Assembly: GCF_963853765.1 (NCBI RefSeq) | Contig: NC_088853.1 | Location: forward strand, 53,258,001 to 53,322,000 | DNA: 64,000 bases | Direction of reading: 5' to 3' | Source: Magallana gigas | Lineage: Eukaryota | In this document: positions 1-64,000 of the stretch, piece by piece | Layout: the number at the start of each line of letters is the position of its first letter | Position numbering within the stretch: position 1 is the first letter of the stretch | Position numbers and translations under genes: made by a program | The notes under the pieces: model-generated | Seen by the model: the letters and a program-made list of their open reading frames with translations, nothing else | What the model was told of the DNA's origin: nothing | Databases searched by the model: none

Positions 1-1075
1 CTTCCAACTCCGCCGGGACTTTTCCCTTAAAATGCTTCTCAAGCTTCGCTAAATCAACATTAACTGCAGCCGATTTAGGAACCACCCCCCTTCTGTCGTT
101 CGTATAAGATATTTATTTGTGTTGCTATTTATGAGGTGTGTTCTTACTCGTTGTGAAAAGGACTGGGATGCACTGTTTTTCGCTTTTAGTCTTATTTTAT
201 ATTCGTCTCTTTTATGTGACAATCACGTTCAAGCTTTTTTATAGTATCGGCAGCGGAATCCACAATCAATTTTTGATCGGGATGTTTGTTCAAATCCCCA
301 CATTGTTCAGAGGTAACGCATTTGTCGATTCGACATTGTCGAATATTGTGATCCAATCGCAAATGAAGGTTCGAACACTGTTTCCCTCGGCCCTGAACAA
401 CTGCACAATACCTATCCGTGAGTTCTGTCACGCGCTCCTTTGCAGACTGGACTTGTACCTCCAACTGGTTTATTTCCTCCTCAATGTATTGAAAAGAACG
501 ATTAAGGGGGGATTTATACAAACATACTTAGCTTCAGAATCTTGTGACAATGTTGGGAAATCCAAGCCTTTTCTCGCTTGCAGTCCCAGATCTTGCTCAA
601 CATTTACGCACTTAGATTTAGACCTGTCGTCTGATATTCCAACTTTGTTTGCAGCTGGCGAAGAACCCTCAGTTTCTTTAAGGTAACAACAGCGCGATCA
701 CAAATCTGAATCGATCTTACTTGTCGAATGAATATCTTGAAATTGGTTTCCATCATATCAATAAAGTCATTTTCATCATCTTTGTACATGCGCAAGACCG
801 GCATCCGTCCCAGGTATCTTATCTGTGACTGAAAAAGTCCTTCCAGGCCAATATGCAATCATGTTGCATCTTTTTTCTCCGTAATAGTCGTAATGTATCT
901 TAAAACCAATCTCTCGGTAATCATCGGACACAATTTTTGATGACGACATTTTCAATCGTGACTGATCTCCAGGACCGATCGAAATGTTTTGCGCGCTAAA
1001 AGTTCGTTCAAGTTGCGCGCTTGATATCACAAACCAATCAAATTTAACTTGATATATACCCGAGCAATAATACAT
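1..1075 (-). pseudogene. Degenerate intronless ORF of unknown family (coiled coil plus Cys/His cluster), probably transposon-derived
   Basis: Minus-strand ORF pieces 776-1075, 604-858 and 192-521 can be joined through frameshifts; contains IEEEINQLEVQVQSAKERVTEL and C..LH..DHN..C...C....CG...H; continues towards the window start. Confidence 0.3.
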
Positions 1076-1997
1076 GTAGATATCCAGTGAGAGCTAGACG
1101 TGAAGATAAATGTTTTTTTCATCGTATGTACAGTTAAATAATTTACTTTATGTACATACTGTTTGGAGCTAGATCTATATCAATTCTAAAATACTATTTT
1201 GGGGTATGAGATGAATCATGTAAATATACAACTACATGATCTAATCCCAATTTTCATAATGAAATTAAAGCTTGAAAATTTGTGTTGTCAATCCGTCTAC
1301 ACCCCCCCCCCCCCGAAAACAAAAAAAAACTAGCAATGATTCGCTTTGGTTCCGCACAGATCGCCAACATGGTCTAATCACGAATGATATTTATGTTTGA
1401 TCAATGATTTAATTTAGACCCATGTCAGGATATATTAATTAGAGGGAAGAGGGACACTCATACCCCCTATTATTAAACAAATTAGGTACCCCAAGAATCA
1501 TTTGATAGAAGAATCCCTTGTAACGAATTGTGATTTGGGATTATTTTAATCAGTTTATTAACTCTATTATTCTGCTTTTGCTAACGGATATTTGTTTGTT
1601 TATGTTTAATCAAATAGATATCTTAAGTTGATAAAAAAATTGAGGGTGGTTGCCTCCCCTCCCCCCAATCGTGTATTATCTTAGAAAAGAAAATTTGGGT
1701 AGTCTAAACCACAAAGCAAATGAAGTATTTATTATATTGTACATAGATCCCTAAATGCTTTACATGTACATGTAGTCTATGGATCTATTAGATGAAATTA
1801 ATTATAAATTATAATTATGAAGGGTGTAGATTGGTGTCGGTTAAAAGAATAGATATATTTTTAAAATTGACGTACTAAAAGGCTAGCATTTTATTTGAAA
1901 AGAAGATAGATATACATGTATATAAAAGCATAATTTTCTCGTCTTTTTAAATATATTTTTTTCTTCTTTTAGATATGCATGTACAGTCTTTTTTAAA

Positions 1998-3049
1998 ATG
2001 GAATCCTTAAGCAAACAAGGGAGATTGAGTATTAATGGAAAATCTCTTTTTAGAGACATGAGAAATGCGGTGATATGCGACTTGGTTAATGGCGGTGCTT
2101 CAGTGGGGGATTTCAAATTTCCTCGTGGTTTAGGCGCAAATTTAGCAAAAAAGTGTAAAATTTCAAAATCGACTGTTTCAAATCTCTGGGCGAAATATAA
2201 TAAAACTTTTCCATTGCTCCTCGTAAATCAATGAACACAAAAGATCGGAAAATTGGAAATGAAGATCGTGAATTTATCAAGGCATTAAAAAACGAGAGAC
2301 CTTCTATTCAACTTCAAACAATTCGAAATGAATTGCTCAAACATTCCAACACAATTACAAGCATCAGTATTTCAACAATTAGCAAAACCATTCGAAAAGA
2401 TCTGTCAATGACATTTAAAAAATTTGTCTCTTCAACAAAAACAGATTTACTTTACAAAATCTTCAGTATACCCAACAATTTTTGAATTATGTTTTTAACA
2501 AATATCCCTTCAGGCTGGAGTTCATGGACGAAATGGGAATACAATGTAAGACTTGCGGACGGCCAACCATTTTACGGTCATTCTGTATGGGATTCAAAGT
2601 GCGTAGAAATGACCCGATACAGCAGGACTCCTAATTATACAGTTAACTATTTAGTAGGCATTACGGGTGTTAAATATGTTAATATTCTTGATGGGCCATC
2701 AGACACCACACAATACGTTGATTTTGTGGGTGAAGCGGTCAATAGCTTCACAGACGATGGGGAGAGGGCTATCCAGGGGGGTGACGTGCTAGCGGTAGAT
2801 AATGCCCCTATACACCACCATGCCGCAGAGAGGATTTTAAGGAACTGGCTTTCCACAATTGGAGCAGAATACTTGTTCCTACCAACTTATTCCCCGGATC
2901 TAAACCCAGCAGTACAATGTTTTCGAAAAGTGAAAACTTTCCTTAAAAATGATTGGTACAAAGTGAGAATTAGTGACAACTTTAAAATGGCTGTAATTAA
3001 ACATTCGGGGAAATCACTATTTCTGACAAAATGTCTTTTACGCAACTGA
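1998..3049 (+). pseudogene. IS630/Tc1-mariner superfamily transposase pseudogene (HTH plus DDE, D37E spacing with catalytic E read as V)
   Basis: Three consecutive ORF pieces; HTH-like LAKKCKISKSTVSNLW; VDNAPIHH...LFLPTYSPDLNPAV; 37 residues between D and the E position; 3' end abuts the AGTAGT terminus at 3058. Confidence 0.85.
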
Positions 3050-3318
3050 GGTGTGTAAGTAGTATAAGACGCCTCGATAGGGAGGGGGGGGGTCAACTGA
3101 GTGTACTTTTGGGGTCAAATTCAAAATGGAGGTCAAAATAAGGTAAAACAAGACAGTATAGAGAGAAAACAATTTTATTGAATGAAAACATGCAATTAGA
3201 ACGAAACAATAATGAATAGCTGAATGAAAACAGTTAAAGTTAAAAAACGTATTTACATTGAAGAAATAATCCTTTTCTTTCACGGTTTATCTAGTACATT
3301 CAGCGATCGTTAGAAAAG

Positions 3319-4387
3319 ATGTCTTCGTTTATTCCTGTTAGTGTCAGTTACCCACTCCTGTTCATCCGCCAAGTCCTGGAACTCTGGGACTACCAGTGAA
3401 ATGCGCCCCAGCAGACGTACGAGAGAGTGAGTTTTCGTGCTCTCCATATGACGGAGTCTGAGGAGAATCCTGTGGACAGTTTTGAGGTTGGGGAGTTTTT
3501 TACCACCAAGGCCGATTTTAGTCGGGAAGCTGCAACCCAACGTTCAGAGAAGATTGGTTCCTCCTCCTAGACCGCCGCCGCCTAACTTCAACAGACGAGG
3601 AGCCAGCCCAGAGTCACCGGCCAGCCCTGATGGTTCGGAGCCTTATTCTCTGACGGACAGCCCCACTAAACAAACTGCACCATCGCCTCCTCCGTACTCG
3701 CCCAATAGGTTACAGTGTGACAGATCCCTGTATGTGACAATGCAAGACTATCAATTTGCCTTGCCTATGGACTGCCCTGACGATCGACCACCCAGAACAC
3801 CAGAACCATTTTCAGTGGCGAATCCCCCTCTGCAGCCCGCTCCAGAGCTCCATGCCAGGATTCGGAGGAGAGCTCCACCCCCTCCCAGATCCGTAGGACG
3901 AGGAGCTGATCGGAGGGAACCGTACGCCAGACCTCCCATTCCCTCTGAGAAGTCGGCGTTTGTCCGTCCGCGACCCTTACCTTTTGGACGAGCCAGAAAT
4001 CTGTTCGCAGATTTCATCCCGATTATCGAGTCGCCTCCCTCTCCACCGCCCATGGTAAGGACGTTTCCTGGGCCTCCTAAAACCCCTTCAACGCCACTTC
4101 GTCCTCCTTCCTGATCGCCATCCCCAGAATCAGATATTTTCCTGGAGCTGTACCAGCACAGCCGGCACCCCGTAGATGCCAGGAGCCATTTAACGATCAT
4201 CCCGAGTTGGAGCAGAAAAGCTGAGAAAGAAGAGAGAGGGGAATGTGTAATATGCTATGGGGAAAAAGAACACCTGCAAGTCCAGTGTCAGAACTGTGGG
4301 ACGATGACAGTTTGTTGTGTCTGTGTTGTAGGGGTCTACCAGAGTATCAATTCCTGCCCGATGTGTCCATTCCGGGGGGAGTTTTAG
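3319..4387 (+). pseudogene. Pro-rich protein with C-terminal RING-like C4C4 zinc finger (Maverick accessory gene, disrupted)
   Basis: ATG 3319, in-frame TGA, and a frameshift into ORF 3482-4114; reading through TGA 4112 gives CVIC-x10-CQNC-x5-CCVC-x10-CPMC ending at TAG 4385-4387. Confidence 0.65.
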
Positions 4388-4447
4388 GGAGAGCCCAGCA
4401 GTCCAAGGCAGCTAAAGGCTAAGTCCATCTAGCCGAGAAAAACCAAC

Positions 4448-4486
4448 GGCCCTTTTCAGGGCCTCCCATATTTTACGAAAAGATGC
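4448..4486 (+). terminator. Histone-type mRNA 3' stem-loop plus histone downstream element
   Basis: AACCAAC-GGCCCT TTTC AGGGCC (4448-4463), TCCCA, then GAAAAGATGC (4477-4486); 60 nt after the RING stop codon. Confidence 0.85.
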
Positions 4487-4551
4487 TATTTATTATAATG
4501 CAAATAGAAATCAAATATGAAACACCAGTCACACTTCCCTCATACACCAAC

Positions 4552-5181
4552 ATGTATTCTTAAGAGTTACTCTCTCCCTTTCAATTAAAACACGAATTTA
4601 CTATGGTCGTAGCGGGTCCTTCTAAATCGGGGAAAAGAGAATTTGTAAAAAAGGTAATATTAAATAAGCATTGGATCTCCCCTCCCCCGGAGAGAATTGT
4701 TTGGTGTTATCGAGAATGGCAACCGGCCTACGAAAGTTTACGGGGTGAAGTTTAGTATATTCGCGATATACCAGAAAACGAGGAGGAATTAGTAAGTGAT
4801 GTCAGCATTCGTCACCATTTAATTTTTGATGATATGATGGGAGGGAAAGCCATCGTCGATTGGTTTACTCGCAAAGCTCATCACTGTAACACCAGTCTGA
4901 TTTACATTACTCAAAATGTGTTTGATCGAGCCGTCCAACACCGGACGATTAGTTTGAATACTCATTACATGGTTTTGTTTAAAAATCCCAGAGACAAATC
5001 TCAAATCACCGTTTTGAGTCGACAAATAAATATGCCTAATTTAATGTCTGTCTATTTAGATGCTACTCGCATCCCTCACGGATATATGTTAGTGGATTTA
5101 AGTCCACAGACTCCCGACGAATTGAGATTGAGAAGTCAAATGTTTGAGAATTTAGTGGTGTATATGCCACGAAAAATATAA
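4552..5181 (+). pseudogene. Maverick packaging ATPase (FtsK/HerA, A32-like), disrupted
   Basis: MYS*ELLSPFQLKHEFTMVVAGPSKSGK (Walker A), LIFDD (Walker B), HH.N.S.IYITQN; in-frame stops. Confidence 0.9.
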
Positions 5182-5224
5182 ATAAAGGTGATGTACGATT
5201 TACATCATTTTGACTTGGAACACC

Positions 5225-5749
5225 ATGGCAAGACAAAAGAAAATTTTGAGACTCCTGAAACTTTTGCAGGGAGAAAAAGATCCAGTAAAGAGACAAGAGA
5301 CCATCGAGTTAAGTCGTAAGACTTTATTGAAATGGTTTCTCATTGGTGCAAAGAATTTGCTGAACGGGACTATTCCTATCGATAAGCAAACTCAACGTTT
5401 TATCGATAAACATTGAGAAGATGATGATAATAGATTAAAAGCGATCTTGAAACGAGGAGGAGCTGGATTTTTAGGAGGGGCGATCATTCGTCACTTGTTG
5501 AAATGGAATCTGAGTAAAGAGAGAATTGCTCAACCTAAAAAGCGTAAATCAAAGAAAATAACGCAGAAATTAAATATAAAAGATTTTGTAAAAACCCCTC
5601 CCCTAAGGAAAGACTTACCTGATTGGGTTCAGGAGCAAGTAGATTTATATCGACAAGATCAAACAGGTCAAAATCAAGATCTCATTGATCAGATAGATCA
5701 ATATCAAGAGGTAGCCCCTCCTGAGCCAAAGAAAAAGAAAAGGGGTTAG
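5225..5749 (+). pseudogene. Homolog of Maverick ORF 45511-46398, disrupted
   Basis: LKWFLIGAKNLLNGTIPIDKQTQRFIDKH and ILKRGGAGFLGG.IIRHLLKWNL are nearly identical to the copy B protein. Confidence 0.75.
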
Positions 5750-8700
5750 AGAGAGATTTTCTCCTGACTTACCTGCTGCCTCTACGCCTAAGCGTAGACC
5801 CTCTGAAATTAAAGAAGAAAGCAAAAACGCGGGGGTGTTAAGTAAGCATATGGACAATTAAGCGTCATATTTTGACTCTTATATTCAAAATCGTGAAATT
5901 AAATAATTATTTTAAATAAGATCAAAAACTTAGTATTATCCTTTAAAAAGATGTCAGTGCAATAAAATCGGGTAGTACATTACTGCCACATTGTTACATT
6001 ATCACGTGACAACTATAAATAGCTTACGTATGTTCCTTAACATAGAATGAGATAGAACAACACTACCCCGCGGTTTCCAAAATAAATAAGCATACCAAGT
6101 GAAAGCAAAACATCTCAGTTTAATCAAAACCGCTGCTAGAATCCTATGTTTGTCCTTATTAAAAAGTTATTTATCCGGTTCTAGTAAAACCTTCCCAACT
6201 TTTATGTTTGCACGGAAAACGGCAAATTGCATCAAAACAACACATAACATGGGATTCTAGCAGCACTTTTCAATTTAAGCATTGATCAAACTAACGATAA
6301 GGCCAGCATTTTTTTAAATTTCGATTTACAAACCCGCCGACTGTGTTTTTTAAAAAATGGGGAAAAAAATAAAAGACCTAAAGCTAGCTTTTATTTTTAT
6401 TTTTTCCGCCGATTTGAATTTTTTTTCTATGTAAGAATAAAAATATCGTATTTTAATGCATATCACGTTTAAGAAAATGGACCGAGGTGTTTCCGATCAT
6501 AAAAAACGTTGTGAAGGAAAAGGTCCGAGTTCCTCCGATCAAAAGCAGCATCAATAATTACGTAACATTTTTATGTGTACCAAAAGGTCAAAATGGCTGC
6601 TGCCAGCACTGGACATGTGCAATCATTTTTTAAGTTAAACTTTCGATGCATCGAAAACAAATACACATTTAACACAATTCGTGAAGCTAAGGAAGAGGAT
6701 ACAGTTGGCAACTTGATTAATACTGTCCTGGACACAGATTCAATTGACTGCATGATGATAGATCACGTTGTCAGCGGACTAACAGAGGACTCTGCCACAT
6801 TTCAAACATCCTTAAACACGCCAATAGAGGTTTTAAAACAATTCAACTTCAAAAGCATTATCGTGCATTTAGTAAAGAAAGGGAATGAGAGATCAGATGC
6901 AAAAAATCCTGTTAATGCTTTCCAAATCTTGATGGATGCAAGGAGACGCTATGACAAATACCCTCCTCTAAGGTACGTTATTTAATCATTTTCATTTAGT
7001 ACTTGGTTAATTAAAATCGCAATATATGCATAAAACTTTGATTGATAAATTAAATTGTATTAATGTAACGTGCTTATAAAAAACAAACACGTATTGTCGA
7101 ATGTATGTAGTACCGGTACATTGATCGTAAGAGAATGGATTTATGTACGAGCTGTTTATTTTTATTTTCCCTTTAAACCGAAAGTAGAAAATGTACATGT
7201 TTTATGTTGATTGTTCATTGAGGAAAACACGGAAAAAGACAGACTGTTTAATAATGTCATTGAGTCATTAAAGAAAAGAAAAGTTGGATTCTCTTCTCAC
7301 CAAATAGAAAACATTGGCAGGGATGTTGTTAACACAATAACAAACACCATGTGGTTTTTAGACCCATTCATTGACAAACTGAAGGATCGTAGTGTTAACA
7401 TCCCTGCCATGTTTAAGGAACTTACTGGATACAGAAACATAAAGAAACAACATCAAAAAGCTCCACAGGTACGTAACAGTTTTGAGGATATATGACTTAA
7501 TTAAAGTAAGCTTGCATAGTCCATCCACATGTTATTCTATAATTCATGATACTGTAATTATAATCCATATTATTGTATTATTAGTATAACAATGATACTT
7601 CATTTAAAATATTATTAAAAGTTTGTTTGCGTTTATGAATGTGTACAGTGTAATGATAGAGTTTTTTCTCATTTAAAAAAGAACCAATACACATTTATTT
7701 GAGTTTTTTACTCAAATAAATGTGTATTGGTTCTTTTTTAAATGAAAATGCAATGACTATTGAAATGTGAAAAAAGACAGAAAAAATTCATTGACTATAA
7801 TAAAATGATGATTAAACTTTACAATAAAAATTTCGTAAAATATATTTTACAGTTGGTGACCTCTGAACTAAAGGAAAAGACAGAAAACCTTGCAGAGCTT
7901 CTGCTTATTCCATGGATCTTGTGCAAGGATTTTGCATCATTCTACACAGCTGTCAAGGATCTTGTAACAGGCCTGCAGAAATACTTGTCATATATGTCTG
8001 GAATGAAGGAGAGAACTGCACAGAATCTAAGAAAATCAGAGCCTGTGAGAAGTTTTAAAGACAACTGGAGTCTCAAAAAAGTTGGAAAGGTGAAGGATGT
8101 GAAGGATGAATACAAGAAACTTGATGATTTTTTGAAGAACTTACACGGCAAAAGACTTGATCGACTTCGAACCAGAGGACAAAACTGAGCGAAGGAAGTG
8201 GTATGATAACTTGTACTTATCTTTTGACATTTCATTGTTTACCTACAGATATGGTAACTATCTGGGAAATGTGAATTTAGTGTGGAAAGTAAATGAAGAG
8301 GACACTCAGCAGTCGACATCTATGGAAATTGGGATTGTGAACAAAATAAGAGAAAGTATACCTAAATATGCTACAAGACAAATGCAGAAAGACTTTATTC
8401 TCAAATACCATAAGCATTCAGGGGGAAGTAAATCAATTTTGAGAAACATGTATCAATTTCTTACAGACTATGAGTACACACCTGAAAATAAGCAAACGGC
8501 ACAAATTGACCTGCGTACTAGTAAAATTTTACTGGAACTAGACGACACAGAGTTGATCTTTGATCTTCGTAAGAATAATGTGATCCCAGACTTGAGCCAT
8601 TCTGGAGTGAACTAGGGAAATTCTTGGATGAAAAGTCGGTGGTTCATGAAAGGAGGCATACAGACACCCAGTATATGCCCTTTGCTATGTCTGTAGAAGA

Positions 8701-9212
8701 CTTGCGAAACCAGATTATCAAACGCTTACCTGAAGGAACCCCAGCACCTTCGACTTCTTGGATTAGATTAAACTTTTGTCCTTCAAATCCGATGCACATT
8801 GCACAATTCTGCCCAAAATTATACAGGAAAATTCAACGTAAAGTTTGCGGTTCAACAAAGACTTCTGAGAGTCCAGCATGCTGACCTACCTTATGGAAAA
8901 CATCAGTTTTACTTATTAAAAGATTTTGCCTGCAAATGGAGAGACCATGTTGTTTTACAGAGCCTGGATGACAAAGCTATTGTTCCAATTGGTGAACCAG
9001 GGCAAGCAGTGTTAACTGGTGTCAGAGCACATCATGGAGGACTAGTTTCAGATCCTAGGCAAAACTTGGCCCTTGATCATGATTTCCATGTGGCTGGAAT
9101 TGTTCCAAGTGTTTGTTTTGTTGTTGATGTTCCAGTAAATAGGGTCTGTAAGTCTCGTCAGCTGACCAACGAGATTTGACGAGATTATTAACTTCCGGGT
9201 ACCTCGAGCGAT

Positions 9213-12200
9213 ATGGCGTTATCGATATTGTATTGGGCAAACTATGTCGAGGGTTTAACAAAGATTAAAAGGAAAAGTGAAGCTGCAGTTGAGTCTCAGA
9301 GGGTTCTCCGTTTCGCGTTTGACGAGTTGCGTGTCATTACTGCCAATGTTCAAGCATCAATGAGGGACACATCATACAAAGTTCAGGTGCGTTGTTGATT
9401 TGTTACTCACGTATAGGCTTATTCTCTTTTGAGAAGTGGACAGGCATAGCCTACATCTTAAAAGAGAATTAGTATAGGCTTTAACATATCTTTTACTCTT
9501 TTGATAAAAAAAATCATTAACATTTCGAAAGATTGCTCCTTAAATGATGTAATCATACTTGAAAACAAAACAAACCATTTTTCTAACGTTATCGTAAATG
9601 CATAAACAAATCTGCAAGCAAGCACAGACATACCTATATATCTGATTATTGGATAATTCTATTGTAGCACACGTGTATGATTAGATTGTGTGTATGAATT
9701 ACAACAGATTGAGAAAGATTAAATTTTTCGTCTGTTGACAAGTGTAGGTACATGTACATGTATTGTATCTCTTTTTAATGTTATAATGCATTGCAATAGA
9801 TATTCCTTGAATCTGAAGATAACGGTGTGGTGGAGTCATCATCATGCGAGTGTCCTATGGGGAGGTATAAGTGTCATCATGTGGCAGCAACTCTCCTTTA
9901 TGGGCAAGTGTTCTGGTATATCAATATATTATTGTAAAATGTGGTTAATGTTTGAAAATCATTGGACAATCTGTTCACTTTTGATCATGTGTATTAGATG
10001 TCAACTCAAGTTAGTAAATAATGAGTGAAAATTCTTCAGATATCATTATAAAATGCAACATGCATTTCTCATAATTGCTGTATATTCAGTTGTTTTTCCA
10101 TCAAATATTTTTTACCATAATTCTTTATAAATTGCAGATATAAGAAGGCAAGCAAAACCGACATAAAATGCAGTTGGTTAAAACATCCAAAGTCAGCACA
10201 GCCAAAGATGACAACAACCATGGAGGAATTATTTCCACCAAAACAACCAGGATACAGGTACATGTAGTTTTTTTTTATTTTCAAAGCAATGTTTCAACAA
10301 AAAATACTTGATTTAAGTAAAAATTGTGGATATTTATATATCTAATATCACACACACACTTATAGAGCCTTAAAACGTGTGGTGACGGATGAAGACCGAT
10401 TATATTTTTATAATCAACTTAGCCAATTAGGCAGATTTACAGGTTCTCCCAGTTCATGTTCAATTTCTTCCCTTTTAATATGTTCTCACGTTGGATGTAT
10501 TCATTGTCTTTTTTTTTTATAACTTGATTTGTTGGGGGGGGGGGGTGTTGACTTTTTTTTTTTTTTCAGATTTATCATTATAAGATACTTTTTTGTGTAT
10601 CTGGAATTTTGATATTAAATGTACTTTGATATTAGTGTTATTTTTTGGTTGTATTAAGCCATGGCTGTTATAACAATTTACTAAAAATGAATCAGACAAG
10701 CATATTTGTATTGACACAAATGCTTGCAGTATATTTAATTTCAATATTTGTAATGTCAAATGTCAACGAACAAAAACCGAAGGTTCTTATTTAACAATAT
10801 TCTCATAAGTTAATGCCAAGCAGAAACATGCACTTTGTGAATTTTATTTCAGACCAAAATATTTCTGATTTAATTTATTTGTACAGCAATGCACTGGATT
10901 CTGTCAAAAGAACCCACAACTGAAGATAGTCCTGTTGTCTTGATACAAGAACTATTTCAAAGTAAAGATTTCTTGGATGCTGAATGCAAGGAATCCTTTT
11001 TAAGGCATGTTTAAACCTAATATTTTGACAGCACTTTTATATTGCACTGTATCAATAATATTCTAATCAAGCCCATGATACATATATCAGCTTTTTCCCT
11101 TAAATATATCTTCTAACAGAATCACTATCTAATTAAAAACCATGATTATAGGGAGAAGCTTTCAATGTCCCCAGAGCAAATTATCCAGACTGCATGGACC
11201 ACAATAGGGCAGAGGGAAAATACCTTGTGGGCCAAAGTTCGCAAGCTGCGTTTCACAGCATCCAATTTTGGACAGATTGTTGCAGCTGTTCGAAAAAACA
11301 GGTATGATTTTCAAAAAACCTCATTAGTAAAGATGCATTACTAAATATTTAAAGATACTTAGTTTAAAGATATCAGTTTTTCTGAATTTTTAAAATCACA
11401 CACTATTGAGAATATGATGTAAATTCTTCAACAGTAGCCCTGAACATATTTGAAAAAGCCATATATCTTACTTCGATGATTTCTTCATTTTAATGATCTA
11501 CTTGAAAAAAATAAAAATAAAATTGACACCATATTGTGCTATTCAATAAATGATAAAACTACAGTAGCTTTATTTTATTTTAGAGTATGTTTTTTAAAAT
11601 AACAAGATTTAGATCATTTCAAAATATTTTAGGTTAAACATGTCCTTGAAAAAAAGACTACTGAGTGCATACAACTTGGAAAAAAAGAGCACCAATCCAA
11701 TGGGGACTTGCCCATGAGAAGACTGCAATACAAGAATACTGCAAGGTCTTTGAAGTGAATGTTTTAGAGACAGGTAATTTTTTTTTAAGGATTTAATAGT
11801 TTATTGAGTTTGTTTGAAATTGTCATTATATTTGTGCAATTATAAATTGTTAAAAAATATGTTAAAACATTATTTACCATTAATTCTAGATAACCTAATT
11901 ATTGACGACAATCCCCGCCTTTATATGTTTAAGACACATCATCTAAAAGTACTAAAAACTAAATACAGCACTGCATGCAATTCCTTTAATAATTTGAATA
12001 ACCATTATTAAATATTGTTGTAGGAATTTGGCTTCATGAGTCTGGGCTACTTGGAGCCTCTCCAGATGGCTTTGTTCAAGGAAATCCAAAGAACATCACT
12101 GAACGAGTCCATCAACAAGAAAAGAACTCAACATTGCTGTCACCTGACATTGTTGAGGTGAAATGTCCATTTTCTGCCAGATCAATGACAATCAAAGAAG

Positions 12201-12756
12201 CTTGTTCAAATGTGAAGGATTTCTTTCTTGGTAAGCTAGCTAAAAAACCTATAAATTTATATTGTATGGGGATTTAATCTTGAATTGTGCACATTTATTA
12301 ATAAATATATTGTAATACAAATGTACTTATATGAAAATATACATGTATGTGTCCTATTTGAGCTTTATTGAAGATTCATTGATGAAATATTATCAAAAAT
12401 GTTCATGGTAACATTTCAATAACTTGCACTTCATTCTGAATATTGAAGTACTTTTATGACTAAACCTCTTATTTACATGCTGTCACTGCTATTCTACATG
12501 TAACTAATATATGAAATGACACTTCCCATTTCTAGATTGTAATCCAAGTGATAATTCACTTCACCTCAGAACACAACATGATTATTGGCACCAGATCCAA
12601 GGACAGTTGTACCTGACAGGAACACAGTGCTGTGACTTAGTAGTGTGGACTCAGGCAGACATTCAAGTTGTTCGTATCGAGAAAGATGCATCATGGTCAT
12701 CAAACATCTTGAACATGATCGAGTTTTATTATAAAGTGTTTCTGCCAAGTTTATGA
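9213..12756 (+). CDS. Multi-exon YqaJ-like (lambda-exonuclease family) protein of ISL2EU
   Basis: Exons encode WLHESGLLGASPDGFV, VEVKCPFS and HDYWHQIQGQLYLTGTQCCDLVVW; first exon 9213-9387; exon boundaries only partly resolved. Confidence 0.75.
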
Positions 12757-13065
12757 TTCATTTTGTCTGTTATTCTTTGTCTGCATGTCTGTGGTATAAT
12801 AAATAAATAAAATAAATGAGAAAATGGTTCAGTAACTTTTGTTAATCAAACCACAAGCCACGATACAGAGTTTGCATAGTTTTTTTCTTATGACATGATG
12901 TACATATTGGCTTTTGTTTGCGACGATGCTATACCAATAGAATTAATTAAACAAAGAATCTTAACTTTATTATCTCACATGTACATATGCATAGAAAATA
13001 TAGTACACTGTGTTAACTAGAGGGTTGCAAATTCTAGATATGCATTTATTAACATAAGCATTGAC

Positions 13066-15421
13066 CTACTGAATAGGTTCTTCAATGTCATACTTTTCTG
13101 CAATCTCTTTCAAAAGGGGAGCCTGTAAATTAACAAGGGCCACACAAAGTTGAAATATTTTAGTGGATAGGTGTCTATACTGTGACGGAATATGGCTCAG
13201 AATTTCAAAGTTCTTTATTCTTTCATTTGCCCGCTCCACATGGATTCTGCTTCTGCCTATTTTATAGCACAGTTGAGCTTCTTCCTTAGTGAAATGTGAT
13301 TTGCTAGTGAGGAAAGGCGGGATATTTAGGGTGACACCATTTGGAAGTTTGTCAAAAATGTTGAATCCTTTGTCAGCCAGGATCATATCACCAGCTTGCA
13401 GCTTCTCTAATATGCCACAATGGTCCACTATTGCGGAGTCTGAGGTTGATCCAGGATAAAGATCGGAACAGAACACAAGAGCAGCATTAGGTGCAACACA
13501 AGTTAAAGCCTTTACTGTGTGGTGACTCTTGTAGTTACTGTATGCCAGTGACTGGCTATTCATATCTGTTGGGATGTCTTGTGTCACTTCTGTGGCGTCC
13601 ATTGCAATTCTAGCCGATGAAAATTCTTCAAATGACTTTGGCATGGATCCTTGGCATTTCAGTTGACTTGGTATTCCGACAGCTTTCATGACCCCTTCAA
13701 ACAAAATTTCATGCAGGGCATGCACAAATGTGTTGATAATATTGGACACAGTAGCACGACTAGTGTTGAACCTCTCTGCTAAATCAAGGTCCCTGCAGTT
13801 GAGTCGTAACTTCATTAATGTCATCAACAACTGATCGCTGACACTAAAGTTCACCACAGTCCAACCACCATAATAATTGAACGGGCCCATTCTCTCCACG
13901 AGGTTCTCCAAAATGTAAAAGGTATCTGCAGAAAATGATGTATACAGCAGCATCTGTACAAAAAGAAACCAACAACAACAATCACATTTATGTTATTAAA
14001 ATACTGTTGAATAAAGTTTTCAAATATGCAAGCCAATAAGGAAATCTTTATACATGTACTGCAAAAATCTATAGTTTTCATTGTAACATACCTTTTCAGG
14101 GTCATTAATTATGTTCCCAATTGTCATGGACGGTTTTTTAAGCTTCAGCATGTTAATTTCTTGCTGCAACTTTACTAATTCCTCTTCCATATGTTTAAGG
14201 GATGCTGGAAGAATAACAACTGTTTACAATATATAAAGTCCCTAGTATACATGTTTATAAATATACAAACACATAGAAACACTTTGCTTGGAAGCATAAA
14301 AACACCGATAAAGGAGTATCACATTTTCTGTTTAATGTAAAAGTACTAAACGTATATATACATTGTACATGCATTTGTATCTGGTTGTGTTAACACATTT
14401 TACACCATGTCGGTACCTTTATTATGTTGAGGACTTCAAGTTGCATACTCGTGATCATGAAGTACAGTTATGCTGTCTGGTACAGTAATATTGGAATTGG
14501 CCTCAACTTCAGCCTCAGCTCCCACATCTATGTTTGAAGCAGATATTTCCTCTACAGCAGGTTTCATAATTTTGCGTCTATGAAGAAATAAGAGACTAGC
14601 ATATTACATGATCTGCCTTTTCACTTGATGCTGCTATAGTATTGCATTTTCTTCTTGTGAATTTTCAGTAAAATATTTTTTTAATGCACGCACCAGTATG
14701 TAAAATGAATGTTCAATCAGATCATTATAAACATACAATATTCATGTGCATATTCATTGTAGATGGATAACCTGCATGTACTTAAATCTGACATTATATC
14801 TTCACATTTATCTTTTGCATTACAGTTTACATGTAAACATGTTTTATAAATACATATAATATATGATAACACAATCTGTCTCCTAAATGTAATCATACAT
14901 GTATGTAGTATAACTGGTAATGAAATATTTGTATTTTGTGGAACTGCGGATTTTCTGATACCTTTTTGGTATGGCTACATCTGGAAAACATCCAAAGTTT
15001 TTACTATAACTGAATATAGTTGGTCCATTCTCTTTCTTGCCATCGAGAAAATGGCAGCTGCAAATCCTGTCATTTGGATTATAATCTCTGTCTGCTCTCC
15101 TAAAATTACGTGTTTTAACGATAAGTAAAATGTTTAGGCTCAAGTATTCTTAATTGTGCATTAAACTCAAATGAAATCTTTAATCAATCATTTATTTAAA
15201 CCTTTTAATCAATTTAATAGGGTTTTTTTGTTCGGTAGTTTTGACCTGTTGACGTCTGCAACTCTCTTTGACTTTTCAGATATATATTTTGTTATGATTA
15301 CTTACCTACATCGTTCAACCCATCGTTTCCTTTCCCTGACGTCGGTCGGAAATCGGTATAAATTGCACTGCAACTTTTTACCGGTCTTGTGTGTGCAACC
15401 GATGGCAAAACAATATACCAT
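13066..15421 (-). CDS. THAP-HTH-DDE_Tnp_4 transposase of ISL2EU (spliced)
   Basis: Exon 1 [11 protein letters not shown]...LYRFPTD..ERKRW and exon 2 RICSCHF (THAP); ORF 13066-13953 has [23 protein letters not shown] and [12 protein letters not shown]. Confidence 0.9.
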
Positions 15422-17911
15422 ATTATTTCTCTATTTGTTTACCGAGTAGAGGTACCCGGAAGTGGTAAAGCGAAAGTGAAACCAAACGAGACTTACAGAC
15501 CCTATTCCAAAGACAGCTTTTACAATGGAACAGTACATGTTACTGTAAAAGAAAAGGTGTTCGAACCATCATCTCCTTTGTGACACAGCACTGAATCAAT
15601 TTCCATAGTGCGAAAGTATTTTTCACACAATGATGTTGACATGGAAAAACCTATTCTATTGAGAATAACTGATGGCGGTCCTGATCATAGAACCACGTAC
15701 AGATCTGTGCAGTTGTGTTGTCTTCTTGAATTTATTGCATTGGACTTGGACTTTTTTGCTTGCATCAGAACAGCTCCATCAGCAAGTTACTACAATCCAG
15801 CTGAGCGATGCATGTCTACTCTAAATATAGCTCTTCAAAATGTTGCTCTTCAGCGTGGACGAATGATTCCTGGACTTGAAATGCAGACAAAATCATTTAC
15901 CTCTTTGTCAAAACTAAGAAATGCTGCAACTAAAAATGCATGTTTAAAGAAGGAATACAAGAAAGCTATGTCAGTACCAATTGAAATTTTGAAAGAAAGA
16001 TTCTCCAGGCTGAAATGGAAGGGGGAAAGTGTTGTCGTTCATGATGCTGCACAGGAAGACATGATGGTTGATCTCTACAACATCTTTCTTCTGATTGATG
16101 ATGAAGTGAAACCTGAACACGTCTCCAATTTGAGGATGTTGAAATCAGAAAAGATAGATGCATTCCTAGCGAAACATGCACAATCAAGGCACTACAGCTA
16201 CCAGGTATCATATTTCATACAAGTGATTTGTGTTTGTTAAATGAGTTTTAACAATTCTGTTACAGTTTGCTAAGCATTGTTTTCAAAAGTTTCATTTTCA
16301 TTTGTAATGTACCAAATTGAGACATTTTTTGTATATTTACAGATTAAGAAGTGTACAGAAGCTGACTGTGCATACTGCACTTTGAACCCCCCACGCCTTT
16401 CCCAGGAGATGCTGAAAGATCTCCATTTCATACCTGATCCTGTCTTGAAAGAAGATGGTGTGTTTAAGTCTAATGAAGAGACATATGGTACACCGACTAC
16501 AGATAAAGATCGTCCTAGTCTGCAGGAAAAGGTGACAACAACTGAGCGAGACAAACAACTGAAAAATCTCTTGGTTGCGAGTGAGTATTTGACATTATTA
16601 AAAAAAAAATTTACAAAAATAAAATTATCTAAAACGCAGATATTAAACTTTTATGTTAACTTTTGCATTGAACTGTCAATGAGATTAAGAAATTGATTTA
16701 TGTAAATTATTTCTTTATTGATGTGCATGCAATTATAATTATTAAGTTATAAGCAGAGGTATTTGATTAAGACATATTCTTTAAGTATTTTTATTTTTTT
16801 GTAGCCAAAGTCAGAGATTTTGTTGTTTGTTGCGAGTGTGGCAAGCGTAGAGTTGTATATTCCTCCAGAAAGCTTAGCGCTGCTGAGGAGAGGGCTCTTA
16901 TTAGACTTCAGGAAGAACTACTGTACATCTGTGGAAGTCCGCTGTTCCCTGGTGGAGAATTTCAGGATAAGATTGTAGTGCGAGAAGGGATTAATTGCCA
17001 GGCGCCAATAGAGACAACATACTATGCAGGTATAAAATGTATCTTTTTGAAATTATTTGAAAATGAACACTGTTAATCATTACTAAAATCCAGTGACAAA
17101 CAACAATTTTTGACCAAGCTAGATATTATAAGAAACATGCATCATGTGCATTAAAAGTTGTGGTTTTAAAATTGACAATCTTTTGCAGGAAAAACACAGC
17201 TATTTGATGGAATTTGCTTCCATTGTGGAGATATTGAGCCAACCTCAACCCCAGAAATAGAATCCTTGAAGAGGAAGCATGGGATTGTAAGACCCATTTG
17301 CAAAACCTGTTTGCAAATGGGCCACCCAGTTGTGACCAGAAATGCTTTAAAAAAGCAAAAAACAAAATAAAAAAAATAACGGAAACAAATCTGTTTTATT
17401 TTTATTTTTTTTCCCCGACAGAGATTTTTCAATCTTTTATTTTTATTTTTTTTTCCTCCTCCTACCGAAACTGTTTTAAAAATATTTCGTAAATCTAAAA
17501 ATAAAAAAAAATGCTGGCCTAATTTCAAGTTCAATATATACGGGGTAGTGTTGTTCTAGTCGGAATTTTACACCGTAAACAACGACAGAGGAAAGCCTAG
17601 CCGAGAAATAAAAGCAAATTTACATACCTTTTAGCAAATGATTGATAAAACATCTCCCCCAGTATTCTTATGTTCAATTCTAAATAAATCACACCACAAT
17701 ACTTTATTAGAGTTCTTAGATTCGTTAAATTTTGAATTTGAATTACAATGCTTTCCGATCAAAATCACACGACATTCAACTTTTAGTCATGACGTCATCA
17801 ATGTGTAAATCTACGTAGCACAAACTAATTTCTGGATAAAAAAGTGTTTTCAGTTTTTTTTATTTGTTTTTGATCAACGTTTCGTTTCTTAGATATTTGA
17901 ATATGTATATG

Positions 17912-19733
17912 CCCAGATAGCAAGCTTATATTGGCCCAGCGTTGGCCCGATGTTATCATTTATGTGGGCCCGATGTTGGAAAATAACATCGGCCCAATGT
18001 AATTTTGCTCATCGGCGCAGCATTGCACCAACACGCTGGCGTGACGTTGGCCCATTGTCAGTAGATTGACAGTTTTAATGTTGGCCCAATGTTGGGGCAA
18101 CGATTTAATCCAACCAATATTCCCCAAACTTAGTCCTTATAAAACAATCTCACAAAGATTAACAGTAAGTCTAATCTTTATTGTTTTCTCACAGAAATAT
18201 AATCAATATTCAAATTTTCAAATGGTTTTTTATAGTCGATCTATATACTTCCACATCCCTTCAATCTTCTTCATTTGTTTTCTTTACTCCTATTTTCATC
18301 CCCTTTCCCAATCAGATGAATAACGAATCACAGTAAATGCGTTTGGTCACTATGTTTAGTTCAGTTCCACTTTAGTTCTCTAGTTCTGACCTCGTTGATA
18401 ACTTCAAAAGCCCGTTTCTGCAAAATGCTGCTGTAAATTTAAAAAATAATCATATAAAATGGAAAAAAATAAATTGATATAAATAGAATTGCATTTACAT
18501 TATAAAAATAATAATGCAGAAAAAATCCTCAATATATAACGATTTAAAACAAATAAATTTGTTTGCGGGAAGGGGGTCTATTTTACTGTGCACAGTTTTA
18601 ATATGTGTATCAGAAATTTTTTTCCAACATTACTGCTTTTTTACTGTGAATAAGTCAATTTGAATTTTCCGGGGAGGAGGCCAGGGGCGCGGGGGGGGGG
18701 GGGGGTCTTGATATATCCGACCTTCTTTAGATCCGTGTAAGACCCACAGCTTCTGATCTAATATTATCAGCATATCATGCCGATGATTTATCATACAAAC
18801 ATACGAGAGAAGTATTTAATAAAGCTGCATTGAGGATAATTATATCATTTTGCCATGACATATTCTGATCATCTCACATCATTGATAAAAAACTGTGCCT
18901 TTAATCCCTACCCTAAATATTGAATATTATCATAATATTAAATTCAGTTACCTTAGATGTTCCTTAACTTGAGCCGATAAACTGCATGGTTCTATTCATC
19001 TTCACAAATAATATAGGAGACAGCCATGTCACCGAGTTTGAACATCAGCAGGAGGATGTCTGTACAAAAAATTGCCTTTAATTTGCTTTCAAATTTTCAT
19101 TTAAAAGTATTGAGAACATTATTGTATAATAATCACCCATATATGATAAAAATCTGTAAAAGAACATCTGCATACTTACATTATTCCTACAGGCAGCCAT
19201 GATGATAGCATAAGATCAAGTTACTCTGATGGATTTGTCAAAAATGACATCACAGTTCTTTTGGCGGTAATGTTTCATTCACGAGTTCAGAAAAGTTACT
19301 ATGCATTGATGCTGCATTTCATTCAAAGTGTAGACAAGTAAAATGCTTCATGATGGACACACATAATATAGTCATGTACATTTTTAAAAAATTAACTAAA
19401 ATTCTAAATCTGAAATTCATTTGAATACATTTATATTTATAGTAACCGTTATATTTTACACATTTCACACATTTTAGTCCGTCGGCCCGACATCGGTGCA
19501 GTGTATTCGCGCCCACCGAGATCAATTTGATATTGGCCCAATGTTGGCACAATGTTTATGTTCCAACGTTGGATGAACTACGTTGATCCAATATTGGAAC
19601 GATGCCAATGCACCAACAGTGATAAATACAAGGTTGGTCCAATGTTGGTCCAACGTCGTTCAACCAACAGCGATATGTAGCCAACCTTACAACCATAAGC
19701 CAACGTTGGGCCAACATAAGCTTGCTATCTGGG
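17912..19733. mobile_element. Non-autonomous CACTA/EnSpm-like element
   Basis: TIR CCCAGATAGCAAGCTTAT(A/G)TTGGCCCA; TG duplicated on both flanks; subterminal TTGGCCCAA-type repeats. Confidence 0.65.
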
Positions 19734-20028
19734 TGTACATAAGATTTGTGATTTCACGGAATTACATGCAACTCAGATTCCATATGCTTCATCAACACCC
19801 CCGCGAAGTCCTGTAACTGGGTTAAAAAAACCATGAGAGAAAGTTTATGATCCTTTTTCTGTTAATCAAGGAATGACAGGTTTAACATATTTTTGCCCTC
19901 ACGATGGAATTGAATTCAGATTGAAAGAAAATAACGACCGTCATATGGCTACCGCTCATCTTCCTCCTATCAGTACCATTTTTAATATAACATAGAAAAA
20001 AATCCCTATAAAGGACATTTAAAGACAC

Positions 20029-20935
20029 TTTTTATGTCATCTGAGTCACTCAGGTGACCTATTGGCTTTTGTCCGGCGTCGTGCGTAAACAATTTTACAT
20101 GTTTAATTTCTTCTTGAAAAGAATCAGGCCAATTGTTACTATTTTTGGTGTGAAGCATCTCTATGGTAAGAAGAATCAAAAGTGTGAAATCCATGGCTCT
20201 TCCACCCCTGGGCGGGGCCAAATGTGAAAAACCCCCAAAATTTTCAAAAATCTTCTCTACTCCCACGCATGTGAGGAAAAAACTGGTTGCATGGATATGA
20301 TGTCCATGAAGCCCTTTACTAAAATTAAGAAATTTATTGCCCCTCGCTCGGGGGTTTTGGCTCTAGGGTGGAGCCAATATAGCCAAATAGTAAAAATGTA
20401 TTAAATCTTAGAAAATCTTCTTTTCTATTCCCATATGTCTTTGTTAAAAACTAAATGCATGATTATGATGTCCATTAGGCCCTCTATCATAATTGTGAAA
20501 TTCATGACCCCTTGGTCAGGGGTTCAGGCTCTAAGGTGGGGCCAATATGGCCAAATAGTAAAAATGTATTAAATCTTAGAAAATCTTCTTTTCTAATTCA
20601 TGACCCCTGGGTCAGGGGATCTAGGTTCAGGACATGAAGGGGGAGGGGGGGGGGCAATATGGCAATAGGCCCTATAGTGTTAATGCATACCATGTTGAAA
20701 AAGTCTTTTTCTTCTCTATTCTCACACATCTGTATATAAAACTGACTAATAATTATGTTTACCAGGAAGTCCTCTACTGAAATTTTAATTTTCATGGCCC
20801 CTCAAGGATGGGTTTTGACTCTAGGGCAGGGCCAAAATGGATGTATAGATGTTAATGCATATAACGTTAAAAAATTATCTTCCTTACTCCCACACACCTC
20901 AAAAGAAAACTGAATTCATGATTTTGTAGACCTGT
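20029..20935 (+). repeat. Helentron/HINE-type non-autonomous repeat with internal ~166-bp satellite-like monomers
   Basis: 5' TCATCTGAGTCACTCAGGTGA palindrome; AATCTTCT..CTA recurs near 20249, 20414 and 20582. Confidence 0.65.
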
Positions 20936-21142
20936 AGCTCTTTTCACAAAAAAAAAAACTTACGATTAATTTGTATCGTAAGTGAAAACTTAAGTTTTTG
21001 TTCATTTTCACAAATTTTTTTTACATGAATCTTAAGTGTAAAATTTGTCGTAACTTTACGAGAGCTTATACCCCCTCTTAAGTGAAAAAATAAAAACTTA
21101 AGTGCAAATATTTTGTCGTAAGATTATTAATTGACAACAAAA

Positions 21143-23271
21143 ATGGCTGCCTTTTTTCTGCTTTTTGAAAACGATCGAGTATTGAGACGAGAATGTATTT
21201 TTTTTCGGGACCGAATTAATCCACTCGACAGATATACGGACGTAGATTTGGTTGCACGATACCGTTTTCTTGTTCAGCATCCAACCTTTTAGATCATGTG
21301 CGATTCCTGTTTGCATCCAAGTAAGTTTATAATATAAACTTCTTTCTTTACCTCATTTTCATAGAGAGTTTACGGTTCGTAATGAAATTATACTGGCAAT
21401 TTTTTCAGTCCTCTGTAATTTCGCCCCATATGGCATTGAAAAGACAATTTTTGAGTATAATTAAACAGGCACCTGTCAGTATTGATCTATCATACCTTTA
21501 TCAATTTCATTATTTTTATCAATTTATTTCACTATTTAATAACCATAAATATAAGAACACAGAAGAGTTTAATACTTTAAATCATGCATGCAATATGGTT
21601 TATTATATGATATTTAAGCATCATTCTTGATTCTCATTACTCAGCTAAAAAAGAAATATTCCAAACAAAGTAGGTTACACAGCCTTAAACTATCTATGTC
21701 AAATGATAGCCTATATTTTGATAATTCCACTTTTTTGGTAGTTGATTTCCAAGACCCCCCCCCCCCCGAAAAAAAAAGTTTGTGCTATGAAAAGTGTTTA
21801 AGTAAAATATCAATAATTGGGGAATGAAGTAGAGGTGTGGGTGGTAGTTATAATTACTATTAAATTGATAAATATGTGTAAAAATGTTTAAGTTTTTTTT
21901 AGCCCTTCAATCTATTTTACTTTTAAAAGTCTTGAAGAACCCCTAATAAAAGAAAACTGAGCTTCAGAATTCTTTCATATTTCTCCCCCTCCCTATCTGT
22001 AACACCCCACTTAAACAATTGTGTTCTCTCTTTCCTCAGGTGTTGATCACTCTTCGCTTTTTGGCCAAGGGGGACTACTTGTCAGAAGTGGCGGACCTGC
22101 ATGGGGTTTCTGTTCCATCAGCGTCAAGGATTTTACATTCTGTCTGCCAAGCTTTATGTCGACAGCTTTATAACATTATTTTCCCGACTACAGCAGATGA
22201 GCTGAAGAGAGTAAAGGATGGCTTTTATAAAATTGCACATTTCCCAAACGTTGTTGGCACTATAGATGGTACTTTGATACCTATACAGGGAATGTCGGGA
22301 GATGACGAACCGAATTTCATCTGCCGCAAGGGTTTTCCCTCCATCAACGTTCAAGGAGTTGTGGATGCCGACCTTCGGTAAATACTTACTGCCTAAAAAT
22401 ATATATTAAAATCTACATTACAGGTAACGTTTACTCTTATGATAATTTTTGAGAAAGATTACACCAAAAGCAATTCACTTGTCCACTCCTAATCTAACAT
22501 AGATTAGATCTTTGTGCACCTGTAGCGATGTATTTGGAGCGGAACAAAAATCTAGTTTTAATTACATTAGTCAGCTCCAAGAAAGCCATATTACACCCCC
22601 CCCCCCCACCTGCTCACTATCAAAAGAACTATAATAATAGCAGATATGATAAATTAAGGTTCAACTAATCAAGCTTATTCCTTTCAATTTTACAAATGCT
22701 GTTGTGAAGTGGCCCGGATCAACTCATGATTCCTTCATATTGGCCAATTCCTCTGTACCTCAACTTTGAGTGGACCCTGGATATCCCCTGAAGAAATGGT
22801 TGTTGACCCAATTCAATGAACCAAGAGGCATCAAAGAAGAAAATTACAATCAAGCCCATCCACTGCTCAACCAGAAACATAGTGGAAAGGGCGTTTGGGG
22901 TTCTTAAGTGCAAGTTCAGGCTTGTTCATTATTTTTTTGTACATTTATAGGTTGAATTAATTAAGAATAAAATCCACTTCGGGATTCATCCTTGACATGT
23001 TAATTATAACTAATCCATGTGAACATAACGTACTTTCCTTTTTATTTTGAATAGATGCTTGCATAAAACTGGAGGAAGTCTTCAGTTCACTGCCCAAAAA
23101 TGCATCAAAATGATCGAATGCTGCCTAAGACTGCACAATATGGCCATCAATCGAAGACTCCCGCTTGAAGCTGCAGCAGATCCCATCCAGGTTCTGCACA
23201 ACAATGCCGTGTACAGGGGAAATGGAACTTATGGTTTCAGGGTGAGACATACCATTGCTCAGAGGTTTTGA
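21143..23271 (+). pseudogene. PIF/Harbinger (HARBI1-like) transposase, spliced and degenerate
   Basis: RR...FRDRINPLD...DL..RYRF; VLITLRFLAKG; VGTIDGTLIPI; RKGFPSINVQGVVDA; KWPGSTHDS; VERAFGVLK; LHN. Confidence 0.85.
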
Positions 23272-24460
23272 GAACATTATCCATGATAATGTCATGCAAT
23301 ATTCCTTAAATTTATGACATATTGTGTTTAAAATAGTACATATGTGAGTATTCTCACTTAAAATTTGATCATGTAATTTGTCTTATCATATCAAATGAAA
23401 TGTGTATGTATAGTTAATGTATACCTTTAAAACTAGCAAATGTCTTGAAAGGATAATTATGCTCATACAAATGCATGCAATGTAAATAAATGTAAATATT
23501 CTCATCATATTGTGTAATATAATTTATCGTTCTATTTTTGTTCTACATGTAAAACCATATTATTACTAATGTCAGTGTGTATGTGTATTCGTACAAATAT
23601 TCGACTTGCTGTTTACGCAGTACCCGAATTTACTCAACGTAACATTCATTACATACCATGCATACCGTGATACGAGTTGTTGCCTATAATGAATATAGGC
23701 ACGTAACACAGTAATGAAAGTTGATGGGCTAATTGGTTAAAAAAGCGATAGGGTCTGCTCCCCCGACTGATGTGTGTCAAAAGTTATAGTGTGCTAAAGT
23801 GGCACATATCAACATATAGATATAATGTTTTATCGTTAAAATGACAGTGATGTTCTATAGAATTTTTTCCCCTGTACACGCTGCATAGGAAATATGAAAT
23901 TATTTTGCGTTATATCTTGTCAAAATTTTCGTACAATTGCATTAATTGGTGTGAAACAACTACAGTTTTGCTCTTTTATAGTCCTTATTACGCAGTACAG
24001 TTAAGGCGGTCAATAAAAATATGGGCAAATTTCTGTGATGAAAACACGTATACTTTAGTTAAACTGGCATGTCCTTTTTAAAATCAATAACAGTCACTCA
24101 AATGCAATATATTTCTAAAATATATATATATAACAGTACAATATTTTATGTTCATAGTGGTCACGTGATATGGCAGTCGCATGGTACAAGCAGATGTATT
24201 TGTGGTTTTGGGGTCATTTAAAAAATTCAATATTGCAAGGGCATAATCATGTCAAAATTCACAACTGAATTATGAAATAACTTGATGTTATATCGTAGAT
24301 TTTGAAAAACGGTGCGAACTTTTTAAGATAAGAATATTTGTTAGTAGAAACCGTAATTTATAATGCATATGTTGAATAATTTTGAAGGTCACAGGGTTAA
24401 TTTCATTAAAAAATAATTAATTTGTTAGATTTTACAAGGATCGTAGAAGTTTTTAAGTTA

Positions 24461-25804
24461 CAGTCATTGGACAAAAGTATTCGTCGGTGACGTCAAAATG
24501 GCGGCGATTTGTTTACATTAACTACTCAATAAAAACTACTCTCCTGATTTTAATATTCGTTGTCTTACCTTAATATTTTGTGAGATTGCCCTTCATTTTA
24601 ATAACTTCTAGAAGACGGGTTAGAATTGTGGCATACAGCTGACGAACATATTCTACCGATAGGTTTTGCCAGAATCGCGTCACTTCCGCGATCAGCTGGT
24701 CTTTAGACTCGATGGTGTTTCTTGTAGATTGCAGGCGTCTTTTAAGTTTCAACCAAATATTCTCAATGATATTGATATCGGGAGACCGAGCTGGCCATGA
24801 TGTAGTGTTTATATTATTTTCTTCCATATATGCACTGAGTAATCGGGATCTATGAACGGGGGCATTGTCATCTTGAAACACATAATTTCCATGAGGAAAA
24901 TGTCGAACAATAACGGGCCACAAATTGTTTTCTAATATATCAATATATTTTTCGGAGTTGATATTACCATTTACACTGGTCAATGTTCCAACACCATCGT
25001 AACAAATACAACCCCATATCATAACAGACAGTTTGCTCTTCGATGGCGCGCACACGAGATGGGGGTTGTCAACTTCATCGGTCTTTCGCCAGATATATAC
25101 ACGGTTGTTATCACCTATTACTACCTGACATTCATCACTGAATACCCAGTTCGTCCAGTGATCATCAACAGTCCAGTTTTTTCTTTCTCTGCACCACGAG
25201 ACGCGTTTTTTCCTGTTACATACTCTGACGATCATCTTCTTTTTCTGCACCCGTCTATTATATCCCATTTTAAATAATTTTCTCCTGACAGTCTTTGAAC
25301 AGAAAGTAGAATCCTTTGCATTATTTATTTCACTCGTTATGTCATCCAGTGTCCCTCTCCTGTTACTTTTCATGATTCTTGAAAGTTGGACTTCATCGCG
25401 CACGGAGAACTTCGGCTTCCGCCCAGATCGATGCCTGTTTTCCACACTTCCATGAACTTCAAATTTTTTAATAATACTAACAATAGTAGTCCTAGGTATT
25501 CCCAACAACCTCCCAATTTCTGCCTTCTCCGTCTTGTAAGCTTCTATAACTTTCATTCTTACTGCCACCGGAATTTCCTCTAACTTACGAGGGGGCATTT
25601 TCCCAAGCTTTGTTTATGGATTATTTTGACAGCCGACAAAAATTGTAAACTCTGACGTTATCTAAAAACTATGACGTATTTATGGGAAGAAATTCCGAAC
25701 CCGACGTGCTTTCTATAAATAGCACGATACAAAAATAGCCGCGACGAATTTACAACATCAAAGGCATTTTGACGCCAGCAACGAATACTTTTGTCCAATG
25801 ACTG
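24461..25804 (-). mobile_element. Full-length Tc1-family transposon (1344 bp)
   Basis: TA-flanked; ~40-bp TIR whose first 24 bp CAGTCATTGGACAAAAGTATTCGT are identical at both ends. Confidence 0.95.
24570..25598 (-). CDS. Tc1 transposase, DD34E, uninterrupted 342 aa
   Basis: HTH GIPRTTIVSIIKKF, GRKPK linker, VFSDE, FQDDNAPVH, WPARSPDINIIE; 34 residues between D and E. Confidence 0.95.
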   Translation of the reverse strand: MPPRKLEEIPVAVRMKVIEAYKTEKAEIGRLLGIPRTTIVSIIKKFEVHGSVENRHRSGRKPKFSVRDEVQLSRIMKSNRRGTLDDITSEINNAKDSTFCSKTVRRKLFKMGYNRRVQKKKMIVRVCNRKKRVSWCRERKNWTVDDHWTNWVFSDECQVVIGDNNRVYIWRKTDEVDNPHLVCAPSKSKLSVMIWGCICYDGVGTLTSVNGNINSEKYIDILENNLWPVIVRHFPHGNYVFQDDNAPVHRSRLLSAYMEENNINTTSWPARSPDINIIENIWLKLKRRLQSTRNTIESKDQLIAEVTRFWQNLSVEYVRQLYATILTRLLEVIKMKGNLTKY

Positions 25805-27989
25805 TACATAGCATATTTCAGGGTGGCTTCTTTATACGATGCACACTTTCAACAAAATGAAAATAAGACTATATAGGTAGCATTCTACTAATTATAATTT
25901 AAAACAAAATAGTCATTTATACTTTTCCGTTAATGTATGACATTTATTTTTCTTCGCTATAAAACTGCACGATAGCCTTCAATGATTTAACTTAATGCGT
26001 CATTTTGAAGCATATGACGTCATATTTTGTAGTACAGCGAGAACGACATCTCGCTTATTTTTCAGTGTGTACGATATAATGGACATCAAAATTGTAAGTA
26101 ATAGCATTTGTTGTTTTTAATTAAAAGATTAGTATAAGTTAATTTTACTAATAAGAAGAGTTATCAGTACTTTCGAGGTTTGTAATATACTGTGATGTCA
26201 TAATGCACATTTCCCGTACTTTTCGTCTGAACGGAGTTTATTGACAGCCTTAACTGTGCTGCGTATTATTGGAACGAAATCATTGCCATTTAATATCGAT
26301 CCAACTTATGTAAATATAAGTAAGAAGAAAATGATAAGTCCGAAATATCTGAAGTTTTCCTGTGAAAAAAGGTAATATCATTAAATTGTGCATGCAATTT
26401 ACTACTGATATCGTCTCCTTACTTGCCTCAGACTTTTTTCGGAGAACGCTATACCGACCTCGGAAAATTATGAATGTTCAATTTTCAGCGAGATCGAGAG
26501 TCACCAGTTACATGTAAAAAAAAAAACTGCACCACTTCTCTTTACGGGGCTGGTAATGGTGCTTTAAAAGAGACGATATCAGTAGAAAATTGCATGGCGA
26601 ATTTAATGGTACTAATTGTGTTCACAGAATTATTCCAATACTAGCGCACGTTTACATTCGCAATAAGTATACAATTTTTCAGTCGGTGGCACTGTAGTTC
26701 CCAGGTTGTCCATCCGATTTTTTTTCAACATAAATATATCGACTCCCAAAAATTGATATAAAATTGATTTTATCAAATATTAAAGTTACAAATATGAAGG
26801 AAAACGTATAACTCTGTAGTTTATTAAATTGCAAATTACGTTAGCTATCAAAAGAGTTCATCCTGACAACGCAATTAAAACATAACGCTTTTGTTATGTT
26901 CATATACAAGAACGTTCCGAAATAATGTTTCTTAAGACTTTTATTCCACCACAAGTATCTCAATGTTTTCAACTTCGAATTTTTAGGCTAGTGTTTCTCG
27001 TTCGAGTCAATTCAAACTACCTCGAATTCGCAATTTCGTGTATGTCAACAACTTAATTATTCAAGTATTCTGATCAGTAGTTCCATTAAATGAAGTAATT
27101 AAGCTTTAAGTAAAATTGAGAGATAAAAAAAATATTTTTAAGTTTATTTCAGTGAAATTTTACATATAAACAGTTAGAATAACTCCGAAATAATAACTAA
27201 TTTGTATTGCACGATGTCACTATTCTGCCTCAAGAAGACAGATAGCTTATCAATGACTTATTCCTGAATTCGGTAAAAAGCTACAATAAAACAAAATGAT
27301 AATAAGTACATAATCAACTCAAATATGACACCGAATTACACATTTCCTCAATTTCCTTAAAGCTGAACACTTGCTCGTAAATATGCACTTGCGCCGTTTT
27401 TCTCTCTTACCACCGTTATCCCTACAACCACTTTATAAGCTGCAGACCTCTTCGCAGTTTAAACTATTTCGCTGTAGAAGTCTCACCTGTGTGGACATAC
27501 ATTTTGCCTCGCCTTGTTACTCGATCGCAATAAAAAATATAAAGCTTTACGCACTTTTTTCATGCCAAGAGAATACTATCACCAAATTAACTGGTCCAAA
27601 TATAATAACAAACTGAATATGCACATAAAATAAGAACTAAATGCATAAAATCCAAAGACCACGAAAGGAATACTATACGTCAGCGACGAGTTTCAGTTGG
27701 AAATCCGGTGTAACGAAATCGAAGGGTTCATATACCAGGTACCTGTGTGGCGGTGACAATTTACGAGCGGTGTTCAGCTTAAAAAGACAATATTAGGGTT
27801 CTGAGCAATTCATGCATTCAGCACACATTATGTAGAAAACTAGCATATACTGCAAACATACATGTGTTTGACCTATTTATGACGCTACAGATTGACCGTA
27901 GATTAAAGTTTAAATCCATGAATTATAACTATTAGATGCACGTTTACTATACTTATTTCTGTTATATTAGGACAACAATCATTTCTCTA

Positions 27990-28790
27990 ATTATAAAGTT
28001 TATCCCCCCTTTCTTAGGAAAACGATGGAAAATATATAAAATAGGATGAACTTCAAATTGGTCAATAACCAAAAGGGTTTACGGAAAAGGGTCGCCAAGC
28101 AAAGTTCTGAAAATTTCACTATTTTTAACAAACACTTGGTTGGTATAAAAAACAAGAAGGTTAAATTGCTACTTAACAAACCAATTTACACAGGAATAAC
28201 TGTTTTAGACCTGTCAAAACTATTCATGTATCAATTTAATTATGGATAATTATGTCAAGAAACAGTATATTGACAGGGCAACTTTGCTTGTTTTACAAGT
28301 TTCAAACGGAAGATTTGTATCAAGACATGGCTCGAAATAAAGAGTTATTTTATACATCCAACTACCCAAAGAACCATTTCATTTAAAGCGAGACAAAACA
28401 GATACGAAGTTGAGAAGATGAAAGACAAAACCGGAGGTGTGTATTAATTTGAATCACGTGGAATATTGAAAATGAAAAAAAACAGCATTTAAAAATATTA
28501 ATGTGTAAAATATATATTTCCACGCTTGCGGGGGATATCATTAAGTATTTACAAAAATAATGTAAACAACAGTTGTATTGATCAATTTCTAACACAAATT
28601 GTTTTTCAGCCTCACTTATTTCTATGTTTTATGTATGATATTTAAAAGCATTTACTACTAAAAGCCTTTGTTCAACCACAGAAAATGTATAATGACGAGA
28701 CTTTAATAGAAACGACACAACTTACTGTTTATTTATCGAATATTCCTTTACCATTTAATGCTTACTCACAAAGGGCATTGAAGCCTAACA
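27990..28790 (+). pseudogene. Fragment of a protein-primed PolB from a different Maverick lineage
   Basis: GKTMEN..NRMNFKLV, LNKPIYTGITVLDLSKLFMY and KMKD.TGG; heavily decayed; sequence type unlike the polB at 41067. Confidence 0.6.
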
Positions 28791-29509
28791 AATTAAAAGC
28801 GTCATTGTTTTGAGCTACAAGTAACAAAGAATGATAATACTAATATATTAATTGTCCTTAACTACTTTATACTCATGTTATTCTGCTTGCAATAAATCTC
28901 TATGAGTTCGCATAATTTGACATATGACAACTGGTGTGATTTTAAAGCTCTTTTCAATATGTTTAAATTGTGTGTCATATAATTGTCGTACAAAAAAAAT
29001 TAAAAACGAATCAACAGAAATCATGCAAATTATTTTGACTACCACATACATTTTGCCTTTGTTTCATTACTGCCAAATTAGTCTTGAAGAAAACGATTAT
29101 GGAAATTAGATCGAATGTTTTCTGTTTTGCTTTAGGTTTATTTTTGTATCAGCTTAAACCATGAACAATGCAAACTAATACCAATATCATTTAATTCATA
29201 TTTTGTGAAGACCAGACTTTACTCATTACAATAAACTTAATAATAATATAAAAGAATTTGACAACTCAGACCATGAGGAAACTACTTTCTTAATGTTTGC
29301 TGCGAAAGTCGGTTGGAGATTAATCGCATGATATTTCAGTATTAGCTGTTTATAATGGAAAGTAGCTAAATTTTCAATTAATAATAGTCGAATTAGTTTC
29401 GACATAAATAATAGAGACAGCATTTTAATGAACAGTTATTTCAAGTAATTTTTCTTTGTTTTGGTATAAACGGTATTACTTTGCATTTTATTAACACTAT
29501 CACCAAATA

Positions 29510-30324
29510 TTGTTGACAGTTCTCTTAGCACTTGCATTGGGTAAACCTACCGAACAATCTTCAACGTTTCATACCTATGGAGATGAGTTGGCAGCAGATG
29601 GTAACAGAAGTACATACCTTCTTCAAGAACAGTGTACAAGACACAGGGGATGGCGACACCAATCCTTGGTGGAAGGTGGATCTACTGACTGTGTATACCA
29701 TCACATCTGTCAGAATACTCAACAGAGGAATAGACGCAGGAGGAGGTAAGTGTCCAAACGTTATCGGGTAGGTTTATAGAGAAACGTCATTGCTAAATAA
29801 TAATATAAAGATGGACATGACACAGTCCACGTTACTTTGCTGTAAATGCCCCAAACTTATATAAAATCGATGATATACGAAAAAAAACGTTTTATTTGCC
29901 ATTCTGTTATTTTAAATTATTTTTGCAAGCATAATTTTATAGTATTTAAGTTTTACTTGGCTGCAAATGTGTCTGTTGTGAAGTAATTAATTTTCTAAGA
30001 AATACAACATGCATCTGAGTAATATAATGAATAACCAACTTTTACTCTGACCATCATAGTTCTTTAAATGTTTCTGTTAGTTTTTTATCTGTTTTTAATT
30101 TTTTTTTAAATGTATCAGACCGACTTCGGGAGGTAACCGTCACTGTAGGGCTGACCGAATTTGATGTGAACACTCCTTGTGGTTTCTTTGCTGGTCCCGG
30201 AACCGCGTCACAGCTGGTCGTCATCGATTGTACGACATTACCACGGAAAAGATTCGTAAAGATCTCCAAAACAACTGAGGCCCTCACTCTATGTGAAGTT
30301 GACGTGTTTGGATTCTCCGTCTAA
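29510..30324 (+). pseudogene. F-type lectin (fucolectin/FTP domain) pseudogene
   Basis: LALGKPTEQSST, LAADGN, NPWWKVDL, ILNRG; last exon DVSDRLREVTVTVG...CGFFAGPG...LTLCEVDVFG; frameshift and splice acceptor read as AA. Confidence 0.8.
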
Positions 30325-31804
30325 TTAATATCATAGATAAATTCTTGTCTTAAACGATACCGTATAATGCTAAATCTTTGCGCGTTCCCACCCTTTCAGG
30401 TTTACTCCTTATATATATGTGAGAGATCTTACTGATACTTCTTGGAGTTGCACATTAGACTATATGTGATATATATATAACACTGCATGTATGGTTTTTA
30501 TGAACTCTTATATTGAGTTTCTCTTATTAAAAATACCTAATCGGAACGGATTGGGTTTTATCCTGTTTTATAACCGTGGAGTCAATAAAAAACAGCCTAT
30601 TTTTACAGGTAGAAAGAAATAACTGTAGAAGCTACAATCCTCACACTGATGATATATTCCCAGCAATGCTAGATACTTTATTTGATCAGTAAGAAAACAG
30701 TTTTTTAAAATCAATACCTTGTAAACATACTTATATTCATATACTGAAATCATATAATCTGTCGACTTTTTGATACTTACCACCAAAATGAATGAGATCT
30801 ATAGTCTACATTACGATTAACGGCAACATCTATGTAAAGGAAACACGTAGTTTTAATTAATGTTTTAATATCAACATAACGATACATCCCCTGAGTACTA
30901 TGGAATGAAATACGGATTGTTTTGTCAAAGTTAAGTATACCGTCGTATTGTATGAAGAACAGACAAATGATTTTCTTTACATCGCTGTAGGAAGCCTTAA
31001 CATACCTGCACGAGGGTGTATCACACAGGTAGTATACACATAAAGTCGGTTATGGCATGTGCGGTTTCAATAAATAAATAAATGCATGTTTAAAATGTTA
31101 CATTACACTTTGTATAATGATACAACAATTGATATAAGATTTTTTCATTTTCCCCGACATTGTCCTTGGCTGCTTGGTAAATAGTTTTTCCTTTAGTCGT
31201 TCATCTCTTTTTTAGATTATTTTTGTCTGTTCATGCATGAGTAATTTAATTACAGTTTTTGTTTTATATTTATGTACCTAATGATGTACTTTCTTCAGAA
31301 CATTTTTATCAGTCAGCACCTGGTAAATGTTTGCGTGTTCAAAAAGTTTTAGATGTTGATACTTAATACTTTAATTACACACTTAACGCTAATGTGCCAT
31401 TAAAATATCCAATTAAAACGATGTTAAAATGATAATGGAGCTTTAACAATACAAATCCCGCTGTTATTTTTTTTATTTAGTCAAGATGTTAATTGACAAT
31501 TTGTTACAATTGTGATGCAACATTCACCCCGTTATCAGACAGAATACTAATACATAAATACATAACTCAATACAAAGAAGACTGTGATTAATTTTTTGAT
31601 ATAAATAAACATTTATAAGACTTTGTGTTGATTTTACTATTTGCAGTAAAAGAACGTGTAACGATATTTTGAAATTGAAAAGTTTTAATTTGTCTTCATT
31701 TGGTAAAAAGATATTGCAGTGATAGTAAAAAGGAAAGAGGGCAATCGACTGCAAACGTACAGTATCGAGCAGACCAAACCTAACAGAAAGAAAACGCAAA
31801 TAAA

Positions 31805-32170
31805 ACCCTCTGTTTACTTTCAGGGTTTACTCCGGGTTTACTAGAGTGGACCTAAAAACACCTAGAGTAAACCCAGAGTGAACACACAGTAAACCCCGAA
31901 AGTAAACCCAGAGTGGAAACAGAGAGTACACCTGGTCAGAAGTATACCCCTGAAAGCAGACGATGTGTATTCGGAGTGTACAAGGGGCAGGAAATACCGG
32001 CAATAGGATGATCAGTGCGTGAAGTTGACCTCAAAAGCAAAGTCCGAGTAAACCCAAAGTAAACCCCGAGTGGACCGAAATTTTGAAAAAGCAAACACAG
32101 AGTAAACCACAAGTAAACCCCAAAAGTAAACACGGGGTTACGTTGGGGTTTATTCTGGTGTTAGGATGGG
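31805..32170. repeat. Short element built from AGTAAACCC-type repeats (probable CACTA-like MITE remnant)
   Basis: Many GTAAACCC/GGGTTTAC copies in both orientations; CCC...GGG ends. Confidence 0.45.
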
Positions 32171-32367
32171 TCTGATCGGTACTATATATGTCATCTAGGT
32201 AGTGAAAGTCGAATACTATTGAACATGAAAAGGAAGTCTGTTATTATGGTGGACTATTCTCGCAGATAAAAACCTTTGCACTTACTGAGGAATGTGATTA
32301 TAAAAGTTTGTTGAATGACATATTCTTTATTTAACCATTGTATATTTACAGATTCATATTTGTTTTT

Positions 32368-32373
<6 letters not shown>

Positions 32374-32411
<38 letters not shown>
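32374..32411. repeat. (AG)n microsatellite
   Basis: Direct reading. Confidence 0.95.
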
Positions 32412-32413
<2 letters not shown>

Positions 32414-32478
32414 TATGTTTGAGTTTAGAGAGTTATCCTTCTTGCATTGTAAAGTATTCGGTATGAGTTTAACGGTAC

Positions 32479-32937
32479 AGTCAGTTCAAGCATATCTTTT
32501 ACAACATACACCATATCATAGCATAGCATTGAATCTCATAGCATAGCATTGGAATCTCATAGCATAGCATACAATCTCATAGAATCGCATCCGTCATATC
32601 ATACCATAGCATAACATAGCATACAAAATTCTTTGAACTCGGTATTAAATGTTTTTATTTGAAAAATAAATAAATGTTTACATTATAGATTTGTGGTAAA
32701 CTTTGGCTTCTTATTATTTTACTTCAAATGTGTGGAACTCTTCTGTGTATGGAGGCGATTTTGTTCAAATATCACAGCATAGCATAGCATATCATACCAT
32801 GTCATTAAGCCCTTCATTTCAATTTCTCATAGCATAGCATGCAAATCTCATAGCATAGCATAAATCTCATAGCATATCATTAAAATCACATACCATAGCA
32901 TAGCATAAATTTGTAAAAGATATGCATGAATTGACAG
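32479..32937. repeat. MITE-like element with (ATAGC)n arrays
   Basis: Imperfect inverted ends CAGTCAGTTCAAGCATATCTTTTACAA / TTGTAAAAGATATGCATGAATTGACAG; internal CATAG repeats. Confidence 0.45.
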
Positions 32938-34904
32938 TAGCTTGCTCACAAACGTAAACGCAGACACACAACAAATCATAAAAGATTAACATACTCCGCA
33001 TTATTTCCGTGTACTTTCTCATGGTTTGTCATACGAATTGAATATTAAATAGCAAAATCAACACTAAAACATCTTGTTCAAAAGTTAACAGAGATTAGAA
33101 AAAAAAATCCAAAGACGTTATGCGGAGTCGAAATAATTCAAATTCATACTACAAGATATAAAAAAAAATCTTGAACTTATAACAGAAAATCTGAAATTTT
33201 TTCAAATTGGTCAATGCCTATGACGACCGCAAAAGATTTCAAATTGTTTATAATGATTGGGTTTAAAATTAAGTGGGCGTATTTCATGAGTAATACCATT
33301 CATACATATCGATATTTTTCTCCGATTTAAGCATTTTTTTTAAATTGTTAAACTAATAATCAAAATGTGTTTCTTTAGGAAATCGTCGGTATATTTACTA
33401 TTTATTTGTTATAATTTTATTATTTTTTTTTCCCTTTTCTAATTTGCTCAATATACTGTCCTTTCCATCGTTCAGACGAATATTCGACAAATAAGAAATA
33501 TAAATACTAATACCAAATAGCAATAATAGTTTCCTCTTTCATTCGTTTTGACTAATTTCTTTGGCAATTCATACACAGTTCTGGGTGATCTCATTCATTG
33601 TTTTTTATTTTTCAGCAGATCAAATTGTTTTAAGTATCGATGTTTTTTTTTCTTTCTTCAAAGTTTTTTTCTCTGAAACTTTCATACATTTCTGAGAAGC
33701 TTCATGGAGTCAGAATGCAAAATATCTGGACAATGTACAATAGTACATGTAGATCCTCTACGAAAAAATCTGTTTTCCCCTGGTATTCTTATATTTATAA
33801 TCAAGTCCCTTTTCTAACCTGATGATTTTATAGTCATATCACACTCAGCATCGCAGTTCTCAAAAAGCTTAAGACCCTTAACAATTGTTTATATACAGGG
33901 TATAAACCTACATCAAACTAGGAACCTTTTGTCAGGCCCAAACATTTTCCAGGGGCCAAAGTTTAAACAATTTTAAACCAGCAGTATATAAAAATGCTTG
34001 CATATAAGTATAAACATATATAATAACATTTTTTTTAATAATTAACATTTTTTTGTTGTTAATAATTAAAATGTTTTCCTTTGTACAATTGAATCCCCAA
34101 TGTGGCCCCACACTACTCCTACTCCTGAGGCATAGGTTCTGGCTTCAAAATGGCAATTTGTGTATTGAATTGTTCAACAATTATTGTGAATTATTACAAA
34201 CATTGTCTTGGGCACCTGTTACACTACATGTAACAATGTCAATCTGTTGTGTTAAAACTTTGATATTATTGGTTGCTACTTTATATTTTTTCTTTTCTTT
34301 TTTTTATATTTTTTTTACATATTGATATACACAACTGGCATTCTAGCTGAATCAATTCGTGACAATTTCACAACTGTAATTTATTTCCAATATTGCATCG
34401 GGCACCTGTTCATTACATGCAGCAAACTAGCGTGTGTACATGTATATCTTGTATTTTCTGTGTTACTTCCAGTGTTTTCTCATCATGGGCAAACAATTGA
34501 ATTGACAATTTATTTACACAACGGAAGTTTTAGAAGAAGGTAACATGCAGTGTTTAGAAAAACAGTACAGTGGAAGTTCTATTTCATTCAGATGTCAAAT
34601 TGAAATAGATGTCATTATTTAAGTTAGATATTTTTGTATCCATGCTTATTGTAAAAGAAAAAAAAACTTTGTTGTAGTTTAAACAAAAAATTAAGCGTCT
34701 TGTTTGGAAATAAAACCTTAATATAATCAGACAATACAATACGGCTCATACTCCAACATGAATTCCTTTTCTTACTTAATCTCAGAGTTGCTAAAAAGAT
34801 ATTTCGACAAAATAAAAATAAAAATAATCATTATAAAATTAAATTAATTATATACGCTTTTTTAACTTTATTTAAATCGAATATTTTAGATCGTTTTTCT
34901 ATTA

Positions 34905-35426
34905 AAAGTGACAACAGGATCTCTAAGGGTTTCCTCAGTACCCTTAGTGCCGACCTCAGGGCTTCCTCAGTACCCTCAGTGCCGGCCTCAGGGTCTCTCG
35001 GGGCTTTCTCTGTACCCTCAGTGCCGACCTCAGTGCAAACCTCAGGGTTTCTTCAGAGCCGACCCCATGGTCTTTCAGGGTTTTCTCAGTGCCACTCAGG
35101 GTTTCCTCGAGGCCTTTTGATAGTCTCAGGGTTTTTTTCATTACAGTAAAGTATACATCAGTGCGGGTATATTATGACTTTGAATTCTGAAACTATAGTG
35201 TACTTGGTTTTGATCATTTCTATAAAATCCAAAATGACGGGGTTTAGTATGCAGAATTAAGACATGGAGATAACCAGTTCTTTATATCATAAGAACCTTT
35301 CAGTTGGCGAGAATGGGGTATCAAAGATATCATTATTGGTATTTTAGTAGCTTTGTTTCGTCTCAATTGATCTGCAATTTTGCTGAACCCAGTGTCAATT
35401 TCTTCATGGGTATGCCCGACATACAA
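34905..35426 (-). pseudogene. DDE transposase remnant (VGHTHEEID motif, Sola1-like) beside CTCAGGG/CCTCAGT repeats
   Basis: ORF 35244-35426 YVGHTHEEIDTGFSKIA; repeat block 34910-35135; family assignment uncertain. Confidence 0.4.
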
Positions 35427-35947
35427 AAAAGCTTCATCTGTTTGCTTACCTTTCTGTCCTGCTATTTAAAAAATCAAATAATCAAAAACTGTCATTTTAT
35501 TGATGTCCTGCAAAATCTCCCTTTTTTCTTCTAATATCGGCATTCCTTAAGGTATATCACTCCTCATGTTTTGATTTCATTGCGCAGATGTTCATTATAC
35601 TTTAAAAGAATATGATTTTATTAATTTAAACCTCACAAAAAGGTCATCATTTCATAATTACACAACATTCGAAAAGAAAATCCATTTGAATTCAAGAAAC
35701 GAACAAGTTTTATGGGGGAACTATTTTCTCGTGCGGAAGGTTTTTTTAGTCGAAAATGACAGAAACAAGCAATTTTATGAATTTTCAATATACTTTTCTT
35801 TTTATTATACTTTATTCATTATTCTCATTTTTAACATTTGATAGGTTTGTGACATGTTCTATAGGTTCTCTATCACTTGTACTTAACTAAATTTTGACGT
35901 TTAGCATAAAATCATGCAAATATATAGAAAATGTCTGAATTTTTTAA

Positions 35948-36540
35948 AGCCAAAGAACTATATATGATATTAGGGAAATTTGGCCCCCCATAATTCGCTA
36001 ATTTTAAAGTGATTTAGGTACATTAATTTGTTGTGTTATTTTATAAAAGCGTTGAGATAAAATGTGTTTTTCACCTATTTATTTGATTTACAAGCACTCA
36101 CTGGCAGTATATGACGTCAGAAGTGAAGCTATTTTCATAATTCAATCAAAATCAGTTAAAAATTGACATTTTCCTTATCTTTTTTCGAATGGGAAATATA
36201 GAGCGACTCTTTGAACAAGAACGAACTTTTTGTCACTCATAAGTTCTGGAGAGATACATCTTTGGTGAGAATATTTTGTTTGTTCAAGCAGTCGCTCAAT
36301 GTTTCCTTAAAGAAAAACTGCTTAAAAACAAGCCGTTTTATGCTTAAAATGCGAAAATGGCGGGAAAAGGTCAACTTTATGATGTCATATTTTTAAATTG
36401 TGGGCACTAAAAATCAAAATGAAAATTATGAAAAAAACTTGAAATGTTTATATGTACAAATAAAACAAAAAATTACAGTAAAATGACAATGTTCATTTAA
36501 GGGGGCCATTTTAGGCTCAAACCATATATAGTCCTTTGGC
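35948..36540. repeat. MITE-like non-autonomous element
   Basis: Imperfect ~40-bp inverted ends GCCAAAG(A/G)ACTATATATG...TGGCCCCC. Confidence 0.45.
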
Positions 36541-38875
36541 AATAATTTTACCTTTGAAGCCATGTATCTTAAATTTGAACTCACTGACCCCCATGTTTTA
36601 TTATGTCAAAATGATACTGAATACATATGTAGGCAAACTGGATTAATCTTCTAAAATTCTTGATATTCAAAATGTTTTTATTTCAAATCAAATTGTAACT
36701 ATTATAAAAATTGCCTATTTTAAGTGCAAAAAGGTCATACAAACATTTATGCAGCTTCATGCAATTTTTTTTTCGTAATCCCTCTATTCAGTGTGACCAT
36801 TGTACATAATTGAAAACATTTTAAGAAAAGAGTTTGCTTAATCAAAAATTCTGACAACAAATCCTAATCAGGCTGAAATCGCATTTTAGGTGCAAAAAGG
36901 TCAAATTCAATTGACCATAACTCAGAGGGATGAACACTGACCTCCCATTATCTTTGTATTATTTAAGTGTGTTTTGTCTACAGATTTCAATAGAATACTT
37001 CTCAAGAAATTCTTGATACAAGAACATTGAGGAGTGGGATACCTTAAGTACATCTTCTACCGTTTTAAATTACTTATTCTAAGTATTTCAGGCTTGACAC
37101 TTTTTTAACGTTATCCTACGTGTACAGTCCTGCAACTTAATTCGAATGGAGAGCAGGATATGTTAAGATTGGTAAACTGTAACCAGTGATCAAAGCACGC
37201 GATGGTAATTTTGAGAAACTCATACATTTTCTAGATAAATAAACTTTAACGTGTTAAATTTGGATAACAGTTTAAACATTATTAAAAATCAAGTAAAGTA
37301 TAGCGCTGGGTCTGGTCAGAAAGATATGGATCAGGGCTCTTGGTGAATACAAATAATGGTCTGGAGAGACAGAACAAAAGTATTAAAATATTAATTTGTA
37401 GAGCAGCGAAGAAACAACAACGTATCAGGAATGACAATCAAACCTGGTACGTCAGTATTTACTAGCAATGATGTTCAAGTAGATCTTAGTTTGAATATTA
37501 ATTGAACATTTTTTTTATTTTTTGAATTTGTTAAATGCATGCACATGAATTTGTTTGTTTCATTTAAATAAAGGAATGAATCCAACGCTAGCTACTCAAT
37601 TTAAATATAGAATGGGTTAGGGTAGTTTACCCTTTATAAACAGCGAAGCAGTATACAAAAACATGCAAACTGTTCCAACTCATCTTATATTCGTATAAAT
37701 TGGGTAGCAATCTAATTCATCCCTTATAATTTAATTTTTAGCTATTAAAAATGCATTAAATTGTACAAAATTCAAACGTAACGTTTTTTACCTTAGAGTT
37801 ACGTAGGCGGAATTCCTTATAAAATATTTTTTAAAAAAATACCATCCAATCAGAAGCAGAATTTAATTAAATACATGTAGATCAGAGAAAGTTAAAATTT
37901 TTGTTTTCAGGAGTGGTAACTAAAATTTTGCATGCAAGTTTTTTTATGAGTTGGATGATTTTTCAGACAGTTAAGAAAAAATGAGACACAAGTAAGTATT
38001 CCATAAAATTACAAGCTTTATATTTACTGCTATATGTATAAAATTTTATGTCAAAATTCATATACATATTCTATCCGAGGCACAAAGTGGAAAATGACAG
38101 CTTTGATGCAACACACTTTCGTGATTCCGATGGAGATGATGCCTCACAACTCGTTGATCTTCCTTCAGCTAAGAGAGGTCCAATGTCGCTAAAAGCATTG
38201 GCAGTCCAATGTAGAGAAAAACTTTCACTTTTGCAGAATGCCACTTATCTATTCCAAAGTGAGATGCTTTTATAGCCCTCGATTTCCACCTAAAGGAAGT
38301 GCCTTTAACAGCAGTCTACACAAAGACAGTGAACTTTGTAAAGAGGTTGTACATAGAAAGACAAAAAAAGGCTGTAAAAAGTCCGGGAACACAAAACTAT
38401 GTGCAAAGTAAGAAGATCACAATTGAGGAAAAAAAGAAGTAAAAAAGAGGGGAAAAAAGACTTTCACTGAAATTACAAAATTAAGAACCTATAGGTAGTG
38501 AAAGAGTCATCATAGAGGGACATGAAACAGTTCCAAATACAATACAGGACGATATTGCAGGTATCTTTCTTGTTATTTCTTTTCTGATAATGTTCATTAA
38601 TAATACTGCTAAAGCTTGTAATGCTAAAAATAAGTAGGGTACTTTTACCTATATTGTGTGTAGTGGAATTCATGTATAACAATTATTGCGCTCCATACAT
38701 GCGAGCTAAAATTATTTCCCTTTTGTGATGCACCACGTGCCAGCACACTAAACAAGAAACGTTCCATTTTGAAGCTTGTTGACCAATACAAAGTATGTTT
38801 TTGTTGTTATATATGTGCTACTCAGTTGTTTAAGCTTATGAATACCTTACATGGTAGTTTTTTCTTTGTAAAATT

Positions 38876-39205
38876 CAGGCACGTAGCATCAGGGGGGGCC
38901 TGGCCCCCCACTTTTTCTCGCAGCAAGAATTTTTTTAAAATTTACATATAAAAAATGGAATAAAAATGGAGTAGGCCCCCCCACTTTTTTGGGATTATGT
39001 AAAAAATTGATATGAAAATAAGGAAATGAGGAGTGAAATTGAAGTTATATAGTTCGCCAGCCCCCCCCCCCCCCCCCCCCCCCACGGATTAGGATTTTGA
39101 AGATTTTGAGAAACTTTTTACTTCTCTTTTTTTTTTTTTTTTGCTTGTCAAGATTTTTTGGATGAGTCTGGCCCCCCCACTTTCAAAAACGATGCTACGT
39201 GCCTG
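38876..39205. repeat. MITE with 15-bp TIR
   Basis: CAGGCACGTAGCATC (38876-38890) / GATGCTACGTGCCTG (39191-39205); AAATT on both flanks. Confidence 0.7.
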
Positions 39206-39666
39206 AAATTTACTTATCAAGAAATTACCGGTCAGCAATGATGTCAATATATTATTTTGGTACTATCTTTCCTTGTGCAGGTTTGAGTATTGTTCCCATA
39301 TATTTCACCATATTAGACTGTCAGAATGTTAAAAATTACATATAAGTCAAAGTTAATGTAGGATTTGTCAGTTTTCCTAGTCCAAGTAATTTCCAATTTT
39401 TTATTTGTATGGAACGCCATTCTTGTCATCAACAGTATATGTGTGAATTTATAGGACAGCTGTTAAATAAGATGTTGTTCTTTTGTAGCTTTTTACCTGG
39501 TTTATTAAAAAAAATCATGAAACGAATAAACTAGTTGAAAACTTTCTGTCACAGAGACAGAACAGTAAAAAGATTGTAACGACTTGGACAAGGAGATTCA
39601 CATTTTGGCGTCTATGACGTAACGGCGTTCGTCGATAATTGGATCCGATGTCTTATACAAGTTAAA

Positions 39667-39740
39667 AGTAGTATAAGCCGCCTCGCTGGCCGGGTCAACT
39701 GAGTGCACTTTTCAGAGTTGACCCGGCCAGCGATGCGGCT
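39667..39740. repeat. Maverick left terminus with 25-bp-arm hairpin
   Basis: AGTAGT 39667-39672; arms 39676-39700 and 39716-39740 with one mismatch; 15-nt loop. Confidence 0.85.
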
Positions 39741-40009
39741 GAAAATCTAGCTCCCTGAGATTTTAAGCTAATAATGCGGGGTGACCAATCTAAAGTAAGC
39801 ACTTGATCGATGTTTATAGTTGGCGCATCATAGATCCCGATTTATTCAATGATTTTTCCCTCCTTGCATAATGAAATAATAAAAAAGCGAATAAACAGTG
39901 AACATTGGTTTATTGAGAAATGTATGAAAATAAAAACAAGTATGAAATAACACTGAAACAATTCAAATTTACATGAAATAACACTGAAATAGTTCAATTA
40001 CACAAAAAG

Positions 40010-40636
40010 TCAAAATACTGTCACTTTTTCTTTGCGAGAGGTAATTATGGTATTATCTCTTTTCAGATTCGGTTTTCTAGGGCTCGAGGTTTTTTTCTTG
40101 TCACCGGCTGGTGGATTATTTTCTTTTTCAGGGCATTCGGAGGCCCAATGTCCAAGGTTTTGACAAATATAGCAGGGATCTTTGTCTTTGCTTTTTTTAG
40201 GAGGATCCTGCTTTTGTGGACATTCAGGTGCCCAATGCCCTAGTTCTCCGCAGATATAACAGGGATTTGTTTTCCTGGTCGGGATTTTTGATGTGACAGG
40301 TGTCGTATTCCTGGTCTCATTTTTTATTTCACCTACTTGTTCGCTTAGAGCCTGTAGATCATTGGTAATAATTTTCCTGGTTTCACTGATTTCGTTGGCG
40401 AGATTCATCAGATTGTTGATGCTCCCATCTAGGGTGGCCATGAGCAGAGCAAGATCTTCTTTAGTAGCTGGTTTTTCTTGATCCAAGCATGCCAGTTCAA
40501 GATCCGTTGCATCCTGCGATTCCGTGATAGACTGATAATAATTCATAGATTCCCTAAGTGTGGTAGGATGATTATAATTTAAACTGGCAGAGACAGGGTC
40601 TGGACTATCAAAGCGGTCTAGTTGTTTCTGCGCCAT
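40010..40636 (-). CDS. Coiled-coil protein with two CCHC zinc knuckles (Gag nucleocapsid-like)
   Basis: CYICGELGHWAPEC and CYICQNLGHWASEC (C-x2-C-x4-H-x4-C); upstream TATAAA near 40690; AATAAA downstream near 39910. Confidence 0.8.
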   Translation of the reverse strand: MAQKQLDRFDSPDPVSASLNYNHPTTLRESMNYYQSITESQDATDLELACLDQEKPATKEDLALLMATLDGSINNLMNLANEISETRKIITNDLQALSEQVGEIKNETRNTTPVTSKIPTRKTNPCYICGELGHWAPECPQKQDPPKKSKDKDPCYICQNLGHWASECPEKENNPPAGDKKKTSSPRKPNLKRDNTIITSRKEKVTVF

Positions 40637-40685
40637 GTCTGTTTAATGTCAGAGCAAGACTGAGGGAAAAAGCAGCGATGTGCTA

Positions 40686-41030
40686 CTTTATAAATCTTAT
40701 GCAGTCTTGTGCACGAGGCTCTAAAAATAGCAATTTTTTCTTAAAATAGCATTTTTGCTATATACTAAATAGATCCGATGCAATAGATATTTTAAAAATA
40801 GCACATTTCTAAAATTGGCTATCATTTTTTTCCATATTTGCTGCACGCGGCTCTAAAAATAGCTAATTTTTTCTTCTAAAATTAACAATTTTTTATCTTA
40901 TTAATAGATCCTATGCAATATCTAATTAAATAATGAAATAGCATATATATTGTTTAAAAAACAATTGTTTAAAATAGCATATATTCATTTCTAAAAATAA
41001 ATCTGTTTTCATTTCCCTTTATGTATAAAA
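40686..41030. promoter_or_regulatory. Divergent promoter region with two TATA boxes and repeated YTA(A/T)4TAR (MEF2-consensus) motifs
   Basis: TATA boxes near 40690 (minus) and 41024 (plus); CTAAAAATAG at 40721 and 40853, TTAAAAATAG 40792, CTAAAATTAA 40876, CTAAAAATAA 40991. Confidence 0.5.
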
Positions 41031-41066
41031 AGCGTGTTCGATCGAAGCACTTGAAGAGAATTGATC

Positions 41067-44000
41067 ATGACGCTCACATCTATTAAAAAGAGTCTTCTCC
41101 GCGAGCAACGCCGTTTGAGAGAATATCGATTGAAGCAAGAACGTTTAAAACTAAGAAAAGAAAACAACCAAATACTTCAGCATTTACGGCTTTTTAGAAG
41201 AAATCTTCAACGGAAAAAGAAATTGGCCCAAACGAGAGAAAAATCCAAGTACTATCAGATCAGACTGGATCGAGGTCGTCGTTCACGTAAATTTAAGGTC
41301 CAAGAAAATGTATACAATGTGAATTTTAAACCAATACCTCAGAAAGATCATTCTCCCTTCGTTCGGAATGTGATAAGTGAGATGTTAAACGAAGTAAAAG
41401 AACAAATGCGTTGTGACCCCGACGATTATTTGCGATTAAACATACGACACCCCTCCTTAGATTCTGACATTTGGTATGAATTTACTCAATGCAAGCATCT
41501 AAATGCTGAGGGATTACTCGCTAAAATAAAAGGGGTACAACAATCTAAAAGAGATTTCACCATGACGGACGGAGCTGTTCAGTTTGATTTTGTTCATGTC
41601 CAGTATCCTCAAGGAAGTGGTGGAAATAAGAAAAAACACCTATATACAAACAAGGAGAAATTCAAAAAAGGGAAAAAGTCCATTCTGAGTATTCAGAACA
41701 CAGATTCTTTATGTTTACCTCGCGCTATTGTAGTTGCTCGTCTACACAGTAAAAAACCACAGGACCCCGGAGCTTTTAACGCCTGGCAAAAACAATGGAA
41801 GCGGATACAAGAAGCCGATTGTAGAAGTGCAGTTCAAAAGAAACAAGCTCTAGAGCTGATGGAACTTGCCGGGTGTGATTCAACTCTATCTTCTTGTGGA
41901 CCTCTAGAGCAGGGGAATTTACAGGGGGTGTTGTACCCTGAATTCCGCTTGAAGATATTTCAATTCCAAGCAAACAGTTCTACATTAAAATTAGAGCCAA
42001 TATACAAGGGATATGGAAACGGCAAGTGCTTAAACGTGTTGTTAGATCAAGGGCATTATGATACTATACTCTCTATGCCTGGGATTAGTGAACACCAGTA
42101 TTACTGTGATGATTGTGATGTAGGATACAGCCACATTGAAGAACATCGTACCACTTGTCAATATTGCTGCTCTTTTTGTCTGAGCGAGACCCCCTGCCCC
42201 CCGGACGGCAGCTGCATCGAATGTTCCGAATGTCATGGTTTTTTTAAGAGCATGACATGTTACCAGAGTCACTTAAAACCGTACAGTTCTAAGACTAGCA
42301 CCACTGTTTGCAGTATGATGGATCGATGCCAGCACTGTCAGTCCTGGATGGCTAAAAAATTGTTAGCAAATCACAAATGTGGAGGCCAGAAAAAATGCAA
42401 GATCTGTAAGAAAATTGTTGACAAGGACCACCAATGTTACGTTCAGAAGAAACCCTAAAAGAAAAAGAAAAAAGACAAATTACAGCTGTACATTTATTTC
42501 GATTTCGAATGCACACAAGAACATGGTATTCATATCCCGAATTTATGTGTGGCCCATCGTGTCTGTCAACACTGCGATCACTTACCTGTTAACGAACCCT
42601 GTACCAATTGTCAGGCTTTAGGACCCCGTCAACATGTCTTTCGAGGACCAGATACCTTAAAACATTTTGTAGAGTGGCTATTACAACCTGAATGCAAGGT
42701 TAACAACGTATCACAGTTAGTGCACGAAGGGGCTATTGTTATCGCTCACAATTTTAAAGGGTATGACGGGCAATTTATCTTGAATTATATAGTTCACAAA
42801 GCCTGTATCAAACCCTCTGTCATCATGAACGGAAGTAAATATTATCTATGGAAATTTGTGGGGTAAAATTCATAGATTCTTACAACTTTTTGCCTTTTGC
42901 ATTGTCTAAAATGCCTTCTGCTTTCGGCTTCCGGGAACTAAAAAAAGGATATTTTCCTCATTTTTTCAATACCGAACGGAACCAGAATTATGTAGGAGTC
43001 TATCCCTCACCCGCTTTCTACAATCCAGACGACATGAGTACCTCGGGACGCAAAGCTTTCTACGCTTGGTATGAGAAACAGCAGGGAAATGTGTTTAATT
43101 TTCAAGAAGAATTCCTAGCCTATTGTATTTCAGATGTGGATATTTTAAGACCTTGTTGTGCTCAGTTTAGAACAACTATTCAAACCCTTGTCCGTGTGAA
43201 TCCTTTTCAAGAAGCTATAACCTTTGCCAGCACTGCAAATCTCGCTTACCGACGGAGTTTCATGCCTGAACACACCATAGCTATCATTCCTAATCTGGGA
43301 TACCATCCCGCTCGACAGTATTCCATTAAAGCATGTCGTTGGTTGGCCTGGGAGGGTCGGGAAAAGTCTATTCGACATGCCAAAAACGGAGGGGAGGTCA
43401 GACTCGGGAATTTTACAGTAGATGGCTACGATGAGGTCAACAACACTGTGTATGAATTCCACGGTTGTTACTGGCATGGCTGCCCTATATGTTATCCAGA
43501 TAGGGTCACAGACATTCATCCTCATCACTTTGATAGGACTTATGCTACAGTCTACGAGCAGACTCTACGACGGGAAAAAGCATTACGAGATGAAGGTTAC
43601 AATGTTGTCAGTATCTGGGAGCACGAATTTGACCAACAACTGAAAAACCAGGAAGAGTTACAGACATTTTTAGAGCATTTAGACTTTCAAGATCCTTTAA
43701 ATCCCCGAGATAGTTTGTACGGCGGTCGTACCAATGCTACTCGTTTGTTTTGTACAGAGGGAGATATGCGATATGTAGATGTTTGTTCTCTGTATCCTTA
43801 CGTTTTGAAATACAAACCTTTCCCCGTGGGCCACCCCGAAATCCTGACCGAAAATTTCGGAGATGTGAGATCTTACTTCGGACTGATCAAATGTCGCGTC
43901 TTACCCCCACATGGTCTGTATCATCCCGTCTTACCCTATCGCACAGGGGGTAAATTACTGTTTCCTTTATGTCGGACCTGTGCAAAACAACGATTGGCTC

Positions 44001-44807
44001 TAGACCCCGAGTACAGATGTCAACAATCGGATTCAGATCGGTGTCTGACGGGAACATGGGTAACCACAGAACTACAGAAAGCGGTTGAAATTTGATCACA
44101 TTTACGAAATCTGGCATTTCCCTCAAAGCAGTGAGACCTTGTTCAAAGCTTATATCGACACCTTTCTTAAAATCAATCAAGAAGCTTCAGGATTTCCACC
44201 CGACTGTGAAAGTAAAGAACAGAAACAAGCATACATACATGATATTTACCAAAGGGAAGGTATCATGTTAGATTTGCTAGAAGTCGAGAAAAACCCAGTC
44301 AAACGCACTATAGCTAAACTGTTTTTAAACTGTCTGTGGGGGAAATTCGCTCAAAGAATCCAGCTACCGAAATCTCGATACCTGACAGAGGAAGCAGAAT
44401 TTCAACAATTATTACAAGATACCAGCTTAGAGGTCAAAGGGGTAGAACTCTTACAAAATTTGGAGGATCCTAACTCTGACATGATATTGATCAATTATGA
44501 GGAGAAAAAAGAATTCGTGGAAGAATGTCCCTTTGGTAACGTGGTGTTAGCCTGTTTCACCACGGCTCATGCACGATTACATTTGTATGAGACATTGGAA
44601 AAACTGGGAGAACGTGTGTTATATTTCGATACAGACAGTATCATTTATCAACATGAACAGGGGGAGTTTAATCCTACAACTGTCAACAGTTTAGGAGGAT
44701 GGACTGATGAATTAGACGGGGGTCACATTATCAAGTTTATGTCAGGGGGCCCAAAGAATTATGCTTTTGAAATAGACTGTGGAAACATTGTTTCAACTGA
44801 AACATGA
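41067..44807 (+). pseudogene. polB: Protein-primed family B DNA polymerase (pPolB) with Cys-rich N-terminal region and endonuclease-like insert; disrupted and 3'-truncated
   Basis: YFDFEC, AHNFKGYD, FIDS.NF, VDGYD...YEFHGCYWHGC, YGGRT, YVDVCSLYP, KLFLNCLWGKF, YFDTDS, GGPKNY; stop at 42456, frameshifts ~42845 and ~44090. Confidence 0.95.
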
Positions 44808-45472
44808 ATTTACCATGGTGGTAGCAGGCCCTTCTAAGTCGGGAAAAACTGAATTTGTTAAAAAGCTAGTAGAAAATACTCATTGGATCTCCCCATCCCC
44901 CGAAAAAATCATCTGGTGTTATCGAGAATGGCAACCAGCCTACGAATCTCTTACAACATCGCGTAAAGTTTATACGCAATATTCCCGAAGATGATGAGAA
45001 ATTGGTAGCAGATATCGAGACTCGACACCTCTTAATTTTTGATGATATGATGGGAGGCAGGGCTATCGAATCTATTGTGGATTGGTTTACAAGAAAAGCC
45101 CATCATCGGAATACTAGTGTTATTTACATTACTCAAAATGTATTTGATCGAGCAGCTCAACATCGCACTATTAGTTTAAACGCTCATTATTTAGTCTTGT
45201 TTAAAAATCCTAGAGACAAGTCTCAAATTGTCGTGTTGAGTCGACAATTAGATATGCCACATTTAATCTCGGCCTATCATGATGCCACTCGAATACCCCA
45301 CGGGTACCTGATTGTGGATTTAAGCATGCCACATTTAATCTCGGCCTATCATGATGCCACTCGAATACCCCACGGGTACCTGATTGTGGATTTAAGCCCT
45401 CAGACCCCCGATGAATTACGCCTGAGAAGTCACATGTTTCAGACCCTTACAGTGTATATGCCTAGAGTATAA
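44790..45472 (+). pseudogene. Packaging ATPase (FtsK/HerA, A32-like), 5'-truncated and frameshifted
   Basis: GPSKSGKT, LLIFDD, HHRNTSVIYITQN; frameshift ~44960; 72-bp in-frame duplication at 45254-45397. Confidence 0.92.
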
Positions 45473-45510
45473 ATATTAGAGTTTACATATACCCAGAATC
45501 ATTTGAAATC

Positions 45511-46398
45511 ATGACTGGAAAGAAGTTACTACACACATTACGGCGCTTACAACATGAACGAGATCCTGAGAAACGCGCGGAAATTATTGAGCTGGGGCGA
45601 AAAGCCTTAATGAAATGGTTTTTAACCGGGGCTAAAAATTTATTGAAAGGAGTCATTCCTATCAATAAACAGACACAGCGTTTCATTGATAAACATCGTG
45701 AGGATTTAAGGGTCATTGCCAATAAAAAGGTCAATGATGATAATAGAATAAGAGCTATTCTGAAACGAGGTGGGGCTGGATTTATTGGAGGAGTCATCAT
45801 TCGTCATTTATTGAAATGGAATTTGGCCAAAGCCCGAACAGCTAAACCAAGAAAAAAAACCCAAGGACGACGACTCAAGAGTGTGATAGGAAAAGTACTC
45901 AATTCCAAGGCTCCTAAACTGAGACAGTTACCCCAGTGGATGGTAGACATAGGGAAGGTTTCCTCACGCAAAAGGAAAGCTCCTAGAAAAAAGAGATCTC
46001 CCAGGAAAACCTCTCGGAAAGGACAAAAACTGATTGTAAAACTTCCTCCAAGACAGAAAAAGCCTCCTGAACAAGTTCCTTTGACCCAGCCTTCCCCCAA
46101 TACCACATTAGCCATGGCTCAAATGAAAATGAATAGAGCGATGGCAGGGCCAATAGGGAGTCAAAGAACGCCTGATATTCAATCCAGTGTGTTTCCCAGA
46201 ATTAAAGTTCTTGTTCATCACATCCCGAGATATTCCTCATTGTTTAGTAAAGTGACAGGTTTCAGTCCGTTACAAGACCCAGATAAGAAGAACAAGAAAG
46301 GAAAATATGAATGTCGCTACTGTCCCATGGAATTTAAACTGAAAAAATCCAGAGATCAACACGAAAAAACTACTCATCTTGGCTATGCCCCTCCTTAA
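45511..46398 (+). CDS. Maverick protein with conserved NLLKG-type N-terminal domain, basic linker and C-terminal C2H2 zinc finger
   Basis: AKNLLKGVIP; Lys/Arg-rich middle; CRYC-x12-H-x4-H at the C-terminus. Confidence 0.8.
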   Translation: MTGKKLLHTLRRLQHERDPEKRAEIIELGRKALMKWFLTGAKNLLKGVIPINKQTQRFIDKHREDLRVIANKKVNDDNRIRAILKRGGAGFIGGVIIRHLLKWNLAKARTAKPRKKTQGRRLKSVIGKVLNSKAPKLRQLPQWMVDIGKVSSRKRKAPRKKRSPRKTSRKGQKLIVKLPPRQKKPPEQVPLTQPSPNTTLAMAQMKMNRAMAGPIGSQRTPDIQSSVFPRIKVLVHHIPRYSSLFSKVTGFSPLQDPDKKNKKGKYECRYCPMEFKLKKSRDQHEKTTHLGYAPP

Positions 46399-46449
46399 AA
46401 AAGTATAAAAACCCTCACAAGCTAGATATAGCTATCATTGTGAACAAAG

Positions 46450-46812
46450 ATGGGTTCAAACCAGAAGAAAAAGAAAAAGAACAAAGCCTGCAGTTGTGAA
46501 TCTCGACTAAAACCTCATTTACCGATATTACAATTATTATCGATGCCTAAATATTCATCAAAATTAAAAAATGACGTTTTAAAGCATTGTTCTAATGACT
46601 GTATTTTAAAGATTTGTGAGATTGCTTACAACCTCTTAAAAGGTAATGTACCACTAAAGTCGTCTCAGAAGATAAAACTCGCGCCTCAGAAACACATCTT
46701 GAGGCGCCTCGTTCAACCACAGTCAGTACAGAAACGCAGACGAACTTTATTATTGAATCAAAAAGGAGGTGTTTTCCCAGTCATTCCCCTAATCCTCAGT
46801 TTACTGTCTTGA
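46450..46812 (+). CDS. Conserved small Maverick protein ending in QKGG plus hydrophobic tail
   Basis: ICEIAYNLLKGNVPL...LRRL...LNQKGGVFPVIPLILSLLS. Confidence 0.8.
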   Translation: MGSNQKKKKKNKACSCESRLKPHLPILQLLSMPKYSSKLKNDVLKHCSNDCILKICEIAYNLLKGNVPLKSSQKIKLAPQKHILRRLVQPQSVQKRRRTLLLNQKGGVFPVIPLILSLLS

Positions 46813-46816
46813 AATC

Positions 46817-47635
46817 ATGAGTCGTAAAATGGTGTTAGTTCCGGAAGCAATGTTACTAGAATTGAAAGGTAAATTGCCTAAATCTCCCGAATTTCAAGCT
46901 ACCATTGGCTTAGGACATCAGTTAGACCATATTCAAGGGAGAGAAGATTTAAACCCAGAAGAAAAAGTAGCCCTCTATGGTCATCAATTACATCGTTATC
47001 GGAATTATTTACAACAAGCCCGTGATCAAGGAAAGGAGAGGACATTTACAACACCATTACCTAGCGCAGAAAAAGATAAAGAGGCAGTCGAAGATGATGG
47101 GGCTGCTGCTGATGTTGCTGCTGACCCAAGTTCCTCAGAACTAGAAGAACAGGTGATGAAAAGTGTAAGCAAACAGATGCAAAAGAGAGCAGGACTTCTA
47201 TTAGATCACCTCAAAAAAACTAAAGTCTTAAAATGGAACTCCGATGGAGAAATAAGTTATCGAGGAAAACGCATACCCCAGTCTAATATCGTTGATCTGG
47301 TAACTAATACAATGAGAACTAAATCCCGTAGAGCATTTCGCTCTCCGATCGGCATTGACGAATTTGCTCAAGCCTTGAAAGAAACCAATGTGCCGACGGA
47401 TTACCTACAGAATCCAAACATTATAAAAGCCATGCAAAAGCCTGGAAAAATCAGTACCCCTAAACCCCTTCAAGATGAAAAAGACGATAATGACGACGAT
47501 ACTGGGTTTCAGGAAGCTTTTACGTTTACTACACCACAAGCTTCTCCCTTCTTTATGACGCCAAAAGTATCAAAGACAGTAAAAAAGAGAGGAAACGCAC
47601 AAATCTTAAATTGGGATAAATTGGGCAAGAAATGA
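46817..47635 (+). CDS. Conserved Maverick hypothetical protein
   Basis: MSRKMVLVP start; LKWNSDGEISYRGKRIPQSNIVDLV block typical of Maverick core ORFs; uninterrupted 272 aa. Confidence 0.75.
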   Translation: MSRKMVLVPEAMLLELKGKLPKSPEFQATIGLGHQLDHIQGREDLNPEEKVALYGHQLHRYRNYLQQARDQGKERTFTTPLPSAEKDKEAVEDDGAAADVAADPSSSELEEQVMKSVSKQMQKRAGLLLDHLKKTKVLKWNSDGEISYRGKRIPQSNIVDLVTNTMRTKSRRAFRSPIGIDEFAQALKETNVPTDYLQNPNIIKAMQKPGKISTPKPLQDEKDDNDDDTGFQEAFTFTTPQASPFFMTPKVSKTVKKRGNAQILNWDKLGKK

Positions 47636-48735
47636 AGAAAAAGAAAAAAAAATTAGAAGACATATTACGAGAGATTTATTATGATCCTAAGACTGGATAT
47701 GGAGGCGTACAAGCCCTATACCGTCAAGTACGTGCTAAGGGGTATCCTATATCACTTACGGATATTAGAAAATGGTTAAAAGAACAAGAAACATATACTC
47801 TGCATAAACCCATTCGTCGGAAATTTAAGCGACAACAAACTCGAGTGACCGGTATCGATGAGCAATGGCAATTAGACTTAGCAGATGTATCACAGTTAAA
47901 GAAAGAGAACGAGGGTAATACCTTTTTACTGTGTGCTATCGATGTACTCTCAAAATATGCTTGGGTGGTGCCATTAAAGCAAAAAACTGGGAAGGAAATG
48001 ATACGAGGATTACAACAGATCAGTAAACAAGACGGGCGACAACCCGTTCGCATTCAGTCGGACAAGGGGAGGGAATTCACAAACAAGGAGTTTTTACGCG
48101 CTTTTAAATCCATTCATTTCTTTACCACTCGCAATGCAGAAACAAAAGCAAGTATCGTGGAGCGCTTTCAACGCACACTTAAAGCTCGCATGTGGAGATA
48201 TTTCACCCGTCATAAAACTCGCCGATATCTTGACATCTTACCGGATCTTGTGTTCGCCTACAATCACTCGTATCATCGCAGTATAAAAAGAGCTCCAGCT
48301 GATGTGAATGCCTCTAATGTATTACAAGTGTGGAAAAATCTGTATAAAAAAAATTCATCTACAACTTTCTATACTCCTAAATTTCACAAAGGTGACAGAG
48401 TGCGCATCAGTAAAGCTAAACGCACTTTTGAAAAGGGATATCTGCCTAACTGGACCAGAGAGTTATTTACGATTTCTCGTCGAGTCCAGGAAGCTGTTCC
48501 ATACAGATATAAAATACAAGACTCTCATGGAGAAGAATTAGAAGGAACATTTTACGAATCAGAAATGCAAAAAGTCATAAAAAAAGACGATGTATATGAA
48601 GTGGAGGAAATATTAGACTATAAAAAGCGGCGAGTAGGAAAAAAAATCATAACTGAAATCAAAGTGCGTTGGAAAGGATATCCTCCTAGCTTTGACTCAT
48701 GGATTCCTCAAACAGATCTCCTACTTCCCAAATGA
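47632..48735 (+). CDS. int: Retroviral-like (rve) integrase with C-terminal chromodomain, intact
   Basis: WQLDLAD, IDVLSKYAW, QSDKGREF, VERFQRTLK, GYLPNWT; YEVEEIL...VRWKGYPPSFDSWIP. Confidence 0.96.
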   Translation: MKKKKKKLEDILREIYYDPKTGYGGVQALYRQVRAKGYPISLTDIRKWLKEQETYTLHKPIRRKFKRQQTRVTGIDEQWQLDLADVSQLKKENEGNTFLLCAIDVLSKYAWVVPLKQKTGKEMIRGLQQISKQDGRQPVRIQSDKGREFTNKEFLRAFKSIHFFTTRNAETKASIVERFQRTLKARMWRYFTRHKTRRYLDILPDLVFAYNHSYHRSIKRAPADVNASNVLQVWKNLYKKNSSTTFYTPKFHKGDRVRISKAKRTFEKGYLPNWTRELFTISRRVQEAVPYRYKIQDSHGEELEGTFYESEMQKVIKKDDVYEVEEILDYKKRRVGKKIITEIKVRWKGYPPSFDSWIPQTDLLLPK

Positions 48736-48947
48736 GTGATCAATGGAAAATGTTTGGTGAAAAGATTCCTAGAGCTGAAATTGTGTATTTTGCTCAACTT
48801 CTGATCTGCCTGATATTAATAATCGCTTGTATCGTCATGTTAGTCTTACATGACTCTAATCGAGAATATTGGATGATTTGTCTTAGTTCCACCGTGGGTT
48901 ACATTATGCCCAGTCCTACTCTCCAACTCAAACCAGAATCTGCATGA
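48732..48947 (+). CDS. Small two-transmembrane-helix protein
   Basis: ATG overlaps the integrase TGA (ATGA); YFAQLLICLILIIACIVMLVL and YWMICLSSTVGYIMPSP. Confidence 0.7.
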   Translation: MSDQWKMFGEKIPRAEIVYFAQLLICLILIIACIVMLVLHDSNREYWMICLSSTVGYIMPSPTLQLKPESA

Positions 48948-49070
48948 AAAAAAGTCACGTGATCATTTTTCCATCTTAAATATGAAGTGCAGCACTAGTC
49001 ACTGACTTATTATTAGCGTGAGCGCTGAGATCAAGCTGCATGGTTTTTTGTGATCTGAGACACACCTAAG

Positions 49071-49391
49071 ATGAATGAAATACAGTACCGGTGGAAAATT
49101 ATAGATCCTCAGGGAGTCCTTAAGGGAGAATGGATGTCTACTAAACAGAATTGTTTACATGATTTCATGCAGAATCCTCACGTTCCTCAGGAAGAGAGAA
49201 AAATCTACTTATACAAAAGAATTCCGATTCCCGCTGGAAAAAGATATTTCCGGATGATTGGCAAAAGTAAATATGAACAATTTCGATGGAAAGTCAAATG
49301 TCAATGGAATGTGTTTCACCCTTCAAAAAACCACGAACCTGCATGGACTCTTATCGAGGGAGACTGGACAGATGATTTCAAAAAGTTCTAA
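49071..49391 (+). CDS. Hypothetical Maverick protein
   Basis: 106-aa ORF with ATG start inside the element; no recognised motif. Confidence 0.45.
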   Translation: MNEIQYRWKIIDPQGVLKGEWMSTKQNCLHDFMQNPHVPQEERKIYLYKRIPIPAGKRYFRMIGKSKYEQFRWKVKCQWNVFHPSKNHEPAWTLIEGDWTDDFKKF

Positions 49392-49816
49392 AGACTTTCA
49401 TGAGACGATTACCAAAGGTTATGATTTTGTGGACTCCTGTGTGCCTTACATGCGGAGACCATTTCCGATTAAAGTAAAGCGGGGGAGATCCAAGAGTGTG
49501 TGACTGGCTAAAAACAAAAACAAAACAGCATAATTAGTGATTTTTTGTCATTCAAAAAATATTAAAGAATGTGTTCTTTGTTTTTTCTGTTTTGAAATAA
49601 ATATATGTGTATAAAAAAGTGTGGTTATTAATGTCAAATTTTGATATGTAGTTATGGTTCAGAATATAATTTTTTTTTAAAAATGACTAAATATTTCTAG
49701 GTTTAAAAAAAAAAAAAAAAAAAATAGATGAATATTGGAGGGTATATTATTGTCAAACTAAATAAAGGTATAAATAGAGGGGTTTAGAAAATAATTGTTT
49801 CATTGTAATTATCAAT

Positions 49817-50836
49817 ATGGCTGGAAGTGATGGGTTCTATTTGACCTTACCCAGTGATGGGTCGATGGAGGCTTTTCCACAAAATACGGTAGCTCAGTTT
49901 AAAACGTTGTTACCTCAGACAGTCGATTTAACAGATGGAGAATGGCAAATGGGTTTGACTGAAATGATGTACGGGAGTTCTGTTAAAAACATTTTATCAA
50001 ACGAATCCTATTTTGATATTTTAGTCACACAAAACTTCAAGGCATTTGTGGATGATCCCGACATTTTTAAAATCAATCGTTTTCAGATGAAAGAAATGAA
50101 TACTACACGTCTGTCTAAACTTGACCCACTAGTAGACTGGAAATATTCTTATTTGGCACGCGATGAGAGAGCTGCAAGACGAAAAGTTAAAATTGAGGAA
50201 ATTAAAAATAAAAGAGTGAAAATTTTTCGAATTCAATTTCGTTCTGGTCCTTATGTACACCCCAAGGCGTTAATCTCTGAAATCAATGAGGGTCTTAGTT
50301 TAAGCTTGAAAAGAATCTGGGAAACCATGGGTCATCCAGAACAGAAGAGTAACATGAAACTAGTGTACTACGAAAATTTTGATCGGATTGAATATCAGTA
50401 CAACGGAGAGCTGCTCCGAACTAAAAACCCCTTTAGTGTTCGCTTCCCAGTATCTCTAGCTTTAAAATTGGGGTTTGGAACAAAGGCCTTCAACACAAAT
50501 GATGAGAGCATGACAAAGTGGATCAATGTGACCTATTTAGCTCCAAACACGATCGATTTGTACGAGAATTTGAAACAGATGTACGTGTATTGCGATGTGG
50601 TAGAACCTCAGATGGTGGGGTCTAATGCTTTGAAATTACTAAGAGTCGTTCCCGTAACTCACAGTACTCACGATCACATGCAAGCTAAATGGGAGCCTGT
50701 GAGGGCCGAATATTTGAAATTGAGTAAGAAGCATTTCGATACCATCGAAATACAGATCAGAACTCCGTTAGGCATCGTGATGCCCTTTATAAGTGGAAAA
50801 AGCATCTTAAAACTTCATTTTAAAAAACTTTATTGA
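49817..50836 (+). CDS. Minor capsid protein (penton, single jelly-roll), intact
   Basis: FYLTLPSD...FPQNT..F...LP....L..GEW.MGL; YVYCDVVEPQMVG...LLRVVP; FDTIEI.I...LG..MPF..GK....LHF. Confidence 0.9.
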   Translation: MAGSDGFYLTLPSDGSMEAFPQNTVAQFKTLLPQTVDLTDGEWQMGLTEMMYGSSVKNILSNESYFDILVTQNFKAFVDDPDIFKINRFQMKEMNTTRLSKLDPLVDWKYSYLARDERAARRKVKIEEIKNKRVKIFRIQFRSGPYVHPKALISEINEGLSLSLKRIWETMGHPEQKSNMKLVYYENFDRIEYQYNGELLRTKNPFSVRFPVSLALKLGFGTKAFNTNDESMTKWINVTYLAPNTIDLYENLKQMYVYCDVVEPQMVGSNALKLLRVVPVTHSTHDHMQAKWEPVRAEYLKLSKKHFDTIEIQIRTPLGIVMPFISGKSILKLHFKKLY

Positions 50837-50993
50837 AACAGATGGATCCCTATAGCTTGACTTTTTCCATCTTGGTTGCTGTTGTTACCTGTATAATGTG
50901 TTGCATAGAATGTTTTTACACCTTCTTTCATCACTACTAAACCTCTCTATATAAGGACTCGAAACGCACCATTCTTAACATTTAAAAAAAAAC

Positions 50994-51119
50994 ATGGTGT
51001 ACCCCCAATCACCGCGGCGAAGAAGACGCCAGAGAGGACGTGGATTCTTTTTACCCATCGTTGCTTCACTCATTGCGAGTGCCGTAGGCTCTCAGCTTGG
51101 GAAAGGGAGAGGAAGATGA
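50994..51119 (+). CDS. 41-aa Arg-rich micro-ORF with amphipathic/hydrophobic helix (not in the supplied track)
   Basis: MVYPQSPRRRRRQRGRGFFLPIVASLIASAVGSQLGKGRGR; TATATAA ~45 nt upstream. Confidence 0.65.
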   Translation: MVYPQSPRRRRRQRGRGFFLPIVASLIASAVGSQLGKGRGR

Positions 51120-51203
51120 GGAGGAGGAGGAGGGGGAAAAAAGTCGAGACTTAGAAGAAAAAAGTATAAAAAAAGGAATCATTAAACAACTTCCTCAGTC
51201 GTC

Positions 51204-52064
51204 ATGGATTATCATCGCGGATTATTACGTCAACGAGGACACGGATTTTTGGGACCACTTTTAAAACTAGGACTGCCCCTAGTCGGGAGTGCCGTGACTC
51301 CCCTTCTCGGCGATTTGGCAGGGGGGTTGGTAAAAAAAATTAAACATCGTCAGAAAGGAAGTGGTTTTGTTACAAATGCTTGAAAAACGGCTGCTAAACA
51401 TGGTAATTTGGTCACCGGGAATGCCGCCATAGACAGCCTTAATAATAAAGGAACATTTATGCAAGGGCTTAGGCGGCACGGTACCCAAACACTTGGAAAC
51501 GTAGGGGTCCATGCCGTGGAACAACAACTGAGACGAAATCTACCCATCCTCCGTGCTCCTATCGTCGGATCTGTACTTAATAAGACACTGATGCCTGACG
51601 TCAGGAGAAAAGTGGGAACTGCTATCGATAATACCGTCAATAAGATCTTAGGACAAAGAGGTAAAGGTTTCGCCACTAAACTAATCAGAACGGGAGCTAA
51701 ACACTTGCCTCACTTAGTGCCGTGTTGCCTTGCAACACGGCACTAAGGCCCTCATGAAAAAGGGAGTTCAACAAGCCCCTCGCTTTTTACGTAAAGGTGC
51801 ACATGACTTAGTGAAAACGGGAACGCAACAGGCTTTACAGAGCGCTGCCCAGGCAGGCTTCGATGTCTTAAACCAAAAAGGATCTTTAAAACAAGTCGTA
51901 AAGTCTCGCGGTTTACAGGCCGTTTATAGGACCGGAAGGACTATGAAAAAGAAAAACTTACCCCCAAGCAAGGGATTGTTCTGGCCCGGGGAGGCCCCCA
52001 CAAAAGAAAAAGAACTAAGACACCCGCAGCTAAAAAATCTCGAACGGCAGATATCTTTGATTGA
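51204..52064 (+). pseudogene. Basic virion core/cement-type precursor with repeated Q-x-G-x-G-F motifs, disrupted
   Basis: QRGHGF, QKGSGF, QRGKGF; basic C-terminus ending KKSRTADIFD; one stop and two frameshifts. Confidence 0.7.
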
Positions 52065-52146
52065 ACCTATAAAAAGGCGGTCCCCAACCTTACCCTACAC
52101 ATTTTTACCCATTGTATCGTTAGTCACACATCAACCCCCCTTCTGG

Positions 52147-53554
52147 ATGATGCACCGAGAATCATGAGTGTGTGGGATGGACAGTTTAGAACTGTTTCAA
52201 GTCCCTGCCACGAACGTAGCTTTAGAAGAATCAAAATGGGTAGAATATTACCCTGTTTCCAGTACCCTGCAGTCTGATACGGCCCCTATTGAATTTGATA
52301 TTAAAGGACAGGGAGATGAATATCTCGATCTCTCACAAACCTATCTACAACTCTGTTGTAAATTCACCAAATCCGATGGTACTAATTTAACGGGAGCCTC
52401 GACTCCCGTCAATAATATCTTACATTCTCTGTTCACGGAAATCGACGTGAGTCTCAATGGAAAAGTCATTTCCCCCGGAACGGATACCTATCCGTACAAA
52501 GCCTACCTGGAGAAATTGCTCTCATACAAACCGAGAACTCTAACCAAGCAAATGAAGTCTGTGGGAGAAAGATACCGCTGAACACATGGAAGATCTTAAT
52601 TATGCTGCCGCTGAACTTACGACTAACACATTTGATGTTAGGGCAAAAGAGGATGATGAGGATGCCAAAGAAATTGAGATAGATGCAGCGGACCTGGTCT
52701 TGAGTTACCCTGCAGGATCCGGAAATGTAGGGTTAAGTAAACGTCACAAGGCCGTAGACGACAGTAAAAAAATTATTTTAATGGATCGACTCTATATTGA
52801 TTTGTTTCAACAAGATAAATTTCTACCTAACGGAGTAGACCTTCGCTTGAGATTCAATCGCGCGAAATCTGATTTCTACATGATGACGGCCGCCTTAAGC
52901 AGTGGAAAAGTAAAAATTGAGAATATGTTGTTGTTGGTGAGAAAAATCAAGCCTACTCCAACCGAGTTAAATGCCATCAATCAGCGCCTGAATGCTGAAA
53001 CAGCAAAATATCCCCTAAGACGGGTCGAAGTAAAAACATTCACTATCCCCACGGGCACTCAATCTAAAATTAGCGATCATCTCTTTCAAGGACAGATGCC
53101 GAAACGAGTGGTGTTGGGGTTTGTAGCCAATGCTGCCTTTAACGGAGATTCAACCAAAAACCCCTTTAATTTCAAAAACGCTAAAGTGAAAAAGTTAGAA
53201 ATCAGCATCAACGGCGAGAGTATGAGCACCAGACCATTTGAGCCCGATTTTGAGAACAATCTGTACCTGAGATCTTACTTGAGTCTGTATCAAGGGCTCG
53301 GAAAATTAGGGGAAGATTGGGCTCCGGACATTACCTTGGAAGAGTATAAAAAGGGATACATACTTTGGTGTGTTGATTTCACTAAAGACCAGGAAGCGCA
53401 GCTCGATAAGTTTCATCTGATCGAAACGGGGAACTTGAGAATCGAAGTTCAATTTGCAGAAAACACAGCCGAAACGCTTAACTGTTTAGTGTATGCCGAA
53501 TTTGACAATTTGTTGGAAATCAACAAACAGCGAGAAGTGAACATAGATTACTAA
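52147..53554 (+). pseudogene. Major capsid protein (double jelly-roll), disrupted
   Basis: [74 protein letters not shown]; stop at 52165 and frameshift ~52560. Confidence 0.93.
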
Positions 53555-53576
53555 AACGACAAAAAAAGACAAACTT

Positions 53577-54089
53577 ATGGATACAGGGCAGTTACGAGCC
53601 GTGTTATCACAATCCTTAGGCAGTTCTTTTGCGGGCGTCTATCCCAGAGATTTAATTCCCCATCAAAAAAGACCGTACGAGAAAGCGATCGTCGTGAATA
53701 CAGATCCTCACGATCGACCAGGAATGCATTGGGTGTGCCTTTATTTGAATACTCCCATCATTGAATACTTTGATTCATACGGATTACCCCCCTTACACCA
53801 TGAAATTAGAGATTTTATAGCTCGACATGCTCAACAATGGGACTACAATCGGAATCGTTATCAGGATTACTCTACGGACGTCTGTGGACAATATTGTGTG
53901 TATTATTTACAACAACGCCATCGAGGGAACATGAATGCTTTAGACTGGCTTTTTCCATTCCCAAAGACGTCGAGGTTATCCCCCCTTCAACGGGATCATT
54001 ATGTAGCTGAGTGGTTTAGAGAGACTTACCGTAAAGCTAAAAGAAATCAAGGACAAACTTGTCAATGTTTCTGGCAAAATATGTTTTAA
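53577..54089 (+). CDS. Adenain-like cysteine maturation protease, intact
   Basis: VNTD....GMHWV, YFDSYG, YQD....VCGQYC give the H-D-Q-C catalytic set. Confidence 0.95.
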   Translation: MDTGQLRAVLSQSLGSSFAGVYPRDLIPHQKRPYEKAIVVNTDPHDRPGMHWVCLYLNTPIIEYFDSYGLPPLHHEIRDFIARHAQQWDYNRNRYQDYSTDVCGQYCVYYLQQRHRGNMNALDWLFPFPKTSRLSPLQRDHYVAEWFRETYRKAKRNQGQTCQCFWQNMF

Positions 54090-54406
54090 TATTGTTGTTG
54101 ATGTTTCGTTGTGTTCATTCTAATTAAAAAAAAAATATATGTTTTTTCTGTAGCATTTAAGAAATATAATATATCTGATCTATGATTGGATATCTGATTT
54201 ATTATCATAAAATTGCATTGGATTTATTTTTAAAATGATATCACACTACTGTTTAAGGAGTTACTATTATTAAATCAAAAACGGTTTGATTACAAGGTAC
54301 GATGTCATAATGATATCATAATCTAATATTAGAAATTTAATATCTTATATAAATGAGCGCATCGCCAGTTTTATTTCATCCATCTTGTTCTGACATTTCA
54401 AACAAC

Positions 54407-55016
54407 ATGGAAATTATGGAAGTAGCCAACGGAGGGGAAATGTGTTCCATCTCTACGAACTTCTACGCCACCGCTTTTTGAGCCTTACATTAAAACCGAG
54501 GAAGAAGAAAAAACCATCCTAAGAAGCCTGAGACAGGAATATTTGGGTCTTGTAGAAAGTCTTATGGCAGCGGAGGATATAGTCTTCGAGAAATTGAACG
54601 CCAGTAAACCACCTAGCCGTATGGCGCTCTTTTTTTCAACACAAATAAATGCAATGGAACTAAAGGAAATGAAGACCGTGCGCTCTCTTCAGAAAGGGAT
54701 AGAAAAGCACCGCCAGTGGACCACCGATGATGTAGTGCGCAATGGAGAAGAGTACATTAAAGAAGTCTGCTTGATGAATGAGTGCGTTCAAAGAGATATA
54801 ATTGCTTCATTCGAACATAATGAGTGGAAAATCTATCTACCTCAGGAAAAAAATTCCGAGTCCTTTCATTTTCAAACCATACTACGTGAGTGCCTTAAGG
54901 ATGTAGCTACATGGTTGAGAGACTACCTGTTTATGAGCATGACAACTCTGAGGAATCTCAGCAGGAAAATTTATTTGGAGGCGCTTGTAATCCCTAAAGA
55001 AGAGCCTACCAATTAA
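54407..55016 (+). pseudogene. Hypothetical Maverick accessory ORF with 5' frameshift
   Basis: TATATAAA near 54347; ATG 54407 in one frame, long frame open 54426-55016 in another. Confidence 0.45.
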
Positions 55017-55550
55017 GGGCAAAATTCGGTACGGGGTGACATCATGTGACGTTTAATTGTGAATATTTAAACTGTTAATTGTTGTTAAAAAATTATAAGT
55101 GTATATATAATAGATTCTCACTTATGTATGCATTTGTGATTGTGTTATAGTTCAATAAATTTATCAAAAAATATGAAATCAATTTATTTTTTCTTTAAAA
55201 AAGTAATTGATATAAAAAGAATATGTGAATTGATATTTATATACCAAAAATCATATTACATGTGTAAAAAAAATGAAAACAAAATTGTGAACTGGTGTTT
55301 TAAAAATTTGAAGTAGCTAACATAGATGCTACATTTTTTCCTCCACTAGTGTATTGCTGATTCTTTGGTCACTTTGTGGAATATAATATGAGATCAATGA
55401 ACTTATTCTTCAATTGATCTCATATTGTACTCACAAAAATATCACAAATTTTTCTCTGGTATATTTTTGATCTGCTGTTGTGATATGGTCCCATTGTAGA
55501 ATATTATACATAATCATTGAACTTAATTTTTCAATTAATCACACATAATA

Positions 55551-55850
55551 TTAAACAAAGACATCACCAATTTCTTTTCTTTCATCCGTTGATATGTTGA
55601 TCCGCTGATGTGATATGGTCCCTTTCTGGATCATCATTTGGGTACTGTATTTATTCATAACAATGTCCACATGATGATCCACAAAGACATAATCAAAAAG
55701 ACGTCCCTGTGATACTGCTATGACTGGAACTGAAGAGCCGCTAAAAAACATTGAAACAAACAAACGAAGAATTTTAGTGTCTTCGTATGACATATCTACA
55801 GGTTGTCTGTTATTTTGTAAAAACAAGCAACCTATAGATACATCATACAA
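55551..55850 (-). CDS. Hypothetical ORF within a locally duplicated segment
   Basis: 99-aa ORF; 55780-55900 is imperfectly repeated at 55960-56070. Confidence 0.3.
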   Translation of the reverse strand: MYDVSIGCLFLQNNRQPVDMSYEDTKILRLFVSMFFSGSSVPVIAVSQGRLFDYVFVDHHVDIVMNKYSTQMMIQKGTISHQRINISTDERKEIGDVFV

Positions 55851-56162
55851 AGAAACATCAAGAGTCTCAGGGTTCGCTGAAAAAAAAAATAAGATAAAGT
55901 TGAAATAATTCTCTCTAAAAAAAAAAACAAAACATTAAACAATTGAAGAAATGTTGGTATCTTCCTATGACATATGTACAGACTATTTGTCATATCTTAA
56001 CAAGTAATCTATAAATATATCATACAAAATAACACCAAGAGTCTCAGGGTTCGCTGAAAAAAAAAAGTAAGATCAATGAAACAATGATTAAACAATGAAA
56101 TCGAATGAAAAACAAAAAACATTTAGACAAAACAAACAATTCGTTTCTCTGCTATAATAGAG

Positions 56163-56223
56163 GCATCTTTTCTAAAAATCTGGTGGCCCTTAAAAGGGCC
56201 GTGGGGGTTGGCTTTAAAAAGCC
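56163..56223 (-). terminator. Histone-type 3' end: imperfect stem-loop, canonical stem-loop and downstream element
   Basis: Minus strand reads GGCTT TTTA AAGCC (56210-56223), GGCCCT TTTA AGGGCC (56185-56200), ACCAG, then GAAAAGATGC (56163-56172). Confidence 0.9.
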
Positions 56224-56231
56224 CTACTGAT

Positions 56232-56624
56232 CTACTGATGTAGAATCCTCGGCAGCTGGCTAGTCGACATTCTAGCCGTTTGCCGCTGGCGGCTAGGTCG
56301 TGGCACGGGGAGGATGGCTGGCGATGGGGGTGGTGTCATATCCCTGAGAGGAACGGGGATAATTGCCGGCGGCCTGTAAGGGTGCTCCCTTCTCCTCCTC
56401 CTCCTCCTGAGGGGACTGGCCTGGGCAGGCGGTGACTGGGGGGCTGGAGGGTCTGCCGCTGCTTGGGGCTGCTGCTCTGCCGATGGCGGGGGCTGCTGCT
56501 GCTGGTGTGCCGCCCGCATTCCTCGGACGTCTAGTTGGGAGATCCGCCCGATCTCGATCTCCGCTATGGTCCGGTAGTGCACCTCCCCGTTACAGTCATT
56601 CCTTATGTGTTTAAACAAATCCAT
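56232..56624 (-). CDS. 130-aa Pro/Arg-rich protein with C-terminal histone H3 tail mimic carrying Met at the K9 position
   Basis: Intact ORF; SRQRQTARMSTSQLPR (56247-56294) aligns to H3 ARTKQTARKSTGGKAPR. Confidence 0.85.
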   Translation of the reverse strand: MDLFKHIRNDCNGEVHYRTIAEIEIGRISQLDVRGMRAAHQQQQPPPSAEQQPQAAADPPAPQSPPAQASPLRRRRRRREHPYRPPAIIPVPLRDMTPPPSPAILPVPRPSRQRQTARMSTSQLPRILHQ

Positions 56625-56717
56625 TGTGAATTAAAACATCCTTTAATCTGCAGTTACATCTTGACTCTACCCTTGTTTATTACCAGTAGATCCTACCCTG
56701 ATGAGTGGCCTACCCTG

Positions 56718-56863
56718 ATTGGACAAATCAAAATACAGAATGTTCTAGAACGCATACTAATTAGTTTAAGGTGGTAAAATATAGCTGGCTTTTCTAGAAA
56801 GTTCTAGAAATCGATGACAGTAATGTACGGATTCTTATGAAGTCATAGTTTTTTATGACGTCA
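56718..56863 (-). promoter_or_regulatory. Stress-type promoter: CCAAT box, two perfect heat-shock elements and a CRE/ATF site
   Basis: ATTGG 56718-56722; GAA-TG-TTC-TA-GAA 56738-56750; TTC-TA-GAA-AG-TTC-TA-GAA 56792-56809; TGACGTCA 56856-56863. Confidence 0.75.
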
Positions 56864-57090
56864 CTTTGAACTCCCTGATGTTTAATAACTCAGTTTTTTA
56901 ACTACACACTAAAATACATGATATTATACCTGACTTTAATAAAAAAAAAAATCGGGAAAAGCAGAACATTTTGTTAATAGCAAATACATTTTTAATTTGA
57001 ATTAGAATTTGCACACTATAAACAACATAATATTTTGTTATGTTTAATAATTTTAATCGATGAATACAGTGAAATACACACATACGAAAT

Positions 57091-57339
57091 TCAAGTTCTC
57101 TGTTGTTTGATATAGGTCCATAACAATTTTCTCAATTTACACATAGTTCTTACACGGTCTACGGCCACGAACATCCACGGACTCCTCCGGTCTTCGGGAG
57201 GTAAAACATATATTTGATCCTGTGCAGTATCAAAAGTCACTCGTTTTCCTTTAGATTTTTGAGACTTAATAACTTCATCCAACCGAATTGAATGGTTGTA
57301 ATACGAATCGCTTCTATCTGTTGATGAAGTCGATGACAT
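57091..57339 (-). CDS. ICP34.5/DP71L/GADD34-like PP1-recruiting protein
   Basis: KRVTF (RVxF) followed by EDRRSPWMFVAVDRVR, matching the R.GPW...A.DR.RF motif of this family; first ATG at 57339. Confidence 0.75.
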   Translation of the reverse strand: MSSTSSTDRSDSYYNHSIRLDEVIKSQKSKGKRVTFDTAQDQIYVLPPEDRRSPWMFVAVDRVRTMCKLRKLLWTYIKQQRT

Positions 57340-57534
57340 TTTATCCACTTTTTACTTCTGTCGGGGGATAAGATAAACTCCAGGATATCTTGATGATATT
57401 CTGTAGAAGAAACGCCAGTCAGTTTAGGTAAAACTGCTTTTTAACTGCATCGGCGATGTAAGCAATTATCTAAGCAAAGTGAGCAATTAACTTGGGTTTT
57501 TTTTTTTTTTGCAAAGTAACTACTCTATTAACAA

Positions 57535-57614
57535 TTTTTAACTCACCTCAGCTGAAGGCTGAAGTGAGCTTTTCTGATCAAAATTTGTCTTGTCGTCGTT
57601 GTAAGCTTTTCACA

Positions 57615-57647
<33 letters not shown>

Positions 57648-58610
57648 AAAGTTTGTGGTTTCAAATATGTTCAAATGAAGGGCCATGCCCTTTTTCAGGG
57701 GAACATAATTAAGAATAATTAAGAATATGTTGGCATTTTTAAAAAATCTTCTCAGAAGTCACTCGGCCAGAAAAACTAAAACTTGTGTGGAAGCATCCTC
57801 AGATAGTGTACATTGAAGTTTGTTCAAATCATGGTCCCCGGGGGTATGGTTGGACTACAATTGGGGGTCGAATTCTTGCATAGGAATATATAGAGAAACA
57901 TTATAAAAATCTTCTTCTCAAAAATCAATTGGCCTGAAAAGCTGTGACATAGGAATATATCATATCAGGATATTGAATCATCCTCAGGAAGTGTAGATTC
58001 AAGTTTGTTGAAATCAGGATCCACAGGGGTACATGTAGGATGGGGCCACAATGAGGTGGGGGGAGTCAAATTATATAGAGAAAATTCTTTTTAAAATCTT
58101 CTTCTCAAAAACCAATAAGTCAGAAATTCTGTTACTTGTGTAAAAGCATACTGAGGTAGTGTAGATGCAAGTTTGACCAAATCATGATCCCCAGGAGTAG
58201 GAATGGGCCACAATTTAGGGGTTATCAAATTTTTAAATAGTAATATATAGGGAAAATTTAAATCTGTAGGAAATCGATCTTCAACTCAAAAACCAATGGG
58301 CCAGAAAAGCTGTAACTTGTGTAGTTAGGTAGGTTACATTCAAGTTTGTTCAAATCATGATTTGGGGGGGGGGGGGTTGAATTATTCCATAGGAATTCTT
58401 TCAAAGTCTTCTTCTAAAAAACTGAAACAAAAGGAATTTCGTGTTTATAATGAATAGAATATGAGTGTGCAGAACATTTTAAAGATCTTTTTAAAGAATA
58501 TATACTTTAATTACTATATATTAAAAATATTTTTTTTCTGGTACCATGAAGGTGATTTGTTCAGAGTGGTGGTTGCTCAGCTGAGCGATGTGGCCCCTGG
58601 GCCTCTGGCT
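57535..58610 (+). repeat. Helentron/HINE-type repeat with ~165-185 bp internal monomers
   Basis: 5' CTCACCTCAGCTGAAGGCTGAAGTGAG; recurring AATCTTCT...GCCAGAAAA...AAGTTTG..CAAATCATG; 3' GCGATGTGGCCCCTGGGCCTC hairpin. Confidence 0.7.
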
Positions 58611-58772
58611 TTAATAATTATCTGTCTTGCTAAAGAATGTATTTTGTACAACTATGTGTGTTTCATTCTGCTTGTAACATGGATCACAGCATAACTGCAT
58701 GATGCTGCATGTGGAAGTCAATATATGTTATACATACTTGATTTTCATCAACAAGTTTGCCATGTACCTTAA

Positions 58773-59088
58773 GGTGGTATGGGACACTTCCATGTTGTGA
58801 CGTATTGTTCATCGAAATAAACAATAAAATAAAGTGAAATTATGCAAGTATTTTCTTTCCCAAAATGGTCACCTAACTCCGTAGCGCAGTGGGTTAGAGG
58901 GTTTACTACAAACTGTAAATCATGAGTTCGAATCCTGGTTTGGGTTTTACAATTTCTACCTTTTCAAATATTTTTAAAAGCTATTTTATGGTTAAATATT
59001 GTAAAATTTGAAAATTCTAAACCCGTGAAATTTTTCAATTGCATAGTACTTTAATCAACATTAATATCGACAGATGTCTCATACCACC
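58773..59088. mobile_element. Kolobok-like MITE (TTAA target, GG termini) containing a tRNA-like segment
   Basis: TTAA|GGTGGTATGGGACAC ... GATGTCTCATACCACC|TTAA; A box TAGCGCAGTGG 58882-58892 and B box GTTCGAATCC 58926-58935. Confidence 0.7.
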
Positions 59089-59152
59089 TTAAATTACTTT
59101 TGATTAGCAAATGAATCGTGCATATTTTAATTGGACAATCTTTTTCATGCAG

Positions 59153-62027
59153 ACGGGTAGAGGTGTACCTGTCTTAATTCCAAATGAAACAAAGAAAGTG
59201 CTTGAATATCTGAGTAACCCAGTTGCCAGACAAAGAGCAAACATAAGACCAGAGAATAACTACATGTTTGCCAATACTGGTGAGTGATAACTATAGTTTT
59301 ATTTTAATGAACAAAAATAGGAACAAACAATCCAAAGACATACGTCAATGTACAAATAACTGTCTACCTTGTCAGTGATCATGATTATTGGTTATACAGG
59401 TCGGACTGTTGTTCGAGCCGGGGATTCACTCCATCAAGTGAAATTCAGAAGTGAAGTTGGATTGAGATTTCCAGAGAGAATTTACGCTAATAACTTAAGA
59501 AAACACATTGCAACAATTGCCCAGGTTTTATTTCATTTTTTTTTTTCATTTGAAATGTTATTTATATCATCTCCACCTGATTCTGATAAAAGAAGCATTT
59601 TAAAATTCAATTATTTCAAAGAGTAATTTCTAATTTTTGTTTAGGCCCTGAATCTGAATGATACAGAAATGAAATGGATATTCAATCACCTCGGACACAC
59701 ACAAAAGGTTCATAATCTTGTGTATCGACAAACATCAGGGATGATTGAACGTCTAGACATAGCAAAGCTGATGTTTTATACAAGAATACAATGTTGTTGG
59801 AAAATTTCAAAACCGGAAGCTTTCTGAGATTCAGTTTATTCTATTCTATTATTCTTATTTTAAAACAATTTCATGTTTGTGTAGAAATACATTATTAAAG
59901 TGTATTATGTAAAGTGTTCATTCTTTGTAGAACTTGGAATACTTGCGATCAAGATCAAGAACAGCAAGGTAATTACATTGATCCAGTCAATCCTCATTAT
60001 CTCAAACTCGATGGGACCAAGTAAAACTCTCAAGATACTGGAGGGTGTAACATATTGAAGACAAATTACATACATATTGGGACTTTCAACTCGCTTTGAC
60101 ATATCTATGGTATTCAAGATGTAAAAATTTGATATAGCATGGTTCAATTGTATGTTAATCATTATATTATTCATAGCAACTGCTACTAGAGAAATCATAA
60201 AGAGTTCATATGGTATTTTTTTATTTGTAAATAAGTTGTCACACTAAAATAATGATTTTATGCTTGGATGACAAAATTAGTGAACTCATTATTTCTGACA
60301 TGTATATTGTATGTGAAAACACAAGTTGAGAAATTTTTATTTGATTTATGTTAGTGTGTTGAATCAGGTTCGTCAAGAAACATTTGACAATGAATACGTA
60401 TACCCTCTAATAAATGAAACCATACTCTAGTAGTAAAAGTCCACATTACTTGACAATGGGGAGTATATCAAGATAAAAGTCAGACTGCTCAGAAACTAAG
60501 TGCGTATGGTTTTCCGTAATATAAATTTGTATAAACCATTCAGTATTACAAAAATGAATGTAAAATTAAAAATTCCAACATCTAAAATATCATTGACAAT
60601 ATTAGATTTAAACCTAGTGTGATACCTTGCTGACCAAATTGAATACCCTATTGAGCAATACAACAAGCTATTGAAAACTCTACCGGTATTCTGTAATTCG
60701 GTGTAATTCTTTTTAAAAATCCAGATATGTAACAATTTTGTATGTTGTCATTATTTCATATAAAAAGTAACAATAAATACTGATGAGCAGAGGATTTTTT
60801 ATGAATTTAATTGCATGCAGATAATTCTTGGTTTACAGTATGTATTATTTTTAACATTGTTATTAATTTGTTTATTCATTAAACTAGTAATTTATATTGT
60901 TTTGCAGATATTGACAGTACTGCTGTTCAATCAAACAATGTTGATGATGGTATGTACAAGTTAATTCTGTAGGTTGTCTTATCAAAAAATGTTGATAACT
61001 TAAGACAGGAAACATTTTCATTGTGTATTCATGAACAGTAGCAGAGCACTTACTTAATATTTGCATTCAAAATTATAGCATTTGTAAGGTGCAAATAAAC
61101 ACCTTGACTTAAATTTCACATTCATTTGCTTAAATAGCTTGTTAAGATAGTATCTTACAGAATGTAAGAGTTAAACATAAGTATCTGGATTATCTGCCCA
61201 GCAATTAATTAAATCTCTTTGAATTTGTTAATGGGGTCTGCTCCAATGTTTTTTTTTTAAATTTATAGAATACCGGTAATTTTAATTCTTAAATTTGGTG
61301 ATGCATTTTTAAATTTATACCTAATGTTTTGATAAAAAAAAATTATACGTAATGTTAATCATTGGTTTTTTTGTTGTTAATTATTAAATACTTCATTCAG
61401 TGTACTAGAAATTTATAAAGATCATAATTTTCAAGAGTTAAGAGTGTGGGTGTTTGGATTGCTAAAAAGTTTTAATTCCCATAAAATTTTAATACTAGGG
61501 TTGTTGGGAAAGTTTGTGGACTTTTGTCATAACCTTTTTAGTTTGTCATAATCAAAATCCAAATTTGGTTGAAATCATATCTCTTTTTTCAGACATGGAC
61601 ATTGAAGAAGACTTTGTGTCTAGAAAAAAGGCGAAGAAATGTAAGTACCTGTATATGTTTTTTGCATTGAAATGGAATCATGGGTGTTAAAATGGTTAAA
61701 TACTCCTTTTGACAAGAAGAATGAGATTTTAAAAGCATAATTTAAGACATATGACCCCAGGAACAGATGTTCAGTACCCATAGGTAAAATGTAACTATAC
61801 TCTTTTTTTTGTAGCTGAAAGGGTCAGATGGTCACGGGATGAAGAAGATGAGATTAAAAAAATACTTCTCCCGTTATTTTGATGGGCATCTACAGAAGAA
61901 ATGCCCCTCAAGGGAGCATTGCCTTGATGCTCTTAAAAAAAGCAAAGAAAATGGTGGAGCAATTTTTAAAAGGAAATGGGAAACTTTAAAAAAAAAAGTG
62001 TCAAACATGTTGGTCAAACAAAACTAG
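59153..62027 (+). CDS. 3' part of a spliced Crypton-like tyrosine recombinase gene with C-terminal Myb/SANT-like domain (probably degenerate)
   Basis: Exons encode GRGVPVLIP, NNYMFANT, NNLRKHIATIAQ, HLGHTQKVHNLVYR and RWSRDEEDEIKKYF...CPSREHC. Confidence 0.7.
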
Positions 62028-63879
62028 ACTTACCCCCAAGTTGTCAAGATTCAAATATTAGATGGTTATGCAGTACTTTTATGCCCCTTGAACTTAGAGA
62101 AGATTTTTAAACATCTCAATTTCCAATCAATAATCAATAGAAATAAAAAATCTAAGATAGAATTTCATGTATGATCCATAATATGTTAAAGACTGATAAT
62201 AATAGCTTGAATTTTTGTCCATTTTGAGAAACTATTTCCTGATATATATTACATATCGGTTTCTCATGTATTTTCATGTCGTCTGCCCTCAGTGTAAGTG
62301 GTACATAAACATATTACTTAATCCAAAATCTACCTTCCTTCTGTCTGACAATTCTAGTAACATTGTCTGATTTTTTTTATTAAGAAATTCCAGTTTTAAT
62401 AGTGTTAACATTGTATAGTTTTATCTTAGTTATGCCCCTTGAACCTGGAAAAGGAAAGAAATCTTCTGTGCATAGAAATGTAAACTAAATGTGGCATTTG
62501 AAATTTTGGCTGCCTGCAGGGGTATTTCAGGCATTACAACTATCTAGTTTTTCCTTAGTTTTTGTAACTTAGTAATGGAACTTGACATTTGGTAATATTT
62601 TGGGTTATACTGTCATACAGGGGCTTGTATGCTAAAACAAAGACTGAAAAAAATTGAAAGATCATATTGAATTATATTTATTGTCTTGTTGCTTAGCTTG
62701 AAGTTTTAAGATGATTTAAAAAAAAAGCCTTTGGTTTTTGATTTCTTCTGATAATTGTTGTCCTTTTGTGGGTTATTTTGTTTGTTAGTGTGAGAGAGCA
62801 GTTTTCTGTAAATTTATTTTCTTGCAACAAATACTGTCAAATAAAGTTTACATTATTTCATATATGAAGCTTGTTTTCATTCAAAGATCGTTTTAACCAT
62901 GGAAAGCAAAAAAGAAACATGAACTTTTTGCACATGTTTAACTAGCAACTAAAAGTGATGACAAAAGAATGCAAAATATCTGTGAAATAGTATTCATCTA
63001 TCTTTTTGGAATGCCAGTGTTTGATAAAAAAGATTTACATATATACTTGCCTCTAATCAGACTTGAGAAAGAGTCAAGAAGACTTATTAAATGTCATAAA
63101 TTTGGAGGTGTTGAGATCTGTTAATTAGGAGTAAGTACACTATGGAGAATGAGAGGGCTTGTTTTGTCTATTTCCTAAGAATTCTAGCTTTTTTTCTATT
63201 AATAAGGGGTCAAAATAAAATTATTTTTGAAATGATGGTCATGTTTGACTTGTGTGCTAAGAGCCCAGGAATTCAACATACCGTAGTGAATTAAACACTA
63301 GATATAATTAAAGAAAATTAATTTAGCCTAGTAAAGTTATTTTTAATAAAGATATCTCAGAAATGTCCTATAAGGGAATTTATAAGGAAAATGACAAAAA
63401 ACAGATGAGTTTCAAAAATTTATTAGGAATTGTGTATTTGCATCAAAACCCAAATATATTAAAACACCTACCATTCAAGGCATCTTCCATTTGCTGATCC
63501 ATAAACAAACTGAAAGATAATTGACAAATCAAGCTCATAATGGTATTGTAGCATCTTTGAGTCATGATTTCCAAAAATATTTCGCTCCTGAAATATTTCC
63601 TAATTCGTGATTAATGTTTACATGACACATATGCTTCTATTTATTTTGTCATTATATAGTGTGTGGTCTTGAGTAAATTAACTGAATTTGAACTTAGTCT
63701 GTTTATACCAATTGACAGGCTGAAAATTTAATAGAATTATGAATTTGTTATTAATCTTGGGAACTGTTAATCTTATAATGCTTGCATGTTGATCCGTCCT
63801 TTAATTAAGAGGTAATTTACAAATAAAGCTCATAAACTATGAATGTAAGAACAATTTTGAATTGGAAACTATAATTAAG

Positions 63880-64000
63880 AGCTCTGAAACTCTTAAATCC
63901 TTCAACTCCTAATGTTTGTATGTTGGTCCGTCCGTCTGTCTGTCTGTCCGTCTGTAAACTTTTTACATTTTGAACTTCTTCTCTAAAACCACTTGACCAA
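63880..64000 (+). repeat. Start of another Helentron/HINE-type repeat, cut by the window end
   Basis: (GTCC/GTCT)n microsatellite followed by GTAAACTTTTTACATTTTGAACTTCTTCTC. Confidence 0.5.

Follow-up and report, generated by a model that had tools for sequence, protein, structure and literature searches.

Histone-type 3'-end motifs follow two unrelated non-histone genes of Maverick elements in an oyster genome

The mRNAs of metazoan replication-dependent histone genes end in a characteristic way. A short stem-loop (Rfam RF00032, Histone3) lies a few tens of nucleotides after the stop codon and is bound by SLBP, and a purine-rich histone downstream element (HDE) follows it and is recognized by the U7 snRNP. 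In textbook accounts, this pathway serves only histone mRNAs. A variation on the theme has been described for H2A.X, itself a histone, in which a stem-loop and a downstream poly(A) site are both used on one gene (PMC7807067). Maverick/Polinton elements and adintoviruses of animals are virus-like DNA elements, and no histone-type 3' signal is mentioned for them in the literature that we could search. Indeed, we found no paper pairing a histone stem-loop with Maverick or Polinton, and the description of adintoviruses contains neither "stem-loop" nor "polyadenylation" (PMC8502044). Here, we examined a 64-kb window of oyster DNA (Magallana gigas, GCF_963853765.1, NC_088853.1, positions 53,258,001 to 53,322,000), in which the original prediction had noted the same histone stem-loop and HDE behind different genes of two Maverick copies.

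We first asked whether the motifs are present as described, and they are. At site A, positions 4443 to 4486 of the plus strand read CCAAC-GGCCCTTTTCAGGGCC-TCCCA, then 8 nt, then GAAAAGATGC. The stem-loop, with a 6-bp stem and the 4-nt loop TTTC, occupies 4448 to 4463, and the HDE-like 10-mer occupies 4477 to 4486, so that 13 nt separate them. At site B, on the minus strand, GGCCCTTTTAAGGGCC lies at 56200 to 56185 with a 6-bp stem and the loop TTTA, followed by the 3' flank ACCAG and, 12 nt after the stem, by the same 10-mer at 56172 to 56163. In dinucleotide-preserving shuffles, the 16-mer stem pattern with up to two mismatches is expected 0.06 times, but it is seen at exactly these two places, one of which is counted on both strands because it is nearly palindromic. 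The exact 10-mer likewise occurs only at these two places. A 55-nt block around the two sites is 82% identical, while the flanks are unrelated.

Comparison with the Rfam Histone3 model further supported this assignment. Both sites match over all 46 model positions, including the A/C-rich 5' flank, GG..CC stem base, U-A top pair, UUUN loop, ACC(C)A 3' flank, and an A-rich stretch where the 10-mer lies. Site B (56159 to 56205, minus strand) scored 34.8 bits (E 2.3e-06), above the gathering score of 34, whereas site A (4443 to 4487, plus strand) scored 32.7 bits (E 6.7e-08 in a local search and 1.4e-05 in a whole-window search), 1.3 bits below it. This shortfall comes from the T in place of A as the first base after the stem, which the original prediction had correctly remarked upon; it is private to this decayed copy, and the orthologous site in a Crassostrea angulata Maverick (L009) scored 39.8 bits. 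A whole-window search at E<=1 returned no other Histone3 match. A long near-perfect palindrome at 7671 to 7743, probably a hairpin-forming repeat, gave weak sub-threshold Rfam matches on both strands. The hairpin is also the minimum-free-energy fold at both sites and in relatives.

To place the two sites in context, we annotated the surrounding DNA. Both lie in Maverick/Polinton copies. Copy B spans approximately 39670 to 57430, about 18 kb; its left end is set by a terminal segment shared with copy A, L009, and L012 (a second C. angulata copy) and by the end of homology with L001 (see below), and its right bound is a minimum. It carries a protein-primed type B DNA polymerase gene (42848 to 44807, plus strand; Pfam DNA_pol_B_2, E 3.8e-35 and 1.3e-09 on two overlapping open reading frames [ORFs]) broken by at least one frameshift, a packaging ATPase gene (44791 to 45472, plus strand) broken by one frameshift, and an integrase with an rve core (E 8.5e-10) and a chromodomain (Chromo, E 1.2e-08) at 47632 to 48735 on the plus strand, whose L009 homologue is 74% identical. 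A weak adenain-like protease match (Peptidase_C5, E 0.03) was below the cutoff. A CCHC zinc-knuckle ORF (40010 to 40636, minus strand; zf-CCHC, E 3.1e-15) lies inside the left end of copy B, pointing outward. Copy A (approximately 3054 to 5826) is a degraded fragment of a related lineage that holds the shared terminal segment, a RING-like gene, the stem-loop cassette, an A32/FtsK-type packaging ATPase gene (4552 to 5181, plus strand) broken by two in-frame stops, and part of the next gene. It is 85% identical over 1.6 kb to L009, with which it is colinear. The genes of L009 are in turn colinear with window positions 45 to 53.5 kb, and its intact ATPase, to which both window copies are homologous, matches Pox_A32 at 29.4 bits (cutoff, 22.8).

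The shared terminal segment (window 3054 to 3288 and 39663 to 39712; L009 7536 to 7777 and, inverted, 1432 to 1576; L012 7556 to 7799) starts at the same point in each copy and is probably the element's terminal repeat, although no inverted partner was found within the window. A repeat at 5828 to 6299 abuts the truncated end of copy A, and the same repeat (92% identical) sits as one nested insertion inside the RING-like gene of L009. Other transposons are also present, at 2489 to 3049 (plus strand), 24570 to 25598 (minus strand), and 13066 to 13953 (minus strand): two Tc1/mariner-type DDE_3 ORFs, one directly left of copy A, and a PIF/Harbinger-type DDE_Tnp_4 ORF.

The genes that precede the two stem-loops differ from those of the canonical pathway in that no histone domain was found in either upstream protein or its relatives. 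Site A follows a RING-like gene (3319 to 4387, plus strand) whose natural stop ends 60 nt before the stem. The gene is broken by one frameshift and two in-frame stops but covers the whole length of intact 358- to 360-amino-acid (aa) relatives. Proteins of this family, about 300 to 456 aa, have a conserved N-terminal domain, a proline-rich middle, and a C-terminal Cys/His-rich, zinc-finger-like domain; eight Cys/His positions are invariant or nearly so. The family is narrow, with 43 matches among 1.8 billion representative proteins. "RING" is only a weak label, since Pfam zf-RING_2 matches (E 0.007 for copy A, and 0.007 to 0.26 overall) are below the cutoff, a profile search of PDB sequences found no RING, and two AlphaFold models reached pLDDT values of only 45 and 52, too poor to search with. 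Site B follows a 130-codon Pro/Gln/Arg-rich ORF (56232 to 56624, minus strand) whose stop lies 31 nt before the stem; it belongs to another multicopy oyster family with no Pfam domain. Relatives of the upstream proteins include C. angulata LOC128172006 and LOC128174710 as well as C. gigas entries. The two families are unrelated (no BLASTP match; hhalign probability, 0.7%), so the original prediction was correct in referring to a different gene, and the cassette is therefore a portable 3' module and not part of one gene.

Interestingly, in both lineages the stem-loop gene follows an ORF resembling PP1 adaptors of the PPP1R15 (GADD34/CReP) and viral DP71L type. In L009 (8945 to 9664, plus strand) and L012 (about 8900 to 9680), this ORF precedes the RING-like gene, and in copy B a short, diverged 85-codon relative (57091 to 57348, minus strand) lies immediately upstream of the 130-codon ORF. 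A profile of the family matched PDB 9nb9_B, named Protein DP71L (E 4.6e-10), and PPP1R15B (E 1e-4) over the PP1-docking and eIF2alpha-recruiting stretch, while six of eight members matched Pfam PP1c_bdg weakly, below its cutoff (best E 4.4e-4). Such a protein would be a PP1 adaptor of the eIF2alpha-dephosphorylation type, suggesting that the element counteracts the host stress/translation shutoff response. Both lineages therefore carry the same module, a PP1 adaptor followed by either gene and then the stem-loop cassette, which appears to be undescribed. In A-type elements the module sits next to the terminal segment, in front of the ATPase, and in B-type elements it sits at the opposite end, in the opposite orientation; copy A itself lacks the PP1-adaptor ORF. 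Tandem repeats with a period of roughly 170 nt lie next to the module both in the window (57735 to 58360) and in an unrelated C. angulata locus (L012 12942 to 14152). The neighboring PPP1R15/DP71L-like gene makes it plausible, but does not demonstrate, that the stem-loop genes are regulatory, as the original prediction had proposed.

To determine whether the motif is placed after stop codons in other copies, we fetched loci encoding relatives of both proteins from other oyster assemblies. In 12 of 12 loci that extend far enough, a histone-type hairpin lies 25 to 63 nt after the natural stop, in the sense orientation. Eight of these belong to the RING-like family (the window copy, L009, L012, L010, L011, and L016, with a complete hairpin, and L015 and L017, in which the contig ends inside the hairpin) and four belong to the 130-codon family (the window copy, L006, L007, and L008). 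Two further loci, L013 and L014, stop short of the expected position. A strict hairpin scan of the window and all fetched loci found only sites behind these two gene families. L006, L009, L008, and L007 scored 40.8, 39.8, 37.0, and 34.1 bits, respectively, against Histone3, and every copy except that at site A has the ACC(C)A 3' flank. Intact genes also carry the cassette, as seen in ORFs of 276 to 456 aa in L010, L011, L015, L016, and L017. We considered whether contigs ending just after the hairpin (L010, L011, and L016) might represent RNA 3' ends. However, L015 and L017 end inside the hairpin and L006 to L008 read through it, a pattern that fits branching of short-read assembly graphs at a repeated 30- to 55-nt block. 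Scans of IMG/VR for the stem-loop plus 10-mer, or for the stem-loop with its 3' flank alone, gave no hits, nor did a scan of JGI metagenomes, and no relatives of the Maverick ATPase were found in IMG/VR.

We next compared conservation of the hairpin with that of its surroundings. Among the eight RING-like loci, the last 138 coding nucleotides are on average 62% identical and third codon positions 40% identical, whereas the stem-loop plus five 3' nucleotides is 95.6% identical (minimum, 90.5%). The spacer between stop and hairpin varies in length and cannot be aligned between subgroups. The only stem change seen, in L007, is C to T, which keeps a G-U pair, and the 10-mer is identical in six of the seven sequences that reach it, including L009 and L012, and differs at one base in L006. 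Because the stem hardly varies, there is no compensatory covariation, and the structural claim rests on conservation and on the fit to the Rfam model. One could imagine that the cassette is an inert relic of a host histone gene 3' flank that was once captured by a Maverick ancestor and simply copied along. Given that the hairpin is of the ordinary metazoan histone type, a host origin is likely in any scenario. Nevertheless, we consider an inert relic very unlikely, since near-identity of the hairpin contrasts with saturated synonymous sites and unalignable spacers in copies whose proteins are only 45 to 55% identical, and since its presence behind intact ORFs, with canonical flanks in every copy except the decayed one, argues for continuing selection.

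The conserved block could instead work at the DNA level, as part of the control region of the next gene or as a hairpin-prone joint at which accessory-gene modules are exchanged or deleted. In A-type elements, the block ends about 115 nt before the ATPase start and runs into an AT-rich, TATA-like stretch, and the block shared by the two contexts extends about 15 nt beyond the 10-mer, so another function could be superimposed. In addition, L001 to L005, the same sequence from five sequencing runs, represent a large internal-deletion derivative of the B-type element that has one end of the deletion within the cassette. Compared with window positions 39693 to 40186 and 56184 to 57429, this derivative keeps the PP1-adaptor ORF and the 130-codon gene and joins them to the 3' part of the CCHC gene and the left terminus; its stem-loop is incomplete and the downstream element is gone. 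We regard this explanation as unlikely, however, because in B-type elements no gene follows in that orientation, and because the conserved features are those specific to the histone RNA hairpin (loop bases, flanks, and an orientation always sense to the upstream ORF), which a DNA hairpin or promoter would not need. The noncoding stretch after stem-loop B (55830 to 56100, minus strand) contains a duplicated unit of about 130 nt that, in L006 and L007, is well conserved even though the 130-codon protein is only 39 to 47% identical, so that here the noncoding DNA is better conserved than the coding DNA.

A further possibility is that the hairpin binds SLBP, or acts as a general RNA stability or translation element, while the 3' end is made by ordinary polyadenylation farther downstream, or that both pathways are used, as for H2A.X. 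In that case the 10-mer would not be a U7 target. Consistent with this, a single ATTAAA lies about 197 nt after the stop at site A. Neither stem-loop gene, however, has an AATAAA or ATTAAA hexamer within about 195 nt after its stop, and site B has none within 200 nt, whereas the PP1-adaptor and CCHC genes, which have no stem-loop, are followed by such hexamers. With a background rate of 0.4 per 200 nt in this AT-rich DNA, these counts are too noisy to carry weight. The 10-mer and its spacing are conserved across two gene contexts and three or more divergent copies in each, and we consider exclusive or dual polyadenylation improbable, although complementarity of the 10-mer to the host U7 snRNA remains untested.

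Taken together, every sequence-level part of the original prediction held up, and we favor, with moderate confidence and from sequence alone, the interpretation that the cassette is a genuine histone-type 3'-end signal used by oyster Mavericks on accessory, non-histone genes. Under this inferred mechanism, transcripts of the RING-like gene (A-type elements) or of the 130-codon gene (B-type elements) would be bound at the hairpin by host SLBP, U7 snRNP would pair with the downstream element, and the transcript would be cut a few nucleotides after the stem and end without a poly(A) tail. In the absence of RNA evidence, SLBP binding, U7 pairing, and cleavage are inferred, and the 10-mer is an HDE by position, purine-rich composition, and conservation only. 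Site A, moreover, sits behind a broken gene, and the restriction of SLBP/U7 processing to histone mRNAs in textbook accounts sets the prior against new clients.

If real, a conserved, correctly placed stem-loop and downstream element behind two unrelated genes of an endogenous virus-like element would be an unexpected expansion of this pathway's clients, and would offer a sequence signature for finding such genes in other genomes. It would give these elements a very compact terminator directly in front of the next gene, and would tie the amount and translation of these proteins to host SLBP availability, that is, to S phase and possibly to oocytes and early embryos. We judge it about as likely as not that oyster Mavericks have recruited the SLBP/U7 pathway in this way, which would make them its first virus-like-element clients. 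Expression of host-manipulating proteins would then be gated to host DNA replication or to SLBP-rich oocytes and embryos, which is where a germline-invading DNA element needs to act.

Follow-up and report, generated by a model that had tools for sequence, protein, structure and literature searches.

Histone mRNAs are cut after a 3′ stem-loop by a machinery that involves SLBP and U7, which yields a non-polyadenylated message favoured in dividing cells, and this pathway is held to serve histone messages. The Maverick gene block described here ends in a comparable signal, alike in the stem-loop, in the ACC that follows the stem and in the spacing of the histone downstream element (HDE) core. It differs from the 3′ end of a replication-dependent histone mRNA in that, as predicted from sequence, it stands on a non-histone viral gene and often comes as tandem hairpins; in some of the groups where this gene encodes a RING protein, there are also an AATAAA behind the stem-loop and an intron.

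Mavericks/Polintons (adintoviruses) are described as carrying accessory genes that include Oncoid, Bcl2 and IAP homologues (Starrett et al., PMC8502044). The element studied here resembles the adintoviruses of that paper in its context of pPolB, integrase, ATPase, capsid and protease genes and in small accessory genes with paired CxxC motifs, whereas the text examined of the same paper contains neither a phosphatase adaptor nor a histone-type 3′ end. Neither histone nor phosphatase is mentioned in the part consulted of a coral polintovirus study (PMC11131425), and neither methionine nor Polinton in that of a virome-wide paper on histone mimics (PMC11738798). A 2026 survey, in the portion examined, reports large DNA viruses to lack SLBP and other 3′-processing proteins and leaves Polintons unmentioned (10.64898/2026.10.14.759114). 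The initial annotation of the locus had called its combination of parts undescribed, and in the literature searched neither GADD34 nor a histone stem-loop nor a K-to-M mimic is linked to Mavericks or Polintons.

Histones with K-to-M substitutions are described as interfering with SET enzymes (PMC9768651), and an H3K9M peptide as inhibiting Clr4 (PMC8167812). EZHIP is reported to inhibit at K27 via a short C-terminal motif (10.64898/2025.12.12.693809). The candidate H3-like protein of the present locus shares with EZHIP/KLP, as presented there, a low-complexity, nuclear character and a short C-terminal motif with Met at the target lysine; it differs in that the context is K9 instead of K27 and in being encoded by a mobile element instead of the host. 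SARS-CoV-2 ORF8, according to the text examined, likewise has a short viral motif that matches the H3 ARKS site (10.1101/2021.11.10.468057). However, ORF8 retains the lysine, whereas the TARMST motif found here has Met and would therefore act as a dead-end decoy instead of serving as a substrate.

Like GADD34/CReP, HSV ICP34.5 and ASFV DP71L, the Maverick adaptor has an RVxF motif followed by R..W...A.DR.R; the eIF2alpha-binding motif is stated to require RF (PMC5346070). In contrast to these proteins, the Maverick adaptor is overprinted on another frame, ORF X, and the clade of the element studied here has RT in place of RF.

A gene block in a decayed Maverick

We analysed a stretch of 64 kb (the window) and searched the genome that contains it (564 Mb, 29 contigs). 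A decayed Maverick spans 39.7-57.4 kb of the window. Pfam matches to DNA_pol_B_2 (E 3.8e-35 and 5.1e-8) and to rve (E 8.5e-10, in an integrase with a chromodomain) give the pair of protein-primed PolB and retroviral-type integrase by which Mavericks/Polintons are defined. The protease match is under the Pfam cut-off (Peptidase_C5, E 0.03), the ATPase remnant of Walker A type was identified by eye, and the major capsid protein (MCP) gave no match in a Pfam search, its label resting in part on 70% matches in other elements.

The core genes are broken, as the initial annotation had noted: PolB into three ORFs, the ATPase gene by a frameshift and a 72-bp duplication, and MCP over two ORFs. The block of interest was likewise located correctly, with adaptor ORF, CRE, two heat-shock elements (HSEs), CCAAT box, H3-like ORF, stem-loop and HDE all lying on the minus strand (Table 1). 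The assertion that all of these parts look intact did not hold. The H3-like gene of the window lacks about 269 bp, the native start among them, and ORF X, which lies upstream of and overlaps the adaptor frame, is cut at about 57446. Intact parts beside broken core genes, a contrast that suggested an active or domesticated switch, are thus not what the window shows.

Table 1. Features of the Maverick block and of the remainder of the element in the window
Feature	Position	Strand	Remarks
Rest of decayed Maverick	39693..55016	+	zinc-knuckle gene, PolB pieces, broken ATPase, integrase, split MCP, protease
Histone downstream element (HDE)	56159..56178	-	purine-rich; core and offset as in host histone genes
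Histone 3′ stem-loop	56185..56200	-	Rfam RF00032, 34.8 bits; 6-bp stem
Second, degenerate histone-like hairpin	56210..56223	-	upstream of the main one
Pro/Gln-rich protein ORF, end QTARMSTSQLPRILHQ	56232..56624	-	130 aa in window copy
TARMST	56262..56279	-	equals host H3 T6-T11 except Met at K9 position
Arginine run and HPY	56376..56408	-	RRRR.HPY invariant in 11/11 rows of alignment A1
Deletion junction	56589..56591		about 269 bp absent: leader, native start, first ~27 codons
CCAAT box	56718..56722	-	kept in L006 and L005
Perfect 3-unit HSE	56738..56750		retained by L004 but lost from L005; in L002 part of it is deleted
Perfect 4-unit HSE	56792..56809		kept in L002, L004, L005
CRE palindrome TGACGTCA	56856..56863		imperfect in L004, L005
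GADD34/DP71L-like PP1 adaptor ORF	57091..57339	-	82 aa; RVxF present, RT instead of RF
ORF X 3′ remnant	57237..57446	-	homology to L008-L010 begins at 57446

The block had also been placed at the end of a Maverick. It does hold the last recognisable Maverick genes before a multi-copy repeat that begins at about 57532, but the right terminus of the element was not found, another repeat occupying this end, and no long inverted repeat joins 39.7 kb to 57.4 kb of the window. In copy L006, the stem-loop is joined directly to position 40186 of the window, which makes block and left end parts of a single element. Near the left limit, a 25-nt inverted repeat (39676-39740) was observed, which also occurs near the zinc-knuckle gene of L055 and L059. 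Long terminal repeats holding the zinc-knuckle gene were considered and rejected, the shared stretch at 40725-40933 being an AT-rich repeat with several copies in L004.

Much of the element, together with its right flank, is present as a 97-99% identical duplicate at G000:C1:63.687-63.712 Mb, which has extra insertions and a further 123-bp promoter deletion. A second Maverick remnant lies at 3300-5500 (plus strand) of the window and consists of a Pro-rich RING gene, a stem-loop at about 4488 with an HDE (under the Rfam cut-off), and then the ATPase.

The histone-type 3′ signal and its distribution

The sole Rfam match in the window is to Histone3 (56159-56205), its 34.8 bits exceeding the gathering cut-off of 34 bits. 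When folded, none of 200 shuffles was as stable as the window stem-loop. The stem is followed by ACC, and the HDE core lies 12 nt past it, as in host H2A and in a PL-I/H1-like gene (12 each; 13 in H2B), and also matches the host H3 HDE. The stem-loop and HDE of the initial annotation are thus well borne out. In the window's clade, AATAAA is absent within 400 nt past the stem. Tandem histone-like hairpins, as in the window, are also found in L026, L061 and L069. Histone clusters and the PL-I/H1-like gene are present in the host genome and suggest a bivalve host, and a genome search for the host U7 snRNA gave none above the cut-off. The closest single host match to the 3′ signal is the end of the PL-I/H1-like gene (91% over 54 nt), an intronless gene for a basic protein at locus L013 (C9:9.147 Mb).

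A stem-loop pattern modelled on the window sequence had 23 exact matches in the genome and none for the reversed control. Eighteen of the 23 are inside Mavericks, a count that is not a share of all stem-loops because the pattern misses the clustered core histone genes. Fifteen follow a GADD34-like ORF of the same strand at a distance of 0.8-3.2 kb; the others are found before a Maverick ATPase (3), in a divergent RING group (3) and in host histone-family genes (2). Rfam Histone3 was above the cut-off in 13 of the 20 loci tested; nine of these 13, all from RING groups, reached 38.9-43.2 bits, higher than the two host genes tested.

In these other groups, the gene before the stem-loop encodes a proline-rich protein with a C-terminal RING finger, the ATPase gene begins 84-115 nt past the stem, and a CRE sits in most cases between the GADD34-like ORF and the RING gene. 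The H3-like gene and the RING-like gene of sister L009 have homologous leaders (score 67, shuffle maximum 45). An undeleted form of the H3-like protein (P0009) and the RING protein align with each other in proline-rich sequence only (E 0.022), and replacement of one gene by the other therefore rests on position and leader.

Co-occurrence of the parts in related elements, which the initial annotation had made a condition of its proposal, was thus obtained in part. Stem-loop with HDE, CRE and GADD34-like ORF recur in other Maverick groups of the genome, but perfect HSEs were present in 0/20 loci (L041-L060, all 20 with a perfect CRE), and a RING protein stands in place of the tail. The H3K9M-like tail, and with it the full set of parts, is confined to the window's clade. 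As judged by these distributions, the parts of the block have different histories.

Searches of IMG/VR gave 0 matches for the RING gene and 0 for the stem-loop and HDE pattern; four metagenome loci that match the RING gene are generic RING proteins without a stem-loop. Several further arrangements were noticed in the genome. The RING gene of one group (L069 and L059) has GT-AG introns, and three to four stem-loop-like hairpins stand in tandem at its end. RING genes of a divergent group (L026, L072, L073) have stem-loop and HDE with no GADD34-like ORF seen upstream. Five dispersed copies of a repeated element (L062-L066) contain an ORF, presumably of SGNH/GDSL-hydrolase type, followed by a histone stem-loop (36.2 bits in Rfam for L062) and an HDE, so that a histone-type 3′ signal is found in another family of mobile elements too.

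Predicted promoter, TARMST protein and candidate phosphatase adaptor

The two HSEs are the only perfect ones in the 64 kb, and a 4-unit HSE is expected 0.025 times per 64 kb, as estimated from 40 simulated sequences. Both have at least three contiguous inverted nGAAn units, as is characteristic of HSF1-type sites. Elsewhere, HSEs were found only in the other copies of the window's clade (L002, L004, L005) and in the sister (L008, L009), where they precede ORF X; in the window they lie behind, not before, the GADD34-like adaptor. In L006, several upstream ATGs are located between the CCAAT box and the native start, from which the HSEs are about 350-430 nt away. In the sister copies L008 and L009, three HSEs and a TATA box (875-1050) stand directly before ORF X and the GADD34-like ORF.

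The stretch deleted from the H3-like gene of the window is present in L004 and L006 (about 269 bp) and in L005 (about 200+ bp), and contigs from 3/4 sequencing runs diverge from the window sequence at the deletion junction. The window ORF begins at 56624 with what was originally an upstream ATG, now joined in frame to codon ~28 of the native ORF. Undeleted forms encode 144-161 aa (P0002, P0003, P0005, P0007, P0009, P0010), with 17 members from other samples for P0002 and 5 for P0003. None of the four copies in this genome is full-length and all are damaged: besides the window copy, L002 is frameshifted and has lost more of its promoter, L006 is interrupted by a stop and by frameshifts and its stem-loop is cut, and L005 carries an insertion within the motif.

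Comparison of these copies shows that the H3-like ORF was a real gene under purifying selection, measured between old copies and not at the window locus. Between the window and L006, dS is 0.30 and dN 0.08 (dN/dS 0.26, p 5.5e-5), and between the window and L005 dN/dS is 0.35 (p 8e-4). The last 20 codons differ from those of L006 by 5 synonymous and 2 non-synonymous changes (dN/dS 0.08). In the N-terminal part, L006 and L005 differ at 12 synonymous and 10 non-synonymous codons of 54. The promoter and adaptor of the window and L006 are only ~4% different, yet the dS of the H3-like ORF is 0.30; this mosaic suggests an exchange of the H3-like gene between variants.

The host H3 tail reads QTARKST and the tail of the window ORF TARMST, that is, the H3 site with Met at the target lysine. 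Among 27 homologues, 16 keep the C-terminal frame, with TARMST in 9, TAGMST in 6 and TACMST in 1. The seven that lack the Arg also lack the native N-terminus and hence may be dead genes. A subtype at 39-46% identity retains TARMST while the preceding residues vary and the upstream flank differs; its frameshifted members read through stem-loop/HDE-like sequence. The arginine run with HPY we take to be a PY-type nuclear localisation signal.

The initial annotation had called this protein an H3-tail mimic. The motif is present and its ORF was selected (dN/dS 0.26-0.35), but the likeness to H3 as a plain alignment is modest: its score was reached by 100/5000 shuffles (2%) for P0003 and by 1048-1517/5000 for three other variants, up to 30% in P0010. 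The context of the motif is closer to K9 (5-7/15 identities) than to K27 (3-5). The case for mimicry is made by the exact K-to-M change at K9, together with conservation and the invariant basic HPY signal. A recent origin of the tail in host H3 was rejected, since third codon positions agree in 1/7, and no similarity beyond shuffles to host H3 DNA was observed.

A search of 1.84 billion representatives with the H3-like ORF returned 12 matches, all close, and homologues were confined to a narrow set of Logan proteins, with no distant ones in IMG/VR, JGI metagenomes, Pfam or the ESM Atlas. Nothing was found in the PDB with the last 30 residues. The structure model of the protein is unusable (pLDDT 50).

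The upstream ORF had been proposed to be a viral GADD34. It has an RVxF motif (KRVTF) and GADD34/DP71L-like character, but RT (DRVRTMCKL) where the eIF2alpha-binding motif has RF. The Pfam match was PP1c_bdg at E 0.012, under the cut-off, and a comparison with CReP/PPP1R15B reached only E 0.061. The adaptor core compared with L008 gave a dN/dS of 0.41 (p 0.03) and the whole ORF 0.63 (p 0.14); the comparison between the window and L005 was left out because it crosses a frameshift. The genome contains 31 adaptor loci (34 rows). The window's clade and its sister have RT, whereas other groups have RF: five of six ORFs from these groups match the RF-type motif pattern, and in the sixth (L042) RF is present but A is replaced by S. 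In these other groups the adaptor is a frame of 174-242 aa overlapping ORF X, and one relative, L045, matches ASFV DP71L at E 2.3e-7. Judged by its motifs, the PP1 adaptor of the window's clade is the least convincing in the genome.

ORF X is full in L041-L060. It is predicted to be all-helical, and nine of the 50 VIA rows are Bcl-2-family chains (Z 4.8-5.8, with none exceeding 8), while a Foldseek search gave no match at E<=0.001; ORF X is possibly Bcl-2-like. In L041-L052, L055, L059 and L060, the GADD34-like ORF is overprinted in another frame on an ORF X of 138-170 aa. In L053, L054, L056 and L058, a GADD34-like ORF with intact motif lies beside a CARD+PC4 gene and a PC4 gene, with clustered CREs.

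Interpretation and alternatives

What stands firm, as far as predicted signals go, is that Maverick groups conserve a histone-type 3′ signal on a gene that is not a histone gene and have an overprinted GADD34-like adaptor ahead of it. We favour, with a probability of about 0.55, the reading that the window block is a decayed allele of a host-control block of a bivalve Maverick clade, in which a nuclear-protein gene has histone-type 3′ processing. Such a block would comprise two units, ORF X with the overlapping GADD34/DP71L-like adaptor, followed by a gene that is headed by a CRE, encodes a proline-rich nuclear protein and terminates in stem-loop and HDE. In active ancestors, host SLBP and U7 snRNP very probably cut the pre-mRNA to a non-polyadenylated, proliferation-linked message, in most groups with its 3′ end before the ATPase; some groups may polyadenylate as well. 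The slot of the second unit would hold a nuclear regulator, usually a RING protein, and in the window's clade a different protein with a TARMST tail.

HSF1 probably induced the H3-like gene of this clade, since perfect HSEs sit in its promoter. Its adaptor is likely to recruit PP1, judging from the RVxF motif; that it is aimed at eIF2alpha seems doubtful here and highly likely in the RING groups. Tentatively, the TARMST tail might act as a K9-methyltransferase decoy that lowers K9 methylation, as H3K9M does, and would then lie in the peptide groove of SUV39H, G9a or SETDB1 with the Met in the lysine channel. It is rather unlikely, on present sequence evidence, that the clade combines all of this in a Maverick-encoded natural H3K9M oncohistone mimic that was made from a heat-inducible, SLBP/U7-processed mRNA and, during stress, lifted the element's own heterochromatin, with Mavericks routing an early regulatory gene via the histone mRNA pathway. 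That the window copy still acts is improbable.

Several observations count against the favoured reading. No exact stem-loop was found within 4 kb of 16 of the 31 GADD34-like loci, nor behind the adaptor of sister L009, and two features of RING groups are unlike canonical histone genes, namely an AATAAA 36-56 nt further on at 6 of 9 stem-loops and, in one group, a RING gene interrupted by a GT-AG intron. The AATAAA and the intron, as well as the close match to the PL-I/H1-like gene end, would fit a captured host fragment that is neutral or serves only as terminator or insulator, the messages ending at poly(A) sites. We consider this improbable, given that the exact HDE spacing is kept across groups only about 70% alike in their core genes, that the stem-loop is tandemly duplicated in several groups and that the window's clade has no nearby AATAAA. 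A weightier alternative, only somewhat short of even odds, concerns the tail. It could be another short motif that is H3-like by chance, either a site of phosphorylation (RxS) or a short helix at the C-terminus (LPRIL) that a co-regulator or degron reader recognises, in which case the histone-type 3′ end and the HSEs would be real and unrelated to chromatin mimicry. Indeed, conservation covers TARMSTS.LPRIL and so extends past the H3-like part, a C-terminal helix is predicted (at low confidence), Gly12-Gly13 of H3 are unmatched and the shuffle significance is weak. Nevertheless, five of six residues match with the single change exactly K to M at K9, TARMST stays while its N-terminal flank varies, and the fixed motif has a chance of about 3e-6 per ORF of the same composition, before allowing for its post-hoc choice.

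The initial annotation proposed an intact switch of four parts: upon heat, an inhibitor of K9 methyltransferases would be made and would de-silence the provirus, and the PP1 adaptor would meanwhile sustain translation. This proposal draws on the HSEs in 3/3 other clade copies and their acquisition before ORF X in the sister, on the selected ORF with its K9M-like tail and on the undeleted forms in other samples. Against this, the window copy is deleted and no genomic copy is full-length, the adaptor lacks RF, three of the parts are general to groups that have neither HSE nor tail, and the window HSEs do not precede the adaptor. It is quite unlikely that all the parts form one such heat-triggered induction switch. 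Domestication of the H3-like gene by the host as a stress-regulated chromatin factor would agree with a frame that is open across the deletion and with the retention of tail, nuclear localisation signal, HSEs and 3′ signal. However, deleted, undeleted, frameshifted and stopped copies all occur and the measured selection is that between old copies, which makes domestication very improbable.

If the favoured reading is true, a stem-loop and HDE that several Maverick groups share on a gene other than a histone gene would turn U7/SLBP processing into a route borrowed by mobile elements and tie a Maverick early gene to dividing cells. Libraries of poly(A) RNA would then miss the message, and this may partly explain why it is hard to observe Mavericks being active in animals. 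If real, a K9M decoy of natural origin would amount to a new way of countering silencing and would parallel EZHIP, and the HSEs of one clade would offer a concrete link from heat stress to element activity in an intertidal-type host. Even if the reading of the tail fails, the histone-type 3′ signal and the overprinted adaptor would still stand. In the host genome, a SUV39H exon was found that ends inside SET, and L087-L090 (C4:54.5-55.2 Mb) contain six tandem Pre-SET-bearing frames with stops.

Follow-up and report, generated by a model that had tools for sequence, protein, structure and literature searches.

[quoted passage not shown] SLBP binds the stem-loop, with U at loop positions 1 and 3 among the determinants of binding, U7 snRNP pairs with the downstream element, and the pre-mRNA is cut a few bases after the stem to give a nonpolyadenylated mRNA. 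H2A.X mRNA, which undergoes dual 3'-end processing (PMC7807067), is a precedent for a stem-loop that coexists with downstream polyadenylation. A link between this machinery and mobile-element transcripts is reported for U7 snRNA, which acts on HERV1/LTR12 elements through HDE-like sequences (bioRxiv 10.1101/2023.08.25.554787), but that case is repression in human cells and involves no SLBP-type stem-loop after a coding gene. Histone-tail mimics include the influenza NS1 tail, and Lys-to-Met histone peptides and proteins such as EZHIP inhibit histone methyltransferases. In the literature library we searched, which does not cover most subscription journals, we found no histone-type 3' end reported for Maverick/Polinton elements or adintovirus-like viruses and no paper linking transposases, Polintons, or Mavericks with the histone stem-loop, the HERV1/LTR12 study being the nearest item.

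We analyzed a 64-kb stretch of DNA (the window), in which an earlier note, made from the sequence alone, had described a nonhistone viral gene ending in a histone mRNA processing signal with a tandem second hairpin. The signal is where the note placed it, and the observation is confirmed. The features discussed here are as follows.

56232 to 56624, minus strand: gene X, a 130-amino-acid ORF ending in TAG (56232 to 56234).
56262 to 56282, minus strand: the H3-tail-like C-terminal motif of gene X.
56210 to 56223, minus strand: first hairpin, 14 nt, with a 5-bp stem and loop TTTA, 8 nt after the stop.
56185 to 56200, minus strand: GGCCCTTTTAAGGGCC, a canonical 16-nt histone-type stem-loop (6-bp stem, loop UUUA), 9 nt after the first hairpin and 31 nt after the stop.
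56180 to 56184, minus strand: ACCAG, the 3' flank of the stem and the expected (inferred) cleavage region.
56161 to 56173, minus strand: purine-rich candidate HDE, containing GAAAAGATGC at 56163 to 56172 with 12 nt between it and the stem; its core AAAAGA starts 13 nt after the stem.
56715 to 56724, minus strand: CCAAT-box 10-mer about 100 nt before the ATG, followed by a TATA-like AATAAA about 40 nt further on; candidate promoter.
57091 to 57348, minus strand: 85-amino-acid ORF upstream of gene X with a PPP1R15/GADD34-like PP1-binding motif.
40010 to 40636, minus strand: 208-amino-acid ORF with two CCHC zinc knuckles, on the other side of the Polinton core.
41061 to 54089, plus strand: core of a decayed Maverick/Polinton-like element.
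3400 to 4387 (approximate bounds), plus strand: broken GC-rich, Pro-rich gene with a C-terminal RING-like Cys pattern.
4448 to 4463, plus strand: second histone-type stem-loop of the window (loop UUUC).

A covariance-model search with Rfam, one of the checks proposed beforehand, matched Histone3 to 56159 to 56205 on the minus strand over the full model at 34.8 bits (gathering threshold of 34, E value of 2.3e-6), and this was the only family at gathering level in the 64 kb. The stem has G-C pairs at its two basal positions and folds as predicted, and the same 16-mer is the stem-loop of human H2AFX (PMC2413145, Table 1). The pattern GGCCCTTTTMAGGGCC, which allows A or C in the loop, occurs twice in the window with up to 1 mismatch, against 0.00 expected in 100 dinucleotide-preserving shuffles, the second copy being that at 4448 to 4463. 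A stricter scan of both strands (6 standard pairs, GG..CC, T at loop positions 1 and 3) found only these two sites. The 3' flank aligns to the ACC-A flank of the Rfam model, whereas the 5' flank is CCCAC, not the A-rich consensus, and is CCAAC in the relatives L007 and L008 (L numbers designate the contigs and loci compared with the window). Natural histone genes of the metagenome set described below also have AC before the stem, but the search pattern demanded it. As the score is only 0.8 bit above threshold, the weight of the case rests on conservation in relatives rather than on the score alone.

Gene X has no Pfam family and no solved relative, is mostly low-complexity and rich in Pro, Gln, and Arg, and has a G+C content of 62% in a region of about 30 to 35%. 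Its family is small and lineage restricted, with 11 proteins among 5.8 billion clusters, all from Logan assemblies, and 11 among 1.84 billion representatives. Codon-level comparison with relatives gave dN/dS values of 0.16 to 0.31, with dS up to about 1.2, and it is therefore a real coding gene under purifying selection. Full-length members of roughly 145 to 160 amino acids begin with a conserved N-terminal segment that the window copy lacks. The window copy is a 5'-shortened variant, missing about 290 nt at the 5' end of the coding region and starting at another ATG, and the same short form (protein P0001) exists in another data set.

We then examined the signal in these relatives. In L007, with a protein 46% identical to that of the window, the stem-loop is kept 31 nt after the stop and scores 40.8 bits, and in L008 (39% identical) it is kept at 34.1 bits, with one stem change that keeps pairing as G-U. 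In L136 and L137, which carry full-length copies, the 3' end is identical to the window. Other copies have lost the signal: L135, a close copy, has one extra base in the loop; L001, a diverged copy, has the stem-loop split by an insertion; and in the diverged copies L002 to L006 it is cut in the loop and joined directly to the 3' half of a CCHC gene like that at window 40010 to 40636. The signal is therefore dispensable for persistence of the DNA. From the stem-loop to about +130, the window and L007/L008 are about 92% identical, while the coding part is about 70% identical in DNA, so that the 3' noncoding region is held more tightly than synonymous sites, although faster, CpG-driven change in the GC-rich coding part may add to this contrast. 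Further downstream, the noncoding DNA at 55300 to 56160 holds tandem repeats of about 177 nt and about 130 nt and is 75 to 92% identical to L007 and L008, again more conserved than the coding sequence; other tandem repeats lie at 57736 to 58361 (about 185 nt) and 40709 to 40933 (132 nt). The first hairpin, which the note had taken as a tandem variant of the stem-loop, is real and is conserved as an A/U-rich hairpin of 5 to 7 bp with variable T and A runs. However, it has no Rfam hit of its own, and no model scores it as a histone stem-loop.

For comparison with real histone genes, we scanned metagenome contigs with a 21-nt pattern (stem-loop plus flanks), which gave 120 loci with 144 stem-loops. 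Fifty-three of these follow core-histone ORFs (H3, H4, H2A, and H2B), and three follow H1. Gene X with its flanks is 84 to 89% identical to the 3' ends of the natural H3, H2A, H2B, and H4 genes over 38 to 50 nt covering the stem-loop and the downstream purine element; it is equally close to all four and shares nothing significant elsewhere. In the 53 core-histone genes, the gap from the stop to 2 nt before the stem has a median of 27 nt (range, 15 to 59), compared with a stop-to-stem distance of 31 nt in gene X. A purine core occurs in 28 of the 53 genes at a median offset of 14 nt after the stem, against 3 after shuffling, while it starts at 13 nt in gene X and at 14 nt in the second window copy. 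Position and composition of the candidate HDE thus fit, with pairing to U7 inferred; Rfam searches found no U7 gene in the window. The CCAAT-box 10-mer before gene X is identical to one in the H3 promoters of L012 and L023, and CCAATCA boxes are common before both the histone genes and the nonhistone stem-loop genes of the set. On its own the 10-mer match is not significant (E value of 6), and this is suggestive only. Compared with histone mRNA 3' ends, the locus differs in that the upstream gene encodes no histone, an extra A/U hairpin precedes the stem-loop, and about 130 nt beyond it are also conserved. Compared with H2A.X, it has the identical 16-nt stem-loop, but it follows a mobile-element-associated gene and no nearby poly(A) signal is seen. 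Compared with the HERV1/LTR12 case, a full stem-loop plus candidate HDE follows an ORF.

The C terminus of gene X carries QTARMST, the best-conserved part of the C terminus across the family, whereas the natural H3 of L030 has QTARKST at residues 6 to 12 of its translation. The match is 6 of 7 positions, reached by 15 of 2,000 shuffles, and 7 of 10, reached by 4 of 2,000, with Met where H3 has Lys 9. The codons of the motif differ from those of H3 at most positions, and the motif therefore looks like mimicry rather than inheritance. A Lys-to-Met-type inhibition of H3K9 methylation remains a lead only, since the likeness is confined to 7 to 10 residues and no named hit came back from the PDB or Pfam; membership among histone-tail mimics cannot be claimed.

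The block of 13 kb beside gene X has the genes of a Maverick/Polinton in the usual order, several of them broken. It encodes a protein-primed PolB in four ORF pieces (Pfam DNA_pol_B_2), a packaging ATPase with one tandem duplication (60% identical to a gene of the related Polinton contig L130 with a faint Pox_A32 hit), an rve+chromo integrase, a capsid-sized gene in two pieces, assigned by size and position only, and an adenain-like protease whose relative P0056 carries PF00770. Gene X lies 2.1 kb beyond the protease, on the opposite strand from all core genes and convergent with the protease. No terminal inverted repeats were found with two methods, and no inverted repeat links 34000 to 41200 with 54000 to 64000. 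The ORF upstream of gene X has an RVxF-type motif and a following Trp motif, with best hits to PPP1R15B in the PDB (E value of 0.067) and to Pfam PP1c_bdg (E value of 0.012, below cutoff), and has its own ATTAAA 34 nt after the stop; it is linked to gene X in L002 to L004. The CCHC ORF beside PolB (Pfam zf-CCHC, E value of 3e-15) has its 3' half fused to the truncated stem-loop of gene X in L002 to L006, five runs of one project, so that the whole Polinton core is absent between them.

The second stem-loop of the window matches Rfam at 4443 to 4487 with 32.7 bits, just under threshold, carries the same GAAAAGATGC downstream, and matches the first over 55 nt at 82% identity by blastn. It lies about 60 nt after the RING-like gene (Pfam zf-RING_2, E value of 0.0072, below cutoff), which is broken by one in-frame stop and probably one frameshift, and sits between a Tc1-like DDE_3 transposase gene (about 2000 to 3049) and a second Polinton fragment (4579 to 5630). 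A search for repeats around it gave no clear result.

In the metagenome set, about 60 stem-loops follow nonhistone ORFs. Pfam searches found among these DDE_3 (Tc1/mariner) in L064, L113, and L067, with L060 and L057 clustering with L064 and L113 by similarity only; DDE_Tnp_4 (Harbinger) in L092 and L043; DDE_Tnp_1_7 (piggyBac) in L074, which has three stem-loops in tandem; DDE_Tnp_IS1595 (IS1595 type) in L048, with which L059 clusters, likewise by similarity only; MADF in L086; P2RX7_C in L033 and L096; GDSL-like in L071 and L046; and RING and C2H2 in L063. The transposase genes end 15 to 46 nt before the stem-loop (about 105 to 122 nt in L043 and L074). Eighteen of 20 such nonhistone loci tested reach Rfam's threshold, while L064 and L113 do not. 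In L064 and L067, long terminal inverted repeats enclose both the transposase and the stem-loop, so there the signal is part of the element. The L067 transposase is 40% identical to the one at window 2537 to 2995. Two unknown small-protein families, one with a C-terminal Cys motif, were found in L044, L045, L049, L079, L098, L099, L117, and L126. On some contigs (L079 and L099) they form two-gene units in which each gene has its own stem-loop and CCAATCA boxes at fixed distances (71 and about 136 to 141 nt before the ATG, and 220 nt in one family), like miniature histone clusters. None of the 120 loci carries Polinton genes, and in IMG/VR the stem-loop pattern gave no hits and gene X no relative.

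The note's interpretation, that a viral gene hijacks histone mRNA processing, is only partly supported: the nonhistone ORF and its conserved signal hold, but its viral nature is unproven. We favor, with moderate confidence, the reading that gene X is a real, fast-evolving gene of a mobile-element-associated accessory cassette and carries a complete histone-type 3' processing signal that selection has kept, most likely acquired as a short 3' module and not as a whole histone gene. In this view, SLBP would bind the stem-loop, U7 snRNP would pair with the purine-rich element about 13 nt downstream, and the transcript would be cut in ACCAG, giving a nonpolyadenylated mRNA whose translation and decay would follow those of histone mRNAs, high in S phase and in oocytes or early embryos. 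Our data establish the sequence, spacing, and conservation of the signal and its recurrence after other nonhistone and transposase genes, whereas SLBP and U7 binding, cleavage, lack of polyadenylation, and timing of expression are inferred from established knowledge of histone pre-mRNA processing, without RNA data. The recurrence suggests that mobile elements borrow the histone pathway to time their expression. If so, the exclusivity of this signal to histone genes would be broken, and selfish elements would have a simple mechanism to tie their expression to DNA replication or to the germ line. A further-reaching reading, which we consider unlikely but which is not excluded, is that in this animal lineage mobile elements of several classes, including Maverick-associated accessory genes and Tc1/mariner, Harbinger, piggyBac, and IS1595-type transposases, have taken over the complete cassette, their mRNAs being made and destroyed in step with histone mRNAs in S phase and in oocytes, and that gene X is an H3-tail mimic supplied together with new histones to blunt H3K9-methylation silencing of the element.

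It remains possible, though we hold this tentatively, that the cassette (PP1-binding-like ORF, gene X, and CCHC ORF) belongs to the host or to another mobile element and that the Polinton merely sits next to or inside it; this concerns ownership and is compatible with the mechanism above. Besides the strand and the missing terminal repeats, L002 to L006 carry the PP1-like ORF, gene X, and the CCHC 3' half contiguously without Polinton core genes, short contigs carry the gene family without them, the second stem-loop may belong to a Tc1-like element whose relative L067 has the stem-loop right after its transposase, and distant Polinton-like viruses of IMG/VR, found through their proteases, have no such stem-loop. 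On the other hand, L129, a related Polinton from an ENA metagenome (capsid-sized gene 82% and protease 65% identical), has at the same place, after its protease and a macro-like ORF, a different, convergent GC-rich, Cys- and Arg-rich gene (5180 to 5748, minus strand) followed by a decayed stem-loop, with the two basal pairs lost, and a similar purine element. This decayed copy was found by eye, Rfam giving no hit on the related Polintons L129 to L132, and other related contigs end too early to show this place. Moreover, the 132-nt repeats found next to PolB in the window lie upstream of the cassette in L002, and a PP1-binding-like ORF is the kind of accessory gene that large DNA viruses carry. 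Ownership by the Polinton is therefore plausible but unproven.

Less likely, the stem-loop is conserved but is not the main 3' end, transcripts being mostly polyadenylated further downstream as in dual processing of H2A.X, or the element serves another RNA-level role such as stability or localization. About 130 nt beyond the stem-loop are as conserved as the stem-loop itself, which processing alone does not require, and Logan contigs, which may or may not come from RNA, run well past it, but the purine element sits at the histone-like offset and resembles real histone 3' ends. No AATAAA or ATTAAA occurs for 577 nt after gene X, which is weak evidence and not significant, since about 1.6 are expected. 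The alternative raised in the note, that the whole gene descends from a captured H3 gene, is not supported and appears very unlikely. The tail motif, the 3' signal, and the CCAAT 10-mer are shared with H3 genes, but BLASTP against a natural H3 gave an E value of 0.97 without aligning the motif, and PDB searches with the protein, its family profile, and its C-terminal 26 residues found no H3 chain. In addition, no histone-fold remnant is seen, and BLASTP and blastn comparisons with natural histone genes from L012, L023, L030, L069, and L077 gave nothing beyond the 3' signal. A chance hairpin, or a stray 3' end left by a lost histone gene, might be suggested by the marginal score and the repeat-rich genome, but it is refuted by the conservation in L007, L008, L136, and L137, with none expected by chance, the 31-nt distance kept in relatives diverged to a dS of about 1.2, and no histone coding remnants.

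The rest of the window (1 to 39000) is dense in transposons, with an intact Tc1-like transposase ORF (24570 to 25598) and Harbinger-like ORFs (13066 to 13953 and 22019 to 22381) among others. A long A/T-rich perfect-arm palindrome at 7674 to 7740 gives spurious subthreshold hits to plastid and microRNA families on both strands.

Follow-up and report, generated by a model that had tools for sequence, protein, structure and literature searches.

A Polinton/Maverick-borne gene in an oyster genome encodes a conserved C-terminal motif that resembles the histone H3 tail with methionine in place of lysine 9

The ORF, its family and its C-terminal motif

The region analysed is a 64,000-nucleotide stretch of the Magallana gigas genome (GCF_963853765.1, NC_088853.1, positions 53,258,001 to 53,322,000; hereafter the window). 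It contains, on the minus strand at 56232-56624, an ORF of 130 aa, termed here the H3-motif gene, that lies within a decayed Polinton/Maverick element. The C-terminus of the ORF, encoded by 56247-56294 on the minus strand, reads SRQRQTARMSTSQLPR. The initial annotation likened this peptide to residues 1-11 of histone H3, and the comparison is correct; the two sequences match at 7 of 11 positions (R2, Q5, T6, A7, R8, S10 and T11), with Arg at the K4 position and Met at the K9 position. The heptapeptide QTARMST (56262-56282, with the Met codon at 56268-56270) is identical to residues 5-11 of published H3K9M peptides, including an H3K9M 1-21 peptide (PMC9677696, which also prints the H3 1-25 and 21-44 peptides) and the K9M peptide co-crystallized with G9a (PMC5030085). 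A full-text literature search for this string returned only three papers, all on H3K9M. The Pro-Arg pair that follows, which had been described as similarly placed to that of H3, is offset by one residue. A proposed second echo of the histone, RREHPYRP, is not supported. It shares only four of eight residues (His, Tyr, Arg and Pro) with H3 36-43 as printed in PMC9677696, is N-terminal to the first motif and thus in the reverse order to H3, and only H-x-Y is retained in relatives.

The sequence match alone is weak evidence. Scattered matches of 7/11 or better appear in 11 of 300 shuffled windows, while contiguous QTARxST is expected 0.0016 times per window and, with Met, 3.3e-5 times per window. 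In six-frame translation the exact string is therefore expected about 0.3-0.5 times in a genome of this size, or by chance about once in two or three genomes. Allowing any of seven K-to-M heptamers to match at 6 of 7 positions gives an expectation of 0.05 per window. It is the conservation and setting of the motif that make it more than chance.

Protein searches identified a small family comprising 26 clusters, which expanded to 57 sequences. All derive from unannotated assemblies of sequencing runs and one ENA assembly, and thus provide little phylogenetic depth; none has a name or a Pfam domain, and searches of IMG/VR and JGI metagenomes found no more distant relatives. Pairwise dN/dS in this frame is 0.3-0.5, indicating purifying selection, and falls to 0.13-0.3 in the N-terminal module and, for most pairs, in the C-terminal 25 codons. 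The conserved C-terminal motif, R-x-T-A-R-M-S-T-S-x-L-P-R-I-L (56241-56285, minus strand), is retained in 45 members, while the remaining 12 lack it through truncation or frame change. Many copies are frameshifted or truncated, so the family includes decayed copies. Met is present in 45 of the 45 motif-bearing members, and its ATG is invariant in 8 distinct nucleotide versions. T, A, S, T, L and I are likewise invariant although their codons vary synonymously, and the Ser after the second T is encoded by both AGC and TCN. Other positions are less constrained. The Gln is Pro in one lineage and Lys in the family member P0007, while the residue preceding Met is Arg in 31 members, Gly in 13 (one lineage, whose N-terminus is degraded) and Cys in 1. 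Whether homologues keep the motif had been set beforehand as a test of the H3K9M reading, and the outcome, conservation of T-A-(R)-M-S-T, is largely in its favour.

Counted from the natural start, intact relatives are 147 aa and the protein contains 21 Arg, including a run of seven, no Lys, and has a pI of 11.6. The ORF is 62% G+C in a 31% G+C setting. An AF2 model built with the family alignment predicts three strands and a helix in the first 56 residues (pLDDT 64-82), no secondary structure thereafter and disorder after residue 60, with a pLDDT of 46-69 in the tail. The predicted linker is Pro/Gln/Arg-rich and evolves rapidly, while only the two ends of the protein are constrained. The protein is not a histone relative. 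Searches against Pfam and PHROGs gave no family, PDB sequence searches with the whole ORF or its last 27 residues returned neither H3 nor any chromatin protein at E values up to 10, and Foldseek comparison of the AF2 model with the PDB gave nothing below E 0.3. As the N-terminal module is predicted to consist of three strands and a helix, a chromodomain was considered, but hhalign against the element's own integrase family gave a probability of only 0.2% and the idea was rejected.

The copy in the window is damaged. A single deletion of about 0.27 kb removed the natural start and roughly the first 25 codons, and an upstream in-frame ATG gives rise to the 130-aa ORF, which lacks the first two predicted strands but keeps the tail. 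The same deleted form occurs in other samples. The possibility that the missing segment is an intron was rejected, because it has no GT-AG borders and the natural start codon lies inside it. As this copy also resides in a decayed element, it may be inert.

Signals flanking the gene

A histone 3′ UTR stem-loop (56159-56205, minus strand; stem-loop proper 56185-56200) is located about 30 nt after the stop codon. It scores 34.8 bits against Rfam RF00032, for which the gathering score is 34, and is found at 33.8-40.8 bits in six of nine related loci. The 16-nt stem-loop is identical in several diverged copies, although flanks in these loci are only 72-75% identical to the window, and in one copy (the related locus L010) a single stem position is changed but can still form a G-U pair. 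A purine-rich block (56163-56172) follows the stem-loop and is shared with the second stem-loop in the window; its assignment as a U7-binding element is an inference. The gene associated with this second stem-loop, a P-rich RING ORF at 3482-4387, displays no significant BLASTP similarity to the H3-motif gene, and a shared origin was therefore rejected.

Upstream of the ORF, a promoter-like region (56671-56863, minus strand) contains a CRE palindrome (56856-56863), two perfect heat-shock-element arrays (56792-56809 and 56738-56750), a CCAAT box (56715-56722) and a TATA-like box (56671-56681). All three matches in the window to a three-unit heat-shock pattern fall within 72 bp upstream of this ORF, and the arrangement, including the heat-shock elements, CCAAT box and CRE, is conserved in diverged copies (related loci L008, L010-L013 and L001). 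That these signals are functional is predicted from established knowledge of such promoters and of histone mRNA processing.

The surrounding Polinton/Maverick element

The H3-motif gene is carried by a Polinton/Maverick-like element of roughly 18 kb (39681-57461). The left terminus is sharp and consists of a terminal inverted-repeat block (39681-39932) that begins with a hairpin with 16-nt arms. The right terminal repeat is missing, as homology to a fuller copy, the 15.4-kb contig L020, stops at 57461. L020 is 98% identical to the window from 46559 to 57461 and contains the intact H3-motif gene followed, on the other strand, by a 220-aa ORF, the protease candidate, a 474-aa ORF and onward to the integrase. 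Beyond the gene and its upstream neighbour, L020 carries in inverted orientation the AT-rich subterminal tandem repeats that precede the polymerase in the window (40709-40933; these are also inverted near the other end in contig L002) and a 256-bp block that is 96.5% identical to window 39680-39932. The 252-bp terminal block of the window is joined to three different outside sequences in the window, in L020 and in L002/L005, showing that it is a terminal inverted repeat and that the copies lie at different sites. An initial model of the element, based on weak inverted matches near 40.6 kb and 54.4 kb, placed the gene outside its bounds, but was rejected once L020, L002 and L005 revealed the true terminus at 39681 and the same terminal block beyond the gene.

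Two further observations support linkage of the gene to the element. Contigs L002-L006 are an internal-deletion derivative of about 16 kb, at another locus, that keep the left terminal region, the H3-motif gene, its upstream neighbour and the right subterminal repeats. The view that these contigs represent an empty insertion site was rejected, as their stem-loop is cut short whereas most lineages have the whole stem-loop and the 1-kb downstream region. In addition, a paralogue lineage with only 43% protein identity sits in the same position beside the 220-aa ORF, where nucleotide identity is 90%, against 72% in the H3-motif ORF.

The element encodes, within the left terminal region, an ORF of 208 aa with two CCHC zinc knuckles (40010-40636, minus strand). 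A protein-primed family B DNA polymerase (41061-44807, plus strand; Pfam DNA_pol_B_2, E 3.8e-35 and 1.3e-9 on two pieces) is spread over three ORFs and thus contains at least two breaks. The integrase (47632-48735, plus strand) is intact, with an rve core (E 8.5e-10) and a C-terminal chromodomain (Chromo, E 1.2e-8). It has 2598 relatives, and the nearest named ones are oyster proteins from Saccostrea (79-80%), Ostrea edulis (77%) and Crassostrea virginica (69%). The large ORF at 52147-53554 (plus strand; 474 aa in L020) is a capsid candidate by size and position only, and is broken in the window by one frameshift and one stop; candidate ORFs for the capsid and packaging functions gave no Pfam or PDB hits. 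The intact 170-aa ORF at 53577-54089 (plus strand) is a weak candidate for an adenain-like cysteine protease, with a Peptidase_C5 match at E 0.03 that did not reach the cut-off and one weak PDB hit to a viral cysteine protease at E 0.18. The ORF at 54353-55016 (plus strand; 220 aa in L020), to which no function is assigned, is broken by one frameshift and is linked to the H3-motif gene in two paralogue lineages. Relative to L020, a 284-aa ORF contains several stops, a 66-aa ORF one stop and a 148-aa ORF one frameshift, although L020 is itself broken in an ORF that is whole in the window. Immediately upstream of the H3-motif gene, on the same strand, an 85-aa ORF (57091-57348) contains a PPP1R15-type PP1-binding motif, supported by weak hits only.

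Possible function and relation to known systems

These data support the view that the ORF is an accessory (cargo) gene of an oyster-type Polinton/Maverick, encoding a small, very basic, almost lysine-free protein. The most likely mechanism, although tentative (probability about 0.4) and inferred by analogy, is that its tail acts as a K-to-M pseudo-substrate. In this view Met would sit in the aromatic lysine channel of the SET domain of an H3K9 methyltransferase, while the flanking T-A-R and S-T would make the substrate contacts, trapping or occupying the enzyme and weakening H3K9me-based silencing of the element. Transcription is predicted to be stress-inducible, and the mRNA to end like a replication-dependent histone mRNA, which would couple it to S phase, when H3K9 methylation is re-established. 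The analysis establishes the gene, the selection acting on it, the conservation of its motif, the flanking signals and its place inside the element, whereas expression, heat inducibility, 3′-end cleavage and S-phase timing, nuclear action, and binding or inhibition of any methyltransferase are inferred. The proposal of the initial annotation, that this is a natural K9M-type inhibitor encoded by a mobile element, is thus partly supported; carriage by a mobile element holds and the motif is largely conserved, but inhibition remains a hypothesis.

The pseudo-substrate reading is consistent with reported enzyme specificities. In the 1.7 Å G9a co-crystal structure, residues 3-12 of the K9M peptide are ordered and Met fills the lysine pocket (PMC5030085). 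SUV39H2 reads R8, S10, T11 and G12, with T6, A7, G13 and K14 contributing, while SUV39H1 and G9a depend on R8 (PMC8303541). The invariant positions of the family (T, A, M, S, T and mostly R) match that list, but G12-K14 are not matched, and the Arg before Met, critical for G9a and SUV39H, is not invariant. The absence of Lys fits a pseudo-substrate, and the neighbouring genes, an ORF with a PP1-binding motif and an integrase with a chromodomain, fit a theme of host manipulation and chromatin.

It is possible, and only somewhat less likely, that the likeness to H3 is coincidental, and that the C-terminus is a conserved short linear motif for another partner, such as a kinase or phospho-reader acting on R-M-S-T-S, a docking site using L-P-R-I-L, or a nuclear-import or element-specific partner. 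This view is consistent with the chance expectations given above, the extension of conservation into L-P-R-I-L, which is not H3-like, the variability of Gln and Arg, and the lack of any sequence or structural link to chromatin proteins in the searches performed. The chance figure, however, is for all six frames of a whole genome, and only a small fraction of those positions lie in a selected coding frame, in a disordered tail, or in a gene with a histone-type 3′ end on a mobile element; furthermore, the invariant positions coincide with those read by H3K9 methyltransferases. The motif could also be a true H3-tail mimic directed at other tail-binding factors, such as Ser10/Thr11-directed kinases or phosphatases, phospho-readers, H3K9 demethylases or reader modules, diverting these from chromatin or recruiting them to the element. 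The identity to H3 5-11 apart from Met, the invariant S-T-S, the adjacent PP1-binding motif and documented viral histone mimicry through readers are in harmony with this proposal, but it is unlikely, as Met at the Lys position is the specific hallmark of SET-domain trapping and has no obvious use for readers of methyl-lysine. Less likely still, the protein may be a DNA-condensing or virion core protein, Arg-rich like protamines and the core proteins of related viruses, made with histone-type timing to coat replicated element DNA. Its basic composition, the histone-type 3′ end and the location of the gene next to the candidate capsid and protease module accord with such a role. By contrast, the gene has its own predicted heat-shock-type promoter and is transcribed opposite to the structural genes, only the two ends of the protein are constrained, and this reading does not explain the invariant T-A-R-M-S-T.

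K-to-M histone mutations and EZHIP show that one Met in a histone-like peptide can disable a whole silencing pathway, but the cases described so far concern cancer or one mammalian germline gene, and K27 rather than K9. As H3K9 methylation is the main mark that silences transposons, a transposon carrying its own K9M-type decoy would be a new kind of counter-silencing weapon, and its product a natural, evolution-tuned inhibitor peptide for H3K9 methyltransferases. In its fullest form, in which a stress-inducible gene with a histone-type mRNA end, beside a PP1-recruiting gene aimed at the stress response, encodes a lysine-free, disordered poison of host H3K9 methyltransferases, this would be the first natural K9M-type inhibitor and the first mobile-element-encoded 'oncohistone mimic' used against heterochromatin silencing; this composite view is doubtful on present evidence, although not excluded. 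A literature search for a natural K9M-like mimic returned no papers. Even if the mimicry proposal fails, a non-histone gene on a Maverick that combines heat-shock elements with a histone stem-loop, and its pairing with a PPP1R15-like ORF, are unusual in their own right.

The element resembles described Polinton/Maverick elements with cargo genes in its protein-primed polymerase B, rve integrase, terminal inverted repeats and accessory genes near an end, with only a weak candidate for the protease, while the literature search found no report linking Polinton/Maverick cargo with histone mimicry. In viral histone mimicry, as here, short linear copies of a histone tail are encoded by virus-like entities in disordered regions, as in a virome-wide survey (PMC11738798). 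The known mimics retrieved, however, keep the modifiable lysine and act as decoy substrates or reader baits, whereas here it is replaced with Met; at least one claimed case is contested (PMC10833455), a warning against motif-only claims. The H3K9-like automethylation motifs of SETDB1 and G9a are also non-histone sequences recognized by H3K9 methyltransferases (bioRxiv 10.1101/2025.01.21.634156 and 10.1101/2025.10.22.683908), but these are Lys-containing substrates within the enzymes themselves, while the site described here cannot be methylated. Compared with the H3K9M oncohistone and H3K9M peptides that trap G9a and Clr4, QTARMST lies within the part seen bound in the G9a active site, but the motif is at the C-terminus of a soluble protein without a histone fold rather than in a nucleosomal tail. 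In yeast, K9M trapping is reported to be reinforced by H3K14 ubiquitylation (PMC8167812), and the oyster protein has no lysine at the matching position.

The closest working model is EZHIP (CXorf67), the natural H3K27M-like inhibitor of PRC2. EZHIP is disordered and poorly conserved apart from a 12-residue C-terminal K27M-like peptide, in which Met enters the EZH2 active site and Arg at −1 is essential (PMC6513997). The oyster protein is likewise predicted to be mostly disordered, with a fast-evolving linker and a short C-terminal peptide that copies the H3 sequence around a target lysine, with Met in its place. The two proteins display no sequence relationship, and inhibition, which has been demonstrated for EZHIP, is inferred only by analogy for the oyster protein. 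The target lysine would be K9 rather than K27, the carrier is a mobile element of a mollusc rather than a mammalian germline gene, and the oyster protein has an additional N-terminal module, with a histone-type mRNA end and heat-shock elements at its gene.

The termini of the element and its repeats

The element terminus begins with a near-perfect hairpin (39684-39732), in which 16-nt arms surround a 17-nt loop. The two terminal regions of the element share their outer block and subterminal repeats but enclose different ORFs. While the left end in the window contains a 208-aa protein with two CCHC knuckles (40010-40636, minus strand), the right end in L020, a contig carrying a fuller copy of the element, contains an unrelated 238-aa ORF (796-1512 of L020, minus strand). 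Diverged tandem repeats of about 180-230 bp (57736-58361) lie just beyond the point where homology to the fuller element copy stops. Within the element, a perfect 72-bp tandem duplication (45254-45397) is located inside a 156-aa ORF (45002-45472), where it repeats 24 residues in frame. This ORF and the next one have homologues, at 4834-5749, in a second Polinton fragment.

A second histone stem-loop and other mobile elements

The second Polinton fragment (4579-5541) is 66-77% identical to 44791-45854. Directly upstream of this fragment, a feature spanning 3482-4487 on the plus strand comprises a Pro-rich ORF, which ends in a RING finger and has one in-frame stop, followed by a second histone stem-loop (4443-4487) that scored 32.7 bits, just under the gathering score. 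Both stem-loops in the window share the downstream block GAAAAGATGC. The Pro-rich ORF shows no significant sequence similarity to the putative mimic gene by BLASTP. A strong palindromic hairpin at 7671-7743 scored on both strands with several unrelated Rfam hairpin families, in all cases below their gathering scores. Other transposons are also present, namely an intact Harbinger-type transposase (13066-13953, minus strand; DDE_Tnp_4, E 1e-38), an intact Tc1/mariner transposase (24570-25598, minus strand; DDE_3 plus HTH) and a broken Tc1-like copy (1998-3049, plus strand). No ordinary host gene was recognised anywhere in the window.

The surroundings of the putative mimic gene

The mimic ORF (56232-56624) is 62% G+C, in contrast to the 30-31% of the 500 bp on either side. 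In cross-lineage comparisons the ORF is much more diverged (72-76% nucleotide identity) than its neighbours (90%), suggesting fast evolution of the linker. The AT-rich spacer downstream of the stem-loop contains a tandem duplication of about 170 bp (55743-56085; 78% identity), with hairpins that gave weak microRNA-family hits (55779-55853). This spacer is conserved at 75-90% in diverged copies, more than the mimic ORF itself.

Just upstream of the mimic gene, an 85-aa ORF (57091-57348, minus strand) carries an R-V-T-F ... W ... D-R motif. In L020 this ORF overlaps a 163-aa ORF in another frame. The only PDB hits of the 85-aa ORF are PP1-binding fragments of PPP1R15B, although these are weak (E 0.07-0.27), and the Pfam family PP1c_bdg scored E 0.012, which is below the cut-off. 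It is possible that the ORF encodes an element-borne recruiter of PP1, of the eIF2-alpha dephosphorylation type.

What the first reader, a model, noticed from the sequence alone, without database searches (positions are those of the whole stretch)
56718..56863. Two perfect heat-shock elements plus CRE upstream of the H3-mimic gene
Seen: a 3-unit HSE (56738-56750) and a 4-unit HSE (56792-56809), both mismatch-free, plus TGACGTCA, a near-CRE ATGAAGTCAT (56838-56847) and CCAAT, all within ~240 nt of the ATG. I noticed no comparable HSE elsewhere in the element. Known: such arrays bind HSF trimers, and the plant retrotransposon ONSEN is heat-activated through HSEs. Inference: heat or proteotoxic induction, ecologically relevant for an intertidal host.
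Basis: partly seen in the sequence, partly recalled or inferred. Interest (0 to 1): 0.8.

Follow-up and report, generated by a model that had tools for sequence, protein, structure and literature searches.

The report
Heat-shock promoter block in a Maverick
Two perfect heat-shock-factor binding arrays, with a CCAAT box and a cAMP-response element, are really there and are kept in diverged copies; they sit in front of a small accessory gene at the end of a virus-like Maverick/Polinton element of a probable oyster, so this part of the element is probably wired to the host's stress response, although this copy is damaged.

Summary
A 3-unit HSE (56738-56750), a 4-unit HSE (56792-56809), TGACGTCA (56856-56863), a near-CRE (56837-46, one base off) and CCAAT (56718-22) lie 93-239 nt upstream of the minus-strand ATG at 56624. 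These are the only perfect HSEs in 64 kb. A 4-unit plus a separate 3-unit array this close arose in 3 of 4000 simulations.

The block is kept in three diverged lineages of the locus. HSE core bases changed in 2 of 42 comparisons, spacer bases in 6 of 20.

The gene is the second gene of an accessory module at the right end of a degraded Maverick/Polinton. Its neighbour is a PPP1R15/GADD34-type PP1-binding mini-ORF, and a histone-type 3' stem-loop follows its stop.

In this copy one deletion of about 270 nt removed the canonical start codon, about 25 codons and a conserved TATA-like box. Two other arrangements lack the HSE block yet keep the gene.

Heat induction is plausible but untested here. 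No expression or HSF-binding data were available. HSE-bearing mobile elements are known (ONSEN, Caenorhabditis Helitrons); I found none reported for Mavericks.

The parts
56856..56863 (.). Palindromic CRE/ATF site TGACGTCA
   Evidence: Perfect in L001, L033, L034 and L002-L006; one mismatch in L009.
56837..56846 (.). Near-CRE / AP-1-like ATGAAGTCAT (ATGACTTCAT on the minus strand)
   Evidence: Identical in all five loci that cover it, and duplicated in L009.
56792..56809 (.). Distal heat-shock element, four perfect inverted nGAAn units (two TTCTAGAA palindromes 10 nt apart)
   Evidence: Four perfect units in L001, L033 and L034, with one spacer change in L033/L034. Three perfect units plus one mismatched unit in L009.
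56738..56750 (.). Proximal heat-shock element, three perfect inverted nGAAn units
   Evidence: Perfect in L001, L012, L008, L033 and L034 with spacer changes; one core mismatch in L009.
56718..56722 (-). CCAAT box, inside an invariant 17-nt stretch
   Evidence: Invariant in all 7 aligned sequences.
56676..56681 (-). AATAAA, a possible TATA-like box 51 nt before the ATG; not kept in lineage b
   Evidence: Absent from L033, L034 and L008.
56625..56870 (-). Conserved upstream regulatory block of the accessory gene
   Evidence: 88.7% identical to L033/L034 and L008, and 81.7% to L009. The coding part is 72-81% identical.
56232..56624 (-). This copy carries one deletion of about 270 nt relative to close relatives, so its start codon is not the canonical one.
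   Evidence: There are 24 relatives, all unannotated Logan contigs. N-terminal difference shown. No Pfam family and no histone hit in the PDB.
56159..56205 (-). Histone-type 3' UTR stem-loop (Rfam RF00032), 26 nt after the stop codon
   Evidence: 34.8 bits against a gathering score of 34. The same hit occurs in 8 of 11 related loci, 7 of them at or above 34 bits and up to 40.8 bits.
57091..57339 (-). Upstream neighbour: 82-aa ORF with an R-V-T-F motif, PP1-binding region of PPP1R15/GADD34 type
   Evidence: Pfam PF10488 is the top hit at E=0.012, below its cut-off. The only PDB hits are PPP1R15B, at E=0.067. Four of its more distant relatives pass the PF10488 cut-off.
56159..57461 (-). Accessory two-gene module, as far as it is colinear with relatives
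   Evidence: L033/L034 align to 57461-56589 at 88.7%. L001 aligns to 57590-56058 at 98.9%.
42848..44807 (+). [quoted passage not shown] The Pfam matches lie in two adjacent ORFs in different frames, so there is at least one frameshift.
   Evidence: PF03175 at 3.8e-35 and 1.3e-09.
47632..48735 (+). Retroviral-type integrase with a C-terminal chromodomain
   Evidence: rve 8.5e-10, Chromo 1.2e-08.
40709..40933 (+). CTAAAAATAG-type repeats at the left end of the Maverick. An inverted counterpart lies at the far end of the module in relatives, so they look like terminal inverted repeats.

Best explanation
The stretch 56718-56863 is part of a retained stress-type upstream regulatory block: CRE, a CRE/AP-1-like site, a 4-unit HSE, a 3-unit HSE and a CCAAT box. 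It belongs to the second gene of an accessory module at the right end of a Maverick/Polinton element in a probable oyster genome.

Inferred mechanism: on heat or proteotoxic stress, host HSF trimers occupy both arrays. Together with CCAAT- and CRE-binding factors they drive minus-strand transcription from a start shortly downstream of the CCAAT box. In intact relatives the transcript runs through a conserved 10-codon upstream ORF and a leader into a small Pro/Arg-rich ORF. The 3' end is set by a histone-type stem-loop rather than by polyadenylation.

Shown: the motifs, their rarity, their retention, the gene order, the stem-loop and the PP1-binding neighbour. Inferred: HSF binding, the start site and heat induction.

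In this copy one deletion of about 270 nt took away the rest of the leader, a conserved TATA-like box, the canonical start and about 25 codons. The HSEs therefore now lie 113-185 nt from a substitute in-frame ATG. The host Maverick is itself degraded: the polymerase is frameshifted and the right end is missing. The block is therefore probably a competent HSF target, but the output of this copy is uncertain.
For: Motifs and statistics:
- The motifs are exact and unique in 64 kb.
- The joint occurrence arose in 3 of 4000 simulations.
- All seven pentamers read AGAAn.

Retention:
- Both HSEs, the CRE and CCAAT are perfect in L033/L034, which are 88.7% identical over 893 nt.
- The proximal HSE and CCAAT are perfect in L008, whose protein is only 39% identical.
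- In L033 and L009 compared with the window, HSE core bases changed in 2 of 42 cases and spacer bases in 6 of 20 (Fisher p=0.011).
- In lineage b the block is better conserved than the coding sequence: 88.7% against 72%.

Transcription clues:
- A 10-codon upstream ORF just downstream is kept in 6 of 6 loci that carry it. This suggests the region is transcribed as a leader.
- ATTAAA signals lie just after the upstream ORF's stop, consistent with separate transcription units.

Host factor: oyster HSF1 activates nGAAn/nTTCn-bearing HSP promoters (PMC7652795, PMC6688261).
Against: - No expression or HSF-occupancy data could be consulted.
- HSE cores are not better conserved than the rest of the block (2 of 42 against 50 of 494 changed, p=0.41). 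Retention may reflect constraint on the whole block, or recent ancestry.
- Only three lineages carry information, the contigs are short, and the species are unknown.
- Two arrangements lack the block: L002-L006 with an intact ORF and L013 with the same ORF as L012.
- The AATAAA TATA-like box is not kept in lineage b. A TATA-like box that is conserved in all lineages lies in the segment this copy has lost. The start site is therefore unknown and the window copy may lack a core promoter.
- The 4-unit array could have arisen by a 10-nt duplication of one palindrome, so chance is less remote than the simulation suggests.
Confidence: 0.6

Rival explanations
1. The HSE-like palindromes have no HSF function. 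One TTCTAGAA palindrome was duplicated, a third arose by chance, and all were inherited passively in a young repeat family.
For: TTCTAGAA-type 8-mers are not rare: TTCnnGAA occurs 20 times in the window. The 4-unit array is a 10-nt direct repeat. HSE cores are not more conserved than the flanking block (p=0.41). Some copies do without the block.
Against: All three TTCTAGAA copies outside a Tc1-like transposase ORF lie within 67 nt here. The joint occurrence arose in 3 of 4000 simulations. Substitutions hit spacers and avoid cores (p=0.011). The motifs lie with CCAAT and CRE in the order usual for stress promoters, next to a conserved leader.
Confidence: 0.15
2. The block serves the upstream PP1-binding (PPP1R15-like) gene, or both genes, as a downstream or shared stress enhancer. 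Alternatively it lies inside an intron of a longer transcript that joins the two ORF regions.
For: HSEs act in either orientation (established knowledge). The block lies 282-359 nt after that ORF's stop. The UniRef gene model A0A8W8NV61 of Magallana gigas joins the PP1-binding exon to the GC-rich ORF region in another frame, so the block would be intronic in that model. In L002-L006 the CRE stays attached to the PP1-binding gene while the HSEs are gone.
Against: The automatic gene model cuts off the conserved second half of the PP1-binding region and reads the second ORF out of frame, so it is probably spurious. CCAAT, the conserved upstream ORF and the downstream ORF all point away from the PP1-binding gene.
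Confidence: 0.15
3. The TTCTAGAA palindromes are bound by another dimeric factor, of the host or the element, or serve replication or recombination near the element's end.
For: The module lies near the element's terminus, next to terminal-repeat-like sequences in relatives. Rearrangement junctions cluster around the module.
Against: The 2-nt spacing and 5-nt phasing over 3 and 4 units is the HSF signature (nGAAn repeats, PMC7652795). No such palindromes occur at the left end. The spacing between the two arrays varies between lineages, about 57 against 70 nt, as expected for independent trimer sites.
Confidence: 0.05

Closest known systems
HSP70-type heat-shock promoters of animals, including oyster HSP70 genes activated by HSF1 (PMC7652795, PMC6688261)
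   Same: Arrays of three or more inverted nGAAn units within a few hundred bases upstream of a gene. They are combined with a CCAAT box and an ATF/CRE-type site.
   Different: The gene is not a chaperone. It is an unannotated Pro/Arg-rich ORF of a virus-like element, and its mRNA would end in a histone-type stem-loop. The start site is unknown. In this copy the canonical start and a conserved TATA-like box are deleted.
   Same: A mobile element that carries HSF binding sites of its own.
   Different: In ONSEN the HSEs lie in the LTR promoter that drives the whole element. Here they precede one accessory gene at the end of a DNA element. The polymerase, integrase and capsid genes have none. Heat activation is not shown here.
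Caenorhabditis Helitrons carrying HSEs (PMC6927752)
   Same: A DNA transposon family that spreads HSF-1 binding sites through an animal genome.
   Different: There the HSEs rewire nearby host genes. Here they are tied to a gene of the element, and no effect on host neighbours was examined.
Short viral PP1-recruiting proteins of the GADD34/PPP1R15 family, Pfam PF10488 (for the neighbouring ORF)
   Same: An R-V-x-F motif followed by the conserved Trp/Ala-Asp-Arg stretch, in a very short protein. Relatives pass the Pfam cut-off.
   Different: The window ORF itself is below the cut-off. It is carried by a Maverick, and no function has been tested.
EZHIP and lysine-to-methionine histone H3 mutants (PMC12713659, PMC9768651), for the regulated gene
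   Same: A disordered protein with a short, well-conserved tail-like motif that has Met where a methylatable Lys would be expected.
   Different: A profile search against solved structures returns no histone. The target enzyme is unknown.

Membership tests
HSF-responsive (heat-shock) promoter | At least three contiguous inverted nGAAn units | tested here: met
   A 3-unit and a 4-unit array with no mismatch.
HSF-responsive (heat-shock) promoter | Position within a few hundred bases upstream of a transcription start | tested here: inconclusive
   The arrays lie 113-185 nt from the ORF's ATG. No start-site data exist, and the family's conserved TATA-like box is missing from this copy.
HSF-responsive (heat-shock) promoter | Retention of the HSE cores in homologs | tested here: met
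   Cores are perfect in L001, L033, L034, L008 and L012, with one mismatch per array in L009. Cores changed in 2 of 42 cases against 6 of 20 for spacers. Cores are not better kept than the flanks, and the block is absent from L002-L006 and L013.
HSF-responsive (heat-shock) promoter | HSF occupancy and a heat-induced transcript | not testable with these tools
   No expression or binding data were accessible.
Maverick/Polinton element | [quoted passage not shown] | tested here: met
   PF03175 at 3.8e-35 and 1.3e-09, in two ORFs in different frames.
Maverick/Polinton element | Retroviral-type (rve) integrase | tested here: met
   rve 8.5e-10 plus Chromo 1.2e-08.
Maverick/Polinton element | Capsid, packaging ATPase and adenoviral-type protease genes | tested here: inconclusive
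   Only a weak Peptidase_C5 hit, E=0.03, for ORF 53577-54089. The other ORFs have no Pfam hit.
Maverick/Polinton element | Terminal inverted repeats | tested here: not met
   No inverted repeat was found in 36000-64000. Relatives have an inverted copy of the left-end repeats beyond the module, so the right end of this copy is probably lost.
Replication-dependent histone mRNA 3' end | Stem-loop matching Rfam RF00032 at or above the gathering score, shortly after the stop codon | tested here: met
   34.8 bits against 34, 26 nt after the stop. The same hit occurs in 8 of 11 related loci, 7 at or above 34 bits and up to 40.8 bits.
Replication-dependent histone mRNA 3' end | Cleavage after the stem-loop and no poly(A) tail | not testable with these tools
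   This needs 3'-end data.
PPP1R15/GADD34-type PP1-binding region (PF10488), for the neighbouring ORF | Score at or above the Pfam gathering cut-off | tested here: not met
   15.7 bits against 26.1 for the window ORF and 18.7 for P0012. Its relatives P0031, P0033, P0034 and P0035 score 27.4-36.2.
PPP1R15/GADD34-type PP1-binding region (PF10488), for the neighbouring ORF | R-V-x-F motif followed by the conserved Trp and Ala/Val-Asp-Arg stretch | tested here: met
   Read in the ORF translation and aligned to PPP1R15B chains 4v0x, 4v0u and 4v0w.
Heat-activated transposon of the ONSEN kind | HSEs in the promoter that drives the element's own replication or integration genes | tested here: not met
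   No HSE lies anywhere else in the window, including upstream of the polymerase, integrase and capsid-region ORFs.
Histone H3 homolog or mimic, for the regulated ORF | Detectable sequence relationship to histone H3 | tested here: not met
   Searches against the PDB with the ORF, its last 32 residues and the family profile return no histone. There is no Pfam family. The motif-level likeness was not testable without typing a comparator.

The most novel reading that the evidence does not exclude
The right end of this Maverick lineage carries a stress-gated module. Heat or proteotoxic stress acts through HSF and the two HSEs, with an upstream ORF that favours translation when eIF2-alpha is phosphorylated. 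This switches on a small disordered protein whose conserved C-terminal motif imitates a histone H3 tail with Met in place of the methylatable Lys, and that protein blocks the H3K9 methyltransferases that silence the element. The neighbouring PP1-recruiting mini-protein keeps translation going by reversing eIF2-alpha phosphorylation. The histone-type 3' end ties the mRNA to the histone supply machinery. That would be a virus-like element that reads host stress to lift its own heterochromatic silencing.
Probability: 0.1. Interest if true: 0.9.

Novelty: new variant of a known kind. Interest (0 to 1): 0.6.

Why it matters
Almost nothing is known about how animal Mavericks/Polintons regulate their genes. 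Their accessory genes are mostly unannotated: all 24 relatives of this ORF are unnamed contigs. A retained HSF-type promoter block, in front of a gene with a histone-type 3' end and beside a PP1-recruiting gene, gives a concrete hypothesis. It says that part of the element is wired to the host stress response, and this can be checked directly in public oyster heat-stress RNA-seq and chromatin data. It also matters for annotation. Such blocks spread HSF sites through a genome already known for an expanded heat-shock response, and automatic gene models mis-join these ORFs.

Tried and rejected
- **Terminal inverted repeats in the window.** None was found, so the right border is set only by loss of colinearity with relatives.
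- **The missing segment of about 270 nt as an intron.** Rejected. The segment has no GT-AG ends, shows short direct-repeat microhomology at its ends, and carries the family's start codon.
- **The L002-L006 junction, from the stem-loop to the CCHC-ORF region, as a splice.** Rejected. There are no splice signals and the junction lies inside the stem-loop.
- **More copies in public collections.** A 17-mer from the invariant CCAAT stretch gave 18 metagenome hits, all by chance, with no BLAST similarity. It gave none in IMG/VR. A protein-profile scan of IMG/VR found nothing. The polymerase found only remote IMG/VR relatives.
- **Naming the host from run accessions in the literature.** No paper was found.
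- **Literature on HSEs in Mavericks/Polintons.** Nothing relevant was found.
- **Histone likeness of the ORF by search.** No histone was returned.
- **Bacterial promoter and terminator scan.** Not used, because it is not applicable to a eukaryotic locus.
- **Capture of the block from a host HSP promoter.** Not testable, because no mollusc genome collection was at hand.

Full report
**1. Observation**

The + strand reads GAATGTTCTAGAA at 56738-56750 and TTCTAGAAAGTTCTAGAA at 56792-56809. These are three and four inverted nGAAn units without mismatch, and all seven pentamers are of the AGAAn form. TGACGTCA lies at 56856-56863, ATGAAGTCAT at 56837-56846 (one base lower than stated) and ATTGG at 56718-56722.

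The motifs lie 93-239 nt upstream of it.

Pattern searches find no other perfect 3-unit HSE in the 64 kb window. Three overlapping or adjacent matches all lie here, against 1.2 expected. No other 4-unit array exists even with one mismatch allowed.

In 4000 first-order Markov simulations of the window:
- A 4-unit array occurred in 2.9% of runs.
- A 4-unit array with a separate 3-unit array within 120 nt occurred in 3 runs.

TGACGTCA alone is over-represented throughout the window, 6 against 0.52 expected. It adds little by itself.

**2. What the surroundings are**

Region 41-54 kb carries + strand ORFs of a Maverick/Polinton:
- A protein-primed family B polymerase (PF03175, 3.8e-35 and 1.3e-09). 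The matches fall in two adjacent ORFs in different frames, so there is at least one frameshift.
- An rve integrase with a chromodomain.
- A weak adenoviral-protease match.

The HSE-bearing gene lies to the right of these, on the opposite strand. It is the second gene of a two-gene module.

The first gene of the module is ORF 57091-57339.
- It has an R-V-T-F motif, and its only PDB hits are PPP1R15B PP1-binding fragments (E=0.067).
- Its top Pfam hit is PF10488, below the cut-off.
- A search of 1.84 billion representatives found ten relatives. Four of the distant ones pass the PF10488 cut-off at 27-36 bits.

I therefore read it as a short GADD34/PPP1R15-type PP1 recruiter.

Twenty-six bases after the stop of the HSE-bearing ORF lies a histone-type 3' stem-loop. 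It scores 34.8 bits against a gathering score of 34 for Rfam RF00032. The same hit occurs in 8 of 11 related loci, 7 of them at or above 34 bits and up to 40.8 bits.

The ORF itself has no Pfam family. Searches against solved structures with the ORF, its C-terminal 32 residues and the family profile return no histone. Its C-terminal motif is well kept in the family.

One relative of the PP1-binding ORF is a UniRef entry of Magallana gigas. That is my only evidence for the host.

**3. Relatives**

The 130-aa ORF has 24 relatives, all from unannotated short Logan contigs. I fetched 16 contigs. They fall into five arrangements.

| Arrangement | Loci | Identity to window | State of the block |
|---|---|---|---|
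| a | window, L001, L012 | 98-99% | Present; L012's contig starts inside it |
| b | L033, L034, L008 | 88.7% in the block; protein only 39% for L008 | Present; L008's contig starts inside it |
| c | L009 | 81.7% | Present, with one mismatch per motif |
| d | L002-L006 (five samples) | 90% upstream of the block; about 76% in the ORF | The whole HSE/CCAAT segment is absent, the CRE remains and the ORF is intact |
| e | L013 | 98% in the ORF | Similarity starts just before the upstream ORF; the block is replaced by unrelated sequence |

These arrangements rest.

- **Distal HSE.** It is perfect in 4 of the 5 sequences that cover it, and has one core mismatch in L009.
- **Proximal HSE.** It is perfect in 6 of the 7 sequences that cover it, and has one core mismatch in L009.
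- **CCAAT.** It is invariant in all 7.
- **CRE.** It is perfect except in L009.

I compared L033 and L009 with the window:
- HSE core bases changed in 2 of 42 cases.
- Spacer bases changed in 6 of 20 cases. Fisher p=0.011 for cores against spacers.
- The rest of the block changed in 50 of 494 cases. For cores against the rest, p=0.41.

Spacers therefore drift and cores do not. But the whole block is conserved, not the HSEs alone. The distance between the two arrays differs between lineages, about 57 against 70 nt.

**4. The copy in the window is altered**

Relatives in all other lineages begin with a conserved N-terminus that the window ORF lacks. The window, L001 and P0001 lack a segment of about 270 nt that L012 has. 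L012 is 98-99% identical to the window on both sides of that segment.

The missing segment holds part of the leader, a TATA-like box conserved in every lineage, the canonical start codon and about 25 codons. It has no intron ends.

In the window that reading frame runs on into the main ORF. Protein clusters of copies with the segment have more members (17, 10 and 5) than the cluster of the variant without it (1).

Breaks counted in this copy:
- Accessory ORF: one deletion.
- Polymerase: at least one frameshift.
- Right end: colinearity with relatives stops at 57461. A 127-codon ORF and the inverted terminal-type repeats seen in L002, L033 and L034 are missing.

A second, more degraded Maverick fragment lies at 3482-5541.

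**5. Mechanism**

The order CRE, CRE-like site, HSE, HSE, CCAAT, then a conserved leader with a short upstream ORF is that of a stress promoter reading towards the small ORF.

Oyster HSF1 activates promoters with nGAAn/nTTCn repeats (PMC7652795, PMC6688261). HSF binding and heat induction are therefore the most likely function, at a confidence of 0.6. Both remain inferences.

The start site is open. The AATAAA 51 nt before the ATG is not kept in lineage b. The conserved TATA-like box of the family is missing from this copy.

The rivals are:
- Passive inheritance of chance palindromes.
- Action on the PP1-binding gene, or an intronic position, as in the probably spurious gene model A0A8W8NV61.
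- Another binding factor.

**6. Comparison and novelty**

HSE-bearing mobile elements are known: ONSEN, and the Caenorhabditis Helitrons (PMC6927752).

Here the HSEs do not precede the element's replication or integration genes. The ONSEN-type membership test is therefore not met, although the block may work like a heat-shock promoter.

My searches found no report of HSEs in Mavericks/Polintons. The combination of a heat-shock-type promoter, a histone-type 3' end and a PP1-recruiter neighbour is unusual. I rate it a new variant of a known kind.

**7. Limits and slips**

The contigs are short, and the species and library types are unknown. The lineages may not be independent, and there are no expression data.

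- My first notebook entry gives the approximate place of the deletion in the accessory ORF.
- Several BLAST and alignment outputs show where that deletion lies.

Noticed in passing
window 56159-56205 (-): A histone-type 3' UTR stem-loop (Rfam RF00032, 34.8 bits) lies 26 nt after the stop of the small ORF. The same hit occurs in 8 of 11 related loci. This is unexpected for a gene of a virus-like element.
   Followed up: yes
window 57091-57339 (-): An 82-aa ORF with an R-V-T-F motif. Its best PDB and Pfam hits are PPP1R15B and PF10488, both below threshold. Four distant relatives pass the Pfam cut-off. It is a GADD34/PPP1R15-type PP1 recruiter carried by a Maverick.
   Followed up: yes
L008, L009, L012, L013, L033, L034 (just upstream of the canonical start); window 56595-56624: A conserved 10-codon upstream ORF with a good start context lies ahead of the family's start codon. 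In the window it is continuous with the main ORF.
   Followed up: partly
window 56232-56330 (-) and alignment A6: The C-terminal motif T-A-[R/G]-M-S-T-S-x-L-P-R-I-L is kept in most intact family members, while the rest of the protein is low-complexity and fast-evolving. Many family members are frameshifted copies.
   Followed up: partly
window 45254-45397: A perfect 72-nt tandem duplication (2.0 copies, 100% identical, 24 codons) lies inside the Maverick region. That region is homologous to the packaging-ATPase-like ORF of the second fragment.
   Followed up: no
window 40709-40933; L002 735-1234; L033 86-373; L034 1-258: CTAAAAATAG-type repeats lie between the CCHC ORF and the first Maverick ORF. 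In relatives an inverted copy lies beyond the accessory module, as terminal inverted repeats would. No counterpart exists to the right in the window.
   Followed up: partly
window 3482-5541: A second, degraded Maverick fragment. It has a Pro-rich ORF distantly like the accessory ORF (3482-4114), a stem-loop-like stretch (4443-4497, 82% identical to L001's) and an ATPase-like part (4579-5541, 66-77% identical to 44791-45854). The gene order differs from the main copy. A Tc1-like ORF lies next to it (2489-3049).
   Followed up: partly
L002-L006, junction after the accessory ORF; window 39693-40186: In five samples the accessory ORF is joined, inside its stem-loop, directly to sequence 87.5% identical to the 3' part of the CCHC zinc-knuckle ORF (window 40010-40636, minus strand). 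That arrangement lacks the whole 16-kb Maverick core. It may be a deletion derivative or an orthologous site; this is unresolved.
   Followed up: partly
window 17790, 24488, 26015, 36112, 51596, 56856: TGACGTCA occurs 6 times against 0.52 expected. Two sites flank the Tc1-like transposase ORF 24570-25598 on either side.
   Followed up: no
P0014 (UniRef A0A8W8NV61, Magallana gigas): An automatic gene model joins the first half of the PP1-binding ORF to the GC-rich accessory ORF region read in another frame. It is probably a mis-annotation of a copy of this module.
   Followed up: partly
window 39660-39735: A GC-rich hairpin of about 24 bp (an inverted repeat with a 15-nt loop) lies where similarity to L002 ends.
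   Followed up: no
window 13066-13953 (-), 24570-25598 (-): Intact-looking PIF/Harbinger-type (DDE_Tnp_4) and Tc1/mariner-type (DDE_3 plus HTH) transposase ORFs lie elsewhere in the window.
   Followed up: no
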